Shown here piece after piece: positions 1-64,000 of a DNA stretch of 64,000 nt. The notes under the pieces were generated by a model. That model worked only from the letters and a program-made list of their open reading frames with translations, made no database searches and was not told the origin of the DNA. Location: assembly GCF_016432865.1 (NCBI RefSeq), contig NC_067404.1, forward strand, positions 85,498,001 through 85,562,000, read 5' to 3'. Source of the DNA: Antechinus flavipes (lineage: Eukaryota). Positions within the stretch are counted from its first letter, which is position 1; every line of letters begins with the position of its first letter. Made by a program: the position numbers and the translations under genes.

Positions 1-274
1 GCACCTTCCATGGCTCCCCGCTGCCAGCGGGGCACAATCCGAGCTCCCCATCGTGGTGTCTGAGTCGGCCCCTTCGGATGCCTTCGACTCCTGTGACGTC
101 CCCCCCCACTTGGGAGGCGCTACCCCTCAGTTCCGACCCGCTTCGCCGTCCGGCTCAAAGGCCACTCGTCCCGGACACGGCCCTCCTCCAAGCCTCCCGG
201 CCGCCCCCCAAAAGTGGCGTGGCTAGCGGAGTCCTGGAGAGCGGCGTGGAGGCAGGGGCGGGACTAACTCTTAC

Positions 275-370
275 CTGCTCTCGGTCGGCCTGCCTGGGGG
301 GAGTAGCTGCATGGAGAGGAACACCTGGGCAGGACAGCAATACTGGTGGAGGGTGGGAGACTCTGTGGAC
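275..370 (-). CDS. IQSEC2: IQSEC2 short-isoform 96-nt exon (STESPTLHQYCCPAQVFLSMQLLPPGRPTES)
   Basis: cttctctcag|G TCC ACA GAG...GAG AGC AG|gtaaga; matches human STASHTLHQYCCPTQVLDSMKLTPSGRLAES; phase 2/2. Downstream IQSEC2 exons lie left of the window. Confidence 0.88.
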
Positions 371-1898
371 CTGAGAGAAGACAGAGAAATATGGGGGAGA
401 GACAGAGGGGATATGGAGGGGGTGAAAGAAACCGAGAGGGAAGGAGACAGGGAGACACGGAGAAGAGAAAAAGAAAGGGGAGGGGGAAGGAACACGGCAG
501 AGGAGATGAAGGTGGAGGACAAGAGGAGGGAGGAGGGCAGGGTAACCAGAGGCAGGGGGAGAAGGGAAATGGCAGCAGCCAGGGCAGGGGGGCCAGGGCC
601 AGGGGCGGGGGGCAGGGCCCAGGCAGGGACTCGGGGCAGAGATGAGGGGGAGACAGCAGGAAGAGGCAGGGAGCAGGAGAAGGAGAAAAGACCGAGATGG
701 AGATGGCCGGAGACAGGGACGGGGAGCCCGAAGGGGAGCCCGAGCCAGAGACACAGAGATAGACAGGGAGACAGAAACAGACAGAGCCACAGCCAGAAGG
801 AGATAGAGATGGACAGAGAGGGAAGGGAGACAATACAGCACAGGGAGGGGGGATGACAATGTGATGAAAGGGCAACAGAGACAGAAAAGAATGGCAGGAG
901 AGGGGAAGAGAGGAGGGAAAAAGAAAACAGGAAGTCAGGAAGGGAGGACGGCACCAAAACCACAGACAGCCAACAGCAGCGGCAACAGCGAGGAGGGCGA
1001 CACCTGGGCTGGCACACACAGGGCAGGAGGTCTTTGGGGAGCACCTGAGTCCAGGCGGCAAGGGCTGATGGGAGTAAGGACTGGGCAGCAGGGGGCCCTC
1101 TGCGGCCACATGGGGCCCGGGACCACCATGGGGACAAGGAGGAAAGGGGGGGGAGCAGAGAAACCCACAGACCAGAGAAATGGACGCGAGACACAAAGAT
1201 GGAGGTAAGAGGGACAGGGGAGACCGAGACAGAAGCAGGAAACACGGTGGGAGCTGGCGGGAGAGGGGGAGATGTCGAGAGCCGACGAGAGGAAAGGTCT
1301 TGGGCTCGAGGACTATTCTCGGCTTCAGATGGAGAGGAGGTGGCCAGCTAGAGGGTATGGGCCCCTCCCCAGAAGGCCGTCTGTGGCTTGGACCCAGCCA
1401 GAGGCCAGGCCCAGGCAGAGCCTCCTGGGAGCTGCTCCTGTCTACTTCCAGCCTGTCTTGTTCTGAATCTGCCCCACTATTTACCCCACGGGTTGAAGGA
1501 GGAGAGCTCAGGGGAAGGGGGGAGGAGAAAGGTGAGAAGATAGACCCAGAGAAGAGGTGTGGGGGGCAGGGGCAGGGATGATAGAAGAGAGAGACAGTGA
1601 GGACAGACAGACAGGAGGGAGAAACACTGGGAGACAGAAAGCACACAGACTCCTGGGAGCCCCGGGGCATGGGGCTGGGGAGGGGCTGCTCTCCAACATA
1701 CCCACCCATCTTCTGTCCAGTCTGGGAACGGCGGAGCCAAGTGGAAGCTGAGAAATCATGTGATTCTCCTCTTTCCCATTCCACAGACAAGGAAACTGAG
1801 ACCCTGGGGCCCAGAAGCCTCCCAGCTGGAGAGAAGGGCCAAGTCAGACACAGGAAGAACAGACCCACTCGGTCTGGGGCACCAGGCATGGAACTTAC

Positions 1899-1921
1899 CT
1901 GCTTCCTGCAGGGGGCTCCAT
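1899..1921 (-). CDS. IQSEC2: IQSEC2 short-isoform first coding exon (MEPPAGS-R)
   Basis: ATG GAG CCC CCT GCA GGA AGC AG|gtaagt; resembles the human short-isoform start MEPPGRSSR; perfect donor. Confidence 0.8.
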
Positions 1922-4900
1922 GGGGCTCGGGCCCCAAAGCCAGATGGGGGGGGGGGGCGCCACCCTACTCTGGCAGGGCCAGGAAGGAGGAACCAGGACG
2001 CTAGAGGCAGAGGCTGAGGCTGGGCGGGGCCAAGGCCACGGAACAGGGCAGTGAGCCAGATGGGAACTGGAAAGTCTGCTCTGGCCTGCCTCCTTCTCCC
2101 TCTGGTTCTCTCAGCCCCTCGTTCCCGCTTAGACCTGTTGCGTCCTTCCTCCTCCCCCCCTCCCCCCACCGTGTCTCCTCTGCGGGCCAGGTTTAAGTGG
2201 CGCTGGGTCTCAGTTTCCTTCTCTGTACAAGAAACAGAAGCTGTCCTAGGTTCGCTCAAGTCCCAGGAGGAGGCCGACAGAATCCCACGATCCCCAGGCC
2301 CTTCCTTCGGCAGGGGAGGAGGGGAACGTGTCCCCACTGCATTCCCCTTCCTCTTCTGAGCCCTCATTCCCCACTGGAGAATCCCCAGTTGTGCAGCCTC
2401 CTGGGCTGAGAGGGGGCAGGATGGGGAAAGAGGAGCCTCAAGGCCTTTGGACTGGGGCTAGAGCTCACAGCAGCTGGCCCACAGCTGGGGAGAGGAAGAG
2501 GGTGCCGGCCTTCCAGTCAGCCCTCTGCCCTGCTCTCCCTTCCCATCTCTTGTCTCCCTCTTCCTCTCCAGCCCCTCAGGAGCACTCGGACGTGTCATGG
2601 GAGGCTCCTGCCCACCCTCCGCTGCCCACAGCTCCCAGACACTCACATGGAGTCTTCCCAGCCTCCTTCCCAATGGAAGGCAGCCCGGACCCTCCAGGAG
2701 GCTGCGAGATCTTGCCCAGCAATTCCCCGTTCCCTCCTGACTCAAAGCTTCGGCCTCACCTGCCCACCACGCAGCGCCGTGTGGCGTCACACTCCCCACC
2801 CCCGGCTCGTGTAGTAACCGGTCCGAGCCTTCCTCAGCCTCCTCAGCCTTGGCCGGCTTCGGGTCATCTAAGGCTCAGCAGACGGCCTGACCTGGACGTA
2901 TTTGACCTCTGCCACCTGGACGCCCTCCGCGAGGTCTTTCCCAACCTTCTCTTCCCTCCACAACTCTCCTTTGGTAATCCCAGCCTTCCCCAACACGCCC
3001 CAAGTCACCTCTACTTTTTCTGAAGTTAGGAGCTGGGTGGAAGAGGGGGTCGCTCTTTCCCCAGTCCTGGAAGCCATCGGACCACCCCCAGCCCATCCCA
3101 TGCAGCCGGAGACCCCGGGAGCTGACAGATGGACTGTCCCCTACCCCAACACTTTCAGAGCAATAGAGCAACTGCCATCCGCTGAGACCTCGTACCAAAT
3201 TCGTGAGGTTAGAATTTACCCTAAGATAGCTGTGGGCCCGGAATCAGGCAGGAAGACCCGAGGACATGTACAGCCTTGGGCATTTCCTAGCCGTGGAACC
3301 CCAGGCAAGTCACTTCCCTCATGCTACCTGCCTCAGTTTCCCCACCTGTAAAAAGCAGTTCATAACAACAGCCCCCTCCCGGGGCCACTGAGAGATATTT
3401 GCAACACACTTAGCAAAACTTAAGAGCACTAGAGACACGGTGACGACAACTACAGTGTGACGCTTGACGTCCATTCCTGGCACTGGGTTGTAAAAGGGAT
3501 GATGTTCCGAGCGCCTTTTGGAGCCTGGCTGTCATCCACCATCTTCATTATTTCTCCTCGCTTCTTATTGCCCAAAAACCTGAGAGGCAGACCCCGGGCA
3601 GGCCTTCCCGGAAGTCACGGACGCACAGAAACGTTCAGTGGTGGCTCAGGGCGAGCCGTGAGTCCCTGCGGCCCTCTCCCAGACCCCTCCTCCTTCAGGT
3701 TAAGGTCGTGTTCTAGGTGACTTTGGGAGGCACCATCACTGGAGCCATTCCAGACCCACATGGCCGACATCTCTCCATCCCGTCCCGTCTCCGAGAAGGG
3801 GAAGTAAGGTCTGAGCAGAGGCTCTGCCGAAATCCAGGCACCCTGTCTCCTGCGCTAAGTGCCCTCGTCCAAATAAGGAACGGGCTTAGTCGAGCCCGCT
3901 CTCGAGGGAGACTTTCTGAAATCACCAGCCCTTTCTCGACTGTCTCCTCTTTCGGGAATTTGCCCGTGAACCCAAAATCAGACTTCCCGGCCCGTTTGCC
4001 GGCACTCTCTCATCCCTCTTGAAAAGTGGCATTCTACCATTCACCAGTCTCGCGGGCACGCTCCCATTTCCCGTGATCTTTCCGACGGCCCTCCACGGGG
4101 CTCTGCAGTCCCACCTGCCGGTTCTCTCAAGCTCCAAGGGAGATGGGAGGCTGTCCACCGCTTTTGGACCGGGTGACCCGAATTCATTCGGGGCAACCTG
4201 GGCCCCTCCCTTCCTCCCCGGCATGCGAGCCACATTCCTCTTGGGGCTCGTCCGGGACAAAGATCGGTCGTCGTCCTCGACGGAAACCAGAGGCGGCTCT
4301 GGCCGCCCCTCCCTGTCTCTGGTGCCTGGGAATCATGGTCACATCCCTTCTTCCATTTTTGCCTTTCCCTCGAGATATCAGCCACAAACCCTCACCTTTT
4401 GGGTGGCCTTGGCTTCCCCGGCCATCGTCGGCTCACTGTTCTTGACTTTTCCAGTCTTCTTCTGAACTTGCGCTCTGGGCACTGGTGCCGCCGGCCTCCC
4501 GGACATCCCTCCTGCCACCTCCTGGCACCGGGTGTGCTCCCTGGCTGCCCCCTACAGCTCCAAGTCTCAGGTAAAATCCCCCCTTCTCCAGGGAGCTGTT
4601 CCTGGTCCCTTCCGGTGATTGCCTTGGACTCAGCCCAGACAGATTTCGGTCCCGCAGAACTGTTTGGAAGTCGGTTCCCCAGCTAACCTTTTTGCCTTTG
4701 TTTCCCTGGCGCTTAGCCCGGGCCCGGCACACCGCAGACGCTTAATAAACGCTCGATGACCAACGGGTTCTAAACTTTGGCTTTCCAGACTCCGAGTTTG
4801 CAGAGCCTTGCCATGCTTTGCTTGTCCTCCCGTTAGCCAGCCCGGCCTCTATCTTCTGCCTAGGTCTCTAAACTCCCGGCTGAGGAGCTCCCTGCACAGC

Positions 4901-6928
4901 TGTGTCGCCTTCTTTTTTTCCATCCAACTGGTGGCCCCTTGTGGCTTCGGGATTTCCTTCTGGAGAGCTGCCCCCTCCCACCTCAGGCTAACTTGCTATT
5001 TTACATTTTAAGTCCTTGGGATTCTCCCCACCTCTTCTCTGAAACCTTCAGGACTGCCTCTCTCCAAATCCCGGGTCTACCTCAGACCCCATGTTTCCTC
5101 TCCTTCTCTAGCATGCACTCTAGGGGACAAGGGCACTTCCCCTCAGGGTTCCCACCATTCCCTTCCCAGTAACCAGTTCCTTCCTTGGGTGAGAATCAAC
5201 TTTGATTTCTTGGAGTCTCACTTTGGTCACGTGCAAAGTGCGGACCAGGCCGCCGATGATCCAGAAGCCAAACTGAGGCTAAAGTGCTTTAGGACTCTCT
5301 TTTTTGCTGAAGGCTACTGGTCAGAAGAAGGGAAGCCACTCCTCCGACTCCAATGTTCCAGGCTCTCTTAGGCCCCGAGTCCCCTTGGATTAAGGTACTA
5401 TTGTGTGTTTGCAGACATTCAATCCTGAGCACAGGAGCCACACTCACCTGGAGCCACTTGGGGTGGGAGGGTGGGGGCACCAGACATAGCAGGATACCAA
5501 GCACAGGGACCCAGCCAGAACCGCCCCCGTCCTCACGGTGAGCCACAGCCGACGTCCAGAGACACAGACACCCGTCCTCACACTGGCTGGGCCTCCAGCG
5601 GGGACAGGGGTATTCCGGGTGTCTCTCTATCTCTGTCTCTCCCTGTCTCTCCCTCCCTCTCCCTTCCTCCCTCCCTCCAGCTGCATGGCTGACTCATCGC
5701 CAGAGCTACTAATTACAGCCATCAGAGACGCCAGGGATGGGTGGGGAGGGGAGGGGGAAATGCAGACGTAGCCTCCCAGCTTATTTTGGTAACTGCCTGA
5801 CCTGCCTCCCCTCACCCTGGGGTCACTCAGCCGCCCCCTGGGGCGGGGGGGGGGCGCCCGAGGAGCCTCAAAGGCAAGCTCGATTTCGCGGGGGAGGAGT
5901 GAGGCCAGGCCCGCAGGACTGCACCCCAACGTCGGGCGCCAGAGAAAGAAGTCAGGCAGCGGAAGGCCGAGGAGGAAACATGCAGAAGGGGAAGCTGGGC
6001 CTTCTCCCCCTCTCCCTGGCTCAGCATCAGCGACGGGAAGGAGGCCGAGGCTGGGAGAGACCACGGATGGGGAGACGGGGTACTTGGGAACTGCCTGCGC
6101 GTCCTCTCCTCCCAGGCTCAGGTCCCATGGACACCAGAAGCAGCCTTGGAGGCTGGAGCCTCAAGGCTCCCGGGGCTGCACAGCAGAGGCCCCGAGAGGC
6201 CGGCCAAGGTCCTGAGCGCTCCCCAAGTGGCCATCCAGGGCCCCGAGCGGCCATCCGAGGCCATGAGCCTTAAGGCTTGTGAGCCGTCCTTAAGGCTCTT
6301 TCTTCTGTTCCCTGGCTCTCCCCTTTTCCAAACTGTCATTGGGAAAAGGGTTAGGAGCATCCCCTTCCCCCGAGGATCTCTGGGGGGGGGGGCGCCAGGG
6401 AAGGGGAGGAAGCCTGGGGGGACGGCCCCCCGAGGCAGAACGGGGTCCCTTCTTTTCTCAGCCCCTGGTAGCTGAGGTTTCTCTTGACACCACATCTCTG
6501 TTGCCAAGGGAACCCTGCGCAGAAGTGTCAATATCCATACCCCCCAGCCCGCCACACAGGCACACGCACTCCCTCCCTCCTCCCCCAATCCCCTTAGCAA
6601 CCTCCGCTCACTGGTACCGCCCCCACTCCCCGTTTTCACACACTATGACCTTGGCCAAGAGGCCGGCCCCCCTCTGAGCGCTCCTGGTCTTAAAGCCGGA
6701 GGAACTTAAGGCTGAGAAGGGGACTTGCCTAAGGTCACATGACAAGGAGGGCAGAACCGGAGGTCCGAGGCCACCAAGGTCAGAGCCTGCGGGAAGATGA
6801 ACCTTCTCCCGGCCTCCCTGACAGCGGCCAGACACCCCCAAGCCCATCCTCCCGGATGTGGTGGCCAGCCATACCTCCCCCCCGACTCCCACATTCTCCC
6901 TCCCTTCCAAAAGGAAACAGGGACTGAC

Positions 6929-6958
6929 CTGACAGTTCGAGAGTTCTCCCCATCAGAC
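6929..6958 (-). CDS. IQSEC2: IQSEC2 30-nt exon 2 (K-SDGENSRTV-S/R)
   Basis: ttttgcag|GTCTGATGGGGAGAACTCTCGAACTGTCAG|gtcagt; encodes SDGENSRTV as in human IQSEC2; phase 2 to phase 2, compatible with exon 1. Confidence 0.93.
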
Positions 6959-8649
6959 CTGCAAAAGGGATTTGGGGTAGCAGGGAGGGGGGGGAGAAAA
7001 GCAGACAAGGAATTAGGGTTATACTGGGGGTGGAGAGCAGGCCCTCTCCCTGGGCACCCAGCCCCGCCTCAGTCACAGAGGCAGATCCCAGGCCCGGGCA
7101 GGCTAAGGGTCCCGCCAACGAGGCCAGGGCCCGCTCGGCAGCTCCTGCCCCGCACCTCTGGCCCCCGGGCCACCCTTTTTCCTGCCTGTCTCTCTCAAAC
7201 AAAGATCACCGCCTTCCCCAGCTGAGAAGGGACTTTCACTGACCCATTCTGGGAATGGAGAAACCAAGCCCCAAGTCTGAGGCAGCAGACTTTCCGAGGA
7301 AAGTCTGTCTTGTGAGCAAAGGGAGAGGAGAAGTCATCTTGGGGGAGAGGGGAGGGACCACGGGCCGCTAGAGCTTAGGGCCAGGGTCTCCTTCTGCCCT
7401 CTGTGCTCCTTGTGCTGAGGGAAACACAGATAAGAGATCCCCATCGAGCTGTTTTCGAAACCCACAAGAAGCTTGGAGATCATAGAGCCCAACTCCATCA
7501 TCCCCAGGGAGGGGTTGGGGGGTGGAGGCCCAGGCAGGGGAAAGGGGCTCAGATACGCTAATGTTTGTGAAGAAGGGTCCCGAGGGGAGACGTGATGCTC
7601 CAATGGCTGGCCCGAGGCCCCACGGGCCACTAGGACGGAGTGCTAGGAGCAGCCTGGGAGAGGAGGCCCGGAGGAACGGGGGCCGGGGGCTGAGGAGGGC
7701 TGCCGAGGGGAGGCCGCGGCAGCTGCCTCCGAGCCAATACCTGCAGTCAGGGAGAGGGCAGACAAAAGCCCCAGTCACTGAGCAGGAAGGCTGACTGCTT
7801 GCACTTGGGTCTGACCCCCCCCCCCCTCCCGAGGAGGATTTGACGGGAAAGGTCACTGGGTCCCAGCCCCCTCTCTGTGTCCTTCCCATCCAGTGGCCCA
7901 GTCCCAAGCCCCTTCTTCACCTCCCTGGGCCATCTTTCAAGCAAGAAACCACCCCCAGCCCTCCCTTCAGCCCATGGGCCTCCCTCCCCTACCACATGTG
8001 TCTGATTCTTCCAAAAGGAAGCCCCCACCCCATGGCGACCAAGGCAGACTGCAGGACTCGGGCCCACACTGCAAAGCGACACTCGGCGGACCGGAGCTCT
8101 GGCTGAGCCGGCATGGGAGTGCCGGCCGGGGGGATGGTGGCCAGTGGGGGCCCCCCCGCTTCCACTCTTCCCTCAGAAGATTAAGCAGAAGGATGAAGCC
8201 TCAGGCCTGAAGGGAAGAAAACTGGACGGGAGGAGGAGGAGGAAAGGAGCGCTCAGGGTGCACCGACTCCAGCCACCTCTCCATGGGAGGCTGAGCTGAC
8301 TGTGTGCAAACCGGCACACATCCCTGGACCTCTGCAGCCTCTGGCATCGCCGGGGAGGGACACCACCTCTCCAAATCCCAGGCCTCTCCCAGCCCCGCCC
8401 TGGCTCCCGCAGCCTTTGGGACCCATGAGGCCATTCTGGCTCCCTAAGTAGCTCTGGTCTACTTTGACCTTGGCAGCCACCCACAAGCCCGGTCCACTGC
8501 CACCCGGCACTGGACCTCTGCCCGCCTCGGGCAGTCCCACCAGCAGCGCCAGCCCTCCTCCCGAGGGCTCACACCTCAACGCCAGACTCGGTGCAGCCAC
8601 TTGATTGGGGGTTGGGAGAGGGAAGGGAATAAGCCCTTCGATCACTTAC

Positions 8650-8835
8650 CGTTGGCCAGGCCCTGTGCCAAGCGCTTCCCAAACACTACCTCACTGGGTC
8701 CTCCCCACACCCCTGGGCGATCGCTCGCTACTAGGACCGGCCCCATTTTACAGCTGGGGAAAACGAGGTGGACACAGGTGTGATTCGCTCAGGGCCTCAC
8801 AGCGGGTCTGGTTTGAACTCGGGGCTCCCTGAGGG
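8650..8835. mobile_element. MIR-like SINE fragment
   Basis: ccccattttacagctggggaaaacgagg...gtttgaactcggg resembles the MIR core. Similar fragments at ~3310-3420, 6690-6745, 10340-10400 and 17845-17940. Confidence 0.55.
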
Positions 8836-10228
8836 CTCTGTGCCCCATGATACCCCCTCGCTGCTTTAGCCCAACTATCGCTTGGAGCCCCTGGGCAGTC
8901 TCAGCCACCCCAGCAGCAGCCATCTGGCTGCCCGTGAAGAGCCTGGAGTTCCAACGTGGCAGGTGACTTTGCTGAGATGCCACGACCGGGGGTGGCACGG
9001 AGGCTGCAGCTCCGGCCATCCCGCAGCCTCGCCACCCCCGCCCGGGAATCCAGTCGCATCTCCTCCACCGGCCACCACCCCCCCCCCCCCGATTTAGAAT
9101 TGCAAACGAGGCCCCAAGACACGTGGAAAGCTCTGAGTTCTGTCTCTGCACGCTTGGGCCACGGCCAGCTCCTCCCCATCTCTCTCCCTGGCCCCCACTG
9201 AGGCGCAAACCGCCTCCTTCCTGGAACCTCCCGACTTGCCGCCTGCACACCAGCTTCCTTTCCTTGGCTTCCTTTCCGGAGGGAACAGACTTGCCTGCCA
9301 CTGAGGAAAATTATGTAACAGGAATAGTGCAGCAGGCCTGCAAGCTGCCCACGTGCACCTGGGAGGCCCAGCAGTGGGCTACCACGTGAAGTGGCCCGAC
9401 CGGGGGGAGGGGAGACAGCTCCCATTCACTCCTTGAGCCAGCCAGGAAGGGGAAAGAAGCCCAAGTCACCCACCCTAAGCCCCGCTCGCCCGATGCCCTT
9501 GGCCACGGCACTCTCCCTCTCGGGCTCCCACCTTCGCCATCTGTCAGAGGAAGGTGTCGAGGCGGTGAGACGTTTGCTAAGGCTTTTTCTGGCCCTGATG
9601 CTCTAACGCTCCAGCCCCCAATGGGCCCCAGCTCACTCTCCAGTCCCCCGAGGAGAAGCTACGAGGTCTCTCCCAACTCCGACGTTCTGAGCATCTCAGC
9701 CAAAAATAGCCCTGAAGTGAGCTAATCTTGGCTCTGATTCCCAGGAACCACCAGGGTCCCCCATTCCCGATCTAAGCAGCTTCTAGACTCTCTCTGGTGA
9801 ACCCCACACTCAGTGCTGGCAGCACGACTATATATTTTCTTATGGAGGACCTAGACTCCAAGACCAATGTGAGTTGCAGAGCTAGGAGAGCCTGCCGGCT
9901 CAGCCCCCTGCCCGTGTTGGGGATGGCGGGGCCAAGAAGAAGCTGGCACCTTCCCAGGGGGCGCGCGATGCCCCTGACTTTCCAGGAGCTCTGACTCCTC
10001 GAGGGGCCTGAGGAGAAGGGGAGGGAGTGCCAGGCAAGGGACTGCAAGGGCTCCCTTGGCTAGCCATTGCCTGTGATTTCTTCCTCTGGGAAATCGTGAT
10101 TTCTAAGCTTCCCTCTGCCTCTAAATCTCTAAGTCTGACATGCAATGGAGGGAGGGGGGGCCTCTGAGGTCTTCTTCCATCACTGGAGCTGAGCACGAGA
10201 AGCAGAATATGGACCCATTCCCCCACTG

Positions 10229-10230
<2 letters not shown>

Positions 10231-10267
<37 letters not shown>
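10231..10267. repeat. (CA)n microsatellite
   Basis: Uninterrupted cacaca run in IQSEC2 intron 1. Confidence 0.95.
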
Positions 10268-10272
<5 letters not shown>

Positions 10273-12681
10273 GCAACGTCGGCGGGGAACAGAACTGATG
10301 GAGAATTACCAAAGGCTACGGCTTAGAGCCGAAACTGGAGGAGCTTGCAGTTCTGTCCAATTCCTCCCCCCGTTTTGCAGATGAAGAAGCAAAGGAGCAA
10401 AAAGGGAAAGGGGCTAGCCCGAGCTCACTTCTGCCTCCTCTGCCACCCCAGAACTCTTCCCCCAGATGGCACATGTCAAGTGCTTGTGCTCAGACACTTC
10501 CGGTGGGCAGCCATTCTCAGCCAGCTCCACTCCAAGGAGCGGGAAGAGCCCTAAATTTGGCATCGAAGGCTCTGGGCTCAGATGGTTCTGCCCCTGATAC
10601 GACGGATCAGGCTATCGGTTGTTCAGCGAGCGCTCATTAAGCGCCTGCTGCGTTACAAGTTCCCTAGTGACTCTGCCCGATAGCCCTCTAGAAGGCCCTG
10701 CGATGGCTTCTCGGGACATTATTTGTTTACATATGAGACCGAGCTTTGCCCGAGCTCATGAAGCAAGGAGCGGCCAGAGCGTGGTCCCCAAGTTGAATGG
10801 CTGACCAACTGCCTCCCCGGCCAGGGGAGGCCCCTTCCATTCTACCACTCGCTCTCTCCTCTTTTCCAGGCCAAGTGTTCCCACTCACGCCACGGCTTCT
10901 GAAGAACCGCTTCCCAAATGTACTTTAGAAAACTCTGGCCTCTCTGGAAAAGGGACTAAGCTGTTCCTACCTTTCATGCGAGTGCCCTCACTGCTAGGCA
11001 GTGAGCCCAAGGAGGCCAGAAATCCGGGCTCTGTGCGCACCCAGATACCTGGAGGGGCTCTTCTGCGGTCACCGCAGAGAGGCGGGACGAAACACAGCAT
11101 GTGAACGGGAGCGAATGCCACGAGAAACGGCACGAGGGATTCTCGGAAAGGCCGGGAAGAGACCGTGGCGTCTTCATTGCCATCCTCACCGGCTACCTAA
11201 GACTGCTAGGGGCAGCACACCCAGGGGGCCTGGTCCGAGGCACACGGGACTCTGAGACGGTCCACGACGGAAACGAGAAGGCATGGGGAGCGAGCTTGGA
11301 TGAAGGGGCGAGGCATGAAGAACCGGGAGAACTCCCTGCTAATGGACTGGACTCTGGGAGAGTGGGCCTGTTTTTCCTTTTCTAAGAGAGGATGGAGGGG
11401 GGGTGATTATTGGGAAGTGGCTATGCAGTCAAAAGCAATATCTTAAGAAAACCTGAAAAAGGCAAAAGAAAAAGAAAGTGGCTTCCTCTACTTCTGAGGT
11501 GTAGCCCTCTGGCCAGGGATCGCCCAGTGCCGGGGAAGTGGAGCGGGGGGCTCTCCTGGCCTGGAAGCCCTGGGGCTGCCACTGGAGAGTGGCCTCTCAG
11601 ACTAGCCTTGGAATGGCGCCCAGGCCGTCCCGGGAGACCCGGGCCCTCCAACCCTGCTCTGGGGGGCCATGAGACACACCCGTACACAGGCCTCCCCGCC
11701 ATGGTTGAGTGGGGGCTCAAGGAAGCAGCGCAGGGTGAGATGACTAAAGGCCCCCCCCTGTCAGGCTGGCCGGCTAGAGGAAGGAGGAAGTCAAACAAAG
11801 CAGCTTCCCCAAGCTCAGAGCCCGAGAGAGCGGAGCCAAGGGAGCCGGGGCATCTCCAGAAAAGCTCCCCCCCCCCTTTTCTGATTTTAACCTCTGGGGG
11901 AAACCACCTCCCGGGGGGCACATCGACCCATGTCCGGCCGTTCCGCCAAGACATTCTGGTCTTGGCCAGGGATCTCTAAGCACCCACGTGAGCTCAGCTG
12001 CCATTAGCCTTCCTTTCCCTCGGCCTCCCAAAGGCAGAGGCAGAGAGAAAGCTGGGGATGGAGGCTTCAGGCCCCAGCATATCTTCCCCTCAGCTGCCCG
12101 CAGGCAAGCTGGAGAAGGCCCCCACCCCCAGCCAAAAAGGAGATCGGCAAAGAGGCCGGGAGGAGACGCATCTTTCTCCTGGGAGGAAGGAGACATCGGC
12201 TCCGAGGAGGAGGGGGCGGGGATGGCCGGCTTCCAAACCTCTGCCCGCCCCTCCCGCACTGCTCCCCGCCCCGCAGCTCCCAGGCCAGGATTCAGAGGGG
12301 CTCTGATCGCCAACTGAAAGGGCCCCGGGAGCTCCCGCGCTCCGATCTCCTCCTCCATTAATGGAAACTGAGTCTCAAAATGGGAAACCCGCTTGCAAAA
12401 GCCCACAGGCAGTCTCCCCACTGGGCTGACCGACCGGCCGCCTGAGCTCCGGCCGAGCCCTCGGGGGGCAAACCCGGCCTCTCCCTCTAGCAGGCTGCCG
12501 GGATGGTCGGGGGACCCGCACACACGCGGGCACACGCGCACGCCTGTGCCAGCCAGGGCCCAGGTTGGACGGGGTGGGGAGAGTCCCCACGTGCGCACAC
12601 AGGCCTCTCCCCCGCCCTCCCTTCCGCCCTGACCCACCCAGGAGCTCCTGCCCCCCGGCCTCACTCCCCTGCCTGCCTTAC

Positions 12682-12846
12682 TTTCTCCGAAGGGTCGTAG
12701 CCGGGCTGGTGCTTCCGCTGGTGCTGTGGCCCCCGCCCGCCCCCGGACTGGAGCTTCTGGAGGCCCCCCGGCTCATCTGGCCCCGGGGTGGCTGCGGGGG
12801 CTGTGGCTGCGGCGGCACTTGGGGGGGCTGCTGCGGCGCCTGGGGG

Positions 12847-12879
<33 letters not shown>

Positions 12880-13484
12880 GGCGGCGGTGGCGGTGGCGGC
12901 GGAGGCTGCTGCTGCGGCGCCTGGGGGGGTTGCGGCGGCGGGGGAGGCTGCTCGCTCCGGCCCCCCGCACCTCCCCCTCCCGGGTATGGAGAGGGCTCCT
13001 CGCAGGGGTGGTGGCGGCTCCCGGGGCAGTCCCGGACGGCGCGCTCGTGGTGCAGATGGCAGGGGGCGCCGCCGACGAAAGGCCCGTCTCTCTGGTGCTC
13101 CCCTCGGTGATGGTGGTGCTCTGCCCGCGCTCCGTACGCCGCCTTCCCGGCGATGGGCAGCGGCGGTGGCGGTGTCCGGTGCGAGTGCCCCGGCCGGGGC
13201 TCGCGGCGCAGGTGCAGGCGCTGGGTGTCTCGCAGGTTCTGATAGGGGCTCTCCCGGGCCTGCAGGGGCCCCGCTCCGGCCGCCGCCGCAGCGCCGGCGC
13301 GCAGGTCTCGGTTCTCCCGGCTTAGCCGGTCCACTTGGCCCTCCAGCTCCTCGATGCGCCTCCGCTGAGTCTCCAGCAGCTGCTGCTGCCCTTCGATAAT
13401 GTTATTCAGCTCCAGCAGGTACTCCACGGCGCGGCTGGGGCTCTCCCCGGCGGCCCCCCCCGCGCCGCCCCCCGACTCGTCCAT
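12682..13484 (-). CDS. IQSEC2: IQSEC2 (BRAG1, ARF6 GEF) long-isoform coding exon 1
   Basis: Translation MDESGGG...[48 protein letters not shown]...[34 protein letters not shown] matches the N-terminal coiled coil and exon end of human IQSEC2 isoform 1. ATG at 13484; donor AA|gtaagg at 12682/12681; 803 nt, phase 2. Confidence 0.96.
12849..12878 (-). repeat. Coding (CAG)10 tract in IQSEC2 exon 1
   Basis: (ctg)10 on + strand, encoding Q10 flanked by poly-Pro. Confidence 0.95.
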
Positions 13485-13823
13485 GGGGGCCCCGCTGCGG
13501 GCGCCCGGGGCCTCGGGCCACAGCCCCCGGAGGCAGCTGCTTTGGCCTCCTCCTCTTCGTCGTCGTTCTCCTCCTCCCCCGCCGCCGCCGCCTCTCTGTC
13601 CTCCCCCCCCGGGTCCCGGCGCTGGCGCTGGTGCCGGCCCGGGGGGAGGGGGGCCGCCGAGGGTTGCGGGCGCGCACGGGGGCTGCAGGCCTGGGGAGAG
13701 GGGCCGACAGGAGTCGGGGGTGGGGGGGGGTAGATAATGCGGGAGGGAGGAGGAAGAGGAAGAGGACGAGGAGGGAGGGAGGGAAGGAGGATCGAACCAG
13801 CGATCGGCCCAGCGGAGCTGGCC

Positions 13824-13916
13824 TGGGCTCCGGCTCCGGGCTCCCGGCTCCGGGCTCCCGGCTCCCGGCTCCCGGCTCCGGCTCCGGCTCGGGCTCCGGC
13901 TCGGGCTCCGGCTCCG
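13824..13916. repeat. (GGCTCC)/(GGCTCCC) hexa-/heptamer repeat upstream of the IQSEC2 ATG
   Basis: ggctccggctccgggctcccggctccgggctcccggctcccggctcccggctccggctccggctcgggctccggctcgggctccggctcc read directly. Confidence 0.9.
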
Positions 13917-16900
13917 CTGCGGAGTCACTGCGCAGTGCCCAGACCAAGCCCGCCCCTGGGCCCGCCCCGACCGGGACAGCACCGCCCTCGAGCCCGCCCC
14001 TGGGCCCGCCTCCCCCGCTGCCCTTGGCTAGCCCCGCCCCCTCCCCCTCTCTTTGCACTCATCAGTCTGTCCATCCATCGCTCGGGCCTGCCCAGAGCGC
14101 AGCATGCAGGGGGCAGCACCCCGGGGCCCAGCCGGCTGGGGCGGCGCTCCCCCTCAGTCAAGGTACCTTGCGCTCCTAGGGTCCGCCCCCCGATGGCCCC
14201 GCCCCTTCCTTCCCGATCCTCAGCTGCGGCCGCGGCGGCTCCCCGTCCTCCTGTCCCTTCTCTCCCTCCTCTTCTTCGTCCCCCTTTCTCTTCCTATTCC
14301 TCACCTCCCTCCTCCCTCTTCTCATCTCTCTTCTCCCTCTCCCCTTCTTCCTCCTCCCCCTCCCTCTCTTCCTTCTCCTTCTCTCCCTCCTCGGTCTTCC
14401 TTCTCCCTTCTTGCCCCCTCCCTCTTCTCTCTTCCTTTCCCCTCGGCCGTGGGTCCGGATCGTGCATCACGCCCCCACCTCACAAAGTACCCTGGCCAGA
14501 CTCTCGGGGCATCCTCGACCTTCGGCAAGTCTGGCAGCCTAAGGTTTCTCGGGCGGCACAGCTAGCTCCCCGGGTTGGGGCTGGCGCGGGATCCCGGACA
14601 GGAGAGGAAGGGGACAGATCTTGTAGCCCCCGGACAAGTAGATGGAAAACAAGGCTGAAGCACCTACTTGGACGCGCCCCCCTCCCCAACCTGGCTCGTG
14701 CTCAGTTCGGGAAAGTCATCGAGAGTTCGGGGCCCCTCCGATCTTCCAAGACCCGGGCGGCCGGGGCGAGCTGGGAGCCCTTGGCTGTGGGGCCTCGGCC
14801 AACGAAGGCGGTGGGAAACTTAACGGCCTGCCTTGTGCCAGGCTCCGTGATAACTGAAACACGACAACCTGCCCACAGGAAGCTTCCGCTCCACGGAGGG
14901 AGACTACTCGCCAAGGGAAGGGGAAAGGGGCAGTGGAAGGGAGGGGGGGGAGGAGGGTAAGGGCCGCTGGTGTTAAGTGGGGGCAAGACTGGGGCCCGCC
15001 CTCTCCTTAATTAGGCGCTGTGGGGCCTACGGGCCGCCCCTCAGCCAGAGGGGCCAATCAGAGAAGCAGGGGGGATTGCCGAGCTCTGGGTACAGAGGCA
15101 GAGGCGGCGATCAGGAGAACGAAATTTCCCAGTGCTGACTTTTTGGGGGTAGAGAGCTGAGATGGGGGCGGGGGGGGGGGGCGCGAGGAAGCCCCCGAGC
15201 AGTGAGTCTGGTGGCAAGCGGGCCTGTTTTCCCAGAGGAGGCGCCAGAGATGCTCGGAGCGGCAGAGCGTCCCTCCCTCTGGAGGGAGGGAGAGATCGGT
15301 GTTTAATCCAGAGGTGGCGCAGCTAATTAGGCAGCTCTGAGGAGGGCCCCCGATGGGGGTGGGGTGACCCACACAGCCTGTCACAAAGGCAGGCTCTAGA
15401 TTCTGGCCCATCTCCAAAGACGTCCCTGAACACCAGCTTTAGCACACCCACACCCCGTGGCTGCCTGGGAGGAAGTCCTCACCGCCCCAAGGCCAGATCC
15501 TGCGCCTGGGGCCCCTCCACCCAATGCCAAAGAGCCTGACCTTCAAAGCCCCACATCACTCAGGAACCACCGACCAAGAAAAAGTGGGAGACGGAGGCAG
15601 ACTGCTGCGGAGGTCAGGAGCCGGTGCCCCCATGGCCAACACACTGGCTGCTAGCCACCAACCTCCGGGGCGACTTCTCCCCCCCCCCCTTTAGTTTCAG
15701 CTTCCCTGGGCCGAATTCTTCCATGTTCCCCAAAGGCCAACTGTTCTTGGAGACCTACTCTGGGCTCCCTGGTCTGTTCGGGACACCAATCCGACCCCTC
15801 TTCCGGCTCACTTCCCCCACTGCCCAGCCCTGGCCCCACTTATTCGGCCATGCTTCATCCTCCCTTTGAAGGTAGGGGCAACATTGGGATTTCCCAGAGT
15901 CTGGGGGTGGGGTTAGGCCAGCAGGGAGAAAGTCGGGGAGGCAGCTGCGAGGGCCCTCAAACCGGGATGACTGAAGCTGGGAATGGGGAAAGACCCCCGC
16001 TCCAGGGCAGACAGAGGGAGCCTCCGGAACCCAAACCTCACCAAATGATGGAAGCCCCCAAATGTTCCTAGGGACCATGTCCGAGCTGTGGCAGAGCATC
16101 CCCGACTCCTATTGGTCCGATTGGTCACAGTGGGACACTGTAACTCGATTCTAACAGCGATGTCATTTTGGTCTTCTTCGAGGAGGAAGGATGACAACCA
16201 ACTTCCCAGTAATTAGCAGAGGTTGATGAAGGCTATACAAGAGCTCGGCAGGGCCAGGAGAGCCCCTCCCTGCCGCTTTCCACCTAGTCCCAAAGCAGCG
16301 GAGGAAAGCGAGAGGCCCAGCCTCTGGCCCCTTCCTCTCAGCTCCTGCTAACCCCATTCTTCTTCCATGATCTTCTTTCCCAAGCCCTTCACCTGCAGAC
16401 CCCTCCCTCTCTCCCTCCCTCCCTCCCCAATCTGCCCCCCTCCCCCTCCAGGAGCTCCACAGCAGTGAGAACCCCCAGTTTATTCATTTCCACTTCCCAC
16501 CACTGGCAAGACCCAAGAATCAAAGCCTGTCGCAGAACTGAGAAGATATAACCAATCACCTAAGAGCATCAAACTCAAATCCAGAGACTCTTCTCTCCCC
16601 ACATGATTCAGAGAGAAATGTGTATTAAGAAATTTAACGTACTGTGTTTAACCAGAAAAAAAGGGAAAGAAACAAGGGGGAAAAACCTGGCTAGAGCAGA
16701 AGGATGGCTGGGGGCTGCAGAGTGACCTGCAAACCCACATAGGAACATTCTATTTAACTGTATCTTTCATCACCGGATACGTTGTCATTCAGTGTGTCAG
16801 CTCAGTGTTGTGGGCAGTGTTTATGCCTGTGTCTTAGCAGAAAATGGCTCACTCGATATCTGGATGGATGAGGATCTGAGGGCCCACAGCCAGCCCCCTA

Positions 16901-16949
16901 AATGTGTGTGTACCTCAGGTCTCTCCCCCACTCCTATGGTTCCTCATTC

Positions 16950-18520
16950 TACTCTCCTATCATTTATGGGGTCCCGATCTCCCTGCCACGGCCTTATTCC
17001 CAATCTGCAACTTAACTCTGTATGGGACGGCTCTCGAGTGTTTTATAGACCCAACATGTCCAAGACTGGAGTTTGATCTCTGTTCTTCCAAGCTCACTCT
17101 TCCCCGATATTCCTTATTTTTGTTGACAACAACAGCCCCCTCCGTTCTCAACCTCAAGGCCGTTCTCGAGTCTGCTGACTCTCTAAGGCAAACTTCCAGA
17201 ATGCTTCCCACATCAACTTTCCCGCCACACGTGAGCTCCAAATTGCTCCTAATACTTCTTCCCTTCTATCTCCTCCTCATACTTCCTCACTGAAGCCTCC
17301 AGTCCCTCCACTGTTCATGGCCTCCAGAGGTAATGGGCCCCTACCCTTGTAGTACCTACAATGACTCCCATGGTCCGTTATTCAACTCCACTGGGCTAGA
17401 AGCAACTACCGTATTTGACATAATCCCACTTTCGGATCATATAGATCTGATACGTGGGGCCACCAGGACACCCGTCGGGACCTGGCTGTACTTCAAAGCC
17501 CCTTGTTGTCATCCCCCTATCTCTCCCCTCTTTTGCTCCAGTGTCTACTGATCCCCTAAGGTCAACCACTTGACTTGGGCCCTTAAGCCCATCTAGTCTA
17601 GATGCCTGCACCTTTGGACTGTCCCCACCCCCTACCTCAACTTTAGTTTCCTCCTTTCTCAGCCTAACTCCTAGAAAAAGCTGTCTACACTTGGTGCCTC
17701 CACTTTTTCACCTCCCACTCACTTCTCAACCCCTCACAATCTGGTTAATTCCGACCTCATCACTCAACTGAAATGGATCTCTCCAAGGTTATGAATGATC
17801 TCTTCTGAACAGCTAATGCTGGTAGCCTTTTTCTCAGCTATCACCCTCTGTCAGACTCAGTTTCCTCATCTATAGCATAATAGTAGTAATGTCCAGGGGT
17901 TACTCTGGGGTATATCAAGAAAGCCAATGCGTGAAGCCCTGCGGAAATGTCAGTCAGTCTTCCAGTCAGCCAGGCTCTCCGTTTTCCAGGCCCTACCTAT
18001 ACCTTGGAACATGGAGACCCACTCTCTGCTGCTGGGTTTCCTGAACATTTCAACCACCTGCCTGACCGCTCCTTCTCTGCCTCCCTTGCTGCCCTCACAC
18101 CGTGGCCACTGCAAAGGTGTCTTGGGCATTTCCTGTGTGTGTGGGGGGGAGCTCGAGCCCCTCATTTTTCCCTTGAGCTCCAGCTCTCTTGCTGGATGTC
18201 TCAACATGACATTTCCAAAAGAGAATTCATTTTTTTCACCCCTAGACCCTCACTATCTCAACCTGGATTTGTGCCCTGAACCATCCCTACTTCCTCCTGT
18301 AGCTCTCCCTTTAATCCGTTGCCAAGTTCAACGACATTTCTTGCATTCCTCCTCTCCTCACAAGGCCTTGTTCAGATCTCCATTTCTCATCCGGTCCCTT
18401 AATTCTGGACGCTCTTCTGTAATTCAGTCTCACCCCGCTGCCAAAATCATCTTCCCGAGGCTATTTCCCTGCCCCAGAAGCTTCAGATGACTGCCTGGTG
18501 TCCCTTGAACCAATTCCATG
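16950..18520 (+). mobile_element. Old fragmented LINE-2
   Basis: 17720-17810 reads LNPSQSG...HHSTEMDLSKVMNDL, resembling the L2 RT motif HSTETALxKVxNDLL; L2-like 3' sequence at 18200-18500. Confidence 0.65.
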
Positions 18521-21500
18521 GCATACGAAAGTCCCCACCTTCAGCAATCGCTTCTTTGTGAACTTCAGTGCCTGTACAGCTGGGTCTATTGACTGAGTGT
18601 GTCTCTGCATCCCCCTTCCCCAGGCCCAGCCATCTTCAGGAGTCAGCCTCTTCCCGCACAAAGCCTTTTCTGGCCCCCTCCAGCTGTCTCCTCAATGGGT
18701 CAATGGTGCTCAACCCAAGAGAACGGAAGCGGCACCGCTGAAGTGACGTGGCTCCAACGTGTCGGAGGGCTGTACGTCTTCCCAAGCGATTGGCCCTTGA
18801 GTTACATTTCCCTCCCACTTCAGCCTCTGCCTCCTCAGTTTCCTCAACTCCAAGACAATAAGAACAGCAGCGACTTCCAAGTGGTTACCGTGAGGACCCA
18901 GGGATAGGACATCACTAGAAGTGTTCAGTCCGGCACCTGGAAAGGCTCCTTCCCTCTCCCCCTCCCCCTCTGCAGCCACTTACGATCACTGGGGAGGACA
19001 GCCAATGGCAGCCTCCAGCCCTTTTCCATCTTTTTCTTGCACTTTCCTTGTTGGAATCAGGGGCACCAGCCTCCCCGTTTGCCTTCTCAGCTCTGGTCCC
19101 TCAAGACACCTCTTCTGGGACCTCGGCCCCCTCTCAATCTCTCTCAGGGGCTCAGTTTCCCATGTGTCCAATGGACTTCGCCTCTGAGGTCAGAGGTGAT
19201 TCAGGTGAACTCCCCGAGAAAAGAAGGTAAGCAGATGTGCCAGGGCCCCAAGGGAGCCAGCTCCAAGGAGTATGATTCACAGGGACAATGGGACAAATGG
19301 GGGCCGGGTCCAAAGAGCTAAGGGGTATCCTCCACTCCCAAAGGCAAGGCTCGGCAGCTCTTACCCCATCTCTCATGCTTGGACACACATGCGCACCAGC
19401 CTCCCTCCTGGCTTCCTAGCTCACCCACACAGTCTGCCGTGGGGAGGGCAGCAGTGCTGCTAGCTTGCATGTGGGTTCCAGGAAGATGGGGGGGGGGGTG
19501 AAGGATAGGGCACAAACCAGGTTAGAACTGTGAGGGCTAACAAGGCCCAGACTGCTGGTTGGCAGGCACAGGAGACAACAGGAAGTCTCCTGGGGCACTG
19601 AGCGAGCTGCCGGCAGGAAATCTTCAGGAAAGAGCCGGGTACAGCCACCGGGCTAAGCTCAGTCTAGCCACTGGGGTATGTATTAACGGCTGTGTGACCT
19701 CGGTCAAGTCCCTTTCCCGAGCTCAGTGAAACAAAGGAGCCAGACCACAGAGCCTCCAAGGCCCTCTCTCAGTCAGGCAATCTGCTCTGAAATTCTGGCC
19801 AAGGACCCCGCTGAGGCTGACTGGCCTGGCAGCACCGTTGTGTTCCGCAGCCCCCCGCTGGGCAGGGATGGGCAGAGCACAAGAGCTCCAGCTCACAGGC
19901 CCTGAGGTTTCTGGGGAAGAAACCTGAAGCCACCCACCACCTGCCTGCCGCCCGCCAGCCTGCCAAGCAGGCCCTCCAACCCCCATCTTAGCTCCTAACA
20001 CTGGCTAGGCTGCCAAATTGGTTCCCATGACAATGGGTTCCAAAGAACTTGGCAGAGAGGGATTTTTAACCCTACAGGTGCCAGCCAAGAGCGCCCCACA
20101 TTTCATTCCCCGAATGCCCCCCCACCAGGCCCCCAGCCCGACAGGGAAAGCAGTGGGCCCGGTTCCCGATCCCCAAGGCTCTACACCCAGAAGGAGGCCT
20201 CAGACCCACCTCACTTAGAGAACAAGGGGCCTCAGAGAGCAATCTAGTATGACCCCAGCTTCATTCCTGCCGGGATCCAGTTCTGGACCTACCAACTCCA
20301 AAGCCCCAAGGAGACACTTTCAGGATCTCCCAGTTCTCTGGCTCAGGACTGGGCACCGACAAGCAGGTCTGAAGGAATGGGAAAGGCTAAGCCGAGGGAC
20401 GCCAAGTACAAGTGGCCTCCAGGGTCCTGACTGGCTTAGAATCTGGAGAGCGGCCATCTGGGTCTCATCCCTCCCTTAGGTTACAGCCCACTCAAGGAAG
20501 AATTCCTTGCCCAAATGGCCTGGGACTCAGGAGGCCCAGTGGCTCAGTGCAGCCGTGGACTGGGAGGAGACCCCACTTCTGGTCATCTCACAATCTCCCC
20601 AGCCAACAGAGATGAGTGAGTGGTGGCCCTGTCGGGGCATCTGTTTTTCTTACAAGCGGCCATCAGGCCTCTCTCAGAAAACCACAGGACTAGCTACGGG
20701 CAACTACCCGCTGCCCCTCATCTTCGGACAGCGATGAAGGAAACTGGCATTGGATTCATGCAAGAGAAAGCTTCCCAACTTTATTGCGGGATATACCCGG
20801 CCCTCAGGGAGGCGGGGGGCTCCTGCCACTCTGCACCAAGAAGGGATATCCCCCTCCCACTGTTTCAGTGGCATAAAAGCCCCGATTCTCAGAGGAGATC
20901 CATGAGGGCAGGGCCCTGACCTGCAGGCCCCAAGTCTGTTGGGGGGCTCGGGACTCGGAGTTGAGCCAGGCTGGCATCTAGATCTCCCATGAGGCCAAAC
21001 ATCAGCCCCTCGGTGACAGCACAGTCCCCTTGCCGGAAGAGCCGGTGATCTCTTCCCCTACCATAGGCCTTGGCAACGTGCCCACTGGACTCTCCTTGGA
21101 CTGTCCACTGACCGTGCTTTGTCTAGAAGCTAGCTCTGGAGCGCCCTCGAGTGCTGGAGGCAGGGCCGATAATAAAGGGCACTGAAAGCCAAAGGGCAGA
21201 ACCCTCAAATCCCCGGCAACCCCAGCTTAAGCCCTTACCAGAAGGCTCGTGGACTTGGTCTCGGCTGGTTCCATGCCTGAGCTGCAGATGCCAGGCTGGC
21301 CCCCCAGGGCCAAGAACCAGGCTCAGACCTCTCTAGCTCCTTGGAAGCACCACTGTGAGCTGGTGCAGATGCCTGTGCCCCCCTTACCACCTAACATCTC
21401 CCAGAACTCGTCCCGAAGACTCTTCCTGTCAGAAGCAAAAATGTTTTTATTGGGCTCAATTTCTGCTGCCTGAAGCATCCCTCTCCTCCCAAATCTCTTT

Positions 21501-21989
21501 GGCCCAGTGTCCTGCAAGCTCCAGGTCCGGCCAGTGGAGGGGGACGGGGAACCCTGGCTTTCTGGTGCCACCAAGGCGACTGGCCTTCTCCTCCCAGAAA
21601 GCCTTGAGCCCCAGCACTCTCCCTGGCCTGGCCCCAGTCAATGAGTCAGTCTCAGTGATGGCTTCCCAGGCATAAATATTGGGGGGCACTATAGGCAATC
21701 TCAGTAACAGCTTCCCAGGGATAAATGCTGGACAGTTCCTAGAAGCCTCTCTGAAGAGGGTGGAATGACCCAAGCTGCAGCTAGAGGCCAGGCCCACATG
21801 TGTTCTTAAATGGAGAACAAAAACCTGGGGAAGAGCCCTTTGAGATGATGACGATGGTACAGCTAGCAGAGGGGAATATGGAAAGTTCCGAGGCAGAAAT
21901 TTATGTGAAGTTTCAAGATAAGGAAAGAAGGCGCTTCAGCTCAGGTCTCTGACAACAGGCCCAGCCTAGCCTGCCTCTTCTTGGCCAGT

Positions 21990-22170
21990 GAACCCCACAG
22001 GGGGTCCCACAGTACACAAAGCACTGGGCCTGGATCCTGGGCAAGCCATTTCACTTCCATTTTATGCCTCAGTTGCCCAAACTATTAACATGAGGGTCGG
22101 AGTGACAACGCCCACTCCCCAGAGTTATTGTGAGGATCAAATGGAAAGCACTTTGTTCAGTGCAGAGTTC
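21990..22170. mobile_element. MIR-like SINE fragment
   Basis: ctgggcaagccatttcac...gcctcagttgccc...cagagttattgtgaggatcaaatgg. Similar fragments at ~25975-26075, 27050-27170 and 28885-29070. Confidence 0.55.
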
Positions 22171-23764
22171 AAGGCTACCATTGGCTTTCTCCCCCCTGCT
22201 GTGCTGCTCTCCTAACCTTGTTTCACAGGCTATCATCTTCTGGGGAGGGGGAACTATACCCCACCTGGCCATCTTCCCACCAGGTGGGCCAGGTTCTCAT
22301 CACTGAGCTCCCGCTGGCACATGGCAGGAAGGTAGGAGAAGTTCCAACTAATAAGGGGCAGTCCCAGCCAGCCTGGCCCTACTCTCAACCTGTTGACTTC
22401 TCCATCCCTTTCTTCAATGCCAACTCCCACATGGGAACGCCCTCCCACTCTTCTTTCAGCCTCTTCTTCACGAGCTCCAGGCTGGCATGGGATAGTTGGG
22501 GACTCCCAAATCTCAGGCACTGGGCCTCGCGATGAGGGGAGCTTGGCCCAGTGGCCCACTTAGCCAGCCAGCTGACTGGGCTTCTGACTTAGTTACACCT
22601 TCAGCACTTTAAAGGTATAAGCAGGCATTTTTTTTGGGGGGGGGCACCCAGCCTTCCCGCTTTGTACAACAGTAGCCACCTTTCAAACCCTAGCTTCAGG
22701 TGATTTCTGGGCCCAATCGCCCACAGCCTCCAACTCACATTCCCCACACCTTTAGTGTACATGTAGCACATATTTAAGGCTCATTTTTTAGCTGTTGGGG
22801 TACATGTGTATGTGTGCAGTGCAAACGTGTTCTATAGAGAGAGATGGGGGGGGGGCACCACAGGAACTTCTTAGCCATTACTTTGTTCAACCACTTCCTT
22901 TTATAAAGAAGGAAACCGGTCCGGAGATCTTTACAGCTGACTCCAGTGGGCTCTCCAGCCTGACTGGAGCTCCGGCGCCTCTACGACTCTCTTCTTTTTC
23001 AGCTCCGTTTCAGTCTCGTCCGTGTTCCTCTGCCAGCTTCCCTCTCCCGGCTGGCACGCCGGCCGCCCCCTCCTTCCCTCCCCCCCGCCCACCCCGGGGC
23101 CCGGGCACAGCGAGGGTGGGTGGGTGGGGGGGGCCACTTTGTCGTCATCCTTCACCGCTGCCTCAAGGGAGCATCTGAAGACTGCGGACTTCGTGAGAAG
23201 AGCCGGCCCCAGAGCACCCCAAGCGGAAGAGGGAAATAAATGGACAGAGCAACTGCTAGCTGAGTCCGAGGGGAAGGAGGAACAGGCTTTGTGGGCATCC
23301 GACTTGGCCAAGTTCCTCCTTATTTCTGGAGGAGAAAGGGGCAGCCGGCCGGGTGGGAAGCGCCCGAAAGGGTGCTGAGAACATGCCCACCCCGTGCCCT
23401 TGAACTCCTGCGGAGAACCAGCCCCTGGCCTTCCCCTCTCCTCCCAGTCTCGGGGCTGGCACCTAGGCCTCGGCTCACTTTCTAAACAAAGCCACGTGTC
23501 CCCACAGTGCGCTTCCCCCCCACCCCCACCCCTGTCAGAGGATCCCCAATTGGCAGTCTCCCCTCAGCTCGGAACCTCCTCTCGACTGGAGCAGGCGCGG
23601 GACTTCAGCAGGGAGGAAAGGGGGGGGGGGGCAGGGAGAGGTGTCGCCAGGAGGCGGAGCCCCTAGGACGACTTTCGCCTGGCCGGGACACACTTCTTAA
23701 ATTAGGGGGAGGGGGGCGGCCATCTGTGACTCGGGGCCGGGGTCGACTCGTGCTATACCCCTAC

Positions 23765-23876
23765 CTGAGCCGTTCGGGCCGGAGAGGACGCGAGCCTCTG
23801 GAAGGGCCTACCCAGTGATGTGCCGACCTTCGTGGGCTTTGGAGTTCTCGATTCGGCGTAGTGCTGGAGAGCCCGC
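23765..23876 (-). pseudogene. SMC1A: Decayed SMC1A exon 1 remnant
   Basis: Minus strand reads ...ATC GAG AAC TCC AAA GCC CAC GAA GGT CGG CAC ATC ACT GGG [tagg] CCC TTC CAG AGG CTC GCG TCC TCT CC GGC CCG AAC GGC TCA G|gtagg = IENSKAHEGRHITG/PFQRLASS/GPNGSG versus SMC1A [29 protein letters not shown]. Donor at the SMC1A exon-1 position, ATG lost, +4 and -1 frameshifts, syntenic position head-to-head with RIBC1. Confidence 0.85.
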
Positions 23877-24418
23877 GGCATCGGGGGGTGGGGGGAACGC
23901 GAAAGGGTAAAGAGCAGTGAGGGTGACAAGACCTAGAAGCCCGCGCAAACACTGGGCTGGCGATCGCAAGCGCTAGCTAAACCGCGCGAGAGGAGTCGCG
24001 TGCGTGCGCATTCGGGAAGGAATAGGCTAGACACCGGAACACGGACTCCAGAACGTAACTTTCGTGCTGCGCGTGCGCGAACGAGCAGGACGAAGGCGAA
24101 GGACTTTATTGGCACCAACTCAAAGCGCTCTGGGACTTCTTGGCGCTCCTGCGCCGGCGCGCGGTCCCGAATGAGGCGGTCCAGGGAGGAGATGGCCCAG
24201 CTCGCCTCCTCCCGTCTGTGTGAAGGATCTGGGGAGACTCCAGGTTCTGTTCCCGAATCGGCTCCAAGGTCTCTCGAGACGAGGGAGGGGCCCCGGCGAA
24301 CTGGGAAGAGAAACCGGGAAAAGCTTCTCTTTCCCATGTGGGGCAGGCTAGACCGGAAGGGGCGAGGGAGGGGCTCCCAGCTCCCACCGGAACTCACGCA
24401 AGAATCCCCCTTTTGTCC

Positions 24419-24458
24419 ACTGCCATGGCAACGGTGACGCTATCTCTCGTTATATAAC
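24419..24458 (+). promoter_or_regulatory. RIBC1 promoter: RFX X-box, CRE half-site, TATA-like palindrome
   Basis: ACTGCCATGGCAAC (12/14 to X-box GTTGCCATGGCAAC) at 24419-24432, TGACG at ~24435, GTTATATAAC at 24449-24458, inside a CpG island (~23400-24750). X-boxes are typical of ciliary genes. Confidence 0.7.
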
Positions 24459-24459
24459 C

Positions 24460-25024
24460 GCGGGAGCAGACAACTCTCCGGAGTCGGAGCTAGCCCGCTC
24501 GGGAGGTGAGGACATGTGGGGAGAGGGCTGGGGACTGACAAACGGCGGAAAAGGGGACAAGCAGTGAAGGGGGGGATTATACCTGGCCTGGGGCGGGGCG
24601 TGAAAGAAGGGGAGGCGGCACCGAGGAAAGGGAGACCGTTAGGACTGGATCTGGGCGGCTAGGGGACCTTCGCCAGCTAGGTCCCCTTTTCCCAATATAG
24701 CCCACAGAAACATGCCATCGCTTTCGGCACATCATGGGAGGCTAGACCTAAAGACAAAGACTTGTGAGGGCCGTCGAGTCTCAATTTACTGGGTGGGGGA
24801 GGGCATTGAGAGCTAGAGACAAGAGACAATAGGCCAGCATGGCAAAAGCAGTCAAAGCTCTAGTCAGGATGGGATCCCAAGGCCAGAGCGCTGGGGGCTG
24901 AGTGGTAGGAGCCGGATCACAGTCCCAACTCTGTTCCCTTCTCTTTCAATTAGACATCGAGCCAAGAGTGGTTTCAGAATAGTGGAGGACGTTCTGAAGC
25001 GCGCGCATTGAGGAGCAAATTCAG
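24460..25024 (+). other. RIBC1: Putative non-coding 5'UTR exons of RIBC1 (~24460-24505 and ~24955-25024)
   Basis: Donor ggag|gtgagg at ~24506; acceptor tctttcaattag|acatc and donor ttcag|gtgaga bound a ~70-nt exon. Inferred from splice signals only. Confidence 0.5.
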
Positions 25025-25776
25025 GTGAGAGTCTCCCTCAACTGAGCCTGGCTTCCCAGCCTCATCACTCAAATGAAACTGTCCTGTCCCAAACCAGCCC
25101 ACTGAAGTCAGGAGCGGTTTTCTCAGGTCTCAGCTGCCTGCTGCCCATCCTGGTGGGCACCGCAGCTCATTCCTTCTAGAGCTAGGTCACTACTCGAGGC
25201 ACTACTCCTCCTCGTCCACAGGCAGAGCCCCTTTCAGGCTCTTCCCTGGGCCTACTGCTCACTTCCCATGTTCTGGCTTCCTCTGGTTCAGTCCTGTTCT
25301 CCTAACGGCCACCAAGTAATTGCCAATCACAGGCATCCCAAACCCTGTGATTCCAACCTCTATTTCTTCAAAGCATAGTTGAGGGGCCTTGGGCCTAGCC
25401 CCCAGGATAACAGAAAATACCAAAAAAAGCCTGCCCCGAGGCAACCCGGCACCCCCTGGATACAAACAAAGCTCTAGGCTCATCCACTGAGAATTCCCAG
25501 GGTCATTCCCTCCTTAGCATCCTAGCTCTTGACACTACTTGGTATTTCCTTAGCAGTGTAAAAGTTATGGCCCCTGAAAGAAGACCAGTTCCTTAAAAAG
25601 CAGCTGTTCCATCTGTGCCTATTAACTGTTTGTTGAATTGACTAGTGATCACAAGGGCTCCTTGCAGCTCCTCTGATCTGTACCAGCAGTCCTTCCAGCC
25701 GGAAGCTTGCGAAGGAGCTCCAGGAACAGCAGAAATCCCCCTAAGTGCTCCTTGTGTCTCTCAGTATCAAGGTAGG

Positions 25777-28427
25777 ATGTTCAAAGTAGACATCCAATCT
25801 GAACAGAAGCAGGCTGTGGCCATTGAAGCCCGAAGAACCCGAGAAAAACAGAGGCAGAGCCGAATCTTTAATGTTCAGAACCAAGTGATTGGGGTGAGTT
25901 TCCCTAAGATAGCAGAACTGAATCCATCTCTGTGAAGAAGGTCCAGGCACTTTCCCCCCCAAGAGCAGTTTAGCATCGGACTCACTCCCCTTATTTTATA
26001 GAGCTGGAAACTGAGGCTAGATTGAGTTGGCTGGTGTCCCATAGGAAGGGGAGGGGGGCAACAAGAGCTGACTAGAAGCTAGGCCTCCAATTTCTGGTGG
26101 TTCTTTGCCCTGATGCTTCCTTTCCCCTTCTCCCCTTCCGTCCAAGGCCCAAAGGTCTCCCTGGAGGGAAGGAACTAACCTGGTCCACCCTACCCTAGCC
26201 CATCCAAGTCCCAGCTGGCAATTTAAAGCAGCAGGGGTTCTTGAGTGGACTTACTCCTTGATCTGTGGCAGGTGGACATGGAAGCCTTAAAAAACCAGGT
26301 GATGGAACGAAGAAAGAGAGAGGATGCTGAGCGGGCTCGTGAAGAAGCCTTCGGTAAGAGCCCTGGGGGGTCTGCCCCCGAGGGTCCAAAGAGGGAACCC
26401 TGGTTCCTTGACCACCTGTAACCCTTCCCTTCCAGATGCTAACTGTGTCCGGTGTGACTTAATGGCCCAAATGCTGGAGAAGGAGGAAGCGCAGCGTGCC
26501 CGACAGTTAGCTCAGCAAGTGCAGGCCTTTCGTGAGAAGGAGCAGCAGCCCCAACGCTGCCGAGAGTTTGACCCAGGAAGACTGCAGAAAAAGCCAGTAA
26601 GAGCGGGTGACCAGGACCCCTGCTGCGGACCCTCCAGCATGCAGTACTTTGCGGGGGAAGATCTGAACTGCACTACACGCCGGCGTCTACAACAAGAACA
26701 ATCCCGTCGTGATTTGGGCCGTCAGTGGGAGGAGCACCTCCAGGCCAAGAGGCAGGAGAAGTATTTGGGTGAGTGGGGCAATGGGGGGAGATGGGGGCAC
26801 AGATAGGGAACAGCCTTTCCTTCTCTTTCTACCAACTAGGGAAGTGTGGTTAGGAGCAAATGCTCCCAGAGTGGACAGCACAAATCTCAGCTCTGCCCCT
26901 GTAACCTTGGCAAGGCACTGCTGGTCAGAGCCAGACCCCGTGCTAGCTCCTAGAGGCCTTGTCTGTCCTTTTGCCGAGTCTGTTCAGCCGTTGCCGTCAT
27001 CCACTCATCGGCCCAAAATGCTAGCTAGGCCCGAGCACTCAAATCCAGAAACCTATTAGCTGGGGGTTCTGGGCAAGTCGCTTCATCTGTCTCCCTCAGT
27101 TTTCTCAACTGTAAAATGGAGGACAGCACCTCCCTCCCCACAGTGGTACATTGCTTCTGTGGTGCTTGCTAGATCGAGGTCTCCTAATCCGTTTGTTTTT
27201 TCCTTTCTCCCAAGCCCCCACTGAAGTCCTCTACATCACAATCCCCCCCCCCCAATCCACCCCACCCACTCTCCTCTGTACTGTTAGCCTTCAAGTTGAC
27301 TTCCCAAAGTGACTTCAAATGGTCTTTTTTCCTGCCGTTATGATCAGTCACAAAATCGAAAATAAAACTGAAGTAATAATACCGCCCCCCTCCCAAAATC
27401 TGTGTTCACTGAATCAGTTGCTCAGTCCCCTCCCTCCCTACAGATATCTTGGAGGGCCAGAGGCAGATAGAGATGGATCTACGCGCTGTTCACCTGGACG
27501 AACTGGAGGCTACCCATCGTAGAGTCAAGGATGTAGCCATGGCAAATTACAACAGGTCTCAGGTACTGTCACCCCCGTCACCGGGCAGGCCTGGTTATTT
27601 GAATCCAAACTTTCAGAAATCCTGCTTGGGAACACAAATCCCTGCCTGCCTGATTGGCAGAAGGGCAGACCCCACCACAGGAGGGCTCCAGAATCTTGGA
27701 GAAAGGGTGCTCCCCTGGCTCTGTGGAGGGTTTGGGCAAGGACACCAATCCTGGGGCTGTGGGCCTACTAAGGTCACTTTGGGGAGGCCCCTTCCACTCT
27801 ATGAGCCTGGGTGGACAGCACCCCTAGGGCCATGGTTGGGGCAACTCCTAAGCCATGGCTTCTCCTGCCTTCCCCCCAGGCCACGGAAATGGACATACAG
27901 CAGCAACTGGCCCGCCAGAGGGAGCAGGATGACAACCTCACTGAAATCTATAATCACCTGACCAGTGACATGCTGACTGAGAAGCGCCCTGCTTCCTCAA
28001 AATCACAAAAAGTGATCCCGAAACACTGGAAGGGCATGAGCCCTGAACAAATAGCTGCCATCCAGAAGGAACAGGCAGTACAGCGCCTTGAAGCCCAACA
28101 CCGGCGGAAGGCCGAGAAGCGCCAGGAAGCCGAGTGGGCCCGTCAGGAGCAGATGGCTGCTCAGACTGCTTGCCAGCTGGAACATGAGCAACAAGTCCAA
28201 GCACAGAAGCTGCGTCGGGACCTGGACGCCTACAACAAGGAGCTGGCTCAAGAGCAGCAAGCCAAGTGAGTGAGGACGGAGGAGGAGGGTGGGGGGCGGG
28301 GGCCCTGAGTGAGGCAACAGAGCTGACACAAGCTTTACCTTTCAGAAAGGACTACCTGGACAAAGTGGTGTACACCAACGAACCCACATCCCAGTTCTAC
28401 CTGCAGTTCAACACCAGCAGCCGCTGA
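25777..28427 (+). CDS. RIBC1: RIB43A-like with coiled-coils protein 1 (complete, 6 coding exons)
   Basis: Exons 25777-25893, 26272-26353, 26436-26768, 27444-27562, 27880-28265, 28346-28427; all GT/AG and phase-consistent. [33 protein letters not shown]...QYFAGEDL...HWKGMSPEQ...[19 protein letters not shown] matches RIBC1. Confidence 0.95.
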
Positions 28428-28490
28428 GTTGGGAGGCTCAGCCCTAGCATGTGGAACTCGGGCTAGGGCAGGAGTGGAATTCAGTGAAAA

Positions 28491-28496
28491 AATAAA
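28491..28496 (+). terminator. RIBC1 polyadenylation signal AATAAA
   Basis: AATAAA 64 nt after the stop codon. Confidence 0.7.
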
Positions 28497-28575
28497 AGGA
28501 TTTGGGGGATCCACACTGTCACTAGCACATGTTCCTTCTCAACTCTGTGGGACAGCAGAGCTGAGAGAAATCACC

Positions 28576-28581
28576 TTTATT
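28576..28581 (-). terminator. HSD17B10 polyadenylation signal AATAAA
   Basis: tttatt on + strand ~100 nt beyond the stop codon. Confidence 0.7.
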
Positions 28582-28680
28582 AGGCACTAGAGGTTAAGGC
28601 ATAGAAGGCAGAGGCCCTGGGGGGGGCCCCTGTTGCCAGAGGGAGGCCAGCGCCGGCACCCAAACCCTAGGCCTCCAGTG

Positions 28681-30792
28681 TTAGGGCTGCATGCGGATAC
28701 CTCCATCCAGACGGATCACCTCACCGTTGAGCAGGGGATTTTCCACCACGGCCTGCACAAGGTGGGCATACTCTGCTGGATCTCCCAGGCGGCTGGGGAA
28801 GGGCACCTGACGGGCGAGGAAGGAGCGGACTTTCTCAGGGAGTCCCAACAGGAGGGGTGTTTCAAACAGGCCTAGAAAATAACATTTACTGAGTGTCCAC
28901 TGTGTGCCCAAGCACTCTACAAATAGGCCCTCGGTTGATCCTGATGGTAATCTGGGGAGGGAGGTAGGTGCTCTTCAAGACAGAAGGTTCTGTGGCTTGG
29001 CCACGATCAGCCACCATAACTCGGGATGAGTTGCAACTTGGGGTCTGCCTGACTCTAGGCCCAACTTCACCCCTAGACTCTTAAGGCAAGTGGGGATTTT
29101 GAAATTTTGAGGCCGTCAGCCCTGTCCCAAGAGTTCTGACTTTAGCCAAAGTCCCTTCCCTGCCCTGTTTCCCCCTGACAAATGGGGGGGAGGGGGAGGT
29201 ATTAGACCACCTGAAGACCTCTTTAAAGGGTACATTTCATTTCTCAATTCTGAGAAATGAAAAGTTGGCCTGCTAGGAGTTGGGGAGAAGAGGGAAGTTG
29301 GAGATGCTGAAACTTACCTGGAGCAATGGTGACCACCCGGATCCCCATGGGGGCCAGGTCCCGGGCCACAGGTAGGGTCATCCCCACAATGGCCCCTTTG
29401 GATGCAGAATATGCAACCTGTCCAACCTGGGAACAAGGTGTGAAAGTGAATCGACTGTAACTGGGCCCCCAGGCTCATGCAGGGAGAGCTCTGGAGGCTG
29501 TAGGCATACCTGGCCCTCAAAGGCAGCCACGCTGGCTGTGTTGATGATGACACCCCGGTGGCCACCCTCATCGGGCTCATTCTTCCCCATCTCCCCGGCA
29601 GCAAGGCGGATCACGTTGAATGTGCCAATCAGATTGACCTGGGGGGCAGAAGGGGGAAACGAGTCAGTCTTGGGCTCAGTGGGCCTGGGGTTTAAAGCCT
29701 GCCTTAGGGTAGCTAAGTCACCTTAAAACTTCAGTTGGTTCAAACCAGGGGGCCTCACATGGGATCGATGGGCCCCAGGGTCCTTTCTAACTTTCCCAGA
29801 AGCAGAGGTGGGGAGGGGGAGCCAAGGGCTGGAGAGCCTTGATCCCCTGGGGGGGGGACATTGTGACATACCTGGATCACCTTCTGGAAGGCCTCCAGGG
29901 AGTGTGCTTCGTTCTTCTTGAAGTTGTAAGTCTTGGAGGCCACAGCTATGCCAGCGCAATTAACGGCAATGTCTATGCGGCCAAATTTTTCCTGGGCCAA
30001 GGTCAAGGCCCCCTGCACCTCTCCTTCAGAGGTTACCTTGGAGGAGGAAAGTGGGCATCAGCTCACCACCCAGGGTAGTATGGCCCGCCTCCCCCTCCCC
30101 CCCCACAACTCCCACAAACTAGGGAAGGGCCGGCTCGACTTTGGTTTTCTGGGCAAGCTGGCCCTTTTTAGAAGCTGGACTCCTGTGCCCTCCCACCTCA
30201 AGTAGGGGAGATGCAGACTTACATCGGTGGGGGCGAAGGCGCAGGAAGGACCCAGCTCCTTCGCCAGTGCTTCACCAGAGCTGTGAGGTAAGTCCACGAT
30301 GACAGCCCGAGCCCCGTTCTTAACCAGTCTCCTGACCGTGGCCTGGCCCAGGCCTGATGCTCCGCCTGTCACCACACCAACCATGCCCTGCAGGAAGCAG
30401 TCAGTGAGGGGGGGAGGGGCGGGAGAGAAAGTAACAAAGCCTCCTCCCCCATCCCCCCCAGCCTATTAGTTTCCCTGGCTGGGAAGGTGGTAGGGGGAGG
30501 AAGAGGCCACGGCAGCTCCGTCAGCTCCGAGTCAATGGGACCGGAAAGGCTCCGATCACACAGAACCGCAGAGCTCCCAAATTACTGAGGGGAAAACGGG
30601 CTAAACTCAGGCAAGGTCAAGTGATTAGGCCAATGGCGCGGCGTTGGGGCCGTAAACCACACGTCCCCGCATGGATCGGGCCCCGACCCCTTTAACCGGG
30701 GGGAATGCCCTCCCCTGCCCTACTAGACCAGGCTGGGCATGAGGCGATCGGAGGGGTACCTGCAGGGTGCGGATGCCTCGCGTCGCCGCCAT
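28681..30792 (-). CDS. HSD17B10: 3-hydroxyacyl-CoA dehydrogenase type 2 / MRPP2 (complete, 6 exons)
   Basis: Exons 30760-30792, 30223-30387, 29872-30036, 29510-29638, 29318-29426, 28681-28871; GT/AG and phase-consistent. [25 protein letters not shown]...NCAGIA...[22 protein letters not shown]...[13 protein letters not shown] with SDR TGxxxGxG and YxxxK motifs. Confidence 0.98.
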
Positions 30793-30852
30793 AGCTCAGC
30801 TGCAGGTGGCCCGCGCTCCGCTGCAAGGCAACCAATGGGCTCGGAGAGGAAC

Positions 30853-31032
30853 GGAACTGAAGAAATAGGGGAAGGGGCGGGCCACAGGAGCAGCCGCTGA
30901 TTGGTTGGAAGAGGAACTGAGCCGGCGAAATAGAAGGGGCGGGCCACAGGAGCCACCGCTGATTGGCTGGGAGGGGAACTGAGCCGGAGAAATAGAAGGG
31001 GCGGGCCACAGGAGCCACCGCTGATTGGCTCA
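30853..31032. promoter_or_regulatory. HSD17B10 promoter: three tandem ~62-bp units, each with a GC box and a CCAAT box
   Basis: Unit approx. ggaactgagccggagaaatagaaggggcgggccacaggagccaccgctgattggctgg; gattgg at 30899, 30961 and 31023. Confidence 0.85.
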
Positions 31033-31574
31033 GATCTACAAGGGGAGGGAGGGAGTAGAAAAGGAGCTGACCCATTCCCCGACGCCCCGCTCCACGTCTA
31101 GGAAATTGCGGTAGCCAATGGGCGGGGAAGAGGCCGCGGGAGCCGCCGCTGATTGAACCGGATTTGACGGAGGGGGGGGAAGGGGAGGGGAGAAAGGGGA
31201 AGACGGAGACCTCTTCCAGCGGCCCTCCCCCTGCCCGCGGAAGTAGCAAAGGCCACTGGGAGGGGGAGTCTCACCCAAGCCGCCGCTGATTGGTCTGCGT
31301 GAGCGCGGCTTTCGTGGCCCGACAGCCCCGGGGCAGAATGGAAGAAACCGCCAAGGAAAAACGCTGATTGGCCAGCTCTGCCCCTCCGGGTCTCTTGGCG
31401 CCCTCTCAAGGAGGAAAATTTATGAAAAAACTACTCAGATGAACGGGAGGAGAAAAAGATTTATTGGAGGGGTGGGGACCGGGGTGGGGGGAATGAACAA
31501 GTCCTAAAGGAGCCTGAGAAATTGGGGGAGGGGGCAGCAATGAACATTCAGAGCTTGAGAAAAATAAGATTTAT

Positions 31575-33303
31575 ATATTTAGGAATCTATCTGCCAAGGG
31601 AAAATCAGAAACTTTATGAGCAAAACTACAGAACTCTTTCCACACAAATAAAGTCTGATCTAACCAACTGGAAAAATATTAAATGCTCTTGGATTGGGCG
31701 AGCAAATATAATAAAGATGACCATACTACCTAAACTAATCTATTTATTTAGCGCTATACCAATCAGACTCCCAAAAAACTACTTTGATGACCTAGAAAAA
31801 ACAAAGTTCATATGGAAAAACAAAAGGCCAAGAATTTCAAGGGAATTAATGAAAAAAAAACAAATGCAGGTGACCTAGCTGTACCAGATCTAAAACTATA
31901 TTATAAAGCAGCAGTTACTAAAACCATCTGGTATTGGCTAAGAAATAGACTAGTTGATCAATGGAATAGGTTAGGTTCAAAGGGCAAAACAGGCAATAAC
32001 TTTAATAATACAGTGTTTGACAAACCCAAAGACCCCAGTTTCTGGGATAAGAATGCATTATTTGACAAAAATTGCTGGAAAAATTGGAAATTAGCATGGC
32101 AGAAACTAGGCATTGACCCACACTTAACACCGTACACCAAGATAAGGTCAAAATGGGTTCATGACCTAGGCATAAAGAATGACATTCTAAATTGGAAGAG
32201 CATAGGATAGCTTACCTCTCAGACCTGTGGAAGAGGGAGGAAGTTATGACCAAAGAAGAACTAGAGATCACTATTGACCACAACATAGAAAATTTTGATT
32301 ATATCAAATTGAAAAGTTTTTGTACAAACAACAAATGCAAACAAGATTAGAAGGGAAACAATAAACTGGGAAAACATTTTTACAATCAAAGGTTCTGATA
32401 AAGGTCTCTTCTCCAAAATATATAGAGAACTGAGTCTACTACACACCTGTCAGATTGGCTAGAATGACAGGGAAAGATAATGGGGAATGTTGGAGGGGAT
32501 GTGGGAAAACAGGGACACTGATACATTGTTGGTGGAATTGTGAACACATCCAGCCATTCTGGAGAACAATTTGGAATTATGCTCAAAAAGTTATCAAACT
32601 GTGCAAACCCGTTGATCCAGCAGTGTTTCTACTGGTCTTATACCCCAAAGAGATACTAAAGAAGGGAAAGGGACCTGTATGTGCAAGAATGTTTGTGGCA
32701 GTCCTGTTTGTAGTGGCTAGAAACTGGAAAATGAATGGATGCCCATCAATTGGAGAATGGCTGGGTAAATTGTCGTATATGAATGTTATGGAATATTATT
32801 GTTCTGTAAGAAATGACCAGCAGGATGAATACAGAGAGGCCTGGAGAGACTTACATGAATAGATGCTAAGTGAAATGAGCAGAACCAGGAGATCATTATA
32901 TACCTCAACAACGATACTGTTTGAGGACGTATTCTGATGGAAGTGGATCTCTTCGATAAAAAGAGCCTTAATTGATCAAAGATGGACAGAAGCAGCTACA
33001 CCCAAAGAAAGAACACTGGGAAATGAATATAAACTGCTTGCATGTTTTTCTTCCCGGGTTATTTCTACCTTCTGAATCCAGTTCTCCCTGTGCAACAAGA
33101 AAACTGTTTGGTTCTGCACACATAGATTGTATCCAGGATATACTGTAACCTATTCAACATGTAAAGGACTGCTTGCCATCTGGGGGAGGGGGTGGAGGGA
33201 GGGAGGGGGAAAAATTGGAACAGAAGTGAATGCAAGGGATAATGCTGTAAAAAATTACCCTGGCATGCGTTCTATCAATAAAAAGTTATTTTTTAAAAAA
33301 AAA
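31575..33303 (+). mobile_element. 5'-truncated LINE-1 (ORF2 3' part, 3'UTR, A-rich tail), frameshifted
   Basis: YLGIYLPRENQKLYEQNY...CSWIGRANIIKMTILPKLIYLFSAIPI; PDLKLYYKA; CWRGCGKTGTLIHCWW are L1 ORF2 motifs. G-rich 3'UTR and A tail; flanked by gagaaa(aa)taagatttat on both sides (probable TSD). Confidence 0.95.
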
Positions 33304-33574
33304 GAGAAATAAGATTTATTGGGGGGGGGGAGGGGGATGGCAATGAACTAGCCATAATAAACCAGCTTGAGAAATAGATTATGGCGGGGGTGGCAACAAA
33401 CAAGTCCTAAAGGAGCCTGAAATAGAGGATTTATTGGAGGGAGGAGCAATGAACAAGTCCTAAACAAGCTTGAGAAATTGGAGGAGGGGGCAGCAATGAA
33501 CAAGAGCTTGAGAAATAAGATTTATTGGGGGGGGGGAGAACGGCAATGAACAAACCATAATATACAAGCTTGAA

Positions 33575-34259
33575 TGTGGTGGTCTTTTTCTTCCTTAAAA
33601 TATATACTATGAATGGTTCTCTCTGGGAGAGCAGGTTTCTCGGGGAGGTTTTCTGGAGGCAGCCTTAGTATCAGTTCAGATCAATAATTACCCCAAATGC
33701 AGCCAGCTGGTAAAAATGCAAATATTTATTTTCTCCTTCCAAAATAGTCTGGTTAGTTGAGGCCTATCTCTCTGCTTGATTCCAAGAGCTCTTGCAGATT
33801 GTCCTTTGCTTCTGCGTCTTTCTTCAGCCTCCAGCCAGCCCAAGTGGAAAATGGAATGGATCTCTCTTGCCTCGGAGAGAGGACTTCTGGCTAATTCAGC
33901 TCACATATCCACTTGTAACTTCTTCCTCTGAAAACTCTCCTGAGTGGCCCCTTTGAAGCTCTATTTATTCGAGAGAGAGGAATTGTGGGATACCAGAGAG
34001 AGGGATTGTGGGTTTTCTCCCATAGTGCTCTCTGGCCTTAAGAGCTTCAAGGGAGGTGTGAATTTACAAAGTTACAAAGTTTACTTTGTGAATCTCCCAT
34101 ACTTGTGAATTCCAATGAGTAAAGGTGTGAACATAAGCCTTGTATTAATTAGTTCTCCTTAGTACCTTGTTTCAGATTCTGGCCCAAAACATCTTCTTGT
34201 AAGATCAGATCAATAATCTATCAACTCTAATGAGTTAGCAGTTTGTAAGGATTCCAATA
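33575..34259 (-). mobile_element. Probable solo LTR (~685 bp)
   Basis: Minus strand begins TATTGGAATCC and ends ACCACCACA, with an internal AATAAA (~33725). Flanked by cttga(a)/cttga(g) duplication and splits a minisatellite unit. Family not identified. Confidence 0.7.
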
Positions 34260-34809
34260 CTTGAGAAATAGAAGATTATGGGGGGGCAGCAATGAACAAG
34301 TCCTAAACGAGCTTGAGAAATAGAAGACTGACTGGGGGGGGGGCGGTGGCAACGAACAAGCCATAAACAAGCTTGAGAAATGGATTGGGGGAGCAGCAAT
34401 GAACAAGTCCTAAATGATCTTAATAAGATTTATTGGGGGACAGGCAATAAATCGGATTTAAAGTGAAGTCTTTCCAACCTTCAAAGTCCACATAGGAAGA
34501 AGGGGGCGAAGGGGGGCTTAAGGAGAGCTGGAGAACCCTGGTTCTAGCCAGGGGGAGTGGGAGCTTCAGAAGCATAATTTGACCTTGGGTTGATCCTCAG
34601 CAGCGCTGCACCCCAACACACACCACACATACCTCACACATGCAGACACAATGTGGGGCTGTATCTCCAGGCACAAAGGCTCTAGCACTTGCCAGCTTTC
34701 TTTTAGTACTTGAAGGGGCAATTGGGACACCACCTTCCTATCTCCTTTAACCCCTCTTGAATGATCTGCACAGAGACTCCGGGGGCAGACTTTTACCTGC
34801 TCAAGCTGG

Positions 34810-35040
34810 GGCTCTTGCTACTTTAAATTTGATCCTGGAGGTGTGAAGGAGCCACTGGAGGTTACTGAAGAGGGGGGTGACCTGGTCAGACCTGTGCTTC
34901 AGGAAAATCACCTTAGTGACTGAAGAGGATGGACTGGAGTGGGGAGAGATTTGAGGCTGGTGGAGGACCCCCCACCCAACAGTGAAGTGACTGCAGGGCT
35001 CCAGGCCTGAGGAGATGGAGGGGCCTGCATGTAATGTTCT
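34810..35040 (-). mobile_element. LINE-2 3' fragment
   Basis: ggagccactggagg...gtgacctggtcagacctgtgcttcaggaaaatcacc...ggatggactggag resembles the L2 3' region. Confidence 0.55.
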
Positions 35041-36034
35041 GATTGGTTTTCTGGAGGTCTCTGGACCGGGTTTCAGTAATAACCAAGAGACTAGCCAGGT
35101 GTTAAAGTCCAAATTCTTTATGATCTCCTTCACAGTCTAGTTTCCTTGCCTGGGGCCCGGGCCAGCTTTCTGGAGGTTCTCCGAAATGTGTCTTGGTTTC
35201 TGTGGGGGAGGCAGGAGGACCGCCACCACAGTCTCTGTTTTGAAGTCTCCTTCAGTCTGGGAGCTTGTGCTCCAGTCTCCAGTCCTTGGTCTTCCCCGAG
35301 TCTGTTCCAGTCCCCGTCTAAGTTTGACTCTGGCCTCTTAAATACTCTGACAATTCAATCCATTCATCATACTGAGTATAAGCCAATCATCACTAGGGAA
35401 CCATTATTTGTTGTAAGATTAATTCAGTCCTACTGAACTAGAGAACTATCAGTCGCCATGCTAAACTAGAGAACCATTGTCTTCTCGATTCCACTCAGCA
35501 CCTTGTGAGCATCCTGGTTTCAGAGTTCTGATCCATTCCACCTGCACCTATGGATAGGAGCAGTATCAGAGAAGAGGAGGCCTTTGGAATAAGGGGGGGG
35601 GGAGTGGCAAGGAGATAGTGGTTTGGGATGACATTTAGCCCAAGGACTGGAAGGGCGGCGATGTCATTGGCTGGGATCTGTAGGAGGTAGCATTGAGAAC
35701 AGCTTGACCCTTGCCTGGTGCTTGGGCCAATCGAGTCCCAGATTTCTCCCCATCTCCTAACTAGTGGAGGGGCAGGGGAGAATTGGAATGATTCAGACTC
35801 TATTAGGGAAGAGCTTTGGGGGCCACTGAGAGATGGGCCAGAAAGGATAGAGAAGAGGCTGTTCAATTTAGCCTCAAAAAGGTCTTAGATGATTGGAGGG
35901 CTGTTATTGAGGGGGATGGGTGTGTTTGTGCGGCTCCGTGCCCCTCACAGACCGAGTTCTTGGGCACGAGAAATTGCTTGATGTGACCTTGGGATCAGCA
36001 CACAAGAAAGCCAATGTTTTGCAGAGGGTGTGGC

Positions 36035-36040
36035 TTTATT
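36035..36040 (-). terminator. Candidate polyadenylation signal of the protease-like gene
   Basis: AATAAA (tttatt on +) ~240 nt past the TAG at 36281. Confidence 0.55.
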
Positions 36041-36280
36041 TTTGGTAGGGGAAAGGGGGTCATCAACATACATTCGGGGTTCCCTCCTGGTATGTCTCTG
36101 GTACAACCTTGATCTTGCTCTCTCGGTGGAAGGATCCTCTCATAGATATTGGAAGGAGAGAAGATAAGGGAGGGCAGGGGAATGGCCTTCTCCCCTTGGG
36201 CTGTAGAGAGGCTGAACCCCATGGAGCCTTGGACTGGGGTGAGGCTGGATGGGTGCAGTAGTCGGCGTGGGGAAACAGTC

Positions 36281-39200
36281 CTATGCCGTCTGGAACCGCA
36301 GCCATAGGGTCAAGAGTAAGAGGAAGCCCAGAAGGCCCCTGGGCTCTGCCACTGCTGCAGATGTGACAGAGACGGGCTTGCCCACTGACTGACTGAGCCA
36401 GCTGTGGTCAGCCTGGGCAGAAGAAGTCTTGGAGATCCATGGGAAGTAAGGAGCCAGGAGGAAGGTAAGAGACCTGATGCTGGTGAGCCCAGTCTGCCTC
36501 CAGGTTCCATTCTTACCCCGTGAGCGGCACAACAGGGCACTGCCTGGGCCCATGAGATCCTGTGGCACAAACCCAGTACCCCGAGGCTCACACATGTCAA
36601 GCCTTGGGAAGTTGAGCCCCTCCCCTAGTTATAAGCCCGGCTCCCCTCACCGACTTTTTTGTTTCCCATCCTCTCCCATCCCCCACATTGAGGTTGGGGC
36701 TCAAGTTCCTGCCCTCTTCCCCTCTGCCCTCCAACCATGAGTGCGAACTCCCCGAGTGGGCCTCCGTGTCACTCGCCAAAGGGGCCAGGGGTGGGCCTTG
36801 GTGCTGCTCACCAAAGCCACTTGGTATTCTGGCACCCAGGGAGCCAGGCATAGCACGGAGTTCCTGATGCTGCCAGGGAGGTGGCGGGCACAGGACAGAG
36901 CATCCTTCACCTGAACGTGCAGGGCTTGTGGGTTCCGGTCCGTCTCACCTGCAAACAGCCGGGAATCAATCTCCCTGGCCCCATGGCTTTGGGTGCCAGC
37001 GGGTGAAGGGACTAGTGTCGAGCTGGAGGGAGGAGGACACGGCTGGGCATCCTGAAAATGACCTAAGGGTGGGGAGGGAGCAGGGTGAGTAAGGGCAGAA
37101 TCTCAAGGACTTGGGAGCGGGCCAAGGGCACGTCTGCCTGGCATCGGACAGCAGAGGTCACACGTGCGCTCCAATGACTAAGGAGTCCGAGCCGCTGCTC
37201 CTCTGTACCTCCATGTGGAGGAGCAGGGTGCCAGGCGGCACTTTCTGAAGCTGCTGAGGGTTTTCTCAGGATTTTTCCTTGTAATCCAGCTGCTAGGGTG
37301 CCTCTCTCCCCAGTCGCTTTCTTCATCTGCCGCCTCCTTTCTCTTCTCCCCCTTCTCCTTTCCTCTTCCCCTCTCTCCCCCCATCTCTGGCACTCGCTCA
37401 CTCTCCCTTTTTCCTTCCTCCTCCCACCCTTCCCCCTTCTGCCTCCCCTCCCGCCCCTTCAACCAGCCTGACACCGGGAAGCACCGAGCATGGGAAAAAT
37501 GAGGGCGCTGCCTCCTTCGGCCTGCTCGATCTCTACTACCCCTCGGGCTGTGTCCGGCCCTAACCCTTTTCTCTCGTTCCAGGGCCCACAGCTGTTGGGA
37601 TGCTCTTTGTGAAGCAGGAGCCGTGGCTGTTATTTGCTTAAAGCGAACAGTAAGCGCACCACAGTGTGCTGGCCGTGCTCCTGGGCTGCCACCCACAGGG
37701 TCACGGGATTAGCGGAGGGAGTGCTGCGTCCTGGAGGATCTGCCAGCCAGAATGGGGACCTTCCTTTGGCCCGGCTCAGGGCAGATGGTCACATGGCAAA
37801 TACGGCTTAGGGAGTTCCCGAGGCCTCTTGTAAAGAGAACTCCCTAAGGGGCGCCCCGGCCTACTTCAGGATCGCCCGGAAAGGCGAGCCGCCCATCGGT
37901 TGGTGTGGACGCCCTCCTATGGCAGGTTTGGGGCCCGGGGCCGAGGTCTCGTTCGGAGATCTGGTGGCTGTGGGGCCCACGACGGGTCGATTCCAGCTCA
38001 CCCTCTCGGAGTTCTCGGGGCCCTGTGAGCCAGCACTCAGCTTTGTTCACGTCATCCACGTGGCCAACGGGGGCCAGCGGCTGGCTGGAGCCCAGGGGCT
38101 TCTGCAGGAGGACAAGGGCCAGGTCGTTCCAGGGGACCCCATCCACCAACTGGTAGCGCTCGTGCAGGACCACGCTGGAGACGCGGGCGACGGTCATGTT
38201 GCCACCGGGCTGTGGCAGCCCCAGGAATACTGCCATGTTCTCTGTCCTCCTGTCATGGGATGAGAAATTATGAGTTTTTATACCTTGAATGGGCTGCCTG
38301 GATCTGTCCAGTCGTGGGATCTTTAAGCGACTTTAAGAGAACGTTGGGTACCTTTGCACACTGCCCCCCAACATTAGCTATATAAGAGATACGGGGCCTA
38401 GTTCTGCCTGCCACCTTTGAGCCCCGATTCGCTGAGGGACCCCCCGGCCGCCTCCTCTCTGAGGGATGTCTAAGCGAGCCGGCCCCACGAGGAGCCTCCC
38501 ACCCCCACCCCCTGTCGGCTCAGCACTCACATGTGCCGGATACAGTGGGCTGAGGTGAGGATCCAAGACGGGCTGAGGATGGAGCCGCCGCAAAGTCTGC
38601 TGTCACAGGTCACGATCAGTGCTTGCCAGGGTGTGGCGAAGCTCAGAGAAATCCGATTCACCAGGGCTGCGTGTGGGCACAGGGGAGAGTGCATATTGGC
38701 CAAGCCCCTGCCCCAGCCCCTGGGGTCTAGTACTGCCCCACATGAGTCAGGGAGCCTTCTTCCTCCTGGTTCTGTTTCCCCAGGCCTGGGAGCATCGGTG
38801 AGAGGGAGGGGGGAGTCTCACTCACCTTCAGGTTGCAGCAGGGAAGAGAGGGTGGGCCTGGGGGCAGTCTGGACCCAGGGGGGGTGCTGGGATTTCGTGG
38901 AGGCCTTGAGCCAAAGGCTGAAGGGGTGGATACGGCTGAAGACGTAGGGCCGAGTGCAGGTCTCGTCAAAAGCGGTGAGGACCCCCATCTGTACCCAAGG
39001 GGCGTCCTCTGGGTGTGGCTTTGGGCGGCACATCAGTGGGGCTCCCAGGTCTCCCTGCCAGGGGGAGGCAGGAGGTGGTGAGGGCCAGGGTCTGGGAGGG
39101 AAGGCAGCCTGGGCCAGTGGGGGGCACTTATCACCTTGCAGCTGCTCTGGCCCGTCACTTTCTTGGCCTCCACACAGAAGGCCATGGAGCTCTCAATGGG

Positions 39201-42200
39201 CCAGAAGCGGGCACAGTTGCTGACCTCCACCACATCCAGTCGCCGCTTCTGCATGGTCACCAGGTTGCCTGGATGGAATGGAGCACAAGGGAACAGAGGC
39301 TGGGGGCCTCTTACTCTCATCCCACAACCCAGTCTTGCTGAGCAAAGCCTTGGGGTTGGTTTTTTGGGCTACCTGGGTGACCTGGAGCCTCAGTTTTCAT
39401 AGCCGAAAACTGGCAGGATGGCTCTTGACGGTCTGAAAGTCCTCTCCAACCCCAAATCTTGGGCCCCAGGGCTCCCAGAACCCTGTCTGGCTGCCTCATC
39501 TGTTCCTCGGCGCCCCCCGCCCCTGCCTCGCTCAGCTTCTGTGGCCCAGACTCACCCTCGATCAGGGTCCAGCCGGGGACCCAGCAGTCGTGGAGGTGCC
39601 GCCGAGGCTGTATCGCTGGCCTCTTGGAGGGCTCCTCGAGGCACACGGCCAGCGTTCGGGGCTGGAAGCGCAGGGGCTCCTTGAGCAGGATCAGGCCCAA
39701 GCCCGTGGGCCCTTCGAGCCCAAAGTAAGGCAGGACCCGGTGGATGCCCACGAGCTGGGCCCGAACTTGGTCTTCCAGGTCGGTGACTCCAGCCTGGACC
39801 TGGGCCAGGGCTTCCGAATTCCGTCTACGGGCAGCCGAGAAGCCTCTGTAATTGTGTGCACGTGCGGGGGGACGGGAGAAGGTGGCCATCTGGGACTCCC
39901 CCCACCCCGTTCCCTCAACAAAGGAAAATGAGTATTCCCGCCATGGGGACGGGCTGCCTCCAGACACTCACATGAAGTTGGCACAGCTGGCGGTGGTCAG
40001 GACCCACCACTCGTTCAGGATGGAGCCCGAACAGAAGTGGGACAGGGAGAACTGCAAGGAGACCACCCAGGGGAACTCGCCTTCCTCGGCCTCCCAGCAG
40101 GTGGGGCACCGAGCTGCGAAGCCCGGACGTGCGCCGCACTCGGCTGTCGGGAAGAAGGCCAGGCCCCGGTGAGCTCGGGACCCCCACCTTGGGCCTCGGC
40201 AAGCCGTGGTGGCTCAGGGTCCCCTGGCCCTGCCTCTCACCTGGCCCCTGCTCAGAGGACAAGGCCGTCTGGAAGAGCCAATAGGCTTGGAAACTGCTCC
40301 TCCAGCCCAGGCCCAAGAGACACTGGTCCAAGGTGACCCTGAGGGGCTGCTCCTGCTGCAGCCGATGGCGGAGGTCAGGCACGGGGCTCCTGGACCTAGA
40401 GGGTCCTGCCAGAGAGGAGAGATGGGCCGAGGAGGGAAAGGGGGAGGGGGCAGAGGAGGTCGGAAAGGACGAGGGAGCCAGTTGGTCCTTGATGCCGGAG
40501 GGGCCGGCCCCTGAGGAGTCGCTGCCAGGCTGGGATTTGGGCACTGATGGACCTGGGGGTCCCCAGGCCAATGCCTGTAGAGCTCCAGAAAAGAGAGGAG
40601 GCCGCGAGTGAGCAGGGGCTGGGGGCACTGACTGGGGCGAAAGGGGCAACACTGGGGAGAGGAAGGGGCCCCAGTAGGTGAGGGAGCCAGAGAATAGAGC
40701 CGGGGAAGGTGGAAGGCGGACACCGCTGGCGGTTCCTGGCAAGTTCCTCAGATCTAGTCCCTGTACCATGGTGGGAGCTGGGCCGGCCCAGGGGACTATG
40801 GCTTCAGAGGCCATCTCGCTCACGGGTCCAGGCCAGGGGATGATGGCTTTGATGGCCGGGGCTGGCGTGGTCCAAAACCCGGCTGCTTCAGCCACTGGCT
40901 GGGGCAGGGGTGCGGCAAGGCGGGCTCCCAGACTGCCTTCTGACTGGGGCTCAGCTGCGCGCTGAGACCAAGGACCAGGTACTTCCGTCTCAGCCAGAGC
41001 CCAGGGCCCAGCCCCACTGGGAGCCTGCCCAGGCAGTTGGCCAGCTGCTGGTGTCTGGAGAACCCAAGGCCCAGCTGCTTCTGGGGCCACTTCTGAGTCT
41101 GGGGCCATCCAGGGCCTGGCTCGAGCATATGTCAGCTGAGCCCGGGCTCCGAATGTGTTGGACTTGAGAACAGCCGGAACTGTCTGGAATGGAAGAAGCC
41201 AGGCTCCGAGAACATCAGTTGCCGAGTGAGTCTGAGATCCAACAGCTGCCGGAGTTTGGGGTCTGTCTGCATTAGCTGTTGGATGAGTCTGGGATCCAGA
41301 TGGCCATGGGATGTGAGAGTGAGCCCAGGGAGCCACAGTGTGAGCTGCAGGCCGGGGATTCAGGGACCCTCCGGTTGCCGGCCAGGGGGTCGGGGGCCGG
41401 GAGGTCAGGGACCCTCCGGTTGCCGGCCAGGGGGTCGGGGGCCGGGAGGTCAGGGACCCTCCGGTTGCCGGCCAGGGGGTCGGGGGCCGGGAGGTCAGGG
41501 ACCCTCCGGTTGCCGGCCAGGGGGTCGGGGGCCGGGAGGTCAGGGACCCTCCGGTTGCCGGCCAGGGGGTCGGGGGCCGGGAGGTCAGGGACCCTCCGGT
41601 TGCCGGCCAGGGGGTCGGGGGCCGGGAGGTCAGGGGCCCTCGGATTGCTGGCCGGGGGATCTGAGCCTGGGGGATCCACTGGGGCTGTCTGGAAGGTGGC
41701 CAGGGGATCTGAGGCCAGGGGGTCTGGGGTCCTCTGGCAGCTGGTGGGATGATCTGGGACCAGGGGATCCACTGGGGCCGTCCTGTTGCTGGTTGGGGCA
41801 TCTGGGGCCCAGGTGGAGCTCCCTCAGAGACACCTGAAGGCCTGGCTTTTGAAGGAGTGTGCACTCTGGCTGCCTCAGTGACTGAGTGAGTCTCTAGTTG
41901 GGCCAGATTACCGACCTTAGTGAGGCCCAAGGGAGCTGGGGCTTGGGCCATCCCTACAGCTGCTTGAGGTTCTGGTCTGGCTGTCTGCATCCCCTGTTGG
42001 GACGCACCTCCATCCGCAGCTAAGCGACCTAGGGCCAGATCACGGAGAGGCCAAACAGGCCCGGGGTGGATCTGGGAGGTGGGTGCCCTTCCCCGGGGCT
42101 CTCTGGCAGAGCTTCTGGCTGAAGGGGTTGGAGCCCTGGCCTTGGCAGCTGGTGGAATCCCCAGAGGCAGAAACAGGGACTTGACCAAGTCCTTGGGGAG

Positions 42201-43582
42201 GCCCCGAGTGGTGGCTAGGGGGAGCCTGGTGTGGGAGGACCGCTGTCTGGGCGGGGGAAGCTGGTGAGCCTTCGCCGGGTCCCCAGGGCTGGGAGTCACT
42301 GGGAAGGGCCACTGGGCCCGCACAGAATCTATTCCGCTGTCGGCTTCCTCCAGGGCAGAGTATGGAGCCGGGTGCACCCTGGGATGGCTGTAGGGGCTAC
42401 TTGGTGGAAAGAGCATGCAGGGCAAGCTCGGAATTTGCTTCCAAGCAGCGCGTGCCACAGCATCCAGCCAACTGTGGTATGGGGCTGTGCGCACAGCCAG
42501 GATGGGTGTGGAGCAGGCCTTCCCGGGCTCGCCGACCAGCCCCACCAGCTCCTGACGATTTCCAAAGCGGCACAGCACGGGACTGCCGGGCTGCACCTGG
42601 GGGGCAGCGGGGGAAGGAAGGGGCACTCCTTACTCCAGGCGAGTCCCGTCGCTCCAGGGAGGGAGCTCCCTTGGCCTGCTGCTCTCCACAGAGAGCCGGG
42701 GGGGGGGGGGCCCACCCTGGCCCCCAGGCCTAGTGCATACCTGACAGTCTGGGCCTTGCCAGGGATGCATCTGGATACAGAAGGTCTCCCTCCCAGGGGG
42801 ATCAGCTCCCGAGTGGTGGCAGGCCCAGGACCCCAGGATTCTCACCGTGCTCCTCGTGGCTCGCATGAGTCCGGGCTCTGGGGAACCTGCAGGAGACGAG
42901 GGGATGATGGGCGACTCTGCTCGGTCCTGTCACCCAAGCCTGCTTCCTCCCCGGAATCCCGAGTCTCTTCAGTGCTCTGGGTGGGTTCGAGCGAGTCCCT
43001 GCCGAGCCATCGGCCAAAGGCAGAATAGGCGGGGAGGATCAGAGGAACCATTTCTTGATGAGGTGCACTTCTCCACCCAAACTAGGGACCAGGTTGAGGA
43101 CCCGGGTTAGGGTCAGAAAGCGCACTTCCTGTGGAGCCGGGATGACTCCCACAATGTCCTCAAAAAAAAATGGCAGTCCCTTCCTGCCTCCCCATTTTCA
43201 GAGCCACTCAGAGGTCCGATTACACCATCCTGGAGCCAGAACCTTTCTACGGGAAGGATGTTCCCCTCTGACTTAGAAACTTAAAGCTCCAGGGACGGGG
43301 AGGGGGCAGCCAGCTCCCCCCTCCCGAAGCGACTTACTCTGACGCTGGTACACGTGGCACGGCCGATGCCCGCAGAAGGGGCAGTTTTCTTGGACCTCGC
43401 CGGCGTCACGGGTCAGTGGGAGCTGACCCCCAGACAGTGTGGCTGGCTGACGAAGGAATAGCACACCCAGGTCACTCTTGGCTGCCACCGTCCTGGCTGG
43501 GGGCACAAAGGTGGGGTGCAGGCAGATCCCAGAGCCACTGAGCCAGGTCCCAGAACTCCTCACATGCAACAGACCAGAATTG
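36281..43582 (-). CDS. Uncharacterised multi-domain inactive trypsin-like serine protease homolog (three S1 domains; 5' exons outside the window)
   Basis: Exons 43338-43582, 42741-42886, 40241-42596, 39972-40143, 39556-39824, 39135-39268, 38826-39054, 38531-38666, 38002-38249, 36812-36948, 36281-36559. All GT/AG, phases chain without a stop (4351 nt). S1 motifs: [37 protein letters not shown]; [24 protein letters not shown]; [12 protein letters not shown]; CWVPGW; GDLGAPLMC. Confidence 0.88.
41363..41640 (-). repeat. Coding 45-bp VNTR, 6 near-perfect copies encoding ([15 protein letters not shown])6
   Basis: + strand unit gggaccctccggttgccggccagggggtcgggggccgggaggtca; degenerate copies continue to ~41820. 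Confidence 0.95.
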
Positions 43583-43949
43583 CTGGGGAGACAGTGAGAA
43601 GGATTCTGGTCAGTGGAGGCATGGGGAGGGAAGAGGAGCACTTCATCCAAGCACACCGCCTTCGACACAGAAGGGTTGGTGGGCCAGCAGACGAAAGAAG
43701 CACAGACGGGAATATGGGATGCCAGGGCAGTGGTAGGATGTGGGGGGGGGACTCCCAAGAAGGCATGTCTGATGGGAGTGGCCCAAAAGGCAGATCTGCC
43801 TCAGAGAGCCATTGTGGGGATCAGGGTTACATTTCCCCCATGGACATCAAGATCAGAGAACCCATAGGGAGATCAGAGGCAGATACACACAGACACACAC
43901 ACCCCCCTGCCCCCGGCATGGAGATGAGAAAAACAGACACACAGTGGAG

Positions 43950-46900
43950 ATAAAGGAGGGAAGCCTCACAATAGAAAAGAGGCAGAAAACACCAATGAAT
44001 ATCAGAGGGAAAGATATCCCCAATGAAGATCAAAGATGGAATGTAAGGCATGAAAATAAAAGGCAGAAATTCCCAATGAAAATCAAGGGTGGAAGCCCTG
44101 CCATGGAAATGAGAGGCAGAGATCCCCAATGAAGATCAGAGGCAGAGATCATCAATGAAGATCAAGGGTGGAAGCCCTGCCATGGAAATGAGAGTCAGAG
44201 ATCCCTAATGAAGATCAGAAGTAGACCCCCCATGGAGAGGAGAGGCAGAGATCCCCAATGACGATCAGAGGCAGAGATCCCCAATGAAGATCAAGGGTGG
44301 AAGCCCTGCCATGGAAATGAGAGGAAGAGACAGCAAATGAAGATAAGAGGCAGACCCCCTAAGGAAATGAGAGGTAGAGCTTCCCAATTAAGATCACAGG
44401 TAGACCCCCCCATGGAAATGAGACGCAGAGATCCCGAATGAAGATAAGAGGCAGACCCCCTAAGGAAATGAGAGGTAGAGCTTCCCAATTAAGATCACAG
44501 GTAGACCCCCCCATGGAAATGAGACGCAGAGATCCCGAATGAAGATAAGAGGCAGACCCCCGAAGGAAATGAGAAGCAGAGATCCTCAAGATCAGAGGCA
44601 GAGATCCCCAATGACCATCAATGGTGGAAGCCCTGACATGGAAATGAGAGGCAGAAATAGCAAATGAAGATAAGAGGGAGACCCCCTAAGGAAATGAGAA
44701 GCAGAGATCCCCAATGAACATCCCAGGTTAGACCCCCCATGGAAATGAGAGGCAGAGATCCCCAGTGAAGATCAGAGGGAAAGATCCCCAATGGAGATCA
44801 AGGGTGGAAGCCCTGCCATGAGAGACAGCAAATGAAGATAAGAGGCAGACACCGTAAGGAAATGAGAGGTAGAGCTTCCCAATGAAGATCACAGGTACAC
44901 CACCCATGGAAATGAGAGGCAGAACATCCCCAAGGAAGATCAGAGGCAGAGATCCCCAATGAAGATCAAGGGTGGAAGCCCTGCCATGGAAATGAGAGTC
45001 AGAGATCCCTAATGAAGATCAGAGGTAGACCCCCCATGGAGAGGAGAGGCAGAGATGGCGATGAAGATGAGAAATAGAGATTCCCAATGAAGATCAGACG
45101 AAGGACGCCCATGGAAATGAGAGGCAGAGATCCCCAATGAAGATCAGAGGGAAAGATCCCCAATGAAGATCAAGGGTGGAAGCCCTGCCATGAGAGACAG
45201 CAAATGAAGATAAGAGGCAGACACCGTAAGGAAATGAGAGGTAGAGATTCCCAATGAAGATCACAGGTAGACCACCCATGGAAATGAGAGGCAGACATCC
45301 CCAAGGAAGATCAGAGGCAGAGATCCCCAATGAAGATCAAGGGTGGAAGCCCTGCCATGGAAATGAGAGTCAGAGATCCCTAATGAAGATCAGAGGTAGA
45401 CCCCCCATGGAGAGGAGAGGCAGAGATGGCGATGAAGATGAGAAATAGAGATTCCCAATGAAGATCAGACGAAGGACGCCCATGGAAATGAGAGGCAGAG
45501 ATCCCCAATGAAGATCAGAGGCAGAGATCCCCAATGAAGATCAAGGGTGGAAGCCCTGCCATGAGAGACAGCAAATGAAGATAAGAGGCAGACATCGTAA
45601 GGAAATGAGAGGTAGAGCTTCCCAATAAAGATCACAGGTAGACCACCCATGGAAATGAGAGGCAGACATCCCCAAGGAAGATCAGAGGCAGAGATCCCCA
45701 ATGAAGATCAAGGGTGGAAGCCCTGCCATGGAAATGAGAGTCAGAGATCCCTAATGAAGATCAGAGGTAGACCCCCATGGAAAGGAGAGGCAGAGATGGC
45801 GATGAAGATGAGAAATAGAGATTCCCAATGAAGTTCAGACGAAGAACGCCCATGGAAATGAGAGGCAGAGATCCCCAGTGAAGATCAGAGGCAGAGATCC
45901 CCAATGAAGATCAAGGGTGGAAGCCCTGCCATGAGAGACAGCAAATGAAGATAAGAGGCAGACACCGTAAGGAAATGAGAGGTAGAGATTCCCAATGAAG
46001 ATCACAGGTAGACCACCCATGGAAATGAGAGGCAGACATCCCCAAGGAAGATCAGAGGCAGAGATCCCCAATGAAGATCAAGGGTGGAAGCCCTGCCATG
46101 GAAATGAGAGTCAGAGATCCCTAATGAAGATCAGAGGTAGACCCCCATGGAGAGGAGAGGCAGAGATGGCGATGAAGATGAGAAATAGAGATTCCCAATG
46201 AAGATCAGACGAAGGACGCCCATGGAAATGAGAGGCAGAGATCCCCAATGAAGATCAGAGGCAGAGATCCCCAATGAAGATCAAGGGTGGAAGCCCTGCC
46301 ATGAGAGACAGCAAATGAAGATAAGAGGCAGACATCGTAAGGAAATGAGAGGTAGAGCTTCCCAATAAAGATCACAGGTAGACCACCCATGGAAATGAGA
46401 GGCAGAGATGGCGATGAAGATGAGAAGTAGAGATTCTCAATGAAGATCAGATGAAGAACGTCCATGGAAATGAGAGGGAGAGATCCCCAATGAAGATCTG
46501 AGGCAGACCCAACACGGAAATGAGAGGCAGAGATCCCCAATGAAGATCTGAGGCAGACCCAACACGGAAATGAGAGGCAGAGATCCCCAATGAATATTAG
46601 AGGCAGAGAGATCCCCAATGAAGATCAAGAGTGGAACCCAAGCCATGGAAATGATAGGCAGATATCCCCAATGAAGTTCACAGGTAGACCACCCATGGAA
46701 ATGAGCGGCAGAGATCCCTAATGAAGAATAGAGGCAGAGAGGTCCCCAATAAAAATCATAGGCACACCCCCAATGGAAATGAGGGGCAGAGATCCCCAAT
46801 GAAGATCAGAGGCAGAGATCATCAATGAAGATCAAGGGTGGAAGCCCTGCCATGGAAATGAGAGGCAGAGATTCCCAATGAAGATCAGAAGCAGAGATCC

Positions 46901-49900
46901 CCAATGACGATCAAGTGTGGAAGCCAAGCCATGGAAATGAGTGGCAGAAATCCTGAATGAAGATAAGAGGCAGACCCCCCAAGGAAATGAGAAGCAGAGA
47001 TCCCCAATGAAGATCAGAGGCAGACATCCCCAAAGTAGATCAATGGTGGAAGCGCTGCCATGGAAATGAGAGTCAGAGATCGCTAATGAAGATCAGAGGT
47101 AGACCCCCCATGGAAATGGGACGCAGAGATCCCGAATGAAGATAAGAGGCAGACCCAACATGGAAATGAGAGGCAGAGATCCCCAGTGACGATCAAGGGT
47201 GGAACCAAGCCATGGAAATGAGTGGCAGAAATCCTGAATGAAGATAAGAGGGAGACCCCCTAAGGAAATGAGAAGCAGAGATCCCCAATGAACATCCAGG
47301 TTAGACCCCCATGGAAATGAGAGGCAGAGATCCCGAATGACTATCACAGGCAGAATTCCCCAAATGAGGTTCAAGGGTGGAACTAAAGGCATGGAAATGA
47401 GGGGCAGAGATCCCCAGTGAAGATCAGAGGCAGAGATCATCAATGAAGATCAAGGGTGGAAGCCCTGCCATGGAAATGAGAGTCAGAGATCCCTAATGAA
47501 GATCAGAGGTAGACCCCCCATGGAAATGGGACGCAGAGATCCCGAATGAAGATAAGAGGCAGACCCAACATGGAAATGAGAGGCAGAGATCCCCAATGAC
47601 GATCAAGGGTGGAACCCAAGCCATGGAAATGAGTGGCAGAAATCCTGAATGAAGATAAGAGGCAGACCCCCTAAGGAAATGAGAAGCAGAGATCCTCAAT
47701 CAAGATCAGAGGCAGAGATCCCCAATGACCATCAATGGTGGAAGCCCTGACATGGAAATGAGAGGCAGAAATAGCAAATGAAGATAAGAGGGAGACCCCC
47801 TAAGGAAATGAGAAGCAGAGATCCCCAATGAACATCCCAGGTTAGACCCCCATGGAAATGAGAGGCAGAGATCCCCAATGAAGATCAAGGGTGGAAGCCC
47901 TGCCATGAGAGACAGCAAATGAAGATAAGAGGCAGACACCGTAAGGAAATGAGAGGCAGAGATCCCCAATGAAGATCAAGGGTGGAAGCCCTGCCATGAG
48001 AGACAGCAAATGAAGATAAGAGGCAGACACCGTAAGGAAATGAGAGGTAGAGATTCCCAATGAAGATCAGATGAAGAACGTCCATGGAAATGAGAGGGAG
48101 AGATCCCCAATGAAGATCTGAGGCAAACCCAACATGGAAATGAGAGGCAGAGATCCCCAATGAATATTAGAGGCAGAGAGATCCCCAATGAAGATCAAGA
48201 ATGGAACCAAAGCCATGGAAATGAGAGGCAGAGATCCCCAATGAATATTAGAGGCAGAGAGATCCCCAATGAAGATCAAGAGTGGAACCAAAGCCATGGA
48301 AATGATAGGCAGAGATCCCCAATGAAGATCAAGGGTGGAAGCCCTGCCATGAAAGACAGCAAATGAAGATAAGAGGCAGACACCGTAAGGAAATGAGAGG
48401 TAGAGATTCCCAAGGAAGATCACAGGTAGACCACCCATGGAAATGAGAGGCAGAGATGGCGATGAAGATGAGAAATAGAGATTCCCAATGAAGATCAGAC
48501 GAAGAACGCCCATGGAAATGAGTGGCAGAGACAGACCCCCTAAGGAAATGAGAAGCAGAGATACCCAATGACGATCACGGGCAGAGATCCCCAATGAAGA
48601 CCATGGGTGGAACCAAAGTCAGGGAAATGAGAAGCAGAGATCCCTAAAGAAGAATAGAGGCAGAGAGGTCCCTAATAAAAATGATAGGTAGTCCCCCAAT
48701 GGAAATGAGAGGTAGGGATCCCCAATGACGATCAGAGGCAGAGATCATCAATGAAGATCAAGGGTGGAAGCCCTGCCATGGAAATGAGAGTCAGAGATCC
48801 CTAATGAAGATCAGAGGTAGACCCCCCCATGGAAAGGAGAGGCAGAGAGGGCGATGAAGATGAGAAATAGAGATTCCCAATGAAGATCAGACAAAGGACG
48901 CCCATGAAAATGAGAGGCAGAGATCCCCAATGAAGATCAGAGGCAGAGATCCCCAATGAAGATCAAGGGTGGAAGCCCTGCCATGAGAGACAGCAAATGA
49001 AGATAAGAGGCAGACATCGTAAGGAAATGAGAGGTAGAGATTCCCAATGAAGATCACAGGTAGACCCCCCCATGGAAATGAGACGCAGAGATCCCGAATG
49101 AAGATAAGAGGCAGACCCCCTAAGGAAATGAGAAGCAGAGATCCTCAATCAAGATCAGAGGCAGAGATCCCCAATGACCACCAATGGTGGAAGCCCTGCC
49201 ATGGAAATGAGAGGCAGAAATAGCAAATGAAGATAAGAGGCAGACCCCCCATGGAAATGAGAGGCAGAGATTCCCAATGAAGATCAGAGGCAGAGATCCC
49301 CGTAGATCAATGGTGGAAGCGCTGCCATGGAAATGAGAGTCAGAGATAGCAAATGAAGATCAGAAGCAGAGATCCCCAATGAAGATCAAGAGTGGAACCA
49401 AAGTCATGGAAATGACAGGCAGAGATCCCCAATGAAGTTCACAGGTAGACCACCCATGGAAATGAGAGGCAGAGATCCCCAATGAAAAATAGAGGCAGAG
49501 AGGTCCCCAATAAAAATCACAGGCACACCCCCAATGGAAATGAGAGGTAGGCATCCCCAATGAAGATCAGAGGCAGAGATCATTAATGAAGATCAAGGGT
49601 GGAAGCCCTGCCATGGAAATGAGAGTCAGAGATCCCTAATGAAGATCAGAGGTAGACCCCCCATGGAGAGGAGAGGCAGAGATGGCGATGAAGATGAGAA
49701 ATAGAGATTCCCAATGAAGATCAGACGAAGAACACCCATGGAAATGAGAGGCAGAGATCCCCAATGAAGATCAGAGGGAAAGATCCCCAATGAAGATCAA
49801 GGGTGGAAGCCCTGCCATGAGAGACAGCAAATGAAGATAAGAGGCAGACACCGTAAGGAAATGAGAGGCAGAGATCCCCAAGTTCACAGGTAGACCACCC

Positions 49901-52900
49901 ATGGAAATGAGAGGCAGAGATGGCGATGAAGATGAGAAGTAGAGATTCCCAATGAAGATCAGATGAAGAACGTCCATGGAAATGAGAGGGAGAGATCCCC
50001 AATGAAGATCTGAGGCAGACCCAACATGGAAATGAGAGGCAGAGATCCCCAATGAATATTAGAGGCAGAGAGATCCCCAATGAAGATCAAGAGTGGAACC
50101 CAAGCCATGGAAATGATAGGCAGAGATCCCCAATGAAGTTCACAGGTAGACCACCCATGGAAATGAGCGGCAGAGATCCCTAATGAAGAATAGAGGCAGA
50201 GATCATCAATGAAGATCAAGGGTGGAAGCCCTGCCATGGAAATGAGACTCAGAAATCCCTAATGAAGATCAGAGGTAGACCCCCCATGGAGAGGAGAGGC
50301 AGAGATCCCCAATGACGATCAGAGGCAGAGATCCCCAATGAAGATCAAGGGTGGAAGCCCTGCCATGGAAATGAGAGGCAGAGATTCCCAATGAAGATCA
50401 GAAGCAGAGATCCCCAATGACAATCAAGTGTGGAAGCCAAGCCATGGAAATGAGTGGCAGAAATCCTTAATGAAGATAAGAGGCAGACCCCCCAAAGAAA
50501 TGAGAAGCAGAGATCCCCAATGAAGATCAGAGGCAGACATCCCCAAAGTAGATCAATGGTGGAAGCGCTGCCATGGAAATGAGAGTCAGAGATCCCTAAT
50601 GAAGATCAGAGGTAGACCCCCCATGGAAATGGGACGCAGAGATCCCGAATGAAGATAAGAGGCAGACCCAACATGGAAATGAGAGGCAGAGATCCCCAAT
50701 GACGATCAAGGGTGGAACCCAAGCCATGGAAATGAGTGGCAGAAATCCTGAATGAAGATAAGAGGCAGACCCAACATGGAAATGAGAGGCAGAGATCCCC
50801 AATGACGATCAAGGGTGGAACCCAAGCCATGGAAATGAGTGGCAGAAATCCTGAATGAAGATAAGAGGGAGACCCCCTAAGGAAATGAGAAGCAGAGATC
50901 CCCAATGAACATCCCAGGTTAGACCCCCCATGGAAATGAGAGGCAGAGATCCCGAATGACTATCACAGGCAGAATTCCCCAAATGAGGTTCAAGGGTGGA
51001 ACTAAAGGCATGGAAATGAGGGGCAGAGATCCCCAGTGAAGATCAGAGGCAGAGATCATCAATGAAGATCAAGGGTGGAAGCCCTGCCATGGAAATGAGA
51101 GTCAGAGATCCCTAATGAAGATCAGAGGTAGACCCCCCATGGAAATGGGATGCAGAGATCCCGAATGAAGATAAGAGGCAGACCCAACATGGAAATGAGA
51201 GGCAGAAATCCTGAATGAAGATAAGAGGCAGACCCCCTAAGGAAATGAGAAGCAGAGATCCTCAATCAAGATCAGAGGCAGAGATCCCCAATGACCATCA
51301 ATGGTGGAAGCCCTGCCATGGAAATGAGAGGCAGAAATAGCAAATGAAGATAAGAGGCAGACCCCCCATGGAAATGAGAGGCAGAGATTCCCAATGAAGA
51401 TCAGAGGCAGAGATCCCCGTAGATCAATGGTGGAAGCGCTGCCATGGAAATGAGAGTCAGAGATAGCAAATGAAGATCAGAAGCAGAGATCCCCAATGAA
51501 GATCAAGAGTGGAACCAAAGTCATGGAAATGACAGGCAGAGATCCCCAATGAAGTTCACAGGTAGACCACCCATGGAAATGAGAGGCAGAGATCCCCAAT
51601 GAAAAATAGAGGCAGAGAGGTCCCCAATAAAAATCACAGGCACACCCCCAATGGAAATGAGAGGTAGGCATCCCCAATGAAGATCAGAGGCAGAGATCAT
51701 TAATGAAGATCAAGGGTGGAAGCCCTGCCATGGAAATGAGAGTCAGAGATCCCTAATGAAGATCAGAGGTAGACCCCCCATGGAGAGGAGAGGCAGAGAT
51801 GGCGATGAAGATGAGAAATAGAGATTCCCAATGAAGATCAGACGAAGAACACCCATGGAAATGAGAGGCAGAGATCCCCAATGAAGATCAGAGGGAAAGA
51901 TCCCCAATGAAGATCAAGGGTGGAAGCCCTGCCATGAGAGACAGCAAATGAAGATAAGAGGCAGACACCGTAAGGAAATGAGAGGCAGAGATCCCCAAGT
52001 TCACAGGTAGACCACCCATGGAAATGAGAGGCAGAGATGGCGATGAAGATGAGAAGTAGAGATTCCCAATGAAGATCAGATGAAGAACGTCCATGGAAAT
52101 GAGAGGGAGAGATCCCCAATGAAGATCTGAGGCAGACCCAACATGGAAATGAGAGGCAGAGATCCCCAATGAATATTAGAGGCAGAGAGATCCCCAATGA
52201 AGATCAAGAGTGGAACCCAAGCCATGGAAATGATAGGCAGAGATCCCCAATGAAGTTCACAGGTAGACCACCCATGGAAATGAGCGGCAGAGATCCCTAA
52301 TGAAGAATAGAGGCAGAGATCATCAATGAAGATCAAGGGTGGAAGCCCTGCCATGGAAATGAGACTCAGAAATCCCTAATGAAGATCAGAGGTAGACCCC
52401 CCATGGAGAGGAGAGGCAGAGATCCCCAATGACGATCAGAGGCAGAGATCCCCAATGAAGATCAAGGGTGGAAGCCCTGCCATGGAAATGAGAGGCAGAG
52501 ATTCCCAATGAAGATCAGAAGCAGAGATCCCCAATGACAATCAAGTGTGGAAGCCAAGCCATGGAAATGAGTGGCAGAAATCCTTAATGAAGATAAGAGG
52601 CAGACCCCCCAAAGAAATGAGAAGCAGAGATCCCCAATGAAGATCAGAGGCAGACATCCCCAAAGTAGATCAATGGTGGAAGCGCTGCCATGGAAATGAG
52701 AGTCAGAGATCCCTAATGAAGATCAGAGGTAGACCCCCCATGGAAATGGGACGCAGAGATCCCGAATGAAGATAAGAGGCAGACCCAACATGGAAATGAG
52801 AGGCAGAGATCCCCAATGACGATCAAGGGTGGAACCCAAGCCATGGAAATGAGTGGCAGAAATCCTGAATGAAGATAAGAGGGAGACCCCCTAAGGAAAT

Positions 52901-55900
52901 GAGAAGCAGAGATCCCCAATGAACATCCCAGGTTAGACCCCCCATGGAAATGAGAGGCAGAGATCCCGAATGACTATCACAGGCAGAATTCCCCAAATGA
53001 GGTTCAAGGGTGGAACTAAAGGCATGGAAATGAGGGGCAGAGATCCCCAGTGAAGATCAGAGGCAGAGATCATCAATGAAGATCAAGGGTGGAAGCCCTG
53101 CCATGGAAATGAGAGTCAGAGATCCCTAATGAAGATCAGAGGTAGACCCCCCATGGAAAGGAGAGGCAGAGATGGCGATGAAGATGAGAAACAGAGATTC
53201 CCAATGAAGATCAGACGAAGGACGCCCATGGAAATGAGAGGCAGAGATCCCCAATGAAGATCAGAGGCAGAGATCCCCAATGAAGATCAAGGGTGGAAGC
53301 CCTGCCATGAGAGACAGCAAATGAAGATAAGAGGCAGACATCGTAAGGAAATGAGAGGTAGAGCTTCCCAATGAAGATCACAGGTAGACCACCCATGGAA
53401 ATGAGAGGCAGAGATGGCGATGAAGATGAGAAGTAGAGATTCCCAATGAAGATCAGAGGCAGAGATCCCCAAAGTAGATCAATGGTGGAAGCGCTGCCAT
53501 GGAAATGAGAGTCAGAGATCCCTAATGAAGATCAGAAGCAGACCCCCTATGGAAATGAGAGGCAGAGATCCCCAATGACGAGTAGAGGCAGAGATCCCCA
53601 AATGAGGTTCAAGGGTGGAACTCAAGCTATGGAAATGAAAGCAGAGATCCCCAATGAAGTTCAGACGAAGAACGCCCATGGAAATGAGAGGCAGAGATCC
53701 CTAATGAAGAATAGAGGCAGAGAGGACCCCAATAAAAATCATAGGCACACCCCCAATGGAAATGAGGCACAGAGATCCCCAATGAAGATCAGAGGCAGAG
53801 ATCATCAATGAAGATCAAGGGTGGAAGCCCTGCCATGGAAATGAGAGTCAGAGATCCCTAATGAAGATCAGAGGTAGACCCCCCCCATGGAGAGGAGAGG
53901 CAGAGATCCCCAATGACGATCAGAGGCAGAGATCCCCAATGAAGATCAAGGGGGGAAGCCCTGCCATGGAAATGAGAGGCAGAGATTCCCAATGAAGATC
54001 AGAAGCAGAGATCCCCAATGACGATCAAGGGTGGAACTCAAGCCATGGAAATGTGAGCAGAGATCCCCGATGAAGTTTAGAATTAGACCCCCCAAGGAAA
54101 TGAGAAGCAGAGATCCCCAATGAAGATCAGAGGCAGACATCCCCAAAGTAGATCAATGGTGGAAGCGCTGCCATGGAAATGAGAGTCAGAGATCCCTAAT
54201 GAAGATCAGAGGTAGACCCCCCATGGAAATGGGACGCAGAGATCCCGAATGAAGATAAGAGGCAGACCCAACATGGAAATGAGAGGCAGAGATCCCCAGT
54301 GACGATCAAGGGTGGAACCCAAGCCATGGAAATGAGTGGCAGAAATCCTGAATGAAGATAAGAGGCAGACCCCCTAAGGAAATGAGAAGCAGAGATCCTC
54401 AATCAAGATCAGAGGCAGAGATCCCCAATGACCATCAATGGTGGAAGCCCTGACATGGAAATGAGAGTCAGAGATCCCTAATGAAGATCAGAGGGAAAGA
54501 TCCCCAATGAAGATCAAGGGTGGAAGCCCTGCCATGAGAGACAGCAAATGAAGATAAGAGGCAGACATCGTAAGGAAATGAGAGGCAGAGATCCCCAAGT
54601 TCACAGGTAGACCACCCATGGAAATGAGAGGCAGAGATGGCGATGAAGATGAGAAGTAGAGATTCTCAATGAAGATCAGATGAAGAACGTCCATGGAAAT
54701 GAGAGGGAGAGATCCCCAATGAAGATCTGAGGCAGACCCAACATGGAAATGAGAGGCAGAGATCCCCAATGAATATTAGAGGCAGAGAGATCCCCAATGA
54801 AGATCAAGAGTGGAACCCAAGCCATGGAAATGATAGGCAGATATCCCCAATGAAGTTCACAGGTAGACCACCCATGGAAATGAGCGGCAGAGATCCCTAA
54901 TGAAGAATAGAGGCAGAGAGGTCCCCAATAAAAATCATAGGCACACCCCCAATGGAAATGAGGGGCAGAGATCCCCAATGAAGATCAGAGGCAGAGATCA
55001 TCAATGAAGATCAAGGGTGGAAGCCCTGCCATGGAAATGAGAGGCAGAGATTCCCAATGAAGATCAGAAGCAGAGATCCCCAATGACGATCAAGTGTGGA
55101 AGCCAAGCCATGGAAATGAGTGGCAGAAATCCTGAATGAAGATAAGAGGCAGACCCCCCAAGGAAATGAGAAGCAGAGATCCCCAATGAAGATCAGAGGC
55201 AGACATCCCCAAAGTAGATCAATGGTGGAAGCGCTGCCATGGAAATGAGAGTCAGAGATCGCTAATGAAGATCAGAGGTAGACCCCCCATGGAAATGGGA
55301 CGCAGAGATCCCGAATGAAGATAAGAGGCAGACCCAACATGGAAATGAGAGGCAGAGATCCCCAGTGACGATCAAGGGTGGAACCCAAGCCATGGAAATG
55401 AGTGGCAGAAATCCTGAATGAAGATAAGAGGGAGACCCCCTAAGGAAATGAGAAGCAGAGATCCCCAATGAACATCCCAGGTTAGACCCCCCATGGAAAT
55501 GAGAGGCAGAGATCCCGAATGACTATCACAGGCAGAATTCCCCAAATGAGGTTCAAGGGTGGAACTAAAGCCATGGAAATGAGGGGCAGAGATCCCCAGT
55601 GAAGATCAGAGGCAGAGATCATCAATGAAGATCAAGGGTGGAAGCCCTGCCATGGAAATGAGAGTCAGAGATCCCTAATGAAGATCAGAGGTAGACCCCC
55701 CATGGAAATGGGATGCAGAGATCCCGAATGAAGATAAGAGGCAGACCCAACATGGAAATGAGAGGCAGAGATCCCCAATGACGATCAAGGGTGGAACCCA
55801 AGCCATGGAAATGAGTGGCAGAAATCCCGAATGAAGATAAGAGGCAGACCCAACATGGAAATGAGAGGCAGAGATCCCCAATGACGATCAAGGGTGGAAC

Positions 55901-58900
55901 CCAAGCCATGGAAATGAGTGGCAGAAATCCTGAATGAAGATAAGAGGCAGACCCCCTAAGGAAATGAGAAGCAGAGATCCTCAATCAAGATCAGAGGCAG
56001 AGATCCCCAATGACCATCAATGGTGGAAGCCCTGACATGGAAATGAGAGGCAGAAATAGCAAATGAAGATAAGAGGGAGACCCCCTAAGGAAATGAGAAG
56101 CAGAGATCCCCAATGAACATCCCAGGTTAGACCCCCCATGGAAATGAGAGGCAGAGATCCCCAATGAAGATCAAGGGTGGAAGCCCTGCCATGAGAGACA
56201 GCAAATGAAGATAAGAGGCAGACACCGTAAGGAAATGAGAGGTAGAGATTCCCAATGAAGATCAGATGAAGAACGTCCATGGAAATGAGAGGGAGAGATC
56301 CCCAATGAAGATCTGAGGCAAACCCAACATGGAAATGAGAGGCAGAGATCCCCAATGAATATTAGAGGCAGAGAGATCCCCAATGAAGATCAAGAATGGA
56401 ACCAAAGCCATGGAAATGAGAGGCAGAGATCCCCAATGAATATTAGAGGCAGAGAGATCCCCAATGAAGATCAAGAGTGGAACCAAAGCCATGGAAATGA
56501 TAGGCAGAGATCCCCAATGAAGATCAAGGGTGGAAGCCCTGCCATGAAAGACAGCAAATGAAGATAAGAGGCAGACACCGTAAGGAAATGAGAGGTAGAG
56601 ATTCCCAAGGAAGATCACAGGTAGACCACCCATGGAAATGAGAGGCAGAGATGGCGATGAAGATGAGAAATAGAGATTCCCAATGAAGATCAGACGAAGA
56701 ACGCCCATGGAAATGAGTGGCAGAGACAGACCCCCTAAGGAAATGAGAAGCAGAGATACCCAATGACGATCACAGGCAGAGATCCCCAATGAAGACCATG
56801 GGTGGAACCAAAGTCAGGGAAATGAGAAGCAGAGATCCCTAAAGAAGAATAGAGGCAGAGAGGTCCCTAATAAAAATGATAGGTAGTCCCCCAATGGAAA
56901 TGAGAGGTAGGGATCCCCAATGACGATCAGAGGCAGAGATCATCAATGAAGATCAAGGGTGGAAGCCCTGCCATGGAAATGAGAGTCAGAGATCCCTAAT
57001 GAAGATCAGAGGTAGACCCCCCATGGAAAGGAGAGGCAGAGAGGGCGATGAAGATGAGAAATAGAGATTCCCAATGAAGATCAGACAAAGGACGCCCATG
57101 AAAATGAGAGGCAGAGATCCCCAATGAAGATCAGAGGCAGAGATCCCCAATGAAGATCAAGGGTGGAAGCCCTGCCATGAGAGACAGCAAATGAAGATAA
57201 GAGGCAGACATCGTAAGGAAATGAGAGGTAGAGATTCCCAATGAAGATCACAGGTAGACCCCCCATGGAAATGAGACGCAGAGATCCCGAATGAAGATAA
57301 GAGGCAGACCCCCTAAGGAAATGAGAAGCAGAGATCCTCAATCAAGATCAGAGGCAGAGATCCCCAATGACCACCAATGGTGGAAGCCCTGCCATGGAAA
57401 TGAGAGGCAGAAATAGCAAATGAAGATAAGAGGCAGACCCCCCATGGAAATGAGAGGCAGAGATTCCCAATGAAGATCAGAGGCAGAGATCCCCGTAGAT
57501 CAATGGTGGAAGCGCTGCCATGGAAATGAGAGTCAGAGATAGCAAATGAAGATCAGAAGCAGAGATCCCCAATGAAGATCAAGAGTGGAACCAAAGTCAT
57601 GGAAATGACAGGCAGAGATCCCCAATGAAGTTCACAGGTAGACCACCCATGGAAATGAGAGGCAGAGATCCCCAATGAAAAATAGAGGCAGAGAGGTCCC
57701 CAATAAAAATCACAGGCACACCCCCAATGGAAATGAGAGGTAGGCATCCCCAATGAAGATCAGAGGCAGAGATCATTAATGAAGATCAAGGGTGGAAGCC
57801 CTGCCATGGAAATGAGAGTCAGAGATCCCTAATGAAGATCAGAGGTAGACCCCCCATGGAGAGGAGAGGCAGAGATGGCGATGAAGATGAGAAATAGAGA
57901 TTCCCAATGAAGATCAGACGAAGAACACCCATGGAAATGAGAGGCAGAGATCCCCAATGAAGATCAGAGGGAAAGATCCCCAATGAAGATCAAGGGTGGA
58001 AGCCCTGCCATGAGAGACAGCAAATGAAGATAAGAGGCAGACACCGTAAGGAAATGAGAGGCAGAGATCCCCAAGTTCACAGGTAGACCACCCATGGAAA
58101 TGAGAGGCAGAGATGGCGATGAAGATGAGAAGTAGAGATTCCCAATGAAGATCAGATGAAGAACGTCCATGGAAATGAGAGGGAGAGATCCCCAATGAAG
58201 ATCTGAGGCAGACCCAACATGGAAATGAGAGGCAGAGATCCCCAATGAATATTAGAGGCAGAGAGATCCCCAGTGAAGATCAAGAGTGGAACCCAAGCCA
58301 TGGAAATGATAGGCAGAGATCCCCAATGAAGTTCACAGGTAGACCACCCATGGAAATGAGCGGCAGAGATCCCTAATGAAGAATAGAGGCAGAGAGGTCC
58401 CCAGTAAAAATCATAGGCACACCCCCAATGGAAATGAGGGGCAGAGATCCCCAATGAAGATCAGAGGCAGAGATCATCAATGAAGATCAAGGGTGGAAGC
58501 CCTGCCATGGAAATGAGACTCAGAGATCCCTAATGAAGATCAGAGGTAGACCCCCCATGGAGAGGAGAGGCAGAGATCCCCAATGACGATCAGAGGCAGA
58601 GATCCCCAATGAAGATCAAGGGTGGAAGCCCTGCCATGGAAATGAGAGGCAGAGATTCCCAATGAAGATCAGAAGCAGAGATCCCCAATGACGATCAAGT
58701 GTGGAAGCCAAGCCATGGAAATGAGTGGCAGAAATCCTTAATGAAGATAAGAGGCAGACCCCCCAAAGAAATGAGAAGCAGAGATCCCCAATGAAGATCA
58801 GAGGCAGACATCCCCAAAGTAGATCAATGGTGGAAGCGCTGCCATGGAAATGAGAGTCAGAGATCCCTAATGAAGATCAGAGGTAGACCCCCCATGGAAA

Positions 58901-61900
58901 TGGGACGCAGAGATCCCGAATGAAGATAAGAGGCAGACCCAACATGGAAATGAGAGGCAGAGATCCCCAATGACGATCAAGGGTGGAACCCAAGCCATGG
59001 AAATGAGTGGCAGAAATCCCGAATGAAGATAAGAGGGAGACCCCCTAAGGAAATGAGAAGCAGAGATCCCCAATGAACATCCCAGGTTAGACCCCCCATG
59101 GAAATGAGAGGCAGAGATCCCGAATGACTATCACAGGCAGAATTCCCCAAATGAGGTTCAAGGGTGGAACTAAAGGCATGGAAATGAGGGGCAGAGATCC
59201 CCAGTGAAGATCAGAGGCAGAGATCATCAATGAAGATCAAGGGTGGAAGCCCTGCCATGGAAATGAGAGTCAGAGATCCCTAATGAAGATCAGAGGTAGA
59301 CCCCCCATGGAAAGGAGAGGCAGAGATGGCGATGAAGATGAAGATGAGAAATAGAGATTCCCAATGAAGATCAGACGAAGGACGCCCATGGAAATGAGAG
59401 GCAGAGATCCCCAATGAAGATCAGAGGCAGAGATCCCCAATGAAGATCAAGGGTGGAAGCCCTGCCATGAGAGACAGCAAATGAAGATAAGAGGCAGACA
59501 CCGTAAGGAAATGAGAGGTAGAGCTTCCCAATGAAGATCACAGGTACACCACCCATGGAAATGAGAGGCAGAGATGGCGATGAAGATGAGAAGCAGACCC
59601 CCTATGGAAATGAGAGGCAGAGATCCCCAATGACGAGTAGAGGCAGAGATCCCCAAATGAGGTTCAAGGGTGGAACTCAAGCTATGGAAATGAAAGCAGA
59701 GATCCCCAATGAAGTTCAGACGAAGAACGCCCATGGAAATGAGAGGCAGAGATTCCTAATGAAGAATAGAGGCAGAGAGGACCCCAATAAAAATCATAGG
59801 CACACCCCCAATGGAAATGAGGCACAGAGATCCCCAATGAAGATCAGAGGCAGAGATCATCAATGAAGATCAAGGGTGGAAGCCCTGCCATGGAAATGAG
59901 AGTCAGAGATCCCTAATGAAGATCAGAGGTAGACCCCCCCATGGAGAGGAGAGGCAGAGATCCCCAATGACGATCAGAGGCAGAGATCCCCAATGAAGAT
60001 CAAGGGGGGAAGCCCTGCCATGGAAATGAGAGGCAGAGATTCCCAATGAAGATCAGAAGCAGAGATCCCCAATGACGATCAAGGGTGGAACTCAAGCCAT
60101 GGAAATGTGAGCAGAGATCCCCGACGAAGTTTAGAATTAGACCCCCAAGGAAATGAGAAGCAGAGATCCCCAATGAAGATCAGAGGCAGACATCCCCAAA
60201 GTAGATCAATGGTGGAAGCGCTGCCATGGAAATGAGAGTCAGAGATCCCTAATGAAGATCAGAGGTAGACCCCCCATGGAAATGGGACGCAGAGATCCCG
60301 AATGAAGATAAGAGGCAGACCCAACATGGAAATGAGAGGCAGAGATCCCCAGTGACGATCAAGGGTGGAACCCAAGCCATGGAAATGAGTGGCAGAAATC
60401 CTGAATGAAGATAAGAGGCAGACCCCCTAAGGAAATGAGAAGCAGAGATCCTCAATCAAGATCAGAGGCAGAGATCCCCAATGACCATCAATGGTGGAAG
60501 CCCTGACATGGAAATGAGAGGCAGAAATAGCAAATGAAGATAAGAGGGAGACCCCCTAAGGAAATGAGAAGCAGAGATCCCCAATGAACATCCCAGGTTA
60601 GACCCCCATGGAAATGAGAGGCAGAGATCCCCAATGAAGATCAAGGGTGGAAGCCCTGCCATGAGAGACAGCAAATGAAGATAAGAGGCAGACACCGTAA
60701 GGAAATGAGAGGTAGAGATTCCCAATGAAGATCAGATGAAGAACGTCCATGGAAATGAGAGGGAGAGATCCCCAATGAAGATCTGAGGCAGACCCAACAC
60801 GGAAATGAGAGGCAGAGATCCCCAATGAATATTAGAGGCAGAGAGATCCCCAATGAAGATCAAGAGTGGAACCAGAGCCATGGAAATGAGAGGCAGAGAT
60901 CCCCAATGAATATTAGAGGCAGAGAGATCCCCAATGAAGATCAAGAGTGGAACCAAAGCCATGGAAATGATAGGCAGAGATCCCCAATGAAGTGTACAGG
61001 TAGACCACCCATGGAAATGAGAGGCAGAGATCCCCAATGAATATTAGAGGCAGAGAGATCCCCAATGAAGATCAAGAGTGGAACCAAAGTCATGGAAATG
61101 ACAGGCAGAGATCCCCAATGAAGTTCACAGGTAGACCACCATGGAAATGAGAGGCAGAGATCCCCAATGAAAAATAGAGGCAGAGAGGTCCCCAATAAAA
61201 ATCACAGGCACACCCCCAATGGAAATGAGAGGTAGGCATCCCCAATGAAGATCAGAGGCAGAGATCATTAATGAAGATCAAGGGTGGAAGCCCTGCCATG
61301 GAAATGAGAGTCAGAGATCCCTAATGAAGATCAGAGGTAGACCCCCCATGGAGAGGAGAGGCAGAGATGGCGATGAAGATGAGAAATAGAGATTCCCAAT
61401 GAAGATCAGACGAAGAACACCCATGGAAATGAGAGGCAGAGATCCCCAATGAAGATCAGAGGGAAAGATCCCCAATGAAGATCAAGGGTGGAAACCCTGC
61501 CATGAGAGACAGCAAATGAAGATAAGAGGCAGACACCGTAAGGAAATGAGAGGCAGAGATCCCCAAGTTCACAGGTAGACCACCCATGGAAATGAGAGGC
61601 AGAGATGGCGATGAAGATGAGAAGTAGAGATTCCCAATGAAGATCAGATGAAGAACGTCCATGGAAATGAGAGGGAGAGATCCCCAATGAAGATCTGAGG
61701 CAGACCCAACATGGAAATGAGAGGCAGAGATCCCCAATGAATATTAGAGGCAGAGAGATCCCCAGTGAAGATCAAGAGTGGAACCCAAGCCATGGAAATG
61801 ATAGGCAGAGATCCCCAATGAAGTTCACAGGTAGACCACCCATGGAAATGAGCGGCAGAGATCCCTAATGAAGAATAGAGGCAGAGAGGTCCCCAATAAA

Positions 61901-64000
61901 AATCATAGGCACACCCCCAATGGAAATGAGGGGCAGAGATCCCCAATGAAGATCAGAGGCAGAGATCATCAATGAAGATCAAGGGTGGAAGCCCTGCCAT
62001 GGAAATGAGAGTCAGAGATCCCTAATGAAGATCAGAAGTAGACCCCCCATGGAGAGGAGAGGCAGAGATCCCCATTAAAGATCAGAGGGAAAGATCCCCA
62101 ATGAAGATCAAGGGTGGAAGCCCTGCCATGAGAGACAGCAAATGAAGATAAGAGGCAGACACCGTAAGGAAATGAGAGGTAGAGATTCCCAATGAAGATC
62201 AGAGGTTAGACCCCCCCATGGAAATGAGATGCAGAGATCCCGATTGAAGATAAGAAGCAGACCCAACATGGAAATGAGAGGCAGAAATCCCGAATGAAGA
62301 TCAGAGGCAGAGATCATCAATGAAGATCAAGGGTGGAAGCCCTGCCATGGAAATGAGAGTCAGAGATCCTTAATGAAGATAAGAGGTAGACGCCCCATGG
62401 AGAGGAGAGGCAGAGATGGCGATGAAGATGAGAAGTAGAAATTCCCAATGAAGATCAGACAAAGAACGCCCATGGAAACGAGAGACAGAGATCCCCAATG
62501 AAGATCAGAGGCAGAGATCCCCAAAGTAGATCAATGGTGGAAGCGCTGCCATGGAAATGAGAGTCAGAGATAGCAAATGAAGATCAGAAGCAGACCCCCT
62601 ATGGAAATGAGAGGCAGAGATCCCCAATGACGAGTAGAGGCAGAGATCCCCAAATGAGGTTCAAGGGTGGAACTCAAACTATGGAAATGAAAGCAGAGAT
62701 CCCCAATGAAGTTCAGACGAAGAACGCCCATGGAAATGAGAGGCAGAGATCCCTAATGAAGAATAGAGGCAGAGAGGTCCCCAATAAAAATCATAGGCAC
62801 ACCCCCAATGGAAATGAGGCGCAGAGATCCCCAATGAAGATCAGAGGCAGACATCATCAATGAAGATCAAGGGTGGAAGCCCTGCCATGGAAATGAGAGT
62901 CAGAGATCCCTAATGAAGATCAGAGGTAGACCCCCCATGGAGAGGAGAGGCAGAGATGGCGATGAAGATGAGAAATAGAGATTCCCAATGAAGATCAGAC
63001 GAAGAACACCCATGGAAATGAGAGGCAGAGATCCCCAATGAAGATCAGAGGGAAAGATCCCCAATGAAGATCAAGGGTGGAAGCCCTGCCATGAGAGACA
63101 GCAAATGAAGATAAGAGGCAGACACCGTAAGGAAATGAGAGGCAGAGATCCCCAAGTTCACAGGTAGATCACCCATGGAAATGAGAGGCAGAGATGGCGA
63201 TGAAGATGAGAAGTAGAGATTCCCAATGAAGATCAGATGAAGAACGTCCATGGAAATGAGAGGGAGAGATCCCCAATGAAGATCTGAGGCAGACCCAACA
63301 TGGAAATGAGAGGCAGAGATCCCCAATGAATATTAGAGGCAGAGAGATCCCCAGTGAAGATCAAGAGTGGAACCCAAGCCATGGAAATGATAGGCAGAGA
63401 TCCCCAAAGAAGTTCACAGGTAGACCACCCATGGAAATGAGAGGCAGAGATCCCTAATGAAGAATAGAGGCAGAGAGGTCCCCAATAAAAATCATAGGCA
63501 CACCCCCAATGGAAATGAGGGGCAGAGATCCCCAATGAAGATCAGAGGCAGAGATCATCAATGAAGATCAAGGGTGGAAGCCCTGCCATGGAAATGAGAG
63601 TCAGAGATCCCTAATGAAGATCAGAAGTAGACCCCCCATGGAAATGAGACGCAGAGATCCCGAATGAAGATAAGAGGCAGACCCCCTAAGGAAATGAGAA
63701 GCAGAGATCCCCAATGAACATCCCAGGTTAGACCCCCCATGGAAATGAGAGGCAGAGATCCCCAGTGAAGATCAGAGGGAAAGATCCCCAATGAAGATCA
63801 AGGGTGGAAGCCCTGCCATGGAAATGAGAGTCAGAGATCCCTAATGGAGATCAGAGGTAGACCCCACATGGAAAGGAGAGGCAGAGATGGCGATGAAGAT
63901 GAGAAATGGAGATTCCCAATGAAGATCAGACAAAGGACGCCCATGAAAATGAGAGGCAGAGATCCCCAATGACGATCAGAGGCAGAGTTCCCCAGTGGAG
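43950..64000. repeat. Large satellite array (>=20 kb) of 25-28-bp subunits with higher-order structure
   Basis: Subunits gaaatgagaggcagagatccccaat, gaagatcagaggcagagatccccaat and gaagatcaagggtggaagccctgccatg. Near-identical ORF-track peptides recur at offsets of ~370, 2117, ~6050-6160 and ~8190 bp. Degenerate left edge at ~43850-44100; array runs off the window. Confidence 0.97.

Follow-up and report, generated by a model that had tools for sequence, protein, structure and literature searches.

Eutherian SMC1A encodes an essential cohesin subunit. The gene is X-linked and dosage-sensitive and partially escapes X inactivation. In eutherians it is located on the minus strand between IQSEC2 and RIBC1. 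Loss of a parental copy after duplication or relocation is known from orphan retrogenes and from gene movement off the X chromosome. Two further systems are close to the locus described here. Duret and colleagues reportedly found in 2006 that exons of Xist derive from the protein-coding gene Lnx3. In 2013 Almada and colleagues are said to have described a U1-PAS axis, in which promoter-proximal 5' splice sites favour productive elongation of one arm of a divergent promoter.

In the marsupial Antechinus flavipes, the place beside RIBC1 where SMC1A would be expected is occupied by a remnant of its first exon. The DNA analysed, hereafter the window, comprises 64,000 nt of the A. flavipes X chromosome. 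Its genes follow each other in the order IQSEC2 (minus strand), approximately 10 kb of sequence ending in the relic, RIBC1 (plus) and HSD17B10 (minus). All features are collected in Table 1. When a gene is relocated or replaced, a leftover exon can be reused in a non-coding transcript; this is a known kind of event, of which marsupial SMC1A would be a new example. No published account of a marsupial SMC1A relic was found in the literature covered, which was incomplete.

Table 1. Features of the SMC1A relic locus. Positions refer to the window unless another locus is named.
Feature	Position	Strand	Start codon	Evidence or remarks
IQSEC2 long-isoform exon 1, coding part	12684..13484	minus		PDB 9m46_A, E 5.6e-22
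Former SMC1A slot, ~10.3 kb	13485..23764	minus		between IQSEC2 exon 1 and relic
Former intron 1, first 60 nt	23705..23764	minus		65-83% identity among marsupials; invariant GATGG core
5' splice site CAG/GTAGGG	23759..23767	minus		boundary 23765/23764; invariant in 6/6 marsupials
SMC1A exon 1 relic, coding part (codons 1-36 and first base of codon 37)	23765..23876	minus	GCG	alignment; +4 and -1 indels, TAG
Former SMC1A core promoter in CpG island	23940..24176	minus		61-79% identity among marsupials
RIBC1 non-coding exon 1, 3' end	24476..24505	plus		donor 24505/GT spliced to 24954 in RNA-like X6 contig
RIBC1 coding region, six coding exons	25777..28427	plus		100% identical to Antechinus flavipes RIBC1 (P0157)
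HSD17B10	~28681-30792	minus		called gene downstream of RIBC1
Relic in tammar, bilby and sugar glider			GTG	36/36 codons in frame
Relic in koala			GCG	in-frame 9-nt deletion
Relic in opossum			GCC	TAA stop and frameshift
Koala LOC144455020, three exons	L001 8670-8616, 8531-8217, 5454-5378			protein mapped to locus

A disabled SMC1A exon 1 beside RIBC1

A sequence-only reading of the window had proposed a fossil of SMC1A exon 1 on the minus strand, and its coordinates proved exact by direct reading of the letters. On this strand GCG (23876-23874) stands in place of ATG. The reading frame survives in the pieces ..RRIENSKAHEGRHITG, PFQRLASS and GPNGSG, with a TAG (23810-23808) behind the first of them, and the relic ends with CAG (23767-23765) followed by GT (23764-23763). 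It measures 112 nt, compared with 109 nt in platypus and Tamandua. The multi-species alignment contains a 4-nt insertion, which creates the TAG, and a 1-nt deletion near 23789. The frame pieces, both lengths, the two indels and the replaced start codon are thus as previously read, and the donor believed to be retained is found at the expected boundary. This phase-1 donor (codon 36 plus one base) occupies the same alignment column in all eight species compared. With GCG, TAG and two indels, exon 1 of Antechinus has neither the start codon nor the open frame of a functional gene.

The assignment to SMC1A was examined with two kinds of comparison. The relic pieces, joined by X, were compared with the PDB using phmmer, and the top match was SMC1A residues 8-37 with an E-value of 6e-4. 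The same residues were aligned to the DNA with a frameshift-tolerant protein-to-DNA aligner written for this analysis; the relic scored 75, and the next-best site on both strands of the 64-kb window scored 37. Dinucleotide-preserving shuffles of the 2-kb CpG island (n=1000) gave a mean of 27.9 with a standard deviation of 3.5 and a maximum of 42, and a Gumbel fit to these scores yields P ~2e-8 for the relic. The proposed identity is therefore upheld by the phmmer match and by a score clearly above those of the GC-matched controls. Furthermore, Logan contigs from run X1 show 0 differences and 0 gaps over 23164-24550, so that the indels are not slips peculiar to the assembly, with the reservation that the X1 animal may be the assembled animal itself. 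From these alignments, minus-strand 23876-23765 is identified as a disabled copy of SMC1A exon 1, with similarity to the SMC1A N-terminus that takes in the Walker A region. A processed (retro) pseudogene was considered and rejected, because the relic stops at the genomic donor, conserved intron sequence continues beyond it and the site is syntenic.

The ancestral locus and its neighbours

The plus-strand gene at 25.8-28.4 kb is a member of the RIB43A family; the relatives closest to it carry the name RIBC1. The identical A. flavipes protein P0157 is encoded approximately 1 Mb from the end of CM028223.1 (86.6 Mb; assembly GCA_016432865.2). On the other side, the IQSEC2 exon 1 frame encodes the N-terminal coiled coil; the former SMC1A slot is bounded by this exon on the left. 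The motif TATATAA at 24451-24457, about 50 nt upstream of the donor of RIBC1 exon 1, may mark the start site of RIBC1, separate from the old SMC1A core promoter.

Outgroup and marsupial loci were retrieved by way of an RIBC1 exon, which led to full-length RIBC1 proteins and from these to the loci with 10-kb flanks. In platypus (L005) a 1233-aa product with SMC_N and SMC_hinge domains lies upstream of RIBC1 on the opposite strand. The eutherian Tamandua (L009) has the same 1233-aa SMC_N/hinge product in the same position and orientation. Exon 1 is intact in both species, with one R/Q difference noted, and is followed by GTGAG. Since platypus and Tamandua both carry an intact SMC1A next to RIBC1, the ancestral mammalian state was SMC1A head-to-head with RIBC1. 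The intact gene at the same slot in both outgroups also substantiates the earlier suggestion that SMC1A once sat at the Antechinus locus in the eutherian orientation.

Several observations concern the distal part of the window. A LINE-1-like reverse-transcriptase frame fragment (31400-33000, plus strand) lies between HSD17B10 and a trypsin-domain gene, which is called at 36281-43582 on the minus strand and encodes 1399 aa. A trypsin-domain gene of ~1350-1400 aa follows HSD17B10 in Antechinus, tammar (L003), bilby (L004) and sugar glider (L008). In opossum HSD17B10 is followed by HUWE1, and in koala by a gene with a product of >2985 aa. Consequently, the distal gene order differs among marsupials. 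Satellite DNA makes up the last 20 kb (44000-64000, up to the end of the window); it is an array of ~26-nt base units (AATGAAGATGAGAGGCAGAGATCCCC), on which higher-order periods of ~129, 207 and 370 nt are superimposed.

Distribution among marsupials and age of the relic

The relic and its donor are present in six marsupials, namely Antechinus, koala, sugar glider, tammar, bilby and opossum, with relic scores of 72-116 compared with a background of ~40 or less. Trichosurus was not counted; its locus has an N gap (L007 9171-9670) just upstream of RIBC1 and non-homologous sequence beyond. None of the six species has an ATG, which is replaced by GCG, GTG or GCC. Platypus and Tamandua have the same base at 92 exon sites, and at eight of these sites all six marsupials have a derived base in common. 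Among the eight is the A>G change that alters the first base of the ATG, and six of the eight are at first or second codon positions.

The shared loss of the start codon together with the eight substitutions indicates that coding constraint was lost before the marsupial crown, that is, by the comparison of these six loci, before Didelphimorphia and Australidelphia separated. This split dates to ~80-90 Ma. Derived sites make up 23-31% per lineage and 8.7% are shared, from which a crude estimate of 110-130 Ma is obtained for the relaxation if a constant rate is assumed. The relic can thus be regarded as common to marsupials and not specific to Antechinus. A survey of orthologous loci for shared disabling changes had been suggested by the sequence-only reading, and it reveals a start-codon loss shared by all six species, opossum included.

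Loss of the gene body

The probes used for SMC1A covered exons 1-3, so that decayed relics of exons 4-25 could have escaped them. Neither exon 2 nor exon 3 of platypus was found in any marsupial locus or in the 64-kb window (scores <=43). On platypus itself exons 2 and 3 score 308 and 190, and on Tamandua 289 and 190. No SMC domain was detected by Pfam in 14 of the longer frames that lie on the minus strand between IQSEC2 and the relic, and an Rfam search of window positions 1-44000 gave no match. In opossum, tammar, bilby and Antechinus the 10 kb upstream of RIBC1 contain no called gene; koala and sugar glider have short gene models without known domain there. The slot is collinear among Antechinus, koala, tammar and opossum. 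For comparison, SMC1A exons 1-3 alone span 4-5 kb in platypus and Tamandua. Since exons 2 and 3 are traceless and the slot measures only ~10 kb, the gene body was removed and did not decay in place. The earlier description of the gene as pseudogenised in place is hence appropriate for exon 1, which is disabled where it stands, and not for the gene body. Taken together, the marsupial and outgroup loci place the departure of SMC1A from its ancestral X slot more than ~80 million years ago, with its promoter and the disabled exon 1 left behind next to RIBC1.

A SMC1A orthologue covering 1233/1233 aa is contained in a rat kangaroo transcriptome (PMC4529305). As a full-length SMC1A is expressed and the slot is devoid of it, we infer that a working copy existed elsewhere before the local body was lost. 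A query with exon 2 for this live copy returned unnamed 54-108-aa fragments on short contigs, none of which could be assigned to a marsupial.

Other elements were observed inside the slot. Two non-coding blocks (17350-17961 and 19398-20175) are 74-81% conserved from Antechinus to koala, tammar and opossum and have no Pfam or Rfam match. They could be IQSEC2 regulatory elements, exons of a divergent transcript or remains of the SMC1A 3' UTR. A stretch of 528 nt (18898-19425) is present in the window and in an Antechinus-like organism A. It is absent from organism C, which has AG instead, in DNA and in RNA-like contigs alike. Judged from these contigs, a recent indel separates these Antechinus-like species. 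At 21951-22150 and 22951-23150 the contig depth is 10-40x that of neighbouring bins in all DNA runs; these positions correspond to short interspersed repeats.

Conservation of the relic block

Parsimony changes in the marsupial relic are spread evenly over the codon positions (25/23/27). In the alignment koala and tammar differ by 9 non-synonymous and 2 synonymous substitutions, and the differences between koala and tammar and between tammar and bilby are nearly all amino-acid-changing. Judging from this pattern, the relic is without coding constraint, even in the lineages with an open frame.

The relic is nonetheless conserved as DNA. Its pairwise identity among marsupials is 67-90%. The adjacent 7 kb are alignable to 4-86%, with identities of 67-78% in the alignable part. 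Both flanks are unalignable, on the 5' side over the 63 nt next to the relic and on the other side in the intron beyond +60. Together with the beginning of the old intron (60 nt) and the old core promoter, the relic forms one conserved island. The CpG island that contains the old core promoter has a CpG observed/expected ratio of 0.64-0.73. Motifs of the GCGCACGCGC / GCGCATGCGC-type and TCTCGCG are found in the old core promoter. In human, YY1 binds inside SMC1A exon 1 (PMC5114649), which is in line with exon-1 DNA carrying promoter function.

The splice donor and transcription

The most constant part of the island is the old 5' splice site. Its nine columns show 0 parsimony changes, compared with 0.69 per site in the exon. 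The longest unchanged run in the island corresponds exactly to donor positions -3 to +6, and the columns on either side have changed. The a-priori probability that nine specified donor columns are all invariant is ~0.001, given 45% invariant columns elsewhere. In a scan permutation over all 159 columns, P = 0.09 is obtained for an unbroken invariant stretch of >=9. On these two values the donor looks to be under purifying selection.

A transcript model is available for koala. The uncharacterized RefSeq gene LOC144455020 (P0270, 148 aa) encodes the one protein obtained in a search with the koala frame across the relic. Brute-force reconstruction of this model gave 24 solutions, and the exon structure was therefore taken from the protein itself. 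The middle exon takes in the entire relic, read in the former frame of SMC1A, and its end coincides exactly with the ancestral CAG/GT; the next exon has a strong polypyrimidine-AG acceptor. This downstream exon aligns in tammar, sugar glider and opossum, and no alignment was obtained in Antechinus. The 148-aa reading frame itself is most likely an annotation artefact, since no coding constraint is seen. The koala model, taken as annotated, points to a minus-strand transcript that is spliced at the fossil donor. In sugar glider a domainless 239-aa model (L008 4842-8555, minus) spans the relic on the SMC1A strand.

For the genus Antechinus, run X6 was analysed. It comes from organism C, a congener that is ~2% different from the window, and comprises 203 M letters of contigs. 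One contig contains the junction 24505/GT..AG/24954, which joins RIBC1 exon 1 to exon 2; hence X6 behaves as an RNA run. Its contigs are unbroken over 19842-23068 and 23128-24505, with mean depths of 29 and 46, respectively, and a depth of 7 further left. The donor at 23765 is crossed unspliced; none of the six contigs ends there and no junction was seen. It thus seems that the genus transcribes the relic region, although the X6 contigs are strandless and genomic DNA carry-over is possible. For the RNA check at the donor that had been proposed with the original reading, the outcome is divided: the relic is covered in X6 and the koala gene model uses the donor, but X6 is unspliced at 23765.

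Proposed origin and fate of the relic

We consider it fairly probable that the relic is the orphaned promoter and first exon of SMC1A, kept by selection as the 5' exon of a divergently transcribed and probably non-coding RNA. In the marsupial ancestor SMC1A was located between IQSEC2 and RIBC1 and shared a bidirectional CpG-island promoter with the latter, an arrangement retained in monotremes and eutherians. After a working copy had arisen elsewhere, the local body from intron 1 onward would have been removed, and the promoter would have stayed together with exon 1 and ~60 nt at the start of intron 1. The start codon of exon 1 was lost on the marsupial stem, and later evolution proceeded free of coding constraint; the block would nevertheless have been kept by selection as a DNA or RNA element. 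It is proposed that the old promoter fires in the direction opposite to RIBC1 and that U1 snRNP is still recruited by the former 5' splice site. The relic would then serve as the 5' exon of a divergent and most likely non-coding spliced transcript, and this transcription unit may help to keep the shared CpG island active for RIBC1. Selection would presumably act on the transcript or on the U1 site, and body removal following relocation is the presumed route of the loss. The conservation of the relic could also stem from a promoter-proximal DNA function or from low mutation in an unmethylated CpG island, and not from RNA.

The strongest competing explanation is an inert fossil with no present function. 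Its survival would be due to ~110 nt being still recognisable after ~100 My and to its place in an unmethylated CpG island beside the RIBC1 promoter, with slow mutation and selection against deletions. The 23-31% of derived sites per lineage, which is within the range of old neutral DNA, the even distribution of changes over codon positions, the unspliced X6 contigs and the scan-wise P value agree with this explanation. It does not readily account for a relic that, in the pairs compared, shows higher conservation than the part of the neighbouring 7 kb that can be aligned and that has unalignable sequence on both sides, nor for an invariant run that coincides with donor -3 to +6 between changed columns, nor for a koala transcript model that splices at this donor. 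We therefore regard the inert fossil as rather unlikely, and the element is probably kept. Alternatively, the old promoter and exon 1 could form an upstream non-coding first exon that is spliced to IQSEC2, at least ~10 kb downstream. Relic and IQSEC2 share one strand without an intervening gene, the donor is conserved and the RNA-like depth falls from the island towards IQSEC2 (46, 29, 7). However, the koala model joins an exon 2.8 kb away and stops there, X6 has no junction from 23765 and no called Antechinus IQSEC2 product reaches the relic, which makes such a leader improbable.

It is hardly conceivable that the relic is an artefact, a chance P-loop match or a descendant of the SMC1B-RIBC2 pair. 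Assemblies are prone to error in GC-rich islands, the P-loop motif GPNGSG is generic and SMC1B is also arranged head-to-head with a RIB43A-family gene, RIBC2. Nevertheless, the X1 contigs do not differ from the window, the ATG-less relic recurs in six independent assemblies, and the match reaches past the P-loop with a score far above those of the shuffles. The SMC1B-RIBC2 pair was rejected on account of the neighbour, which is A. flavipes RIBC1 in every residue and is flanked by HSD17B10 and IQSEC2. A broader version of the preferred reading, in which SMC1A was relocated on the marsupial stem, maybe off the X or as a retrocopy, and its promoter and exon 1 were exapted into either a selected non-coding unit or an IQSEC2 leader, is put forward only tentatively. 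If true, it would be a marsupial parallel to the transition from Lnx3 to Xist.

The relic of an orphaned SMC1A promoter and exon is a datable physical mark of the departure of this gene from its ancestral X slot before the living marsupials split. It bears on the evolution of therian X gene content and on dosage constraints, and raises the question of where marsupial SMC1A resides at present and whether its move was DNA- or RNA-mediated. It is also a natural experiment on one arm of a bidirectional promoter after removal of its gene: promoter, exon 1 and above all the 5' splice site persist, and the coding information decays.

Comparison with known systems

The nearest relative of the relic is the intact SMC1A-RIBC1 promoter of monotremes and eutherians. 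Position, strand, distance to RIBC1 and donor position are the same, and the relic is in the same length class as the intact exon 1 with its 109 coding nucleotides. In contrast to the latter, it lacks the start codon, everything from exon 2 onward and coding constraint, and its stops and frameshifts are lineage-specific. The donor changed from GTGAG, as in platypus and Tamandua, to GTAGG on the marsupial stem.

Parental-copy loss after duplication or relocation provides a second comparison. There, too, an essential gene has gone from its ancestral slot and is still expressed. With respect to orphan retrogenes and movement off the X, marsupial SMC1A may be a retrocopy or a DNA-level copy, and may be X-linked or not.

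Like Xist and Lnx3, the locus contains decayed pieces of an X-linked coding gene that would be reused as non-coding exons, with promoter and 5' end kept. It differs in that one exon survives, the transcript is putative and SMC1A lives on elsewhere, whereas Lnx3 was lost. The resemblance to the U1-PAS axis lies in a conserved U1-type site ~100-450 nt from the start region of the CpG island, on the non-protein arm; here this putative U1 site is recognised from its sequence.

What the first reader, a model, noticed from the sequence alone, without database searches (positions are those of the whole stretch)
36281..43582. Intact X-linked triple-domain pseudo-protease gene (>=1450 aa), fragmented and unrecognisable in the ORF track
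Seen: 11 exons with canonical splice sites whose phases chain with no stop, arguing for purifying selection. The layout is S1 domain 1 (partial) - ~740-aa Pro/Trp linker - S1 domain 2 - S1 domain 3 - hydrophobic tail. Known: tandem-S1 proteins (polyserases PRSS36/PRSS53/TMPRSS9, ovochymases) and inactive testis S1 proteins (PRSS54, PRSS37) exist, but I cannot assign this one to a named gene. Inference: a non-catalytic, surface-anchored sperm/germ-cell scaffold or protease decoy. Uncharacterised eutherian LOC orthologs near HSD17B10 may exist.
Basis: partly seen in the sequence, partly recalled or inferred. Interest (0 to 1): 0.8.

Follow-up and report, generated by a model that had tools for sequence, protein, structure and literature searches.

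The report
Marsupial PRSSLX, a triple dead-protease gene
This is a real, expressed gene, the yellow-footed antechinus copy of PRSSLX (X-linked partner of the placental Y-chromosome gene PRSSLY, published in 2022); it encodes three trypsin-like domains that all lack the catalytic serine, so the gene is known, though this architecture has not been written down.

Summary
On the minus strand, 43582 to 36281, lie 11 exons with GT..AG introns that chain into 1,449 codons without a stop. Nine of the ten in-window junctions appear in spliced RNA contigs of two runs.

The gene is not unassignable. It is RefSeq LOC127542365 of Antechinus flavipes. It is the ortholog of wallaby PRSSLX, the marsupial X-linked homolog of eutherian Y-linked PRSSLY (Hughes et al. 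2022, PMC9178871).

Other marsupials have 13 coding exons. Exons 1-2 (signal peptide and first part of domain 1) are not in the window. They should lie beyond a satellite of at least 20 kb that fills intron 2.

All three S1 domains lack Ser195, here and across the tetrapod homologs I aligned. Domains evolve at dN/dS 0.2-0.4 and the Pro/Trp-rich linker at 0.55-0.75.

Points the paper does not mention:
- the N-terminal third S1 domain, absent from eutherian Y copies;
- the dead catalytic sites;
- the satellite shared with the Tasmanian devil.

One open problem: both RNA contigs run unspliced through the exon-3 acceptor, so the antechinus 5' end and signal peptide are unverified.

Verdict: a known kind and an ordinary ortholog, with modest new detail. 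The scan's reader had also noted the intronic satellite (s1-189938).

The parts
43338..43582 (-). Exon 3 (245 nt), the middle of S1 domain 1. It holds the retained Asp102 equivalent (KSDLGVLFL). RefSeq leaves it out of the CDS.
   Evidence: It is 81-84% identical to exon 3 of Sarcophilus and Sminthopsis. It is spliced to exon 4 in RNA contigs of X4 and X5. dN/dS is 0.20-0.32 against the other dasyurids. The upstream acceptor is inferred by homology only; both RNA contigs read through it.
42741..42886 (-). Exon 4 (146 nt), domain 1. The RefSeq start codon (MRATRST) is at 42866.
   Evidence: Exact mapping of P0001. Joints 42886/43338 and 42596/42741 are present in X4 and X5.
40241..42596 (-). 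Exon 5 (2,356 nt). Its first ~55 codons are the C-terminal end of domain 1 (VQPGSPVLC in place of GDSGGPLVC). The rest is a ~730-aa linker: 19% Pro, 27 Trp.
   Evidence: No stop in 785 codons against a mean of 13.5 in shuffles. Linker dN/dS is 0.55-0.75, significantly below 1.
41360..41658 (-). Near-perfect 45-nt x 6.7 tandem repeat inside the linker exon. It encodes repeats of the 15-aa unit [15 protein letters not shown].
   Evidence: (98% matches) and the translation. All short-read contigs break here.
38826..40143 (-). S1 domain 2, exons 6-9: 40143-39972, 39824-39556, 39268-39135, 39054-38826. The triad is fully replaced: His57 to Ser, Asp102 to Gly, Ser195 to Leu.
   Evidence: Pfam Trypsin on the protein, E 1.8e-44. 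Alignment to plasma kallikrein 6t7p. All four introns are seen as RNA joints. dN/dS 0.20-0.25.
36338..38666 (-). S1 domain 3, exons 10-13: 38666-38531, 38249-38002, 36948-36812, 36559-36284. His57 (TSAHC) and Asp102 (NDLAL) are kept. Ser195 is Pro, and Cys191 is lost.
   Evidence: Alignment to granzyme M 2zgc. Joints 9/10 and 10/11, plus the loose end for 11/12. dN/dS 0.26-0.31.
36281..36337 (-). C-terminal hydrophobic tail ([18 protein letters not shown]) followed by the stop codon. It looks like a GPI-attachment signal.
   Evidence: Translation. A comparable short hydrophobic C-terminus is present in every ortholog printed, from axolotl to bat. It is predicted as a terminal helix.
43583..43872 (-). 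3' end of intron 2, homologous to the end of Sarcophilus intron 2. In antechinus RNA contigs it is transcribed contiguously with exon 3.
   Evidence: Colinear alignment to L001 from 31150. X4 record 11 and X5 record 16 cover 43336-43872 without a break. The related species in run X6 has a 1-nt deletion at 43742.
43873..64000 (.). Satellite with a 26-bp unit that fills intron 2 and runs off the window. Exons 1-2 are expected beyond it.
   Evidence: The same array, 20.3 kb long, sits in Sarcophilus intron 2.

Best explanation
This is the Antechinus flavipes ortholog of PRSSLX, the ancestral X-linked gametolog of the eutherian Y-linked gene PRSSLY.

Shown: the full marsupial gene has 13 coding exons. 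They encode a signal peptide, S1 domain 1, a long fast-evolving Pro/Ser/Trp-rich linker in one giant exon, S1 domains 2 and 3, and a short hydrophobic C-terminal tail. None of the three domains has the nucleophilic Ser195, and domains 1 and 2 also lack His57. The protein therefore cannot be a conventional serine protease. The folds are nevertheless kept by purifying selection, and the mRNA is made and spliced.

Inferred: it acts as a non-catalytic, secreted and probably GPI-anchored binding protein. The dead S1 domains would serve as protein-recognition modules held away from the membrane by a mucin-like stalk. This resembles other testis S1 proteins such as PRSS55 (GPI-anchored) and the inactive PRSS37.

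The window holds exons 3-13. Exons 1-2 should lie beyond a satellite of at least 20 kb in intron 2.
For: Identity:
- The 904-aa ORF matches RefSeq XP_051823850.1 (LOC127542365) at 100%.
- Domains 2-3 are 79% identical (E 7e-289) to wallaby P0005. That protein is also the published TPA record DAZ89703.1, 'Y-linked serine-like protease-like'.
- Further hits are TPA PRSSLY of Peromyscus and Rousettus and the platypus and echidna homologs.
- Hughes et al. describe X-linked marsupial homologs, the giant upstream exon and low Ka/Ks in the protease part.

Synteny: the order HUWE1, GARIN-like gene, this gene, HSD17B10, RIBC1 holds in Sarcophilus, Sminthopsis, Dromiciops and wallaby. In the bilby the fetched locus does not reach HUWE1. 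The window is colinear with the Sarcophilus locus from exon 3 to RIBC1.

Gene structure: 13 exons of matching sizes in the other marsupials, except that the bilby RefSeq model merges exons 12-13.

Expression: nine junctions seen in two RNA runs.

Dead sites: alignments to solved proteases and across 19 homologs.

Selection:
- dN/dS is 0.2-0.4 in the domains and 0.55-0.75 in the linker, all significantly below 1.
- All 9 indels against a related species fall in non-coding sequence.

Tail and signal peptide. PRSS55 is GPI-anchored (PMC6208766 abstract).
Against: - The function is inferred only. No binding partner, localisation or GPI anchor has been tested in any species.
- Mouse Prssly knockouts are fertile. 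The sex-ratio effect reported by Hughes et al. was not seen in an independent deletion (PMC7617377).
- In antechinus the signal-peptide exons were not seen. Both RNA contigs read through the exon-3 acceptor, and RefSeq starts the CDS in exon 4. The main product in the sampled tissue may therefore lack a signal peptide and two thirds of domain 1, and so could not be surface-anchored.
- The AlphaFold models are mediocre: pLDDT 48 for domain 1 and 67 for domains 2-3.
Confidence: 0.88

Rival explanations
1. In antechinus the gene is 5'-truncated in practice. The satellite of at least 20 kb in intron 2 has uncoupled the ancestral promoter and exons 1-2. Transcription starts in or near the satellite, and the product begins at Met 42866. 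Such a product has no signal peptide and only a domain 1 stump. It would be either a cytosolic neofunctional form or a first step towards gene loss.
For: - RNA contigs of both runs cover 43336-43872 without a break at the 43582 acceptor, while introns 3 and 7 have zero depth.
- RefSeq isoforms X1 and X2 both start in exon 4.
- The exon-3 reading frame has no ATG between its upstream stop at 43803-43801 and exon 4.
- Eutherian PRSSLY models likewise lack domain 1 and a signal-peptide-like N-terminus.
Against: - Exon 3 is intact, keeps its acceptor, and evolves at dN/dS 0.2-0.3.
- Sarcophilus carries the same satellite yet has open exons 1-2, with dN/dS about 0.39 against Sminthopsis.
- Contigs cannot show minor spliced forms or transcript starts.
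- The tissue of X4 and X5 is unknown.
Confidence: 0.3
2. It is a decaying pseudogene that merely looks open.
For: - PRSSLX was lost in opossums, and PRSSLY was lost repeatedly in eutherians.
- The linker evolves fast.
- The catalytic residues are gone.
Against: - 1,449 codons have no stop, and shuffles of the linker exon never reach zero stops.
- All canonical splice sites are used in RNA.
- dN/dS is well below 1 in every part.
- There are no exonic indels against a related species.
- The dead sites are shared by all tetrapod homologs, so they are ancient and not a sign of decay.
Confidence: 0.03
3. Domain 3, which keeps His57 and Asp102, is still some kind of hydrolase using an unconventional nucleophile.
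For: Therian domain 3 retains TSAHC/TAAHC and NDLAL.
Against: - The Ser195 position is Pro in marsupials, and the GDSGG motif and Cys191 are gone.
- Monotreme, lizard and axolotl domain 3 also lack His and Asp, so catalysis cannot be the conserved function.
- There is no R-IVGG-type activation site before the domain.
Confidence: 0.04

Closest known systems
PRSSLX / 'Y-linked serine-like protease-like' of tammar wallaby (DAZ89703.1, BK059512; Hughes et al. 2022, PMC9178871)
   Same: Ortholog. It has the same 13-exon plan with equal exon sizes (172, 269, 134, 229, 136, 248 nt and so on). Domains 2-3 are 79% identical. The neighbours are the same, and so are the signal peptide, three S1 domains, linker and tail.
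   Different: - The antechinus linker exon is longer (2,356 against 1,732 nt) and has its own 45-nt repeat.
- Antechinus intron 2 holds a satellite of at least 20 kb that the wallaby lacks.
- The antechinus 5' exons have not been seen.
Eutherian PRSSLY (mouse, bull, bat, deer mouse)
   Same: - Domains 2 and 3 are about 46-50% identical to the antechinus ones, with the same dead sites (GDLGAP in domain 2; TAAHC and NDLAL kept in domain 3).
- A giant Trp-rich repeat exon lies upstream.
- The C-terminal tail is hydrophobic.
   Different: - It is Y-linked or secondarily autosomal, and testis-specific.
- The available models have no domain 1 and no signal-peptide-like N-terminus.
PRSS55, which Hughes et al. 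report as the closest paralog
   Same: It is a testis-expressed S1-family protein with a C-terminal membrane anchor; the PMC6208766 abstract says it is GPI-anchored.
   Different: It has a single S1 domain and is described as a chymotrypsin-like serine protease. It is essential for mouse male fertility. I did not test the paralogy here.
Polyserases (TMPRSS9, PRSS36, PRSS53) and ovochymases
   Same: Several S1 domains in one chain, some of them inactive (established knowledge). Automatic names such as 'polyserase-2-like' have been given to bat PRSSLY.
   Different: They are not orthologous. No vertebrate polyserase or ovochymase ranked among the hits, and the best ovochymase-named hit is an insect protein at 26% identity. 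They have no giant linker exon. In PRSSLX every domain is dead.
Inactive testis S1 proteins (PRSS37, PRSS54)
   Same: They are catalytically dead S1 folds kept by selection. The Atlas feature search lists 'putative inactive serine protease 37' among the nearest clusters.
   Different: They are single-domain proteins. The similarity is only at family level.

Membership tests
PRSSLY/PRSSLX gene family (Hughes et al. 2022) | Sequence orthology to published members | tested here: met
   79% identity and E 7e-289 to wallaby P0005 (= DAZ89703.1). 46-50% identity to TPA PRSSLY of Peromyscus and Rousettus and to the platypus homolog.
PRSSLY/PRSSLX gene family (Hughes et al. 2022) | Position in the ancestral X region, syntenic among marsupials | tested here: met
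   The window is colinear with the Sarcophilus locus from exon 3 through HSD17B10 and RIBC1. HUWE1, a GARIN-like gene, PRSSLX, HSD17B10 and RIBC1 occur in that order in four other marsupials; the fifth, bilby, matches as far as its fetched locus reaches. The HUWE1 side lies outside this window. X-linkage of the antechinus scaffold is inferred, not measured.
PRSSLY/PRSSLX gene family (Hughes et al. 2022) | Very long single coding exon upstream of the protease part, poorly conserved | tested here: met
   Exon 5 is 2,356 nt. Linker dN/dS is 0.55-0.75 against 0.2-0.3 in the domains.
Peptidase S1 / chymotrypsin fold (PF00089) | Profile match and fold | tested here: met
   Pfam Trypsin E 1.8e-44 with 2 stretches in antechinus, and 3 stretches in Dromiciops. 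PDB sequence hits reach E 6e-20 (domain 2), 2.5e-13 (domain 3) and 3.8e-5 (wallaby domain 1). The top 50 listed Foldseek hits for the domain 1 model are all S1 proteases, but the model is weak.
Active S1 serine proteases | Catalytic triad His57-Asp102-Ser195 | tested here: not met
   Domain 1: Ser, Asp, Pro. Domain 2: Ser, Gly, Leu. Domain 3: His, Asp, Pro.
Polyserases and ovochymases | Orthology to TMPRSS9, PRSS36, PRSS53 or OVCH1/2 | tested here: not met
   No such vertebrate protein appears among the hits. Only insect 'ovochymase-1-like' (26%) and 'CTR1' (23%) appear. That search covered proteins of 750-2,380 aa only.
GPI-anchored membrane serine proteases (PRSS55, PRSS21, prostasin type) | C-terminal GPI-attachment signal that is actually processed | not testable with these tools
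   A short terminal hydrophobic stretch preceded by small residues is conserved in all homologs. No predictor or experiment was available.

The most novel reading that the evidence does not exclude
A dasyurine-specific satellite of about 20 kb in intron 2 has cut the antechinus gene off from its signal-peptide exons. The expressed product would then be an N-terminally truncated PRSSLX without a leader. That would be the same remodelling (loss of domain 1 and signal peptide) that the eutherian Y-linked PRSSLY underwent independently. It would suggest the conserved job of domains 2-3 does not need secretion.
Probability: 0.2. Interest if true: 0.5.

Novelty: new member of a known kind. Interest (0 to 1): 0.3.

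Why it matters
PRSSLY is the one reported case of an ancestral sex-chromosome gene that eutherians kept on the Y and lost from the X. Marsupial PRSSLX is its only X-linked witness.

This locus adds a well-supported dasyurid copy. It also adds three points that I did not find in the searchable literature:
- The ancestral protein had three S1 domains, not two, and the eutherian Y copies dropped the first.
- Every domain has been catalytically dead since before amphibians and amniotes split. Any function, including the disputed sex-ratio effect in mice, must be non-proteolytic.
- A large intronic satellite arose in the devil and antechinus lineage.

These points refine a known story. They do not open a new one.

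Tried and rejected
- I first read 43640-43720 as a frameshifted relic of the domain 1 His exon. I rejected this. The stretch aligns to the 3' end of Sarcophilus intron 2, a related species has a 1-nt indel there, and the true exon 2 lies upstream of the satellite in Sarcophilus.
- My own acceptor for exon 7 (about 39845) was wrong. RNA, RefSeq and the orthologs use 39824.
- I tried to reach antechinus exons 1-2 through the upstream neighbour gene. I searched a Sarcophilus exon of it against the representatives, then its Sminthopsis ortholog against the 90% clusters. No antechinus product was listed, so no locus could be fetched.
- Look-ups of P0003 and P0004 failed because only the longest isoform is on record. 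I solved this through the cluster lists.
- Single exons gave weak or no Pfam hits. The full RefSeq protein was needed.
- The Atlas feature search gave only generic S1 clusters.
- The domain 1 AlphaFold model was poor (pLDDT 48).
- One blastn run timed out on the satellite, and I redid it without the satellite.
- Holmlund et al. 2022 (PMC9476217) is not held, so I could not check whether it discusses catalytic residues.
Full report
**What is in the sequence**

The window is a GC-rich mammalian stretch. The region 36281-43582 carries, on the minus strand, a chain of open segments with trypsin-like motifs. Reading the minus strand in three frames gave canonical GT..AG boundaries whose phases connect. 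The 904-codon open stretch at 39918-42629 matched a RefSeq protein at 100%: 'uncharacterized protein LOC127542365 isoform X2 [Antechinus flavipes]', 1,361 aa. So the window comes from the yellow-footed antechinus, a dasyurid marsupial.

Exact mapping of that protein places ten coding exons between 42866 and 36284. One further exon, 43582-43338, lies upstream and RefSeq does not count it as coding. It is 81-84% identical to exon 3 of the Tasmanian devil and dunnart orthologs. With it, the window holds 11 exons, 4,348 nt and 1,449 codons without a stop.

**More than chance**

- The 2,356-nt exon 5 has no in-frame stop. Its other five frames have 14-19 stops. In 2,000 dinucleotide-preserving shuffles the mean was 13.5, the minimum 4, and none reached zero.
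- A related species (run X6, about 2% divergent) differs from the window by nine indels in the 6 kb I laid. All nine lie in introns or upstream of exon 3. None lies in the roughly 3.9 kb of exons.

**Expression**

Four public runs were laid on 37951-43950.

- Runs X4 and X5 come from the same organism and study as the DNA runs that hold the whole stretch. They hold only the exonic 61% of the sampled words.
- Their contigs skip introns 3, 4, 5, 6, 7, 8, 9 and 10 exactly at the predicted CT..AC (minus-strand GT..AG) boundaries.
- A 24-letter loose end at the exon 11 donor is the start of exon 12 as used by isoform X2 (acceptor 36948). It is not the upstream acceptor of isoform X1.
- Introns 3 and 7 have zero depth, so the RNA is well spliced.
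- The tissue of these runs is not disclosed.

**Identity**

Searching domains 2-3 found orthologs annotated as 'uncharacterized' in Sarcophilus, Sminthopsis, Notamacropus, Dromiciops and Macrotis (73-94% identity). Hits at 38-50% identity followed: 'TPA_inf: PRSSLY' of Peromyscus, 'Y-linked serine-like protease(-like)' of Rousettus, platypus and echidna, and unnamed proteins of two lizards. An unnamed axolotl protein followed at 31%. The wallaby protein P0005 is identical to DAZ89703.1, the third-party record of Hughes et al. 2022.

That paper (PMC9178871) makes these points:
- Most of the ORF sits in one huge, poorly conserved exon with 'no identifiable domains'.
- Ka/Ks is near 1 in that exon and 0.001-0.31 in the protease part.
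- It calls the marsupial gene PRSSLX.

Its expression table gives devil testis 1.5-2.2 TPM against 0.5 or less elsewhere. Wallaby testis is 5-10 TPM, with low signal in ovary, spleen and other tissues. Antechinus is not in the paper.

**Synteny**

In Sarcophilus, Sminthopsis, Dromiciops and wallaby the order is HUWE1, a GARIN/FAM71-like gene, PRSSLX, HSD17B10-like (adh_short, 263-268 aa), RIBC1 (RIB43A). The bilby locus shows the same order but starts inside the GARIN-like gene, so HUWE1 was not seen there. The window aligns colinearly with the Sarcophilus locus from 43860 down to 23536, that is from the end of intron 2 through HSD17B10 and RIBC1.

**The full gene and what the window lacks**

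The orthologs have 13 coding exons with conserved sizes (the bilby RefSeq model merges exons 12 and 13):
- exon 1: signal peptide;
- exon 2: 175 nt, the 'His exon' of domain 1;
- exons 3 and 4: 245 and 146 nt;
- exon 5: the giant exon, 1,732-3,226 nt;
- exons 6-9: 172, 269, 134 and 229 nt (domain 2);
- exons 10-13: 136, 248, 134-137 and 264-276 nt (domain 3).

Exons 1-2 have no match anywhere in the window. From about 43873 to the window end the sequence is a satellite with a 26-bp unit. In Sarcophilus the same satellite occupies 20.3 kb of intron 2, with exon 2 about 370 nt upstream of it and exon 3 about 300 nt downstream. Sminthopsis has a 970-nt intron 2 with a single unit. Wallaby, bilby and Dromiciops have none.

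The antechinus exons 1-2 should lie beyond 64000. I could not fetch that sequence, because the route through the neighbour gene failed.

**An unresolved 5' end**

Both RNA contigs that join exon 3 to exon 4 continue upstream through the exon-3 acceptor. They run uninterrupted to 43872 and into the satellite. The exon-3 frame has a stop at 43803-43801 and no ATG before exon 4. This explains why RefSeq begins the CDS at Met 42866.

There are two possibilities. Either the main transcript in the sampled tissue starts in or near the satellite, giving a protein without signal peptide and most of domain 1. Or the exon 2-3 spliced form exists but was too rare to survive assembly.

Against decay of the 5' part:
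- Exon 3 keeps its acceptor and its frame.
- It evolves at dN/dS 0.20-0.32.
- The devil, with the same satellite, has open exons 1-2.

Contigs cannot settle this.

**Architecture and dead sites**

Pfam finds Trypsin (E 1.8e-44) in antechinus and three Trypsin stretches in Dromiciops. Alignments to solved proteases fix the catalytic positions.

| Domain | His57 | Asp102 | Ser195 |
|---|---|---|---|
| 1 (wallaby; exon 3 and the start of exon 5 give the same Asp and Pro in antechinus) | Ser | Asp kept | Pro |
| 2 | Ser | Gly | Leu |
| 3 | His kept | Asp kept | Pro (Cys191 also lost) |

Across the homologs I aligned (19 sequences for domains 2-3, 11 for domain 1), from axolotl to bats, no domain has Ser195. 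Domain 2 is dead at all three positions in every species. The pseudo-protease state is therefore ancestral to tetrapods and is not a sign of decay. The canonical disulfide cysteines of domain 2 are invariant.

Domain 1 is present, with a signal-peptide-like N-terminus in most models, in marsupials, monotremes, two lizards and axolotl. It is undetectable in the eutherian models, even with a domain 1 profile and filters off (E above 0.3, against 1e-93 to 1e-120 in controls). The N-termini of the eutherian models do not look like signal peptides.

A domain 1 model was poor (pLDDT 48), but the top 50 listed Foldseek matches were all S1 proteases. The domain 2-3 model (pLDDT 67) shows two beta-rich lobes, each ending in a helix, plus a terminal helix for the tail.

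In the papers I could search, none combines PRSSLY with 'catalytic triad', and the Hughes text contains neither 'catalytic' nor 'tandem'. One relevant paper was not available.

**Selection**

Pairwise Nei-Gojobori estimates among six marsupials:

| Part | dN/dS |
|---|---|
| Domain 2 | 0.20-0.25 |
| Domain 3 | 0.26-0.31 |
| In-window part of domain 1 | 0.23-0.40 |
| Linker | 0.55-0.73 |

All are significantly below neutrality by a binomial test, with P from 1e-11 to 0.01. Antechinus-branch changes are too few to test for relaxation.

**How it probably works**

*Shown:* a conserved, expressed, multi-domain S1 protein with no possible charge-relay nucleophile. It has a Pro/Ser/Ala/Trp-rich linker that varies by repeat expansion (a 45-nt x 6.7 repeat at 41360-41658). 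Every homolog has a short C-terminal hydrophobic stretch preceded by small residues.

*Inferred:* the protein enters the secretory pathway and is GPI-anchored, like the paralog PRSS55. It would use its dead S1 domains as binding modules on an extended stalk. In which cell this happens is open. Published data point to testis as the highest site in marsupials, with a somatic background. In mice the Y copy is dispensable for fertility, and a reported sex-ratio shift was not reproduced.

**Verdict**

- It is wrong that no name can be given, and wrong about where the eutherian orthologs are.
- This is a further ortholog of a published gene.
- The overlooked first domain, the ancient dead sites, the dasyurine intronic satellite and the unspliced 5' end in antechinus RNA are useful footnotes.

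Noticed in passing
window 43873-64000; L001 10838-31135; L002 about 11031: A satellite with a 26-bp unit (AATGAAGATCAGAGGCAGAGATCCCC on the + strand) fills at least 20 kb of PRSSLX intron 2 in antechinus and 20.3 kb in the Tasmanian devil. The dunnart has one unit at the same place. Wallaby, bilby and Dromiciops have none. It therefore expanded in place in the devil and antechinus lineage.
   Followed up: yes
window 43583-43872: RNA contigs of two runs are contiguous from the satellite edge through the exon-3 acceptor into exon 3, while other introns have no RNA depth. This points to an alternative start or a retained intron end. It explains why RefSeq starts the CDS in exon 4.
   Followed up: partly
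L001 5491-9620, L002 5494-8347, L003 5621-9598, L004 5726-9668, L005 1-9571: A GARIN/FAM71-like gene (PF12480) lies between HUWE1 and PRSSLX in five marsupials, only about 400 bp upstream of PRSSLX exon 1. Opossum and platypus FAM71A-like proteins score next in the search. No antechinus product was found in the protein database.
   Followed up: partly
window 41360-41658: A 45-nt x 6.7 tandem repeat with 98% matches lies inside the coding linker exon. Exon 5 length ranges from 1,732 nt (wallaby) to 3,226 nt (devil), so the linker grows and shrinks by repeat turnover while staying in frame.
   Followed up: partly
P0042, P0008, P0009, P0010 (eutherian PRSSLY models): The eutherian Y-linked copies have no detectable first S1 domain and no signal-peptide-like N-terminus. 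They keep the hydrophobic C-terminal tail and a Trp-rich repeat region.
   Followed up: partly
window about 37062 versus 36948: RefSeq isoform X1 uses an upstream acceptor for exon 12 that adds 38 residues inside domain 3. The RNA loose end and all orthologs support the X2 acceptor at 36948.
   Followed up: yes
window 43401 and 43707: The RNA runs differ from the assembly by C>T at 43401 (X4 only; Gly to Ser in exon 3, the residue that Sminthopsis has) and at 43707 (both runs; non-coding). These are probably polymorphisms.
   Followed up: no
L003 12513-12777: The Dromiciops RefSeq model has a 265-nt exon 4 where all other marsupials have 146 nt. This inserts about 40 residues into domain 1 and probably comes from a mis-called donor.
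   Followed up: no
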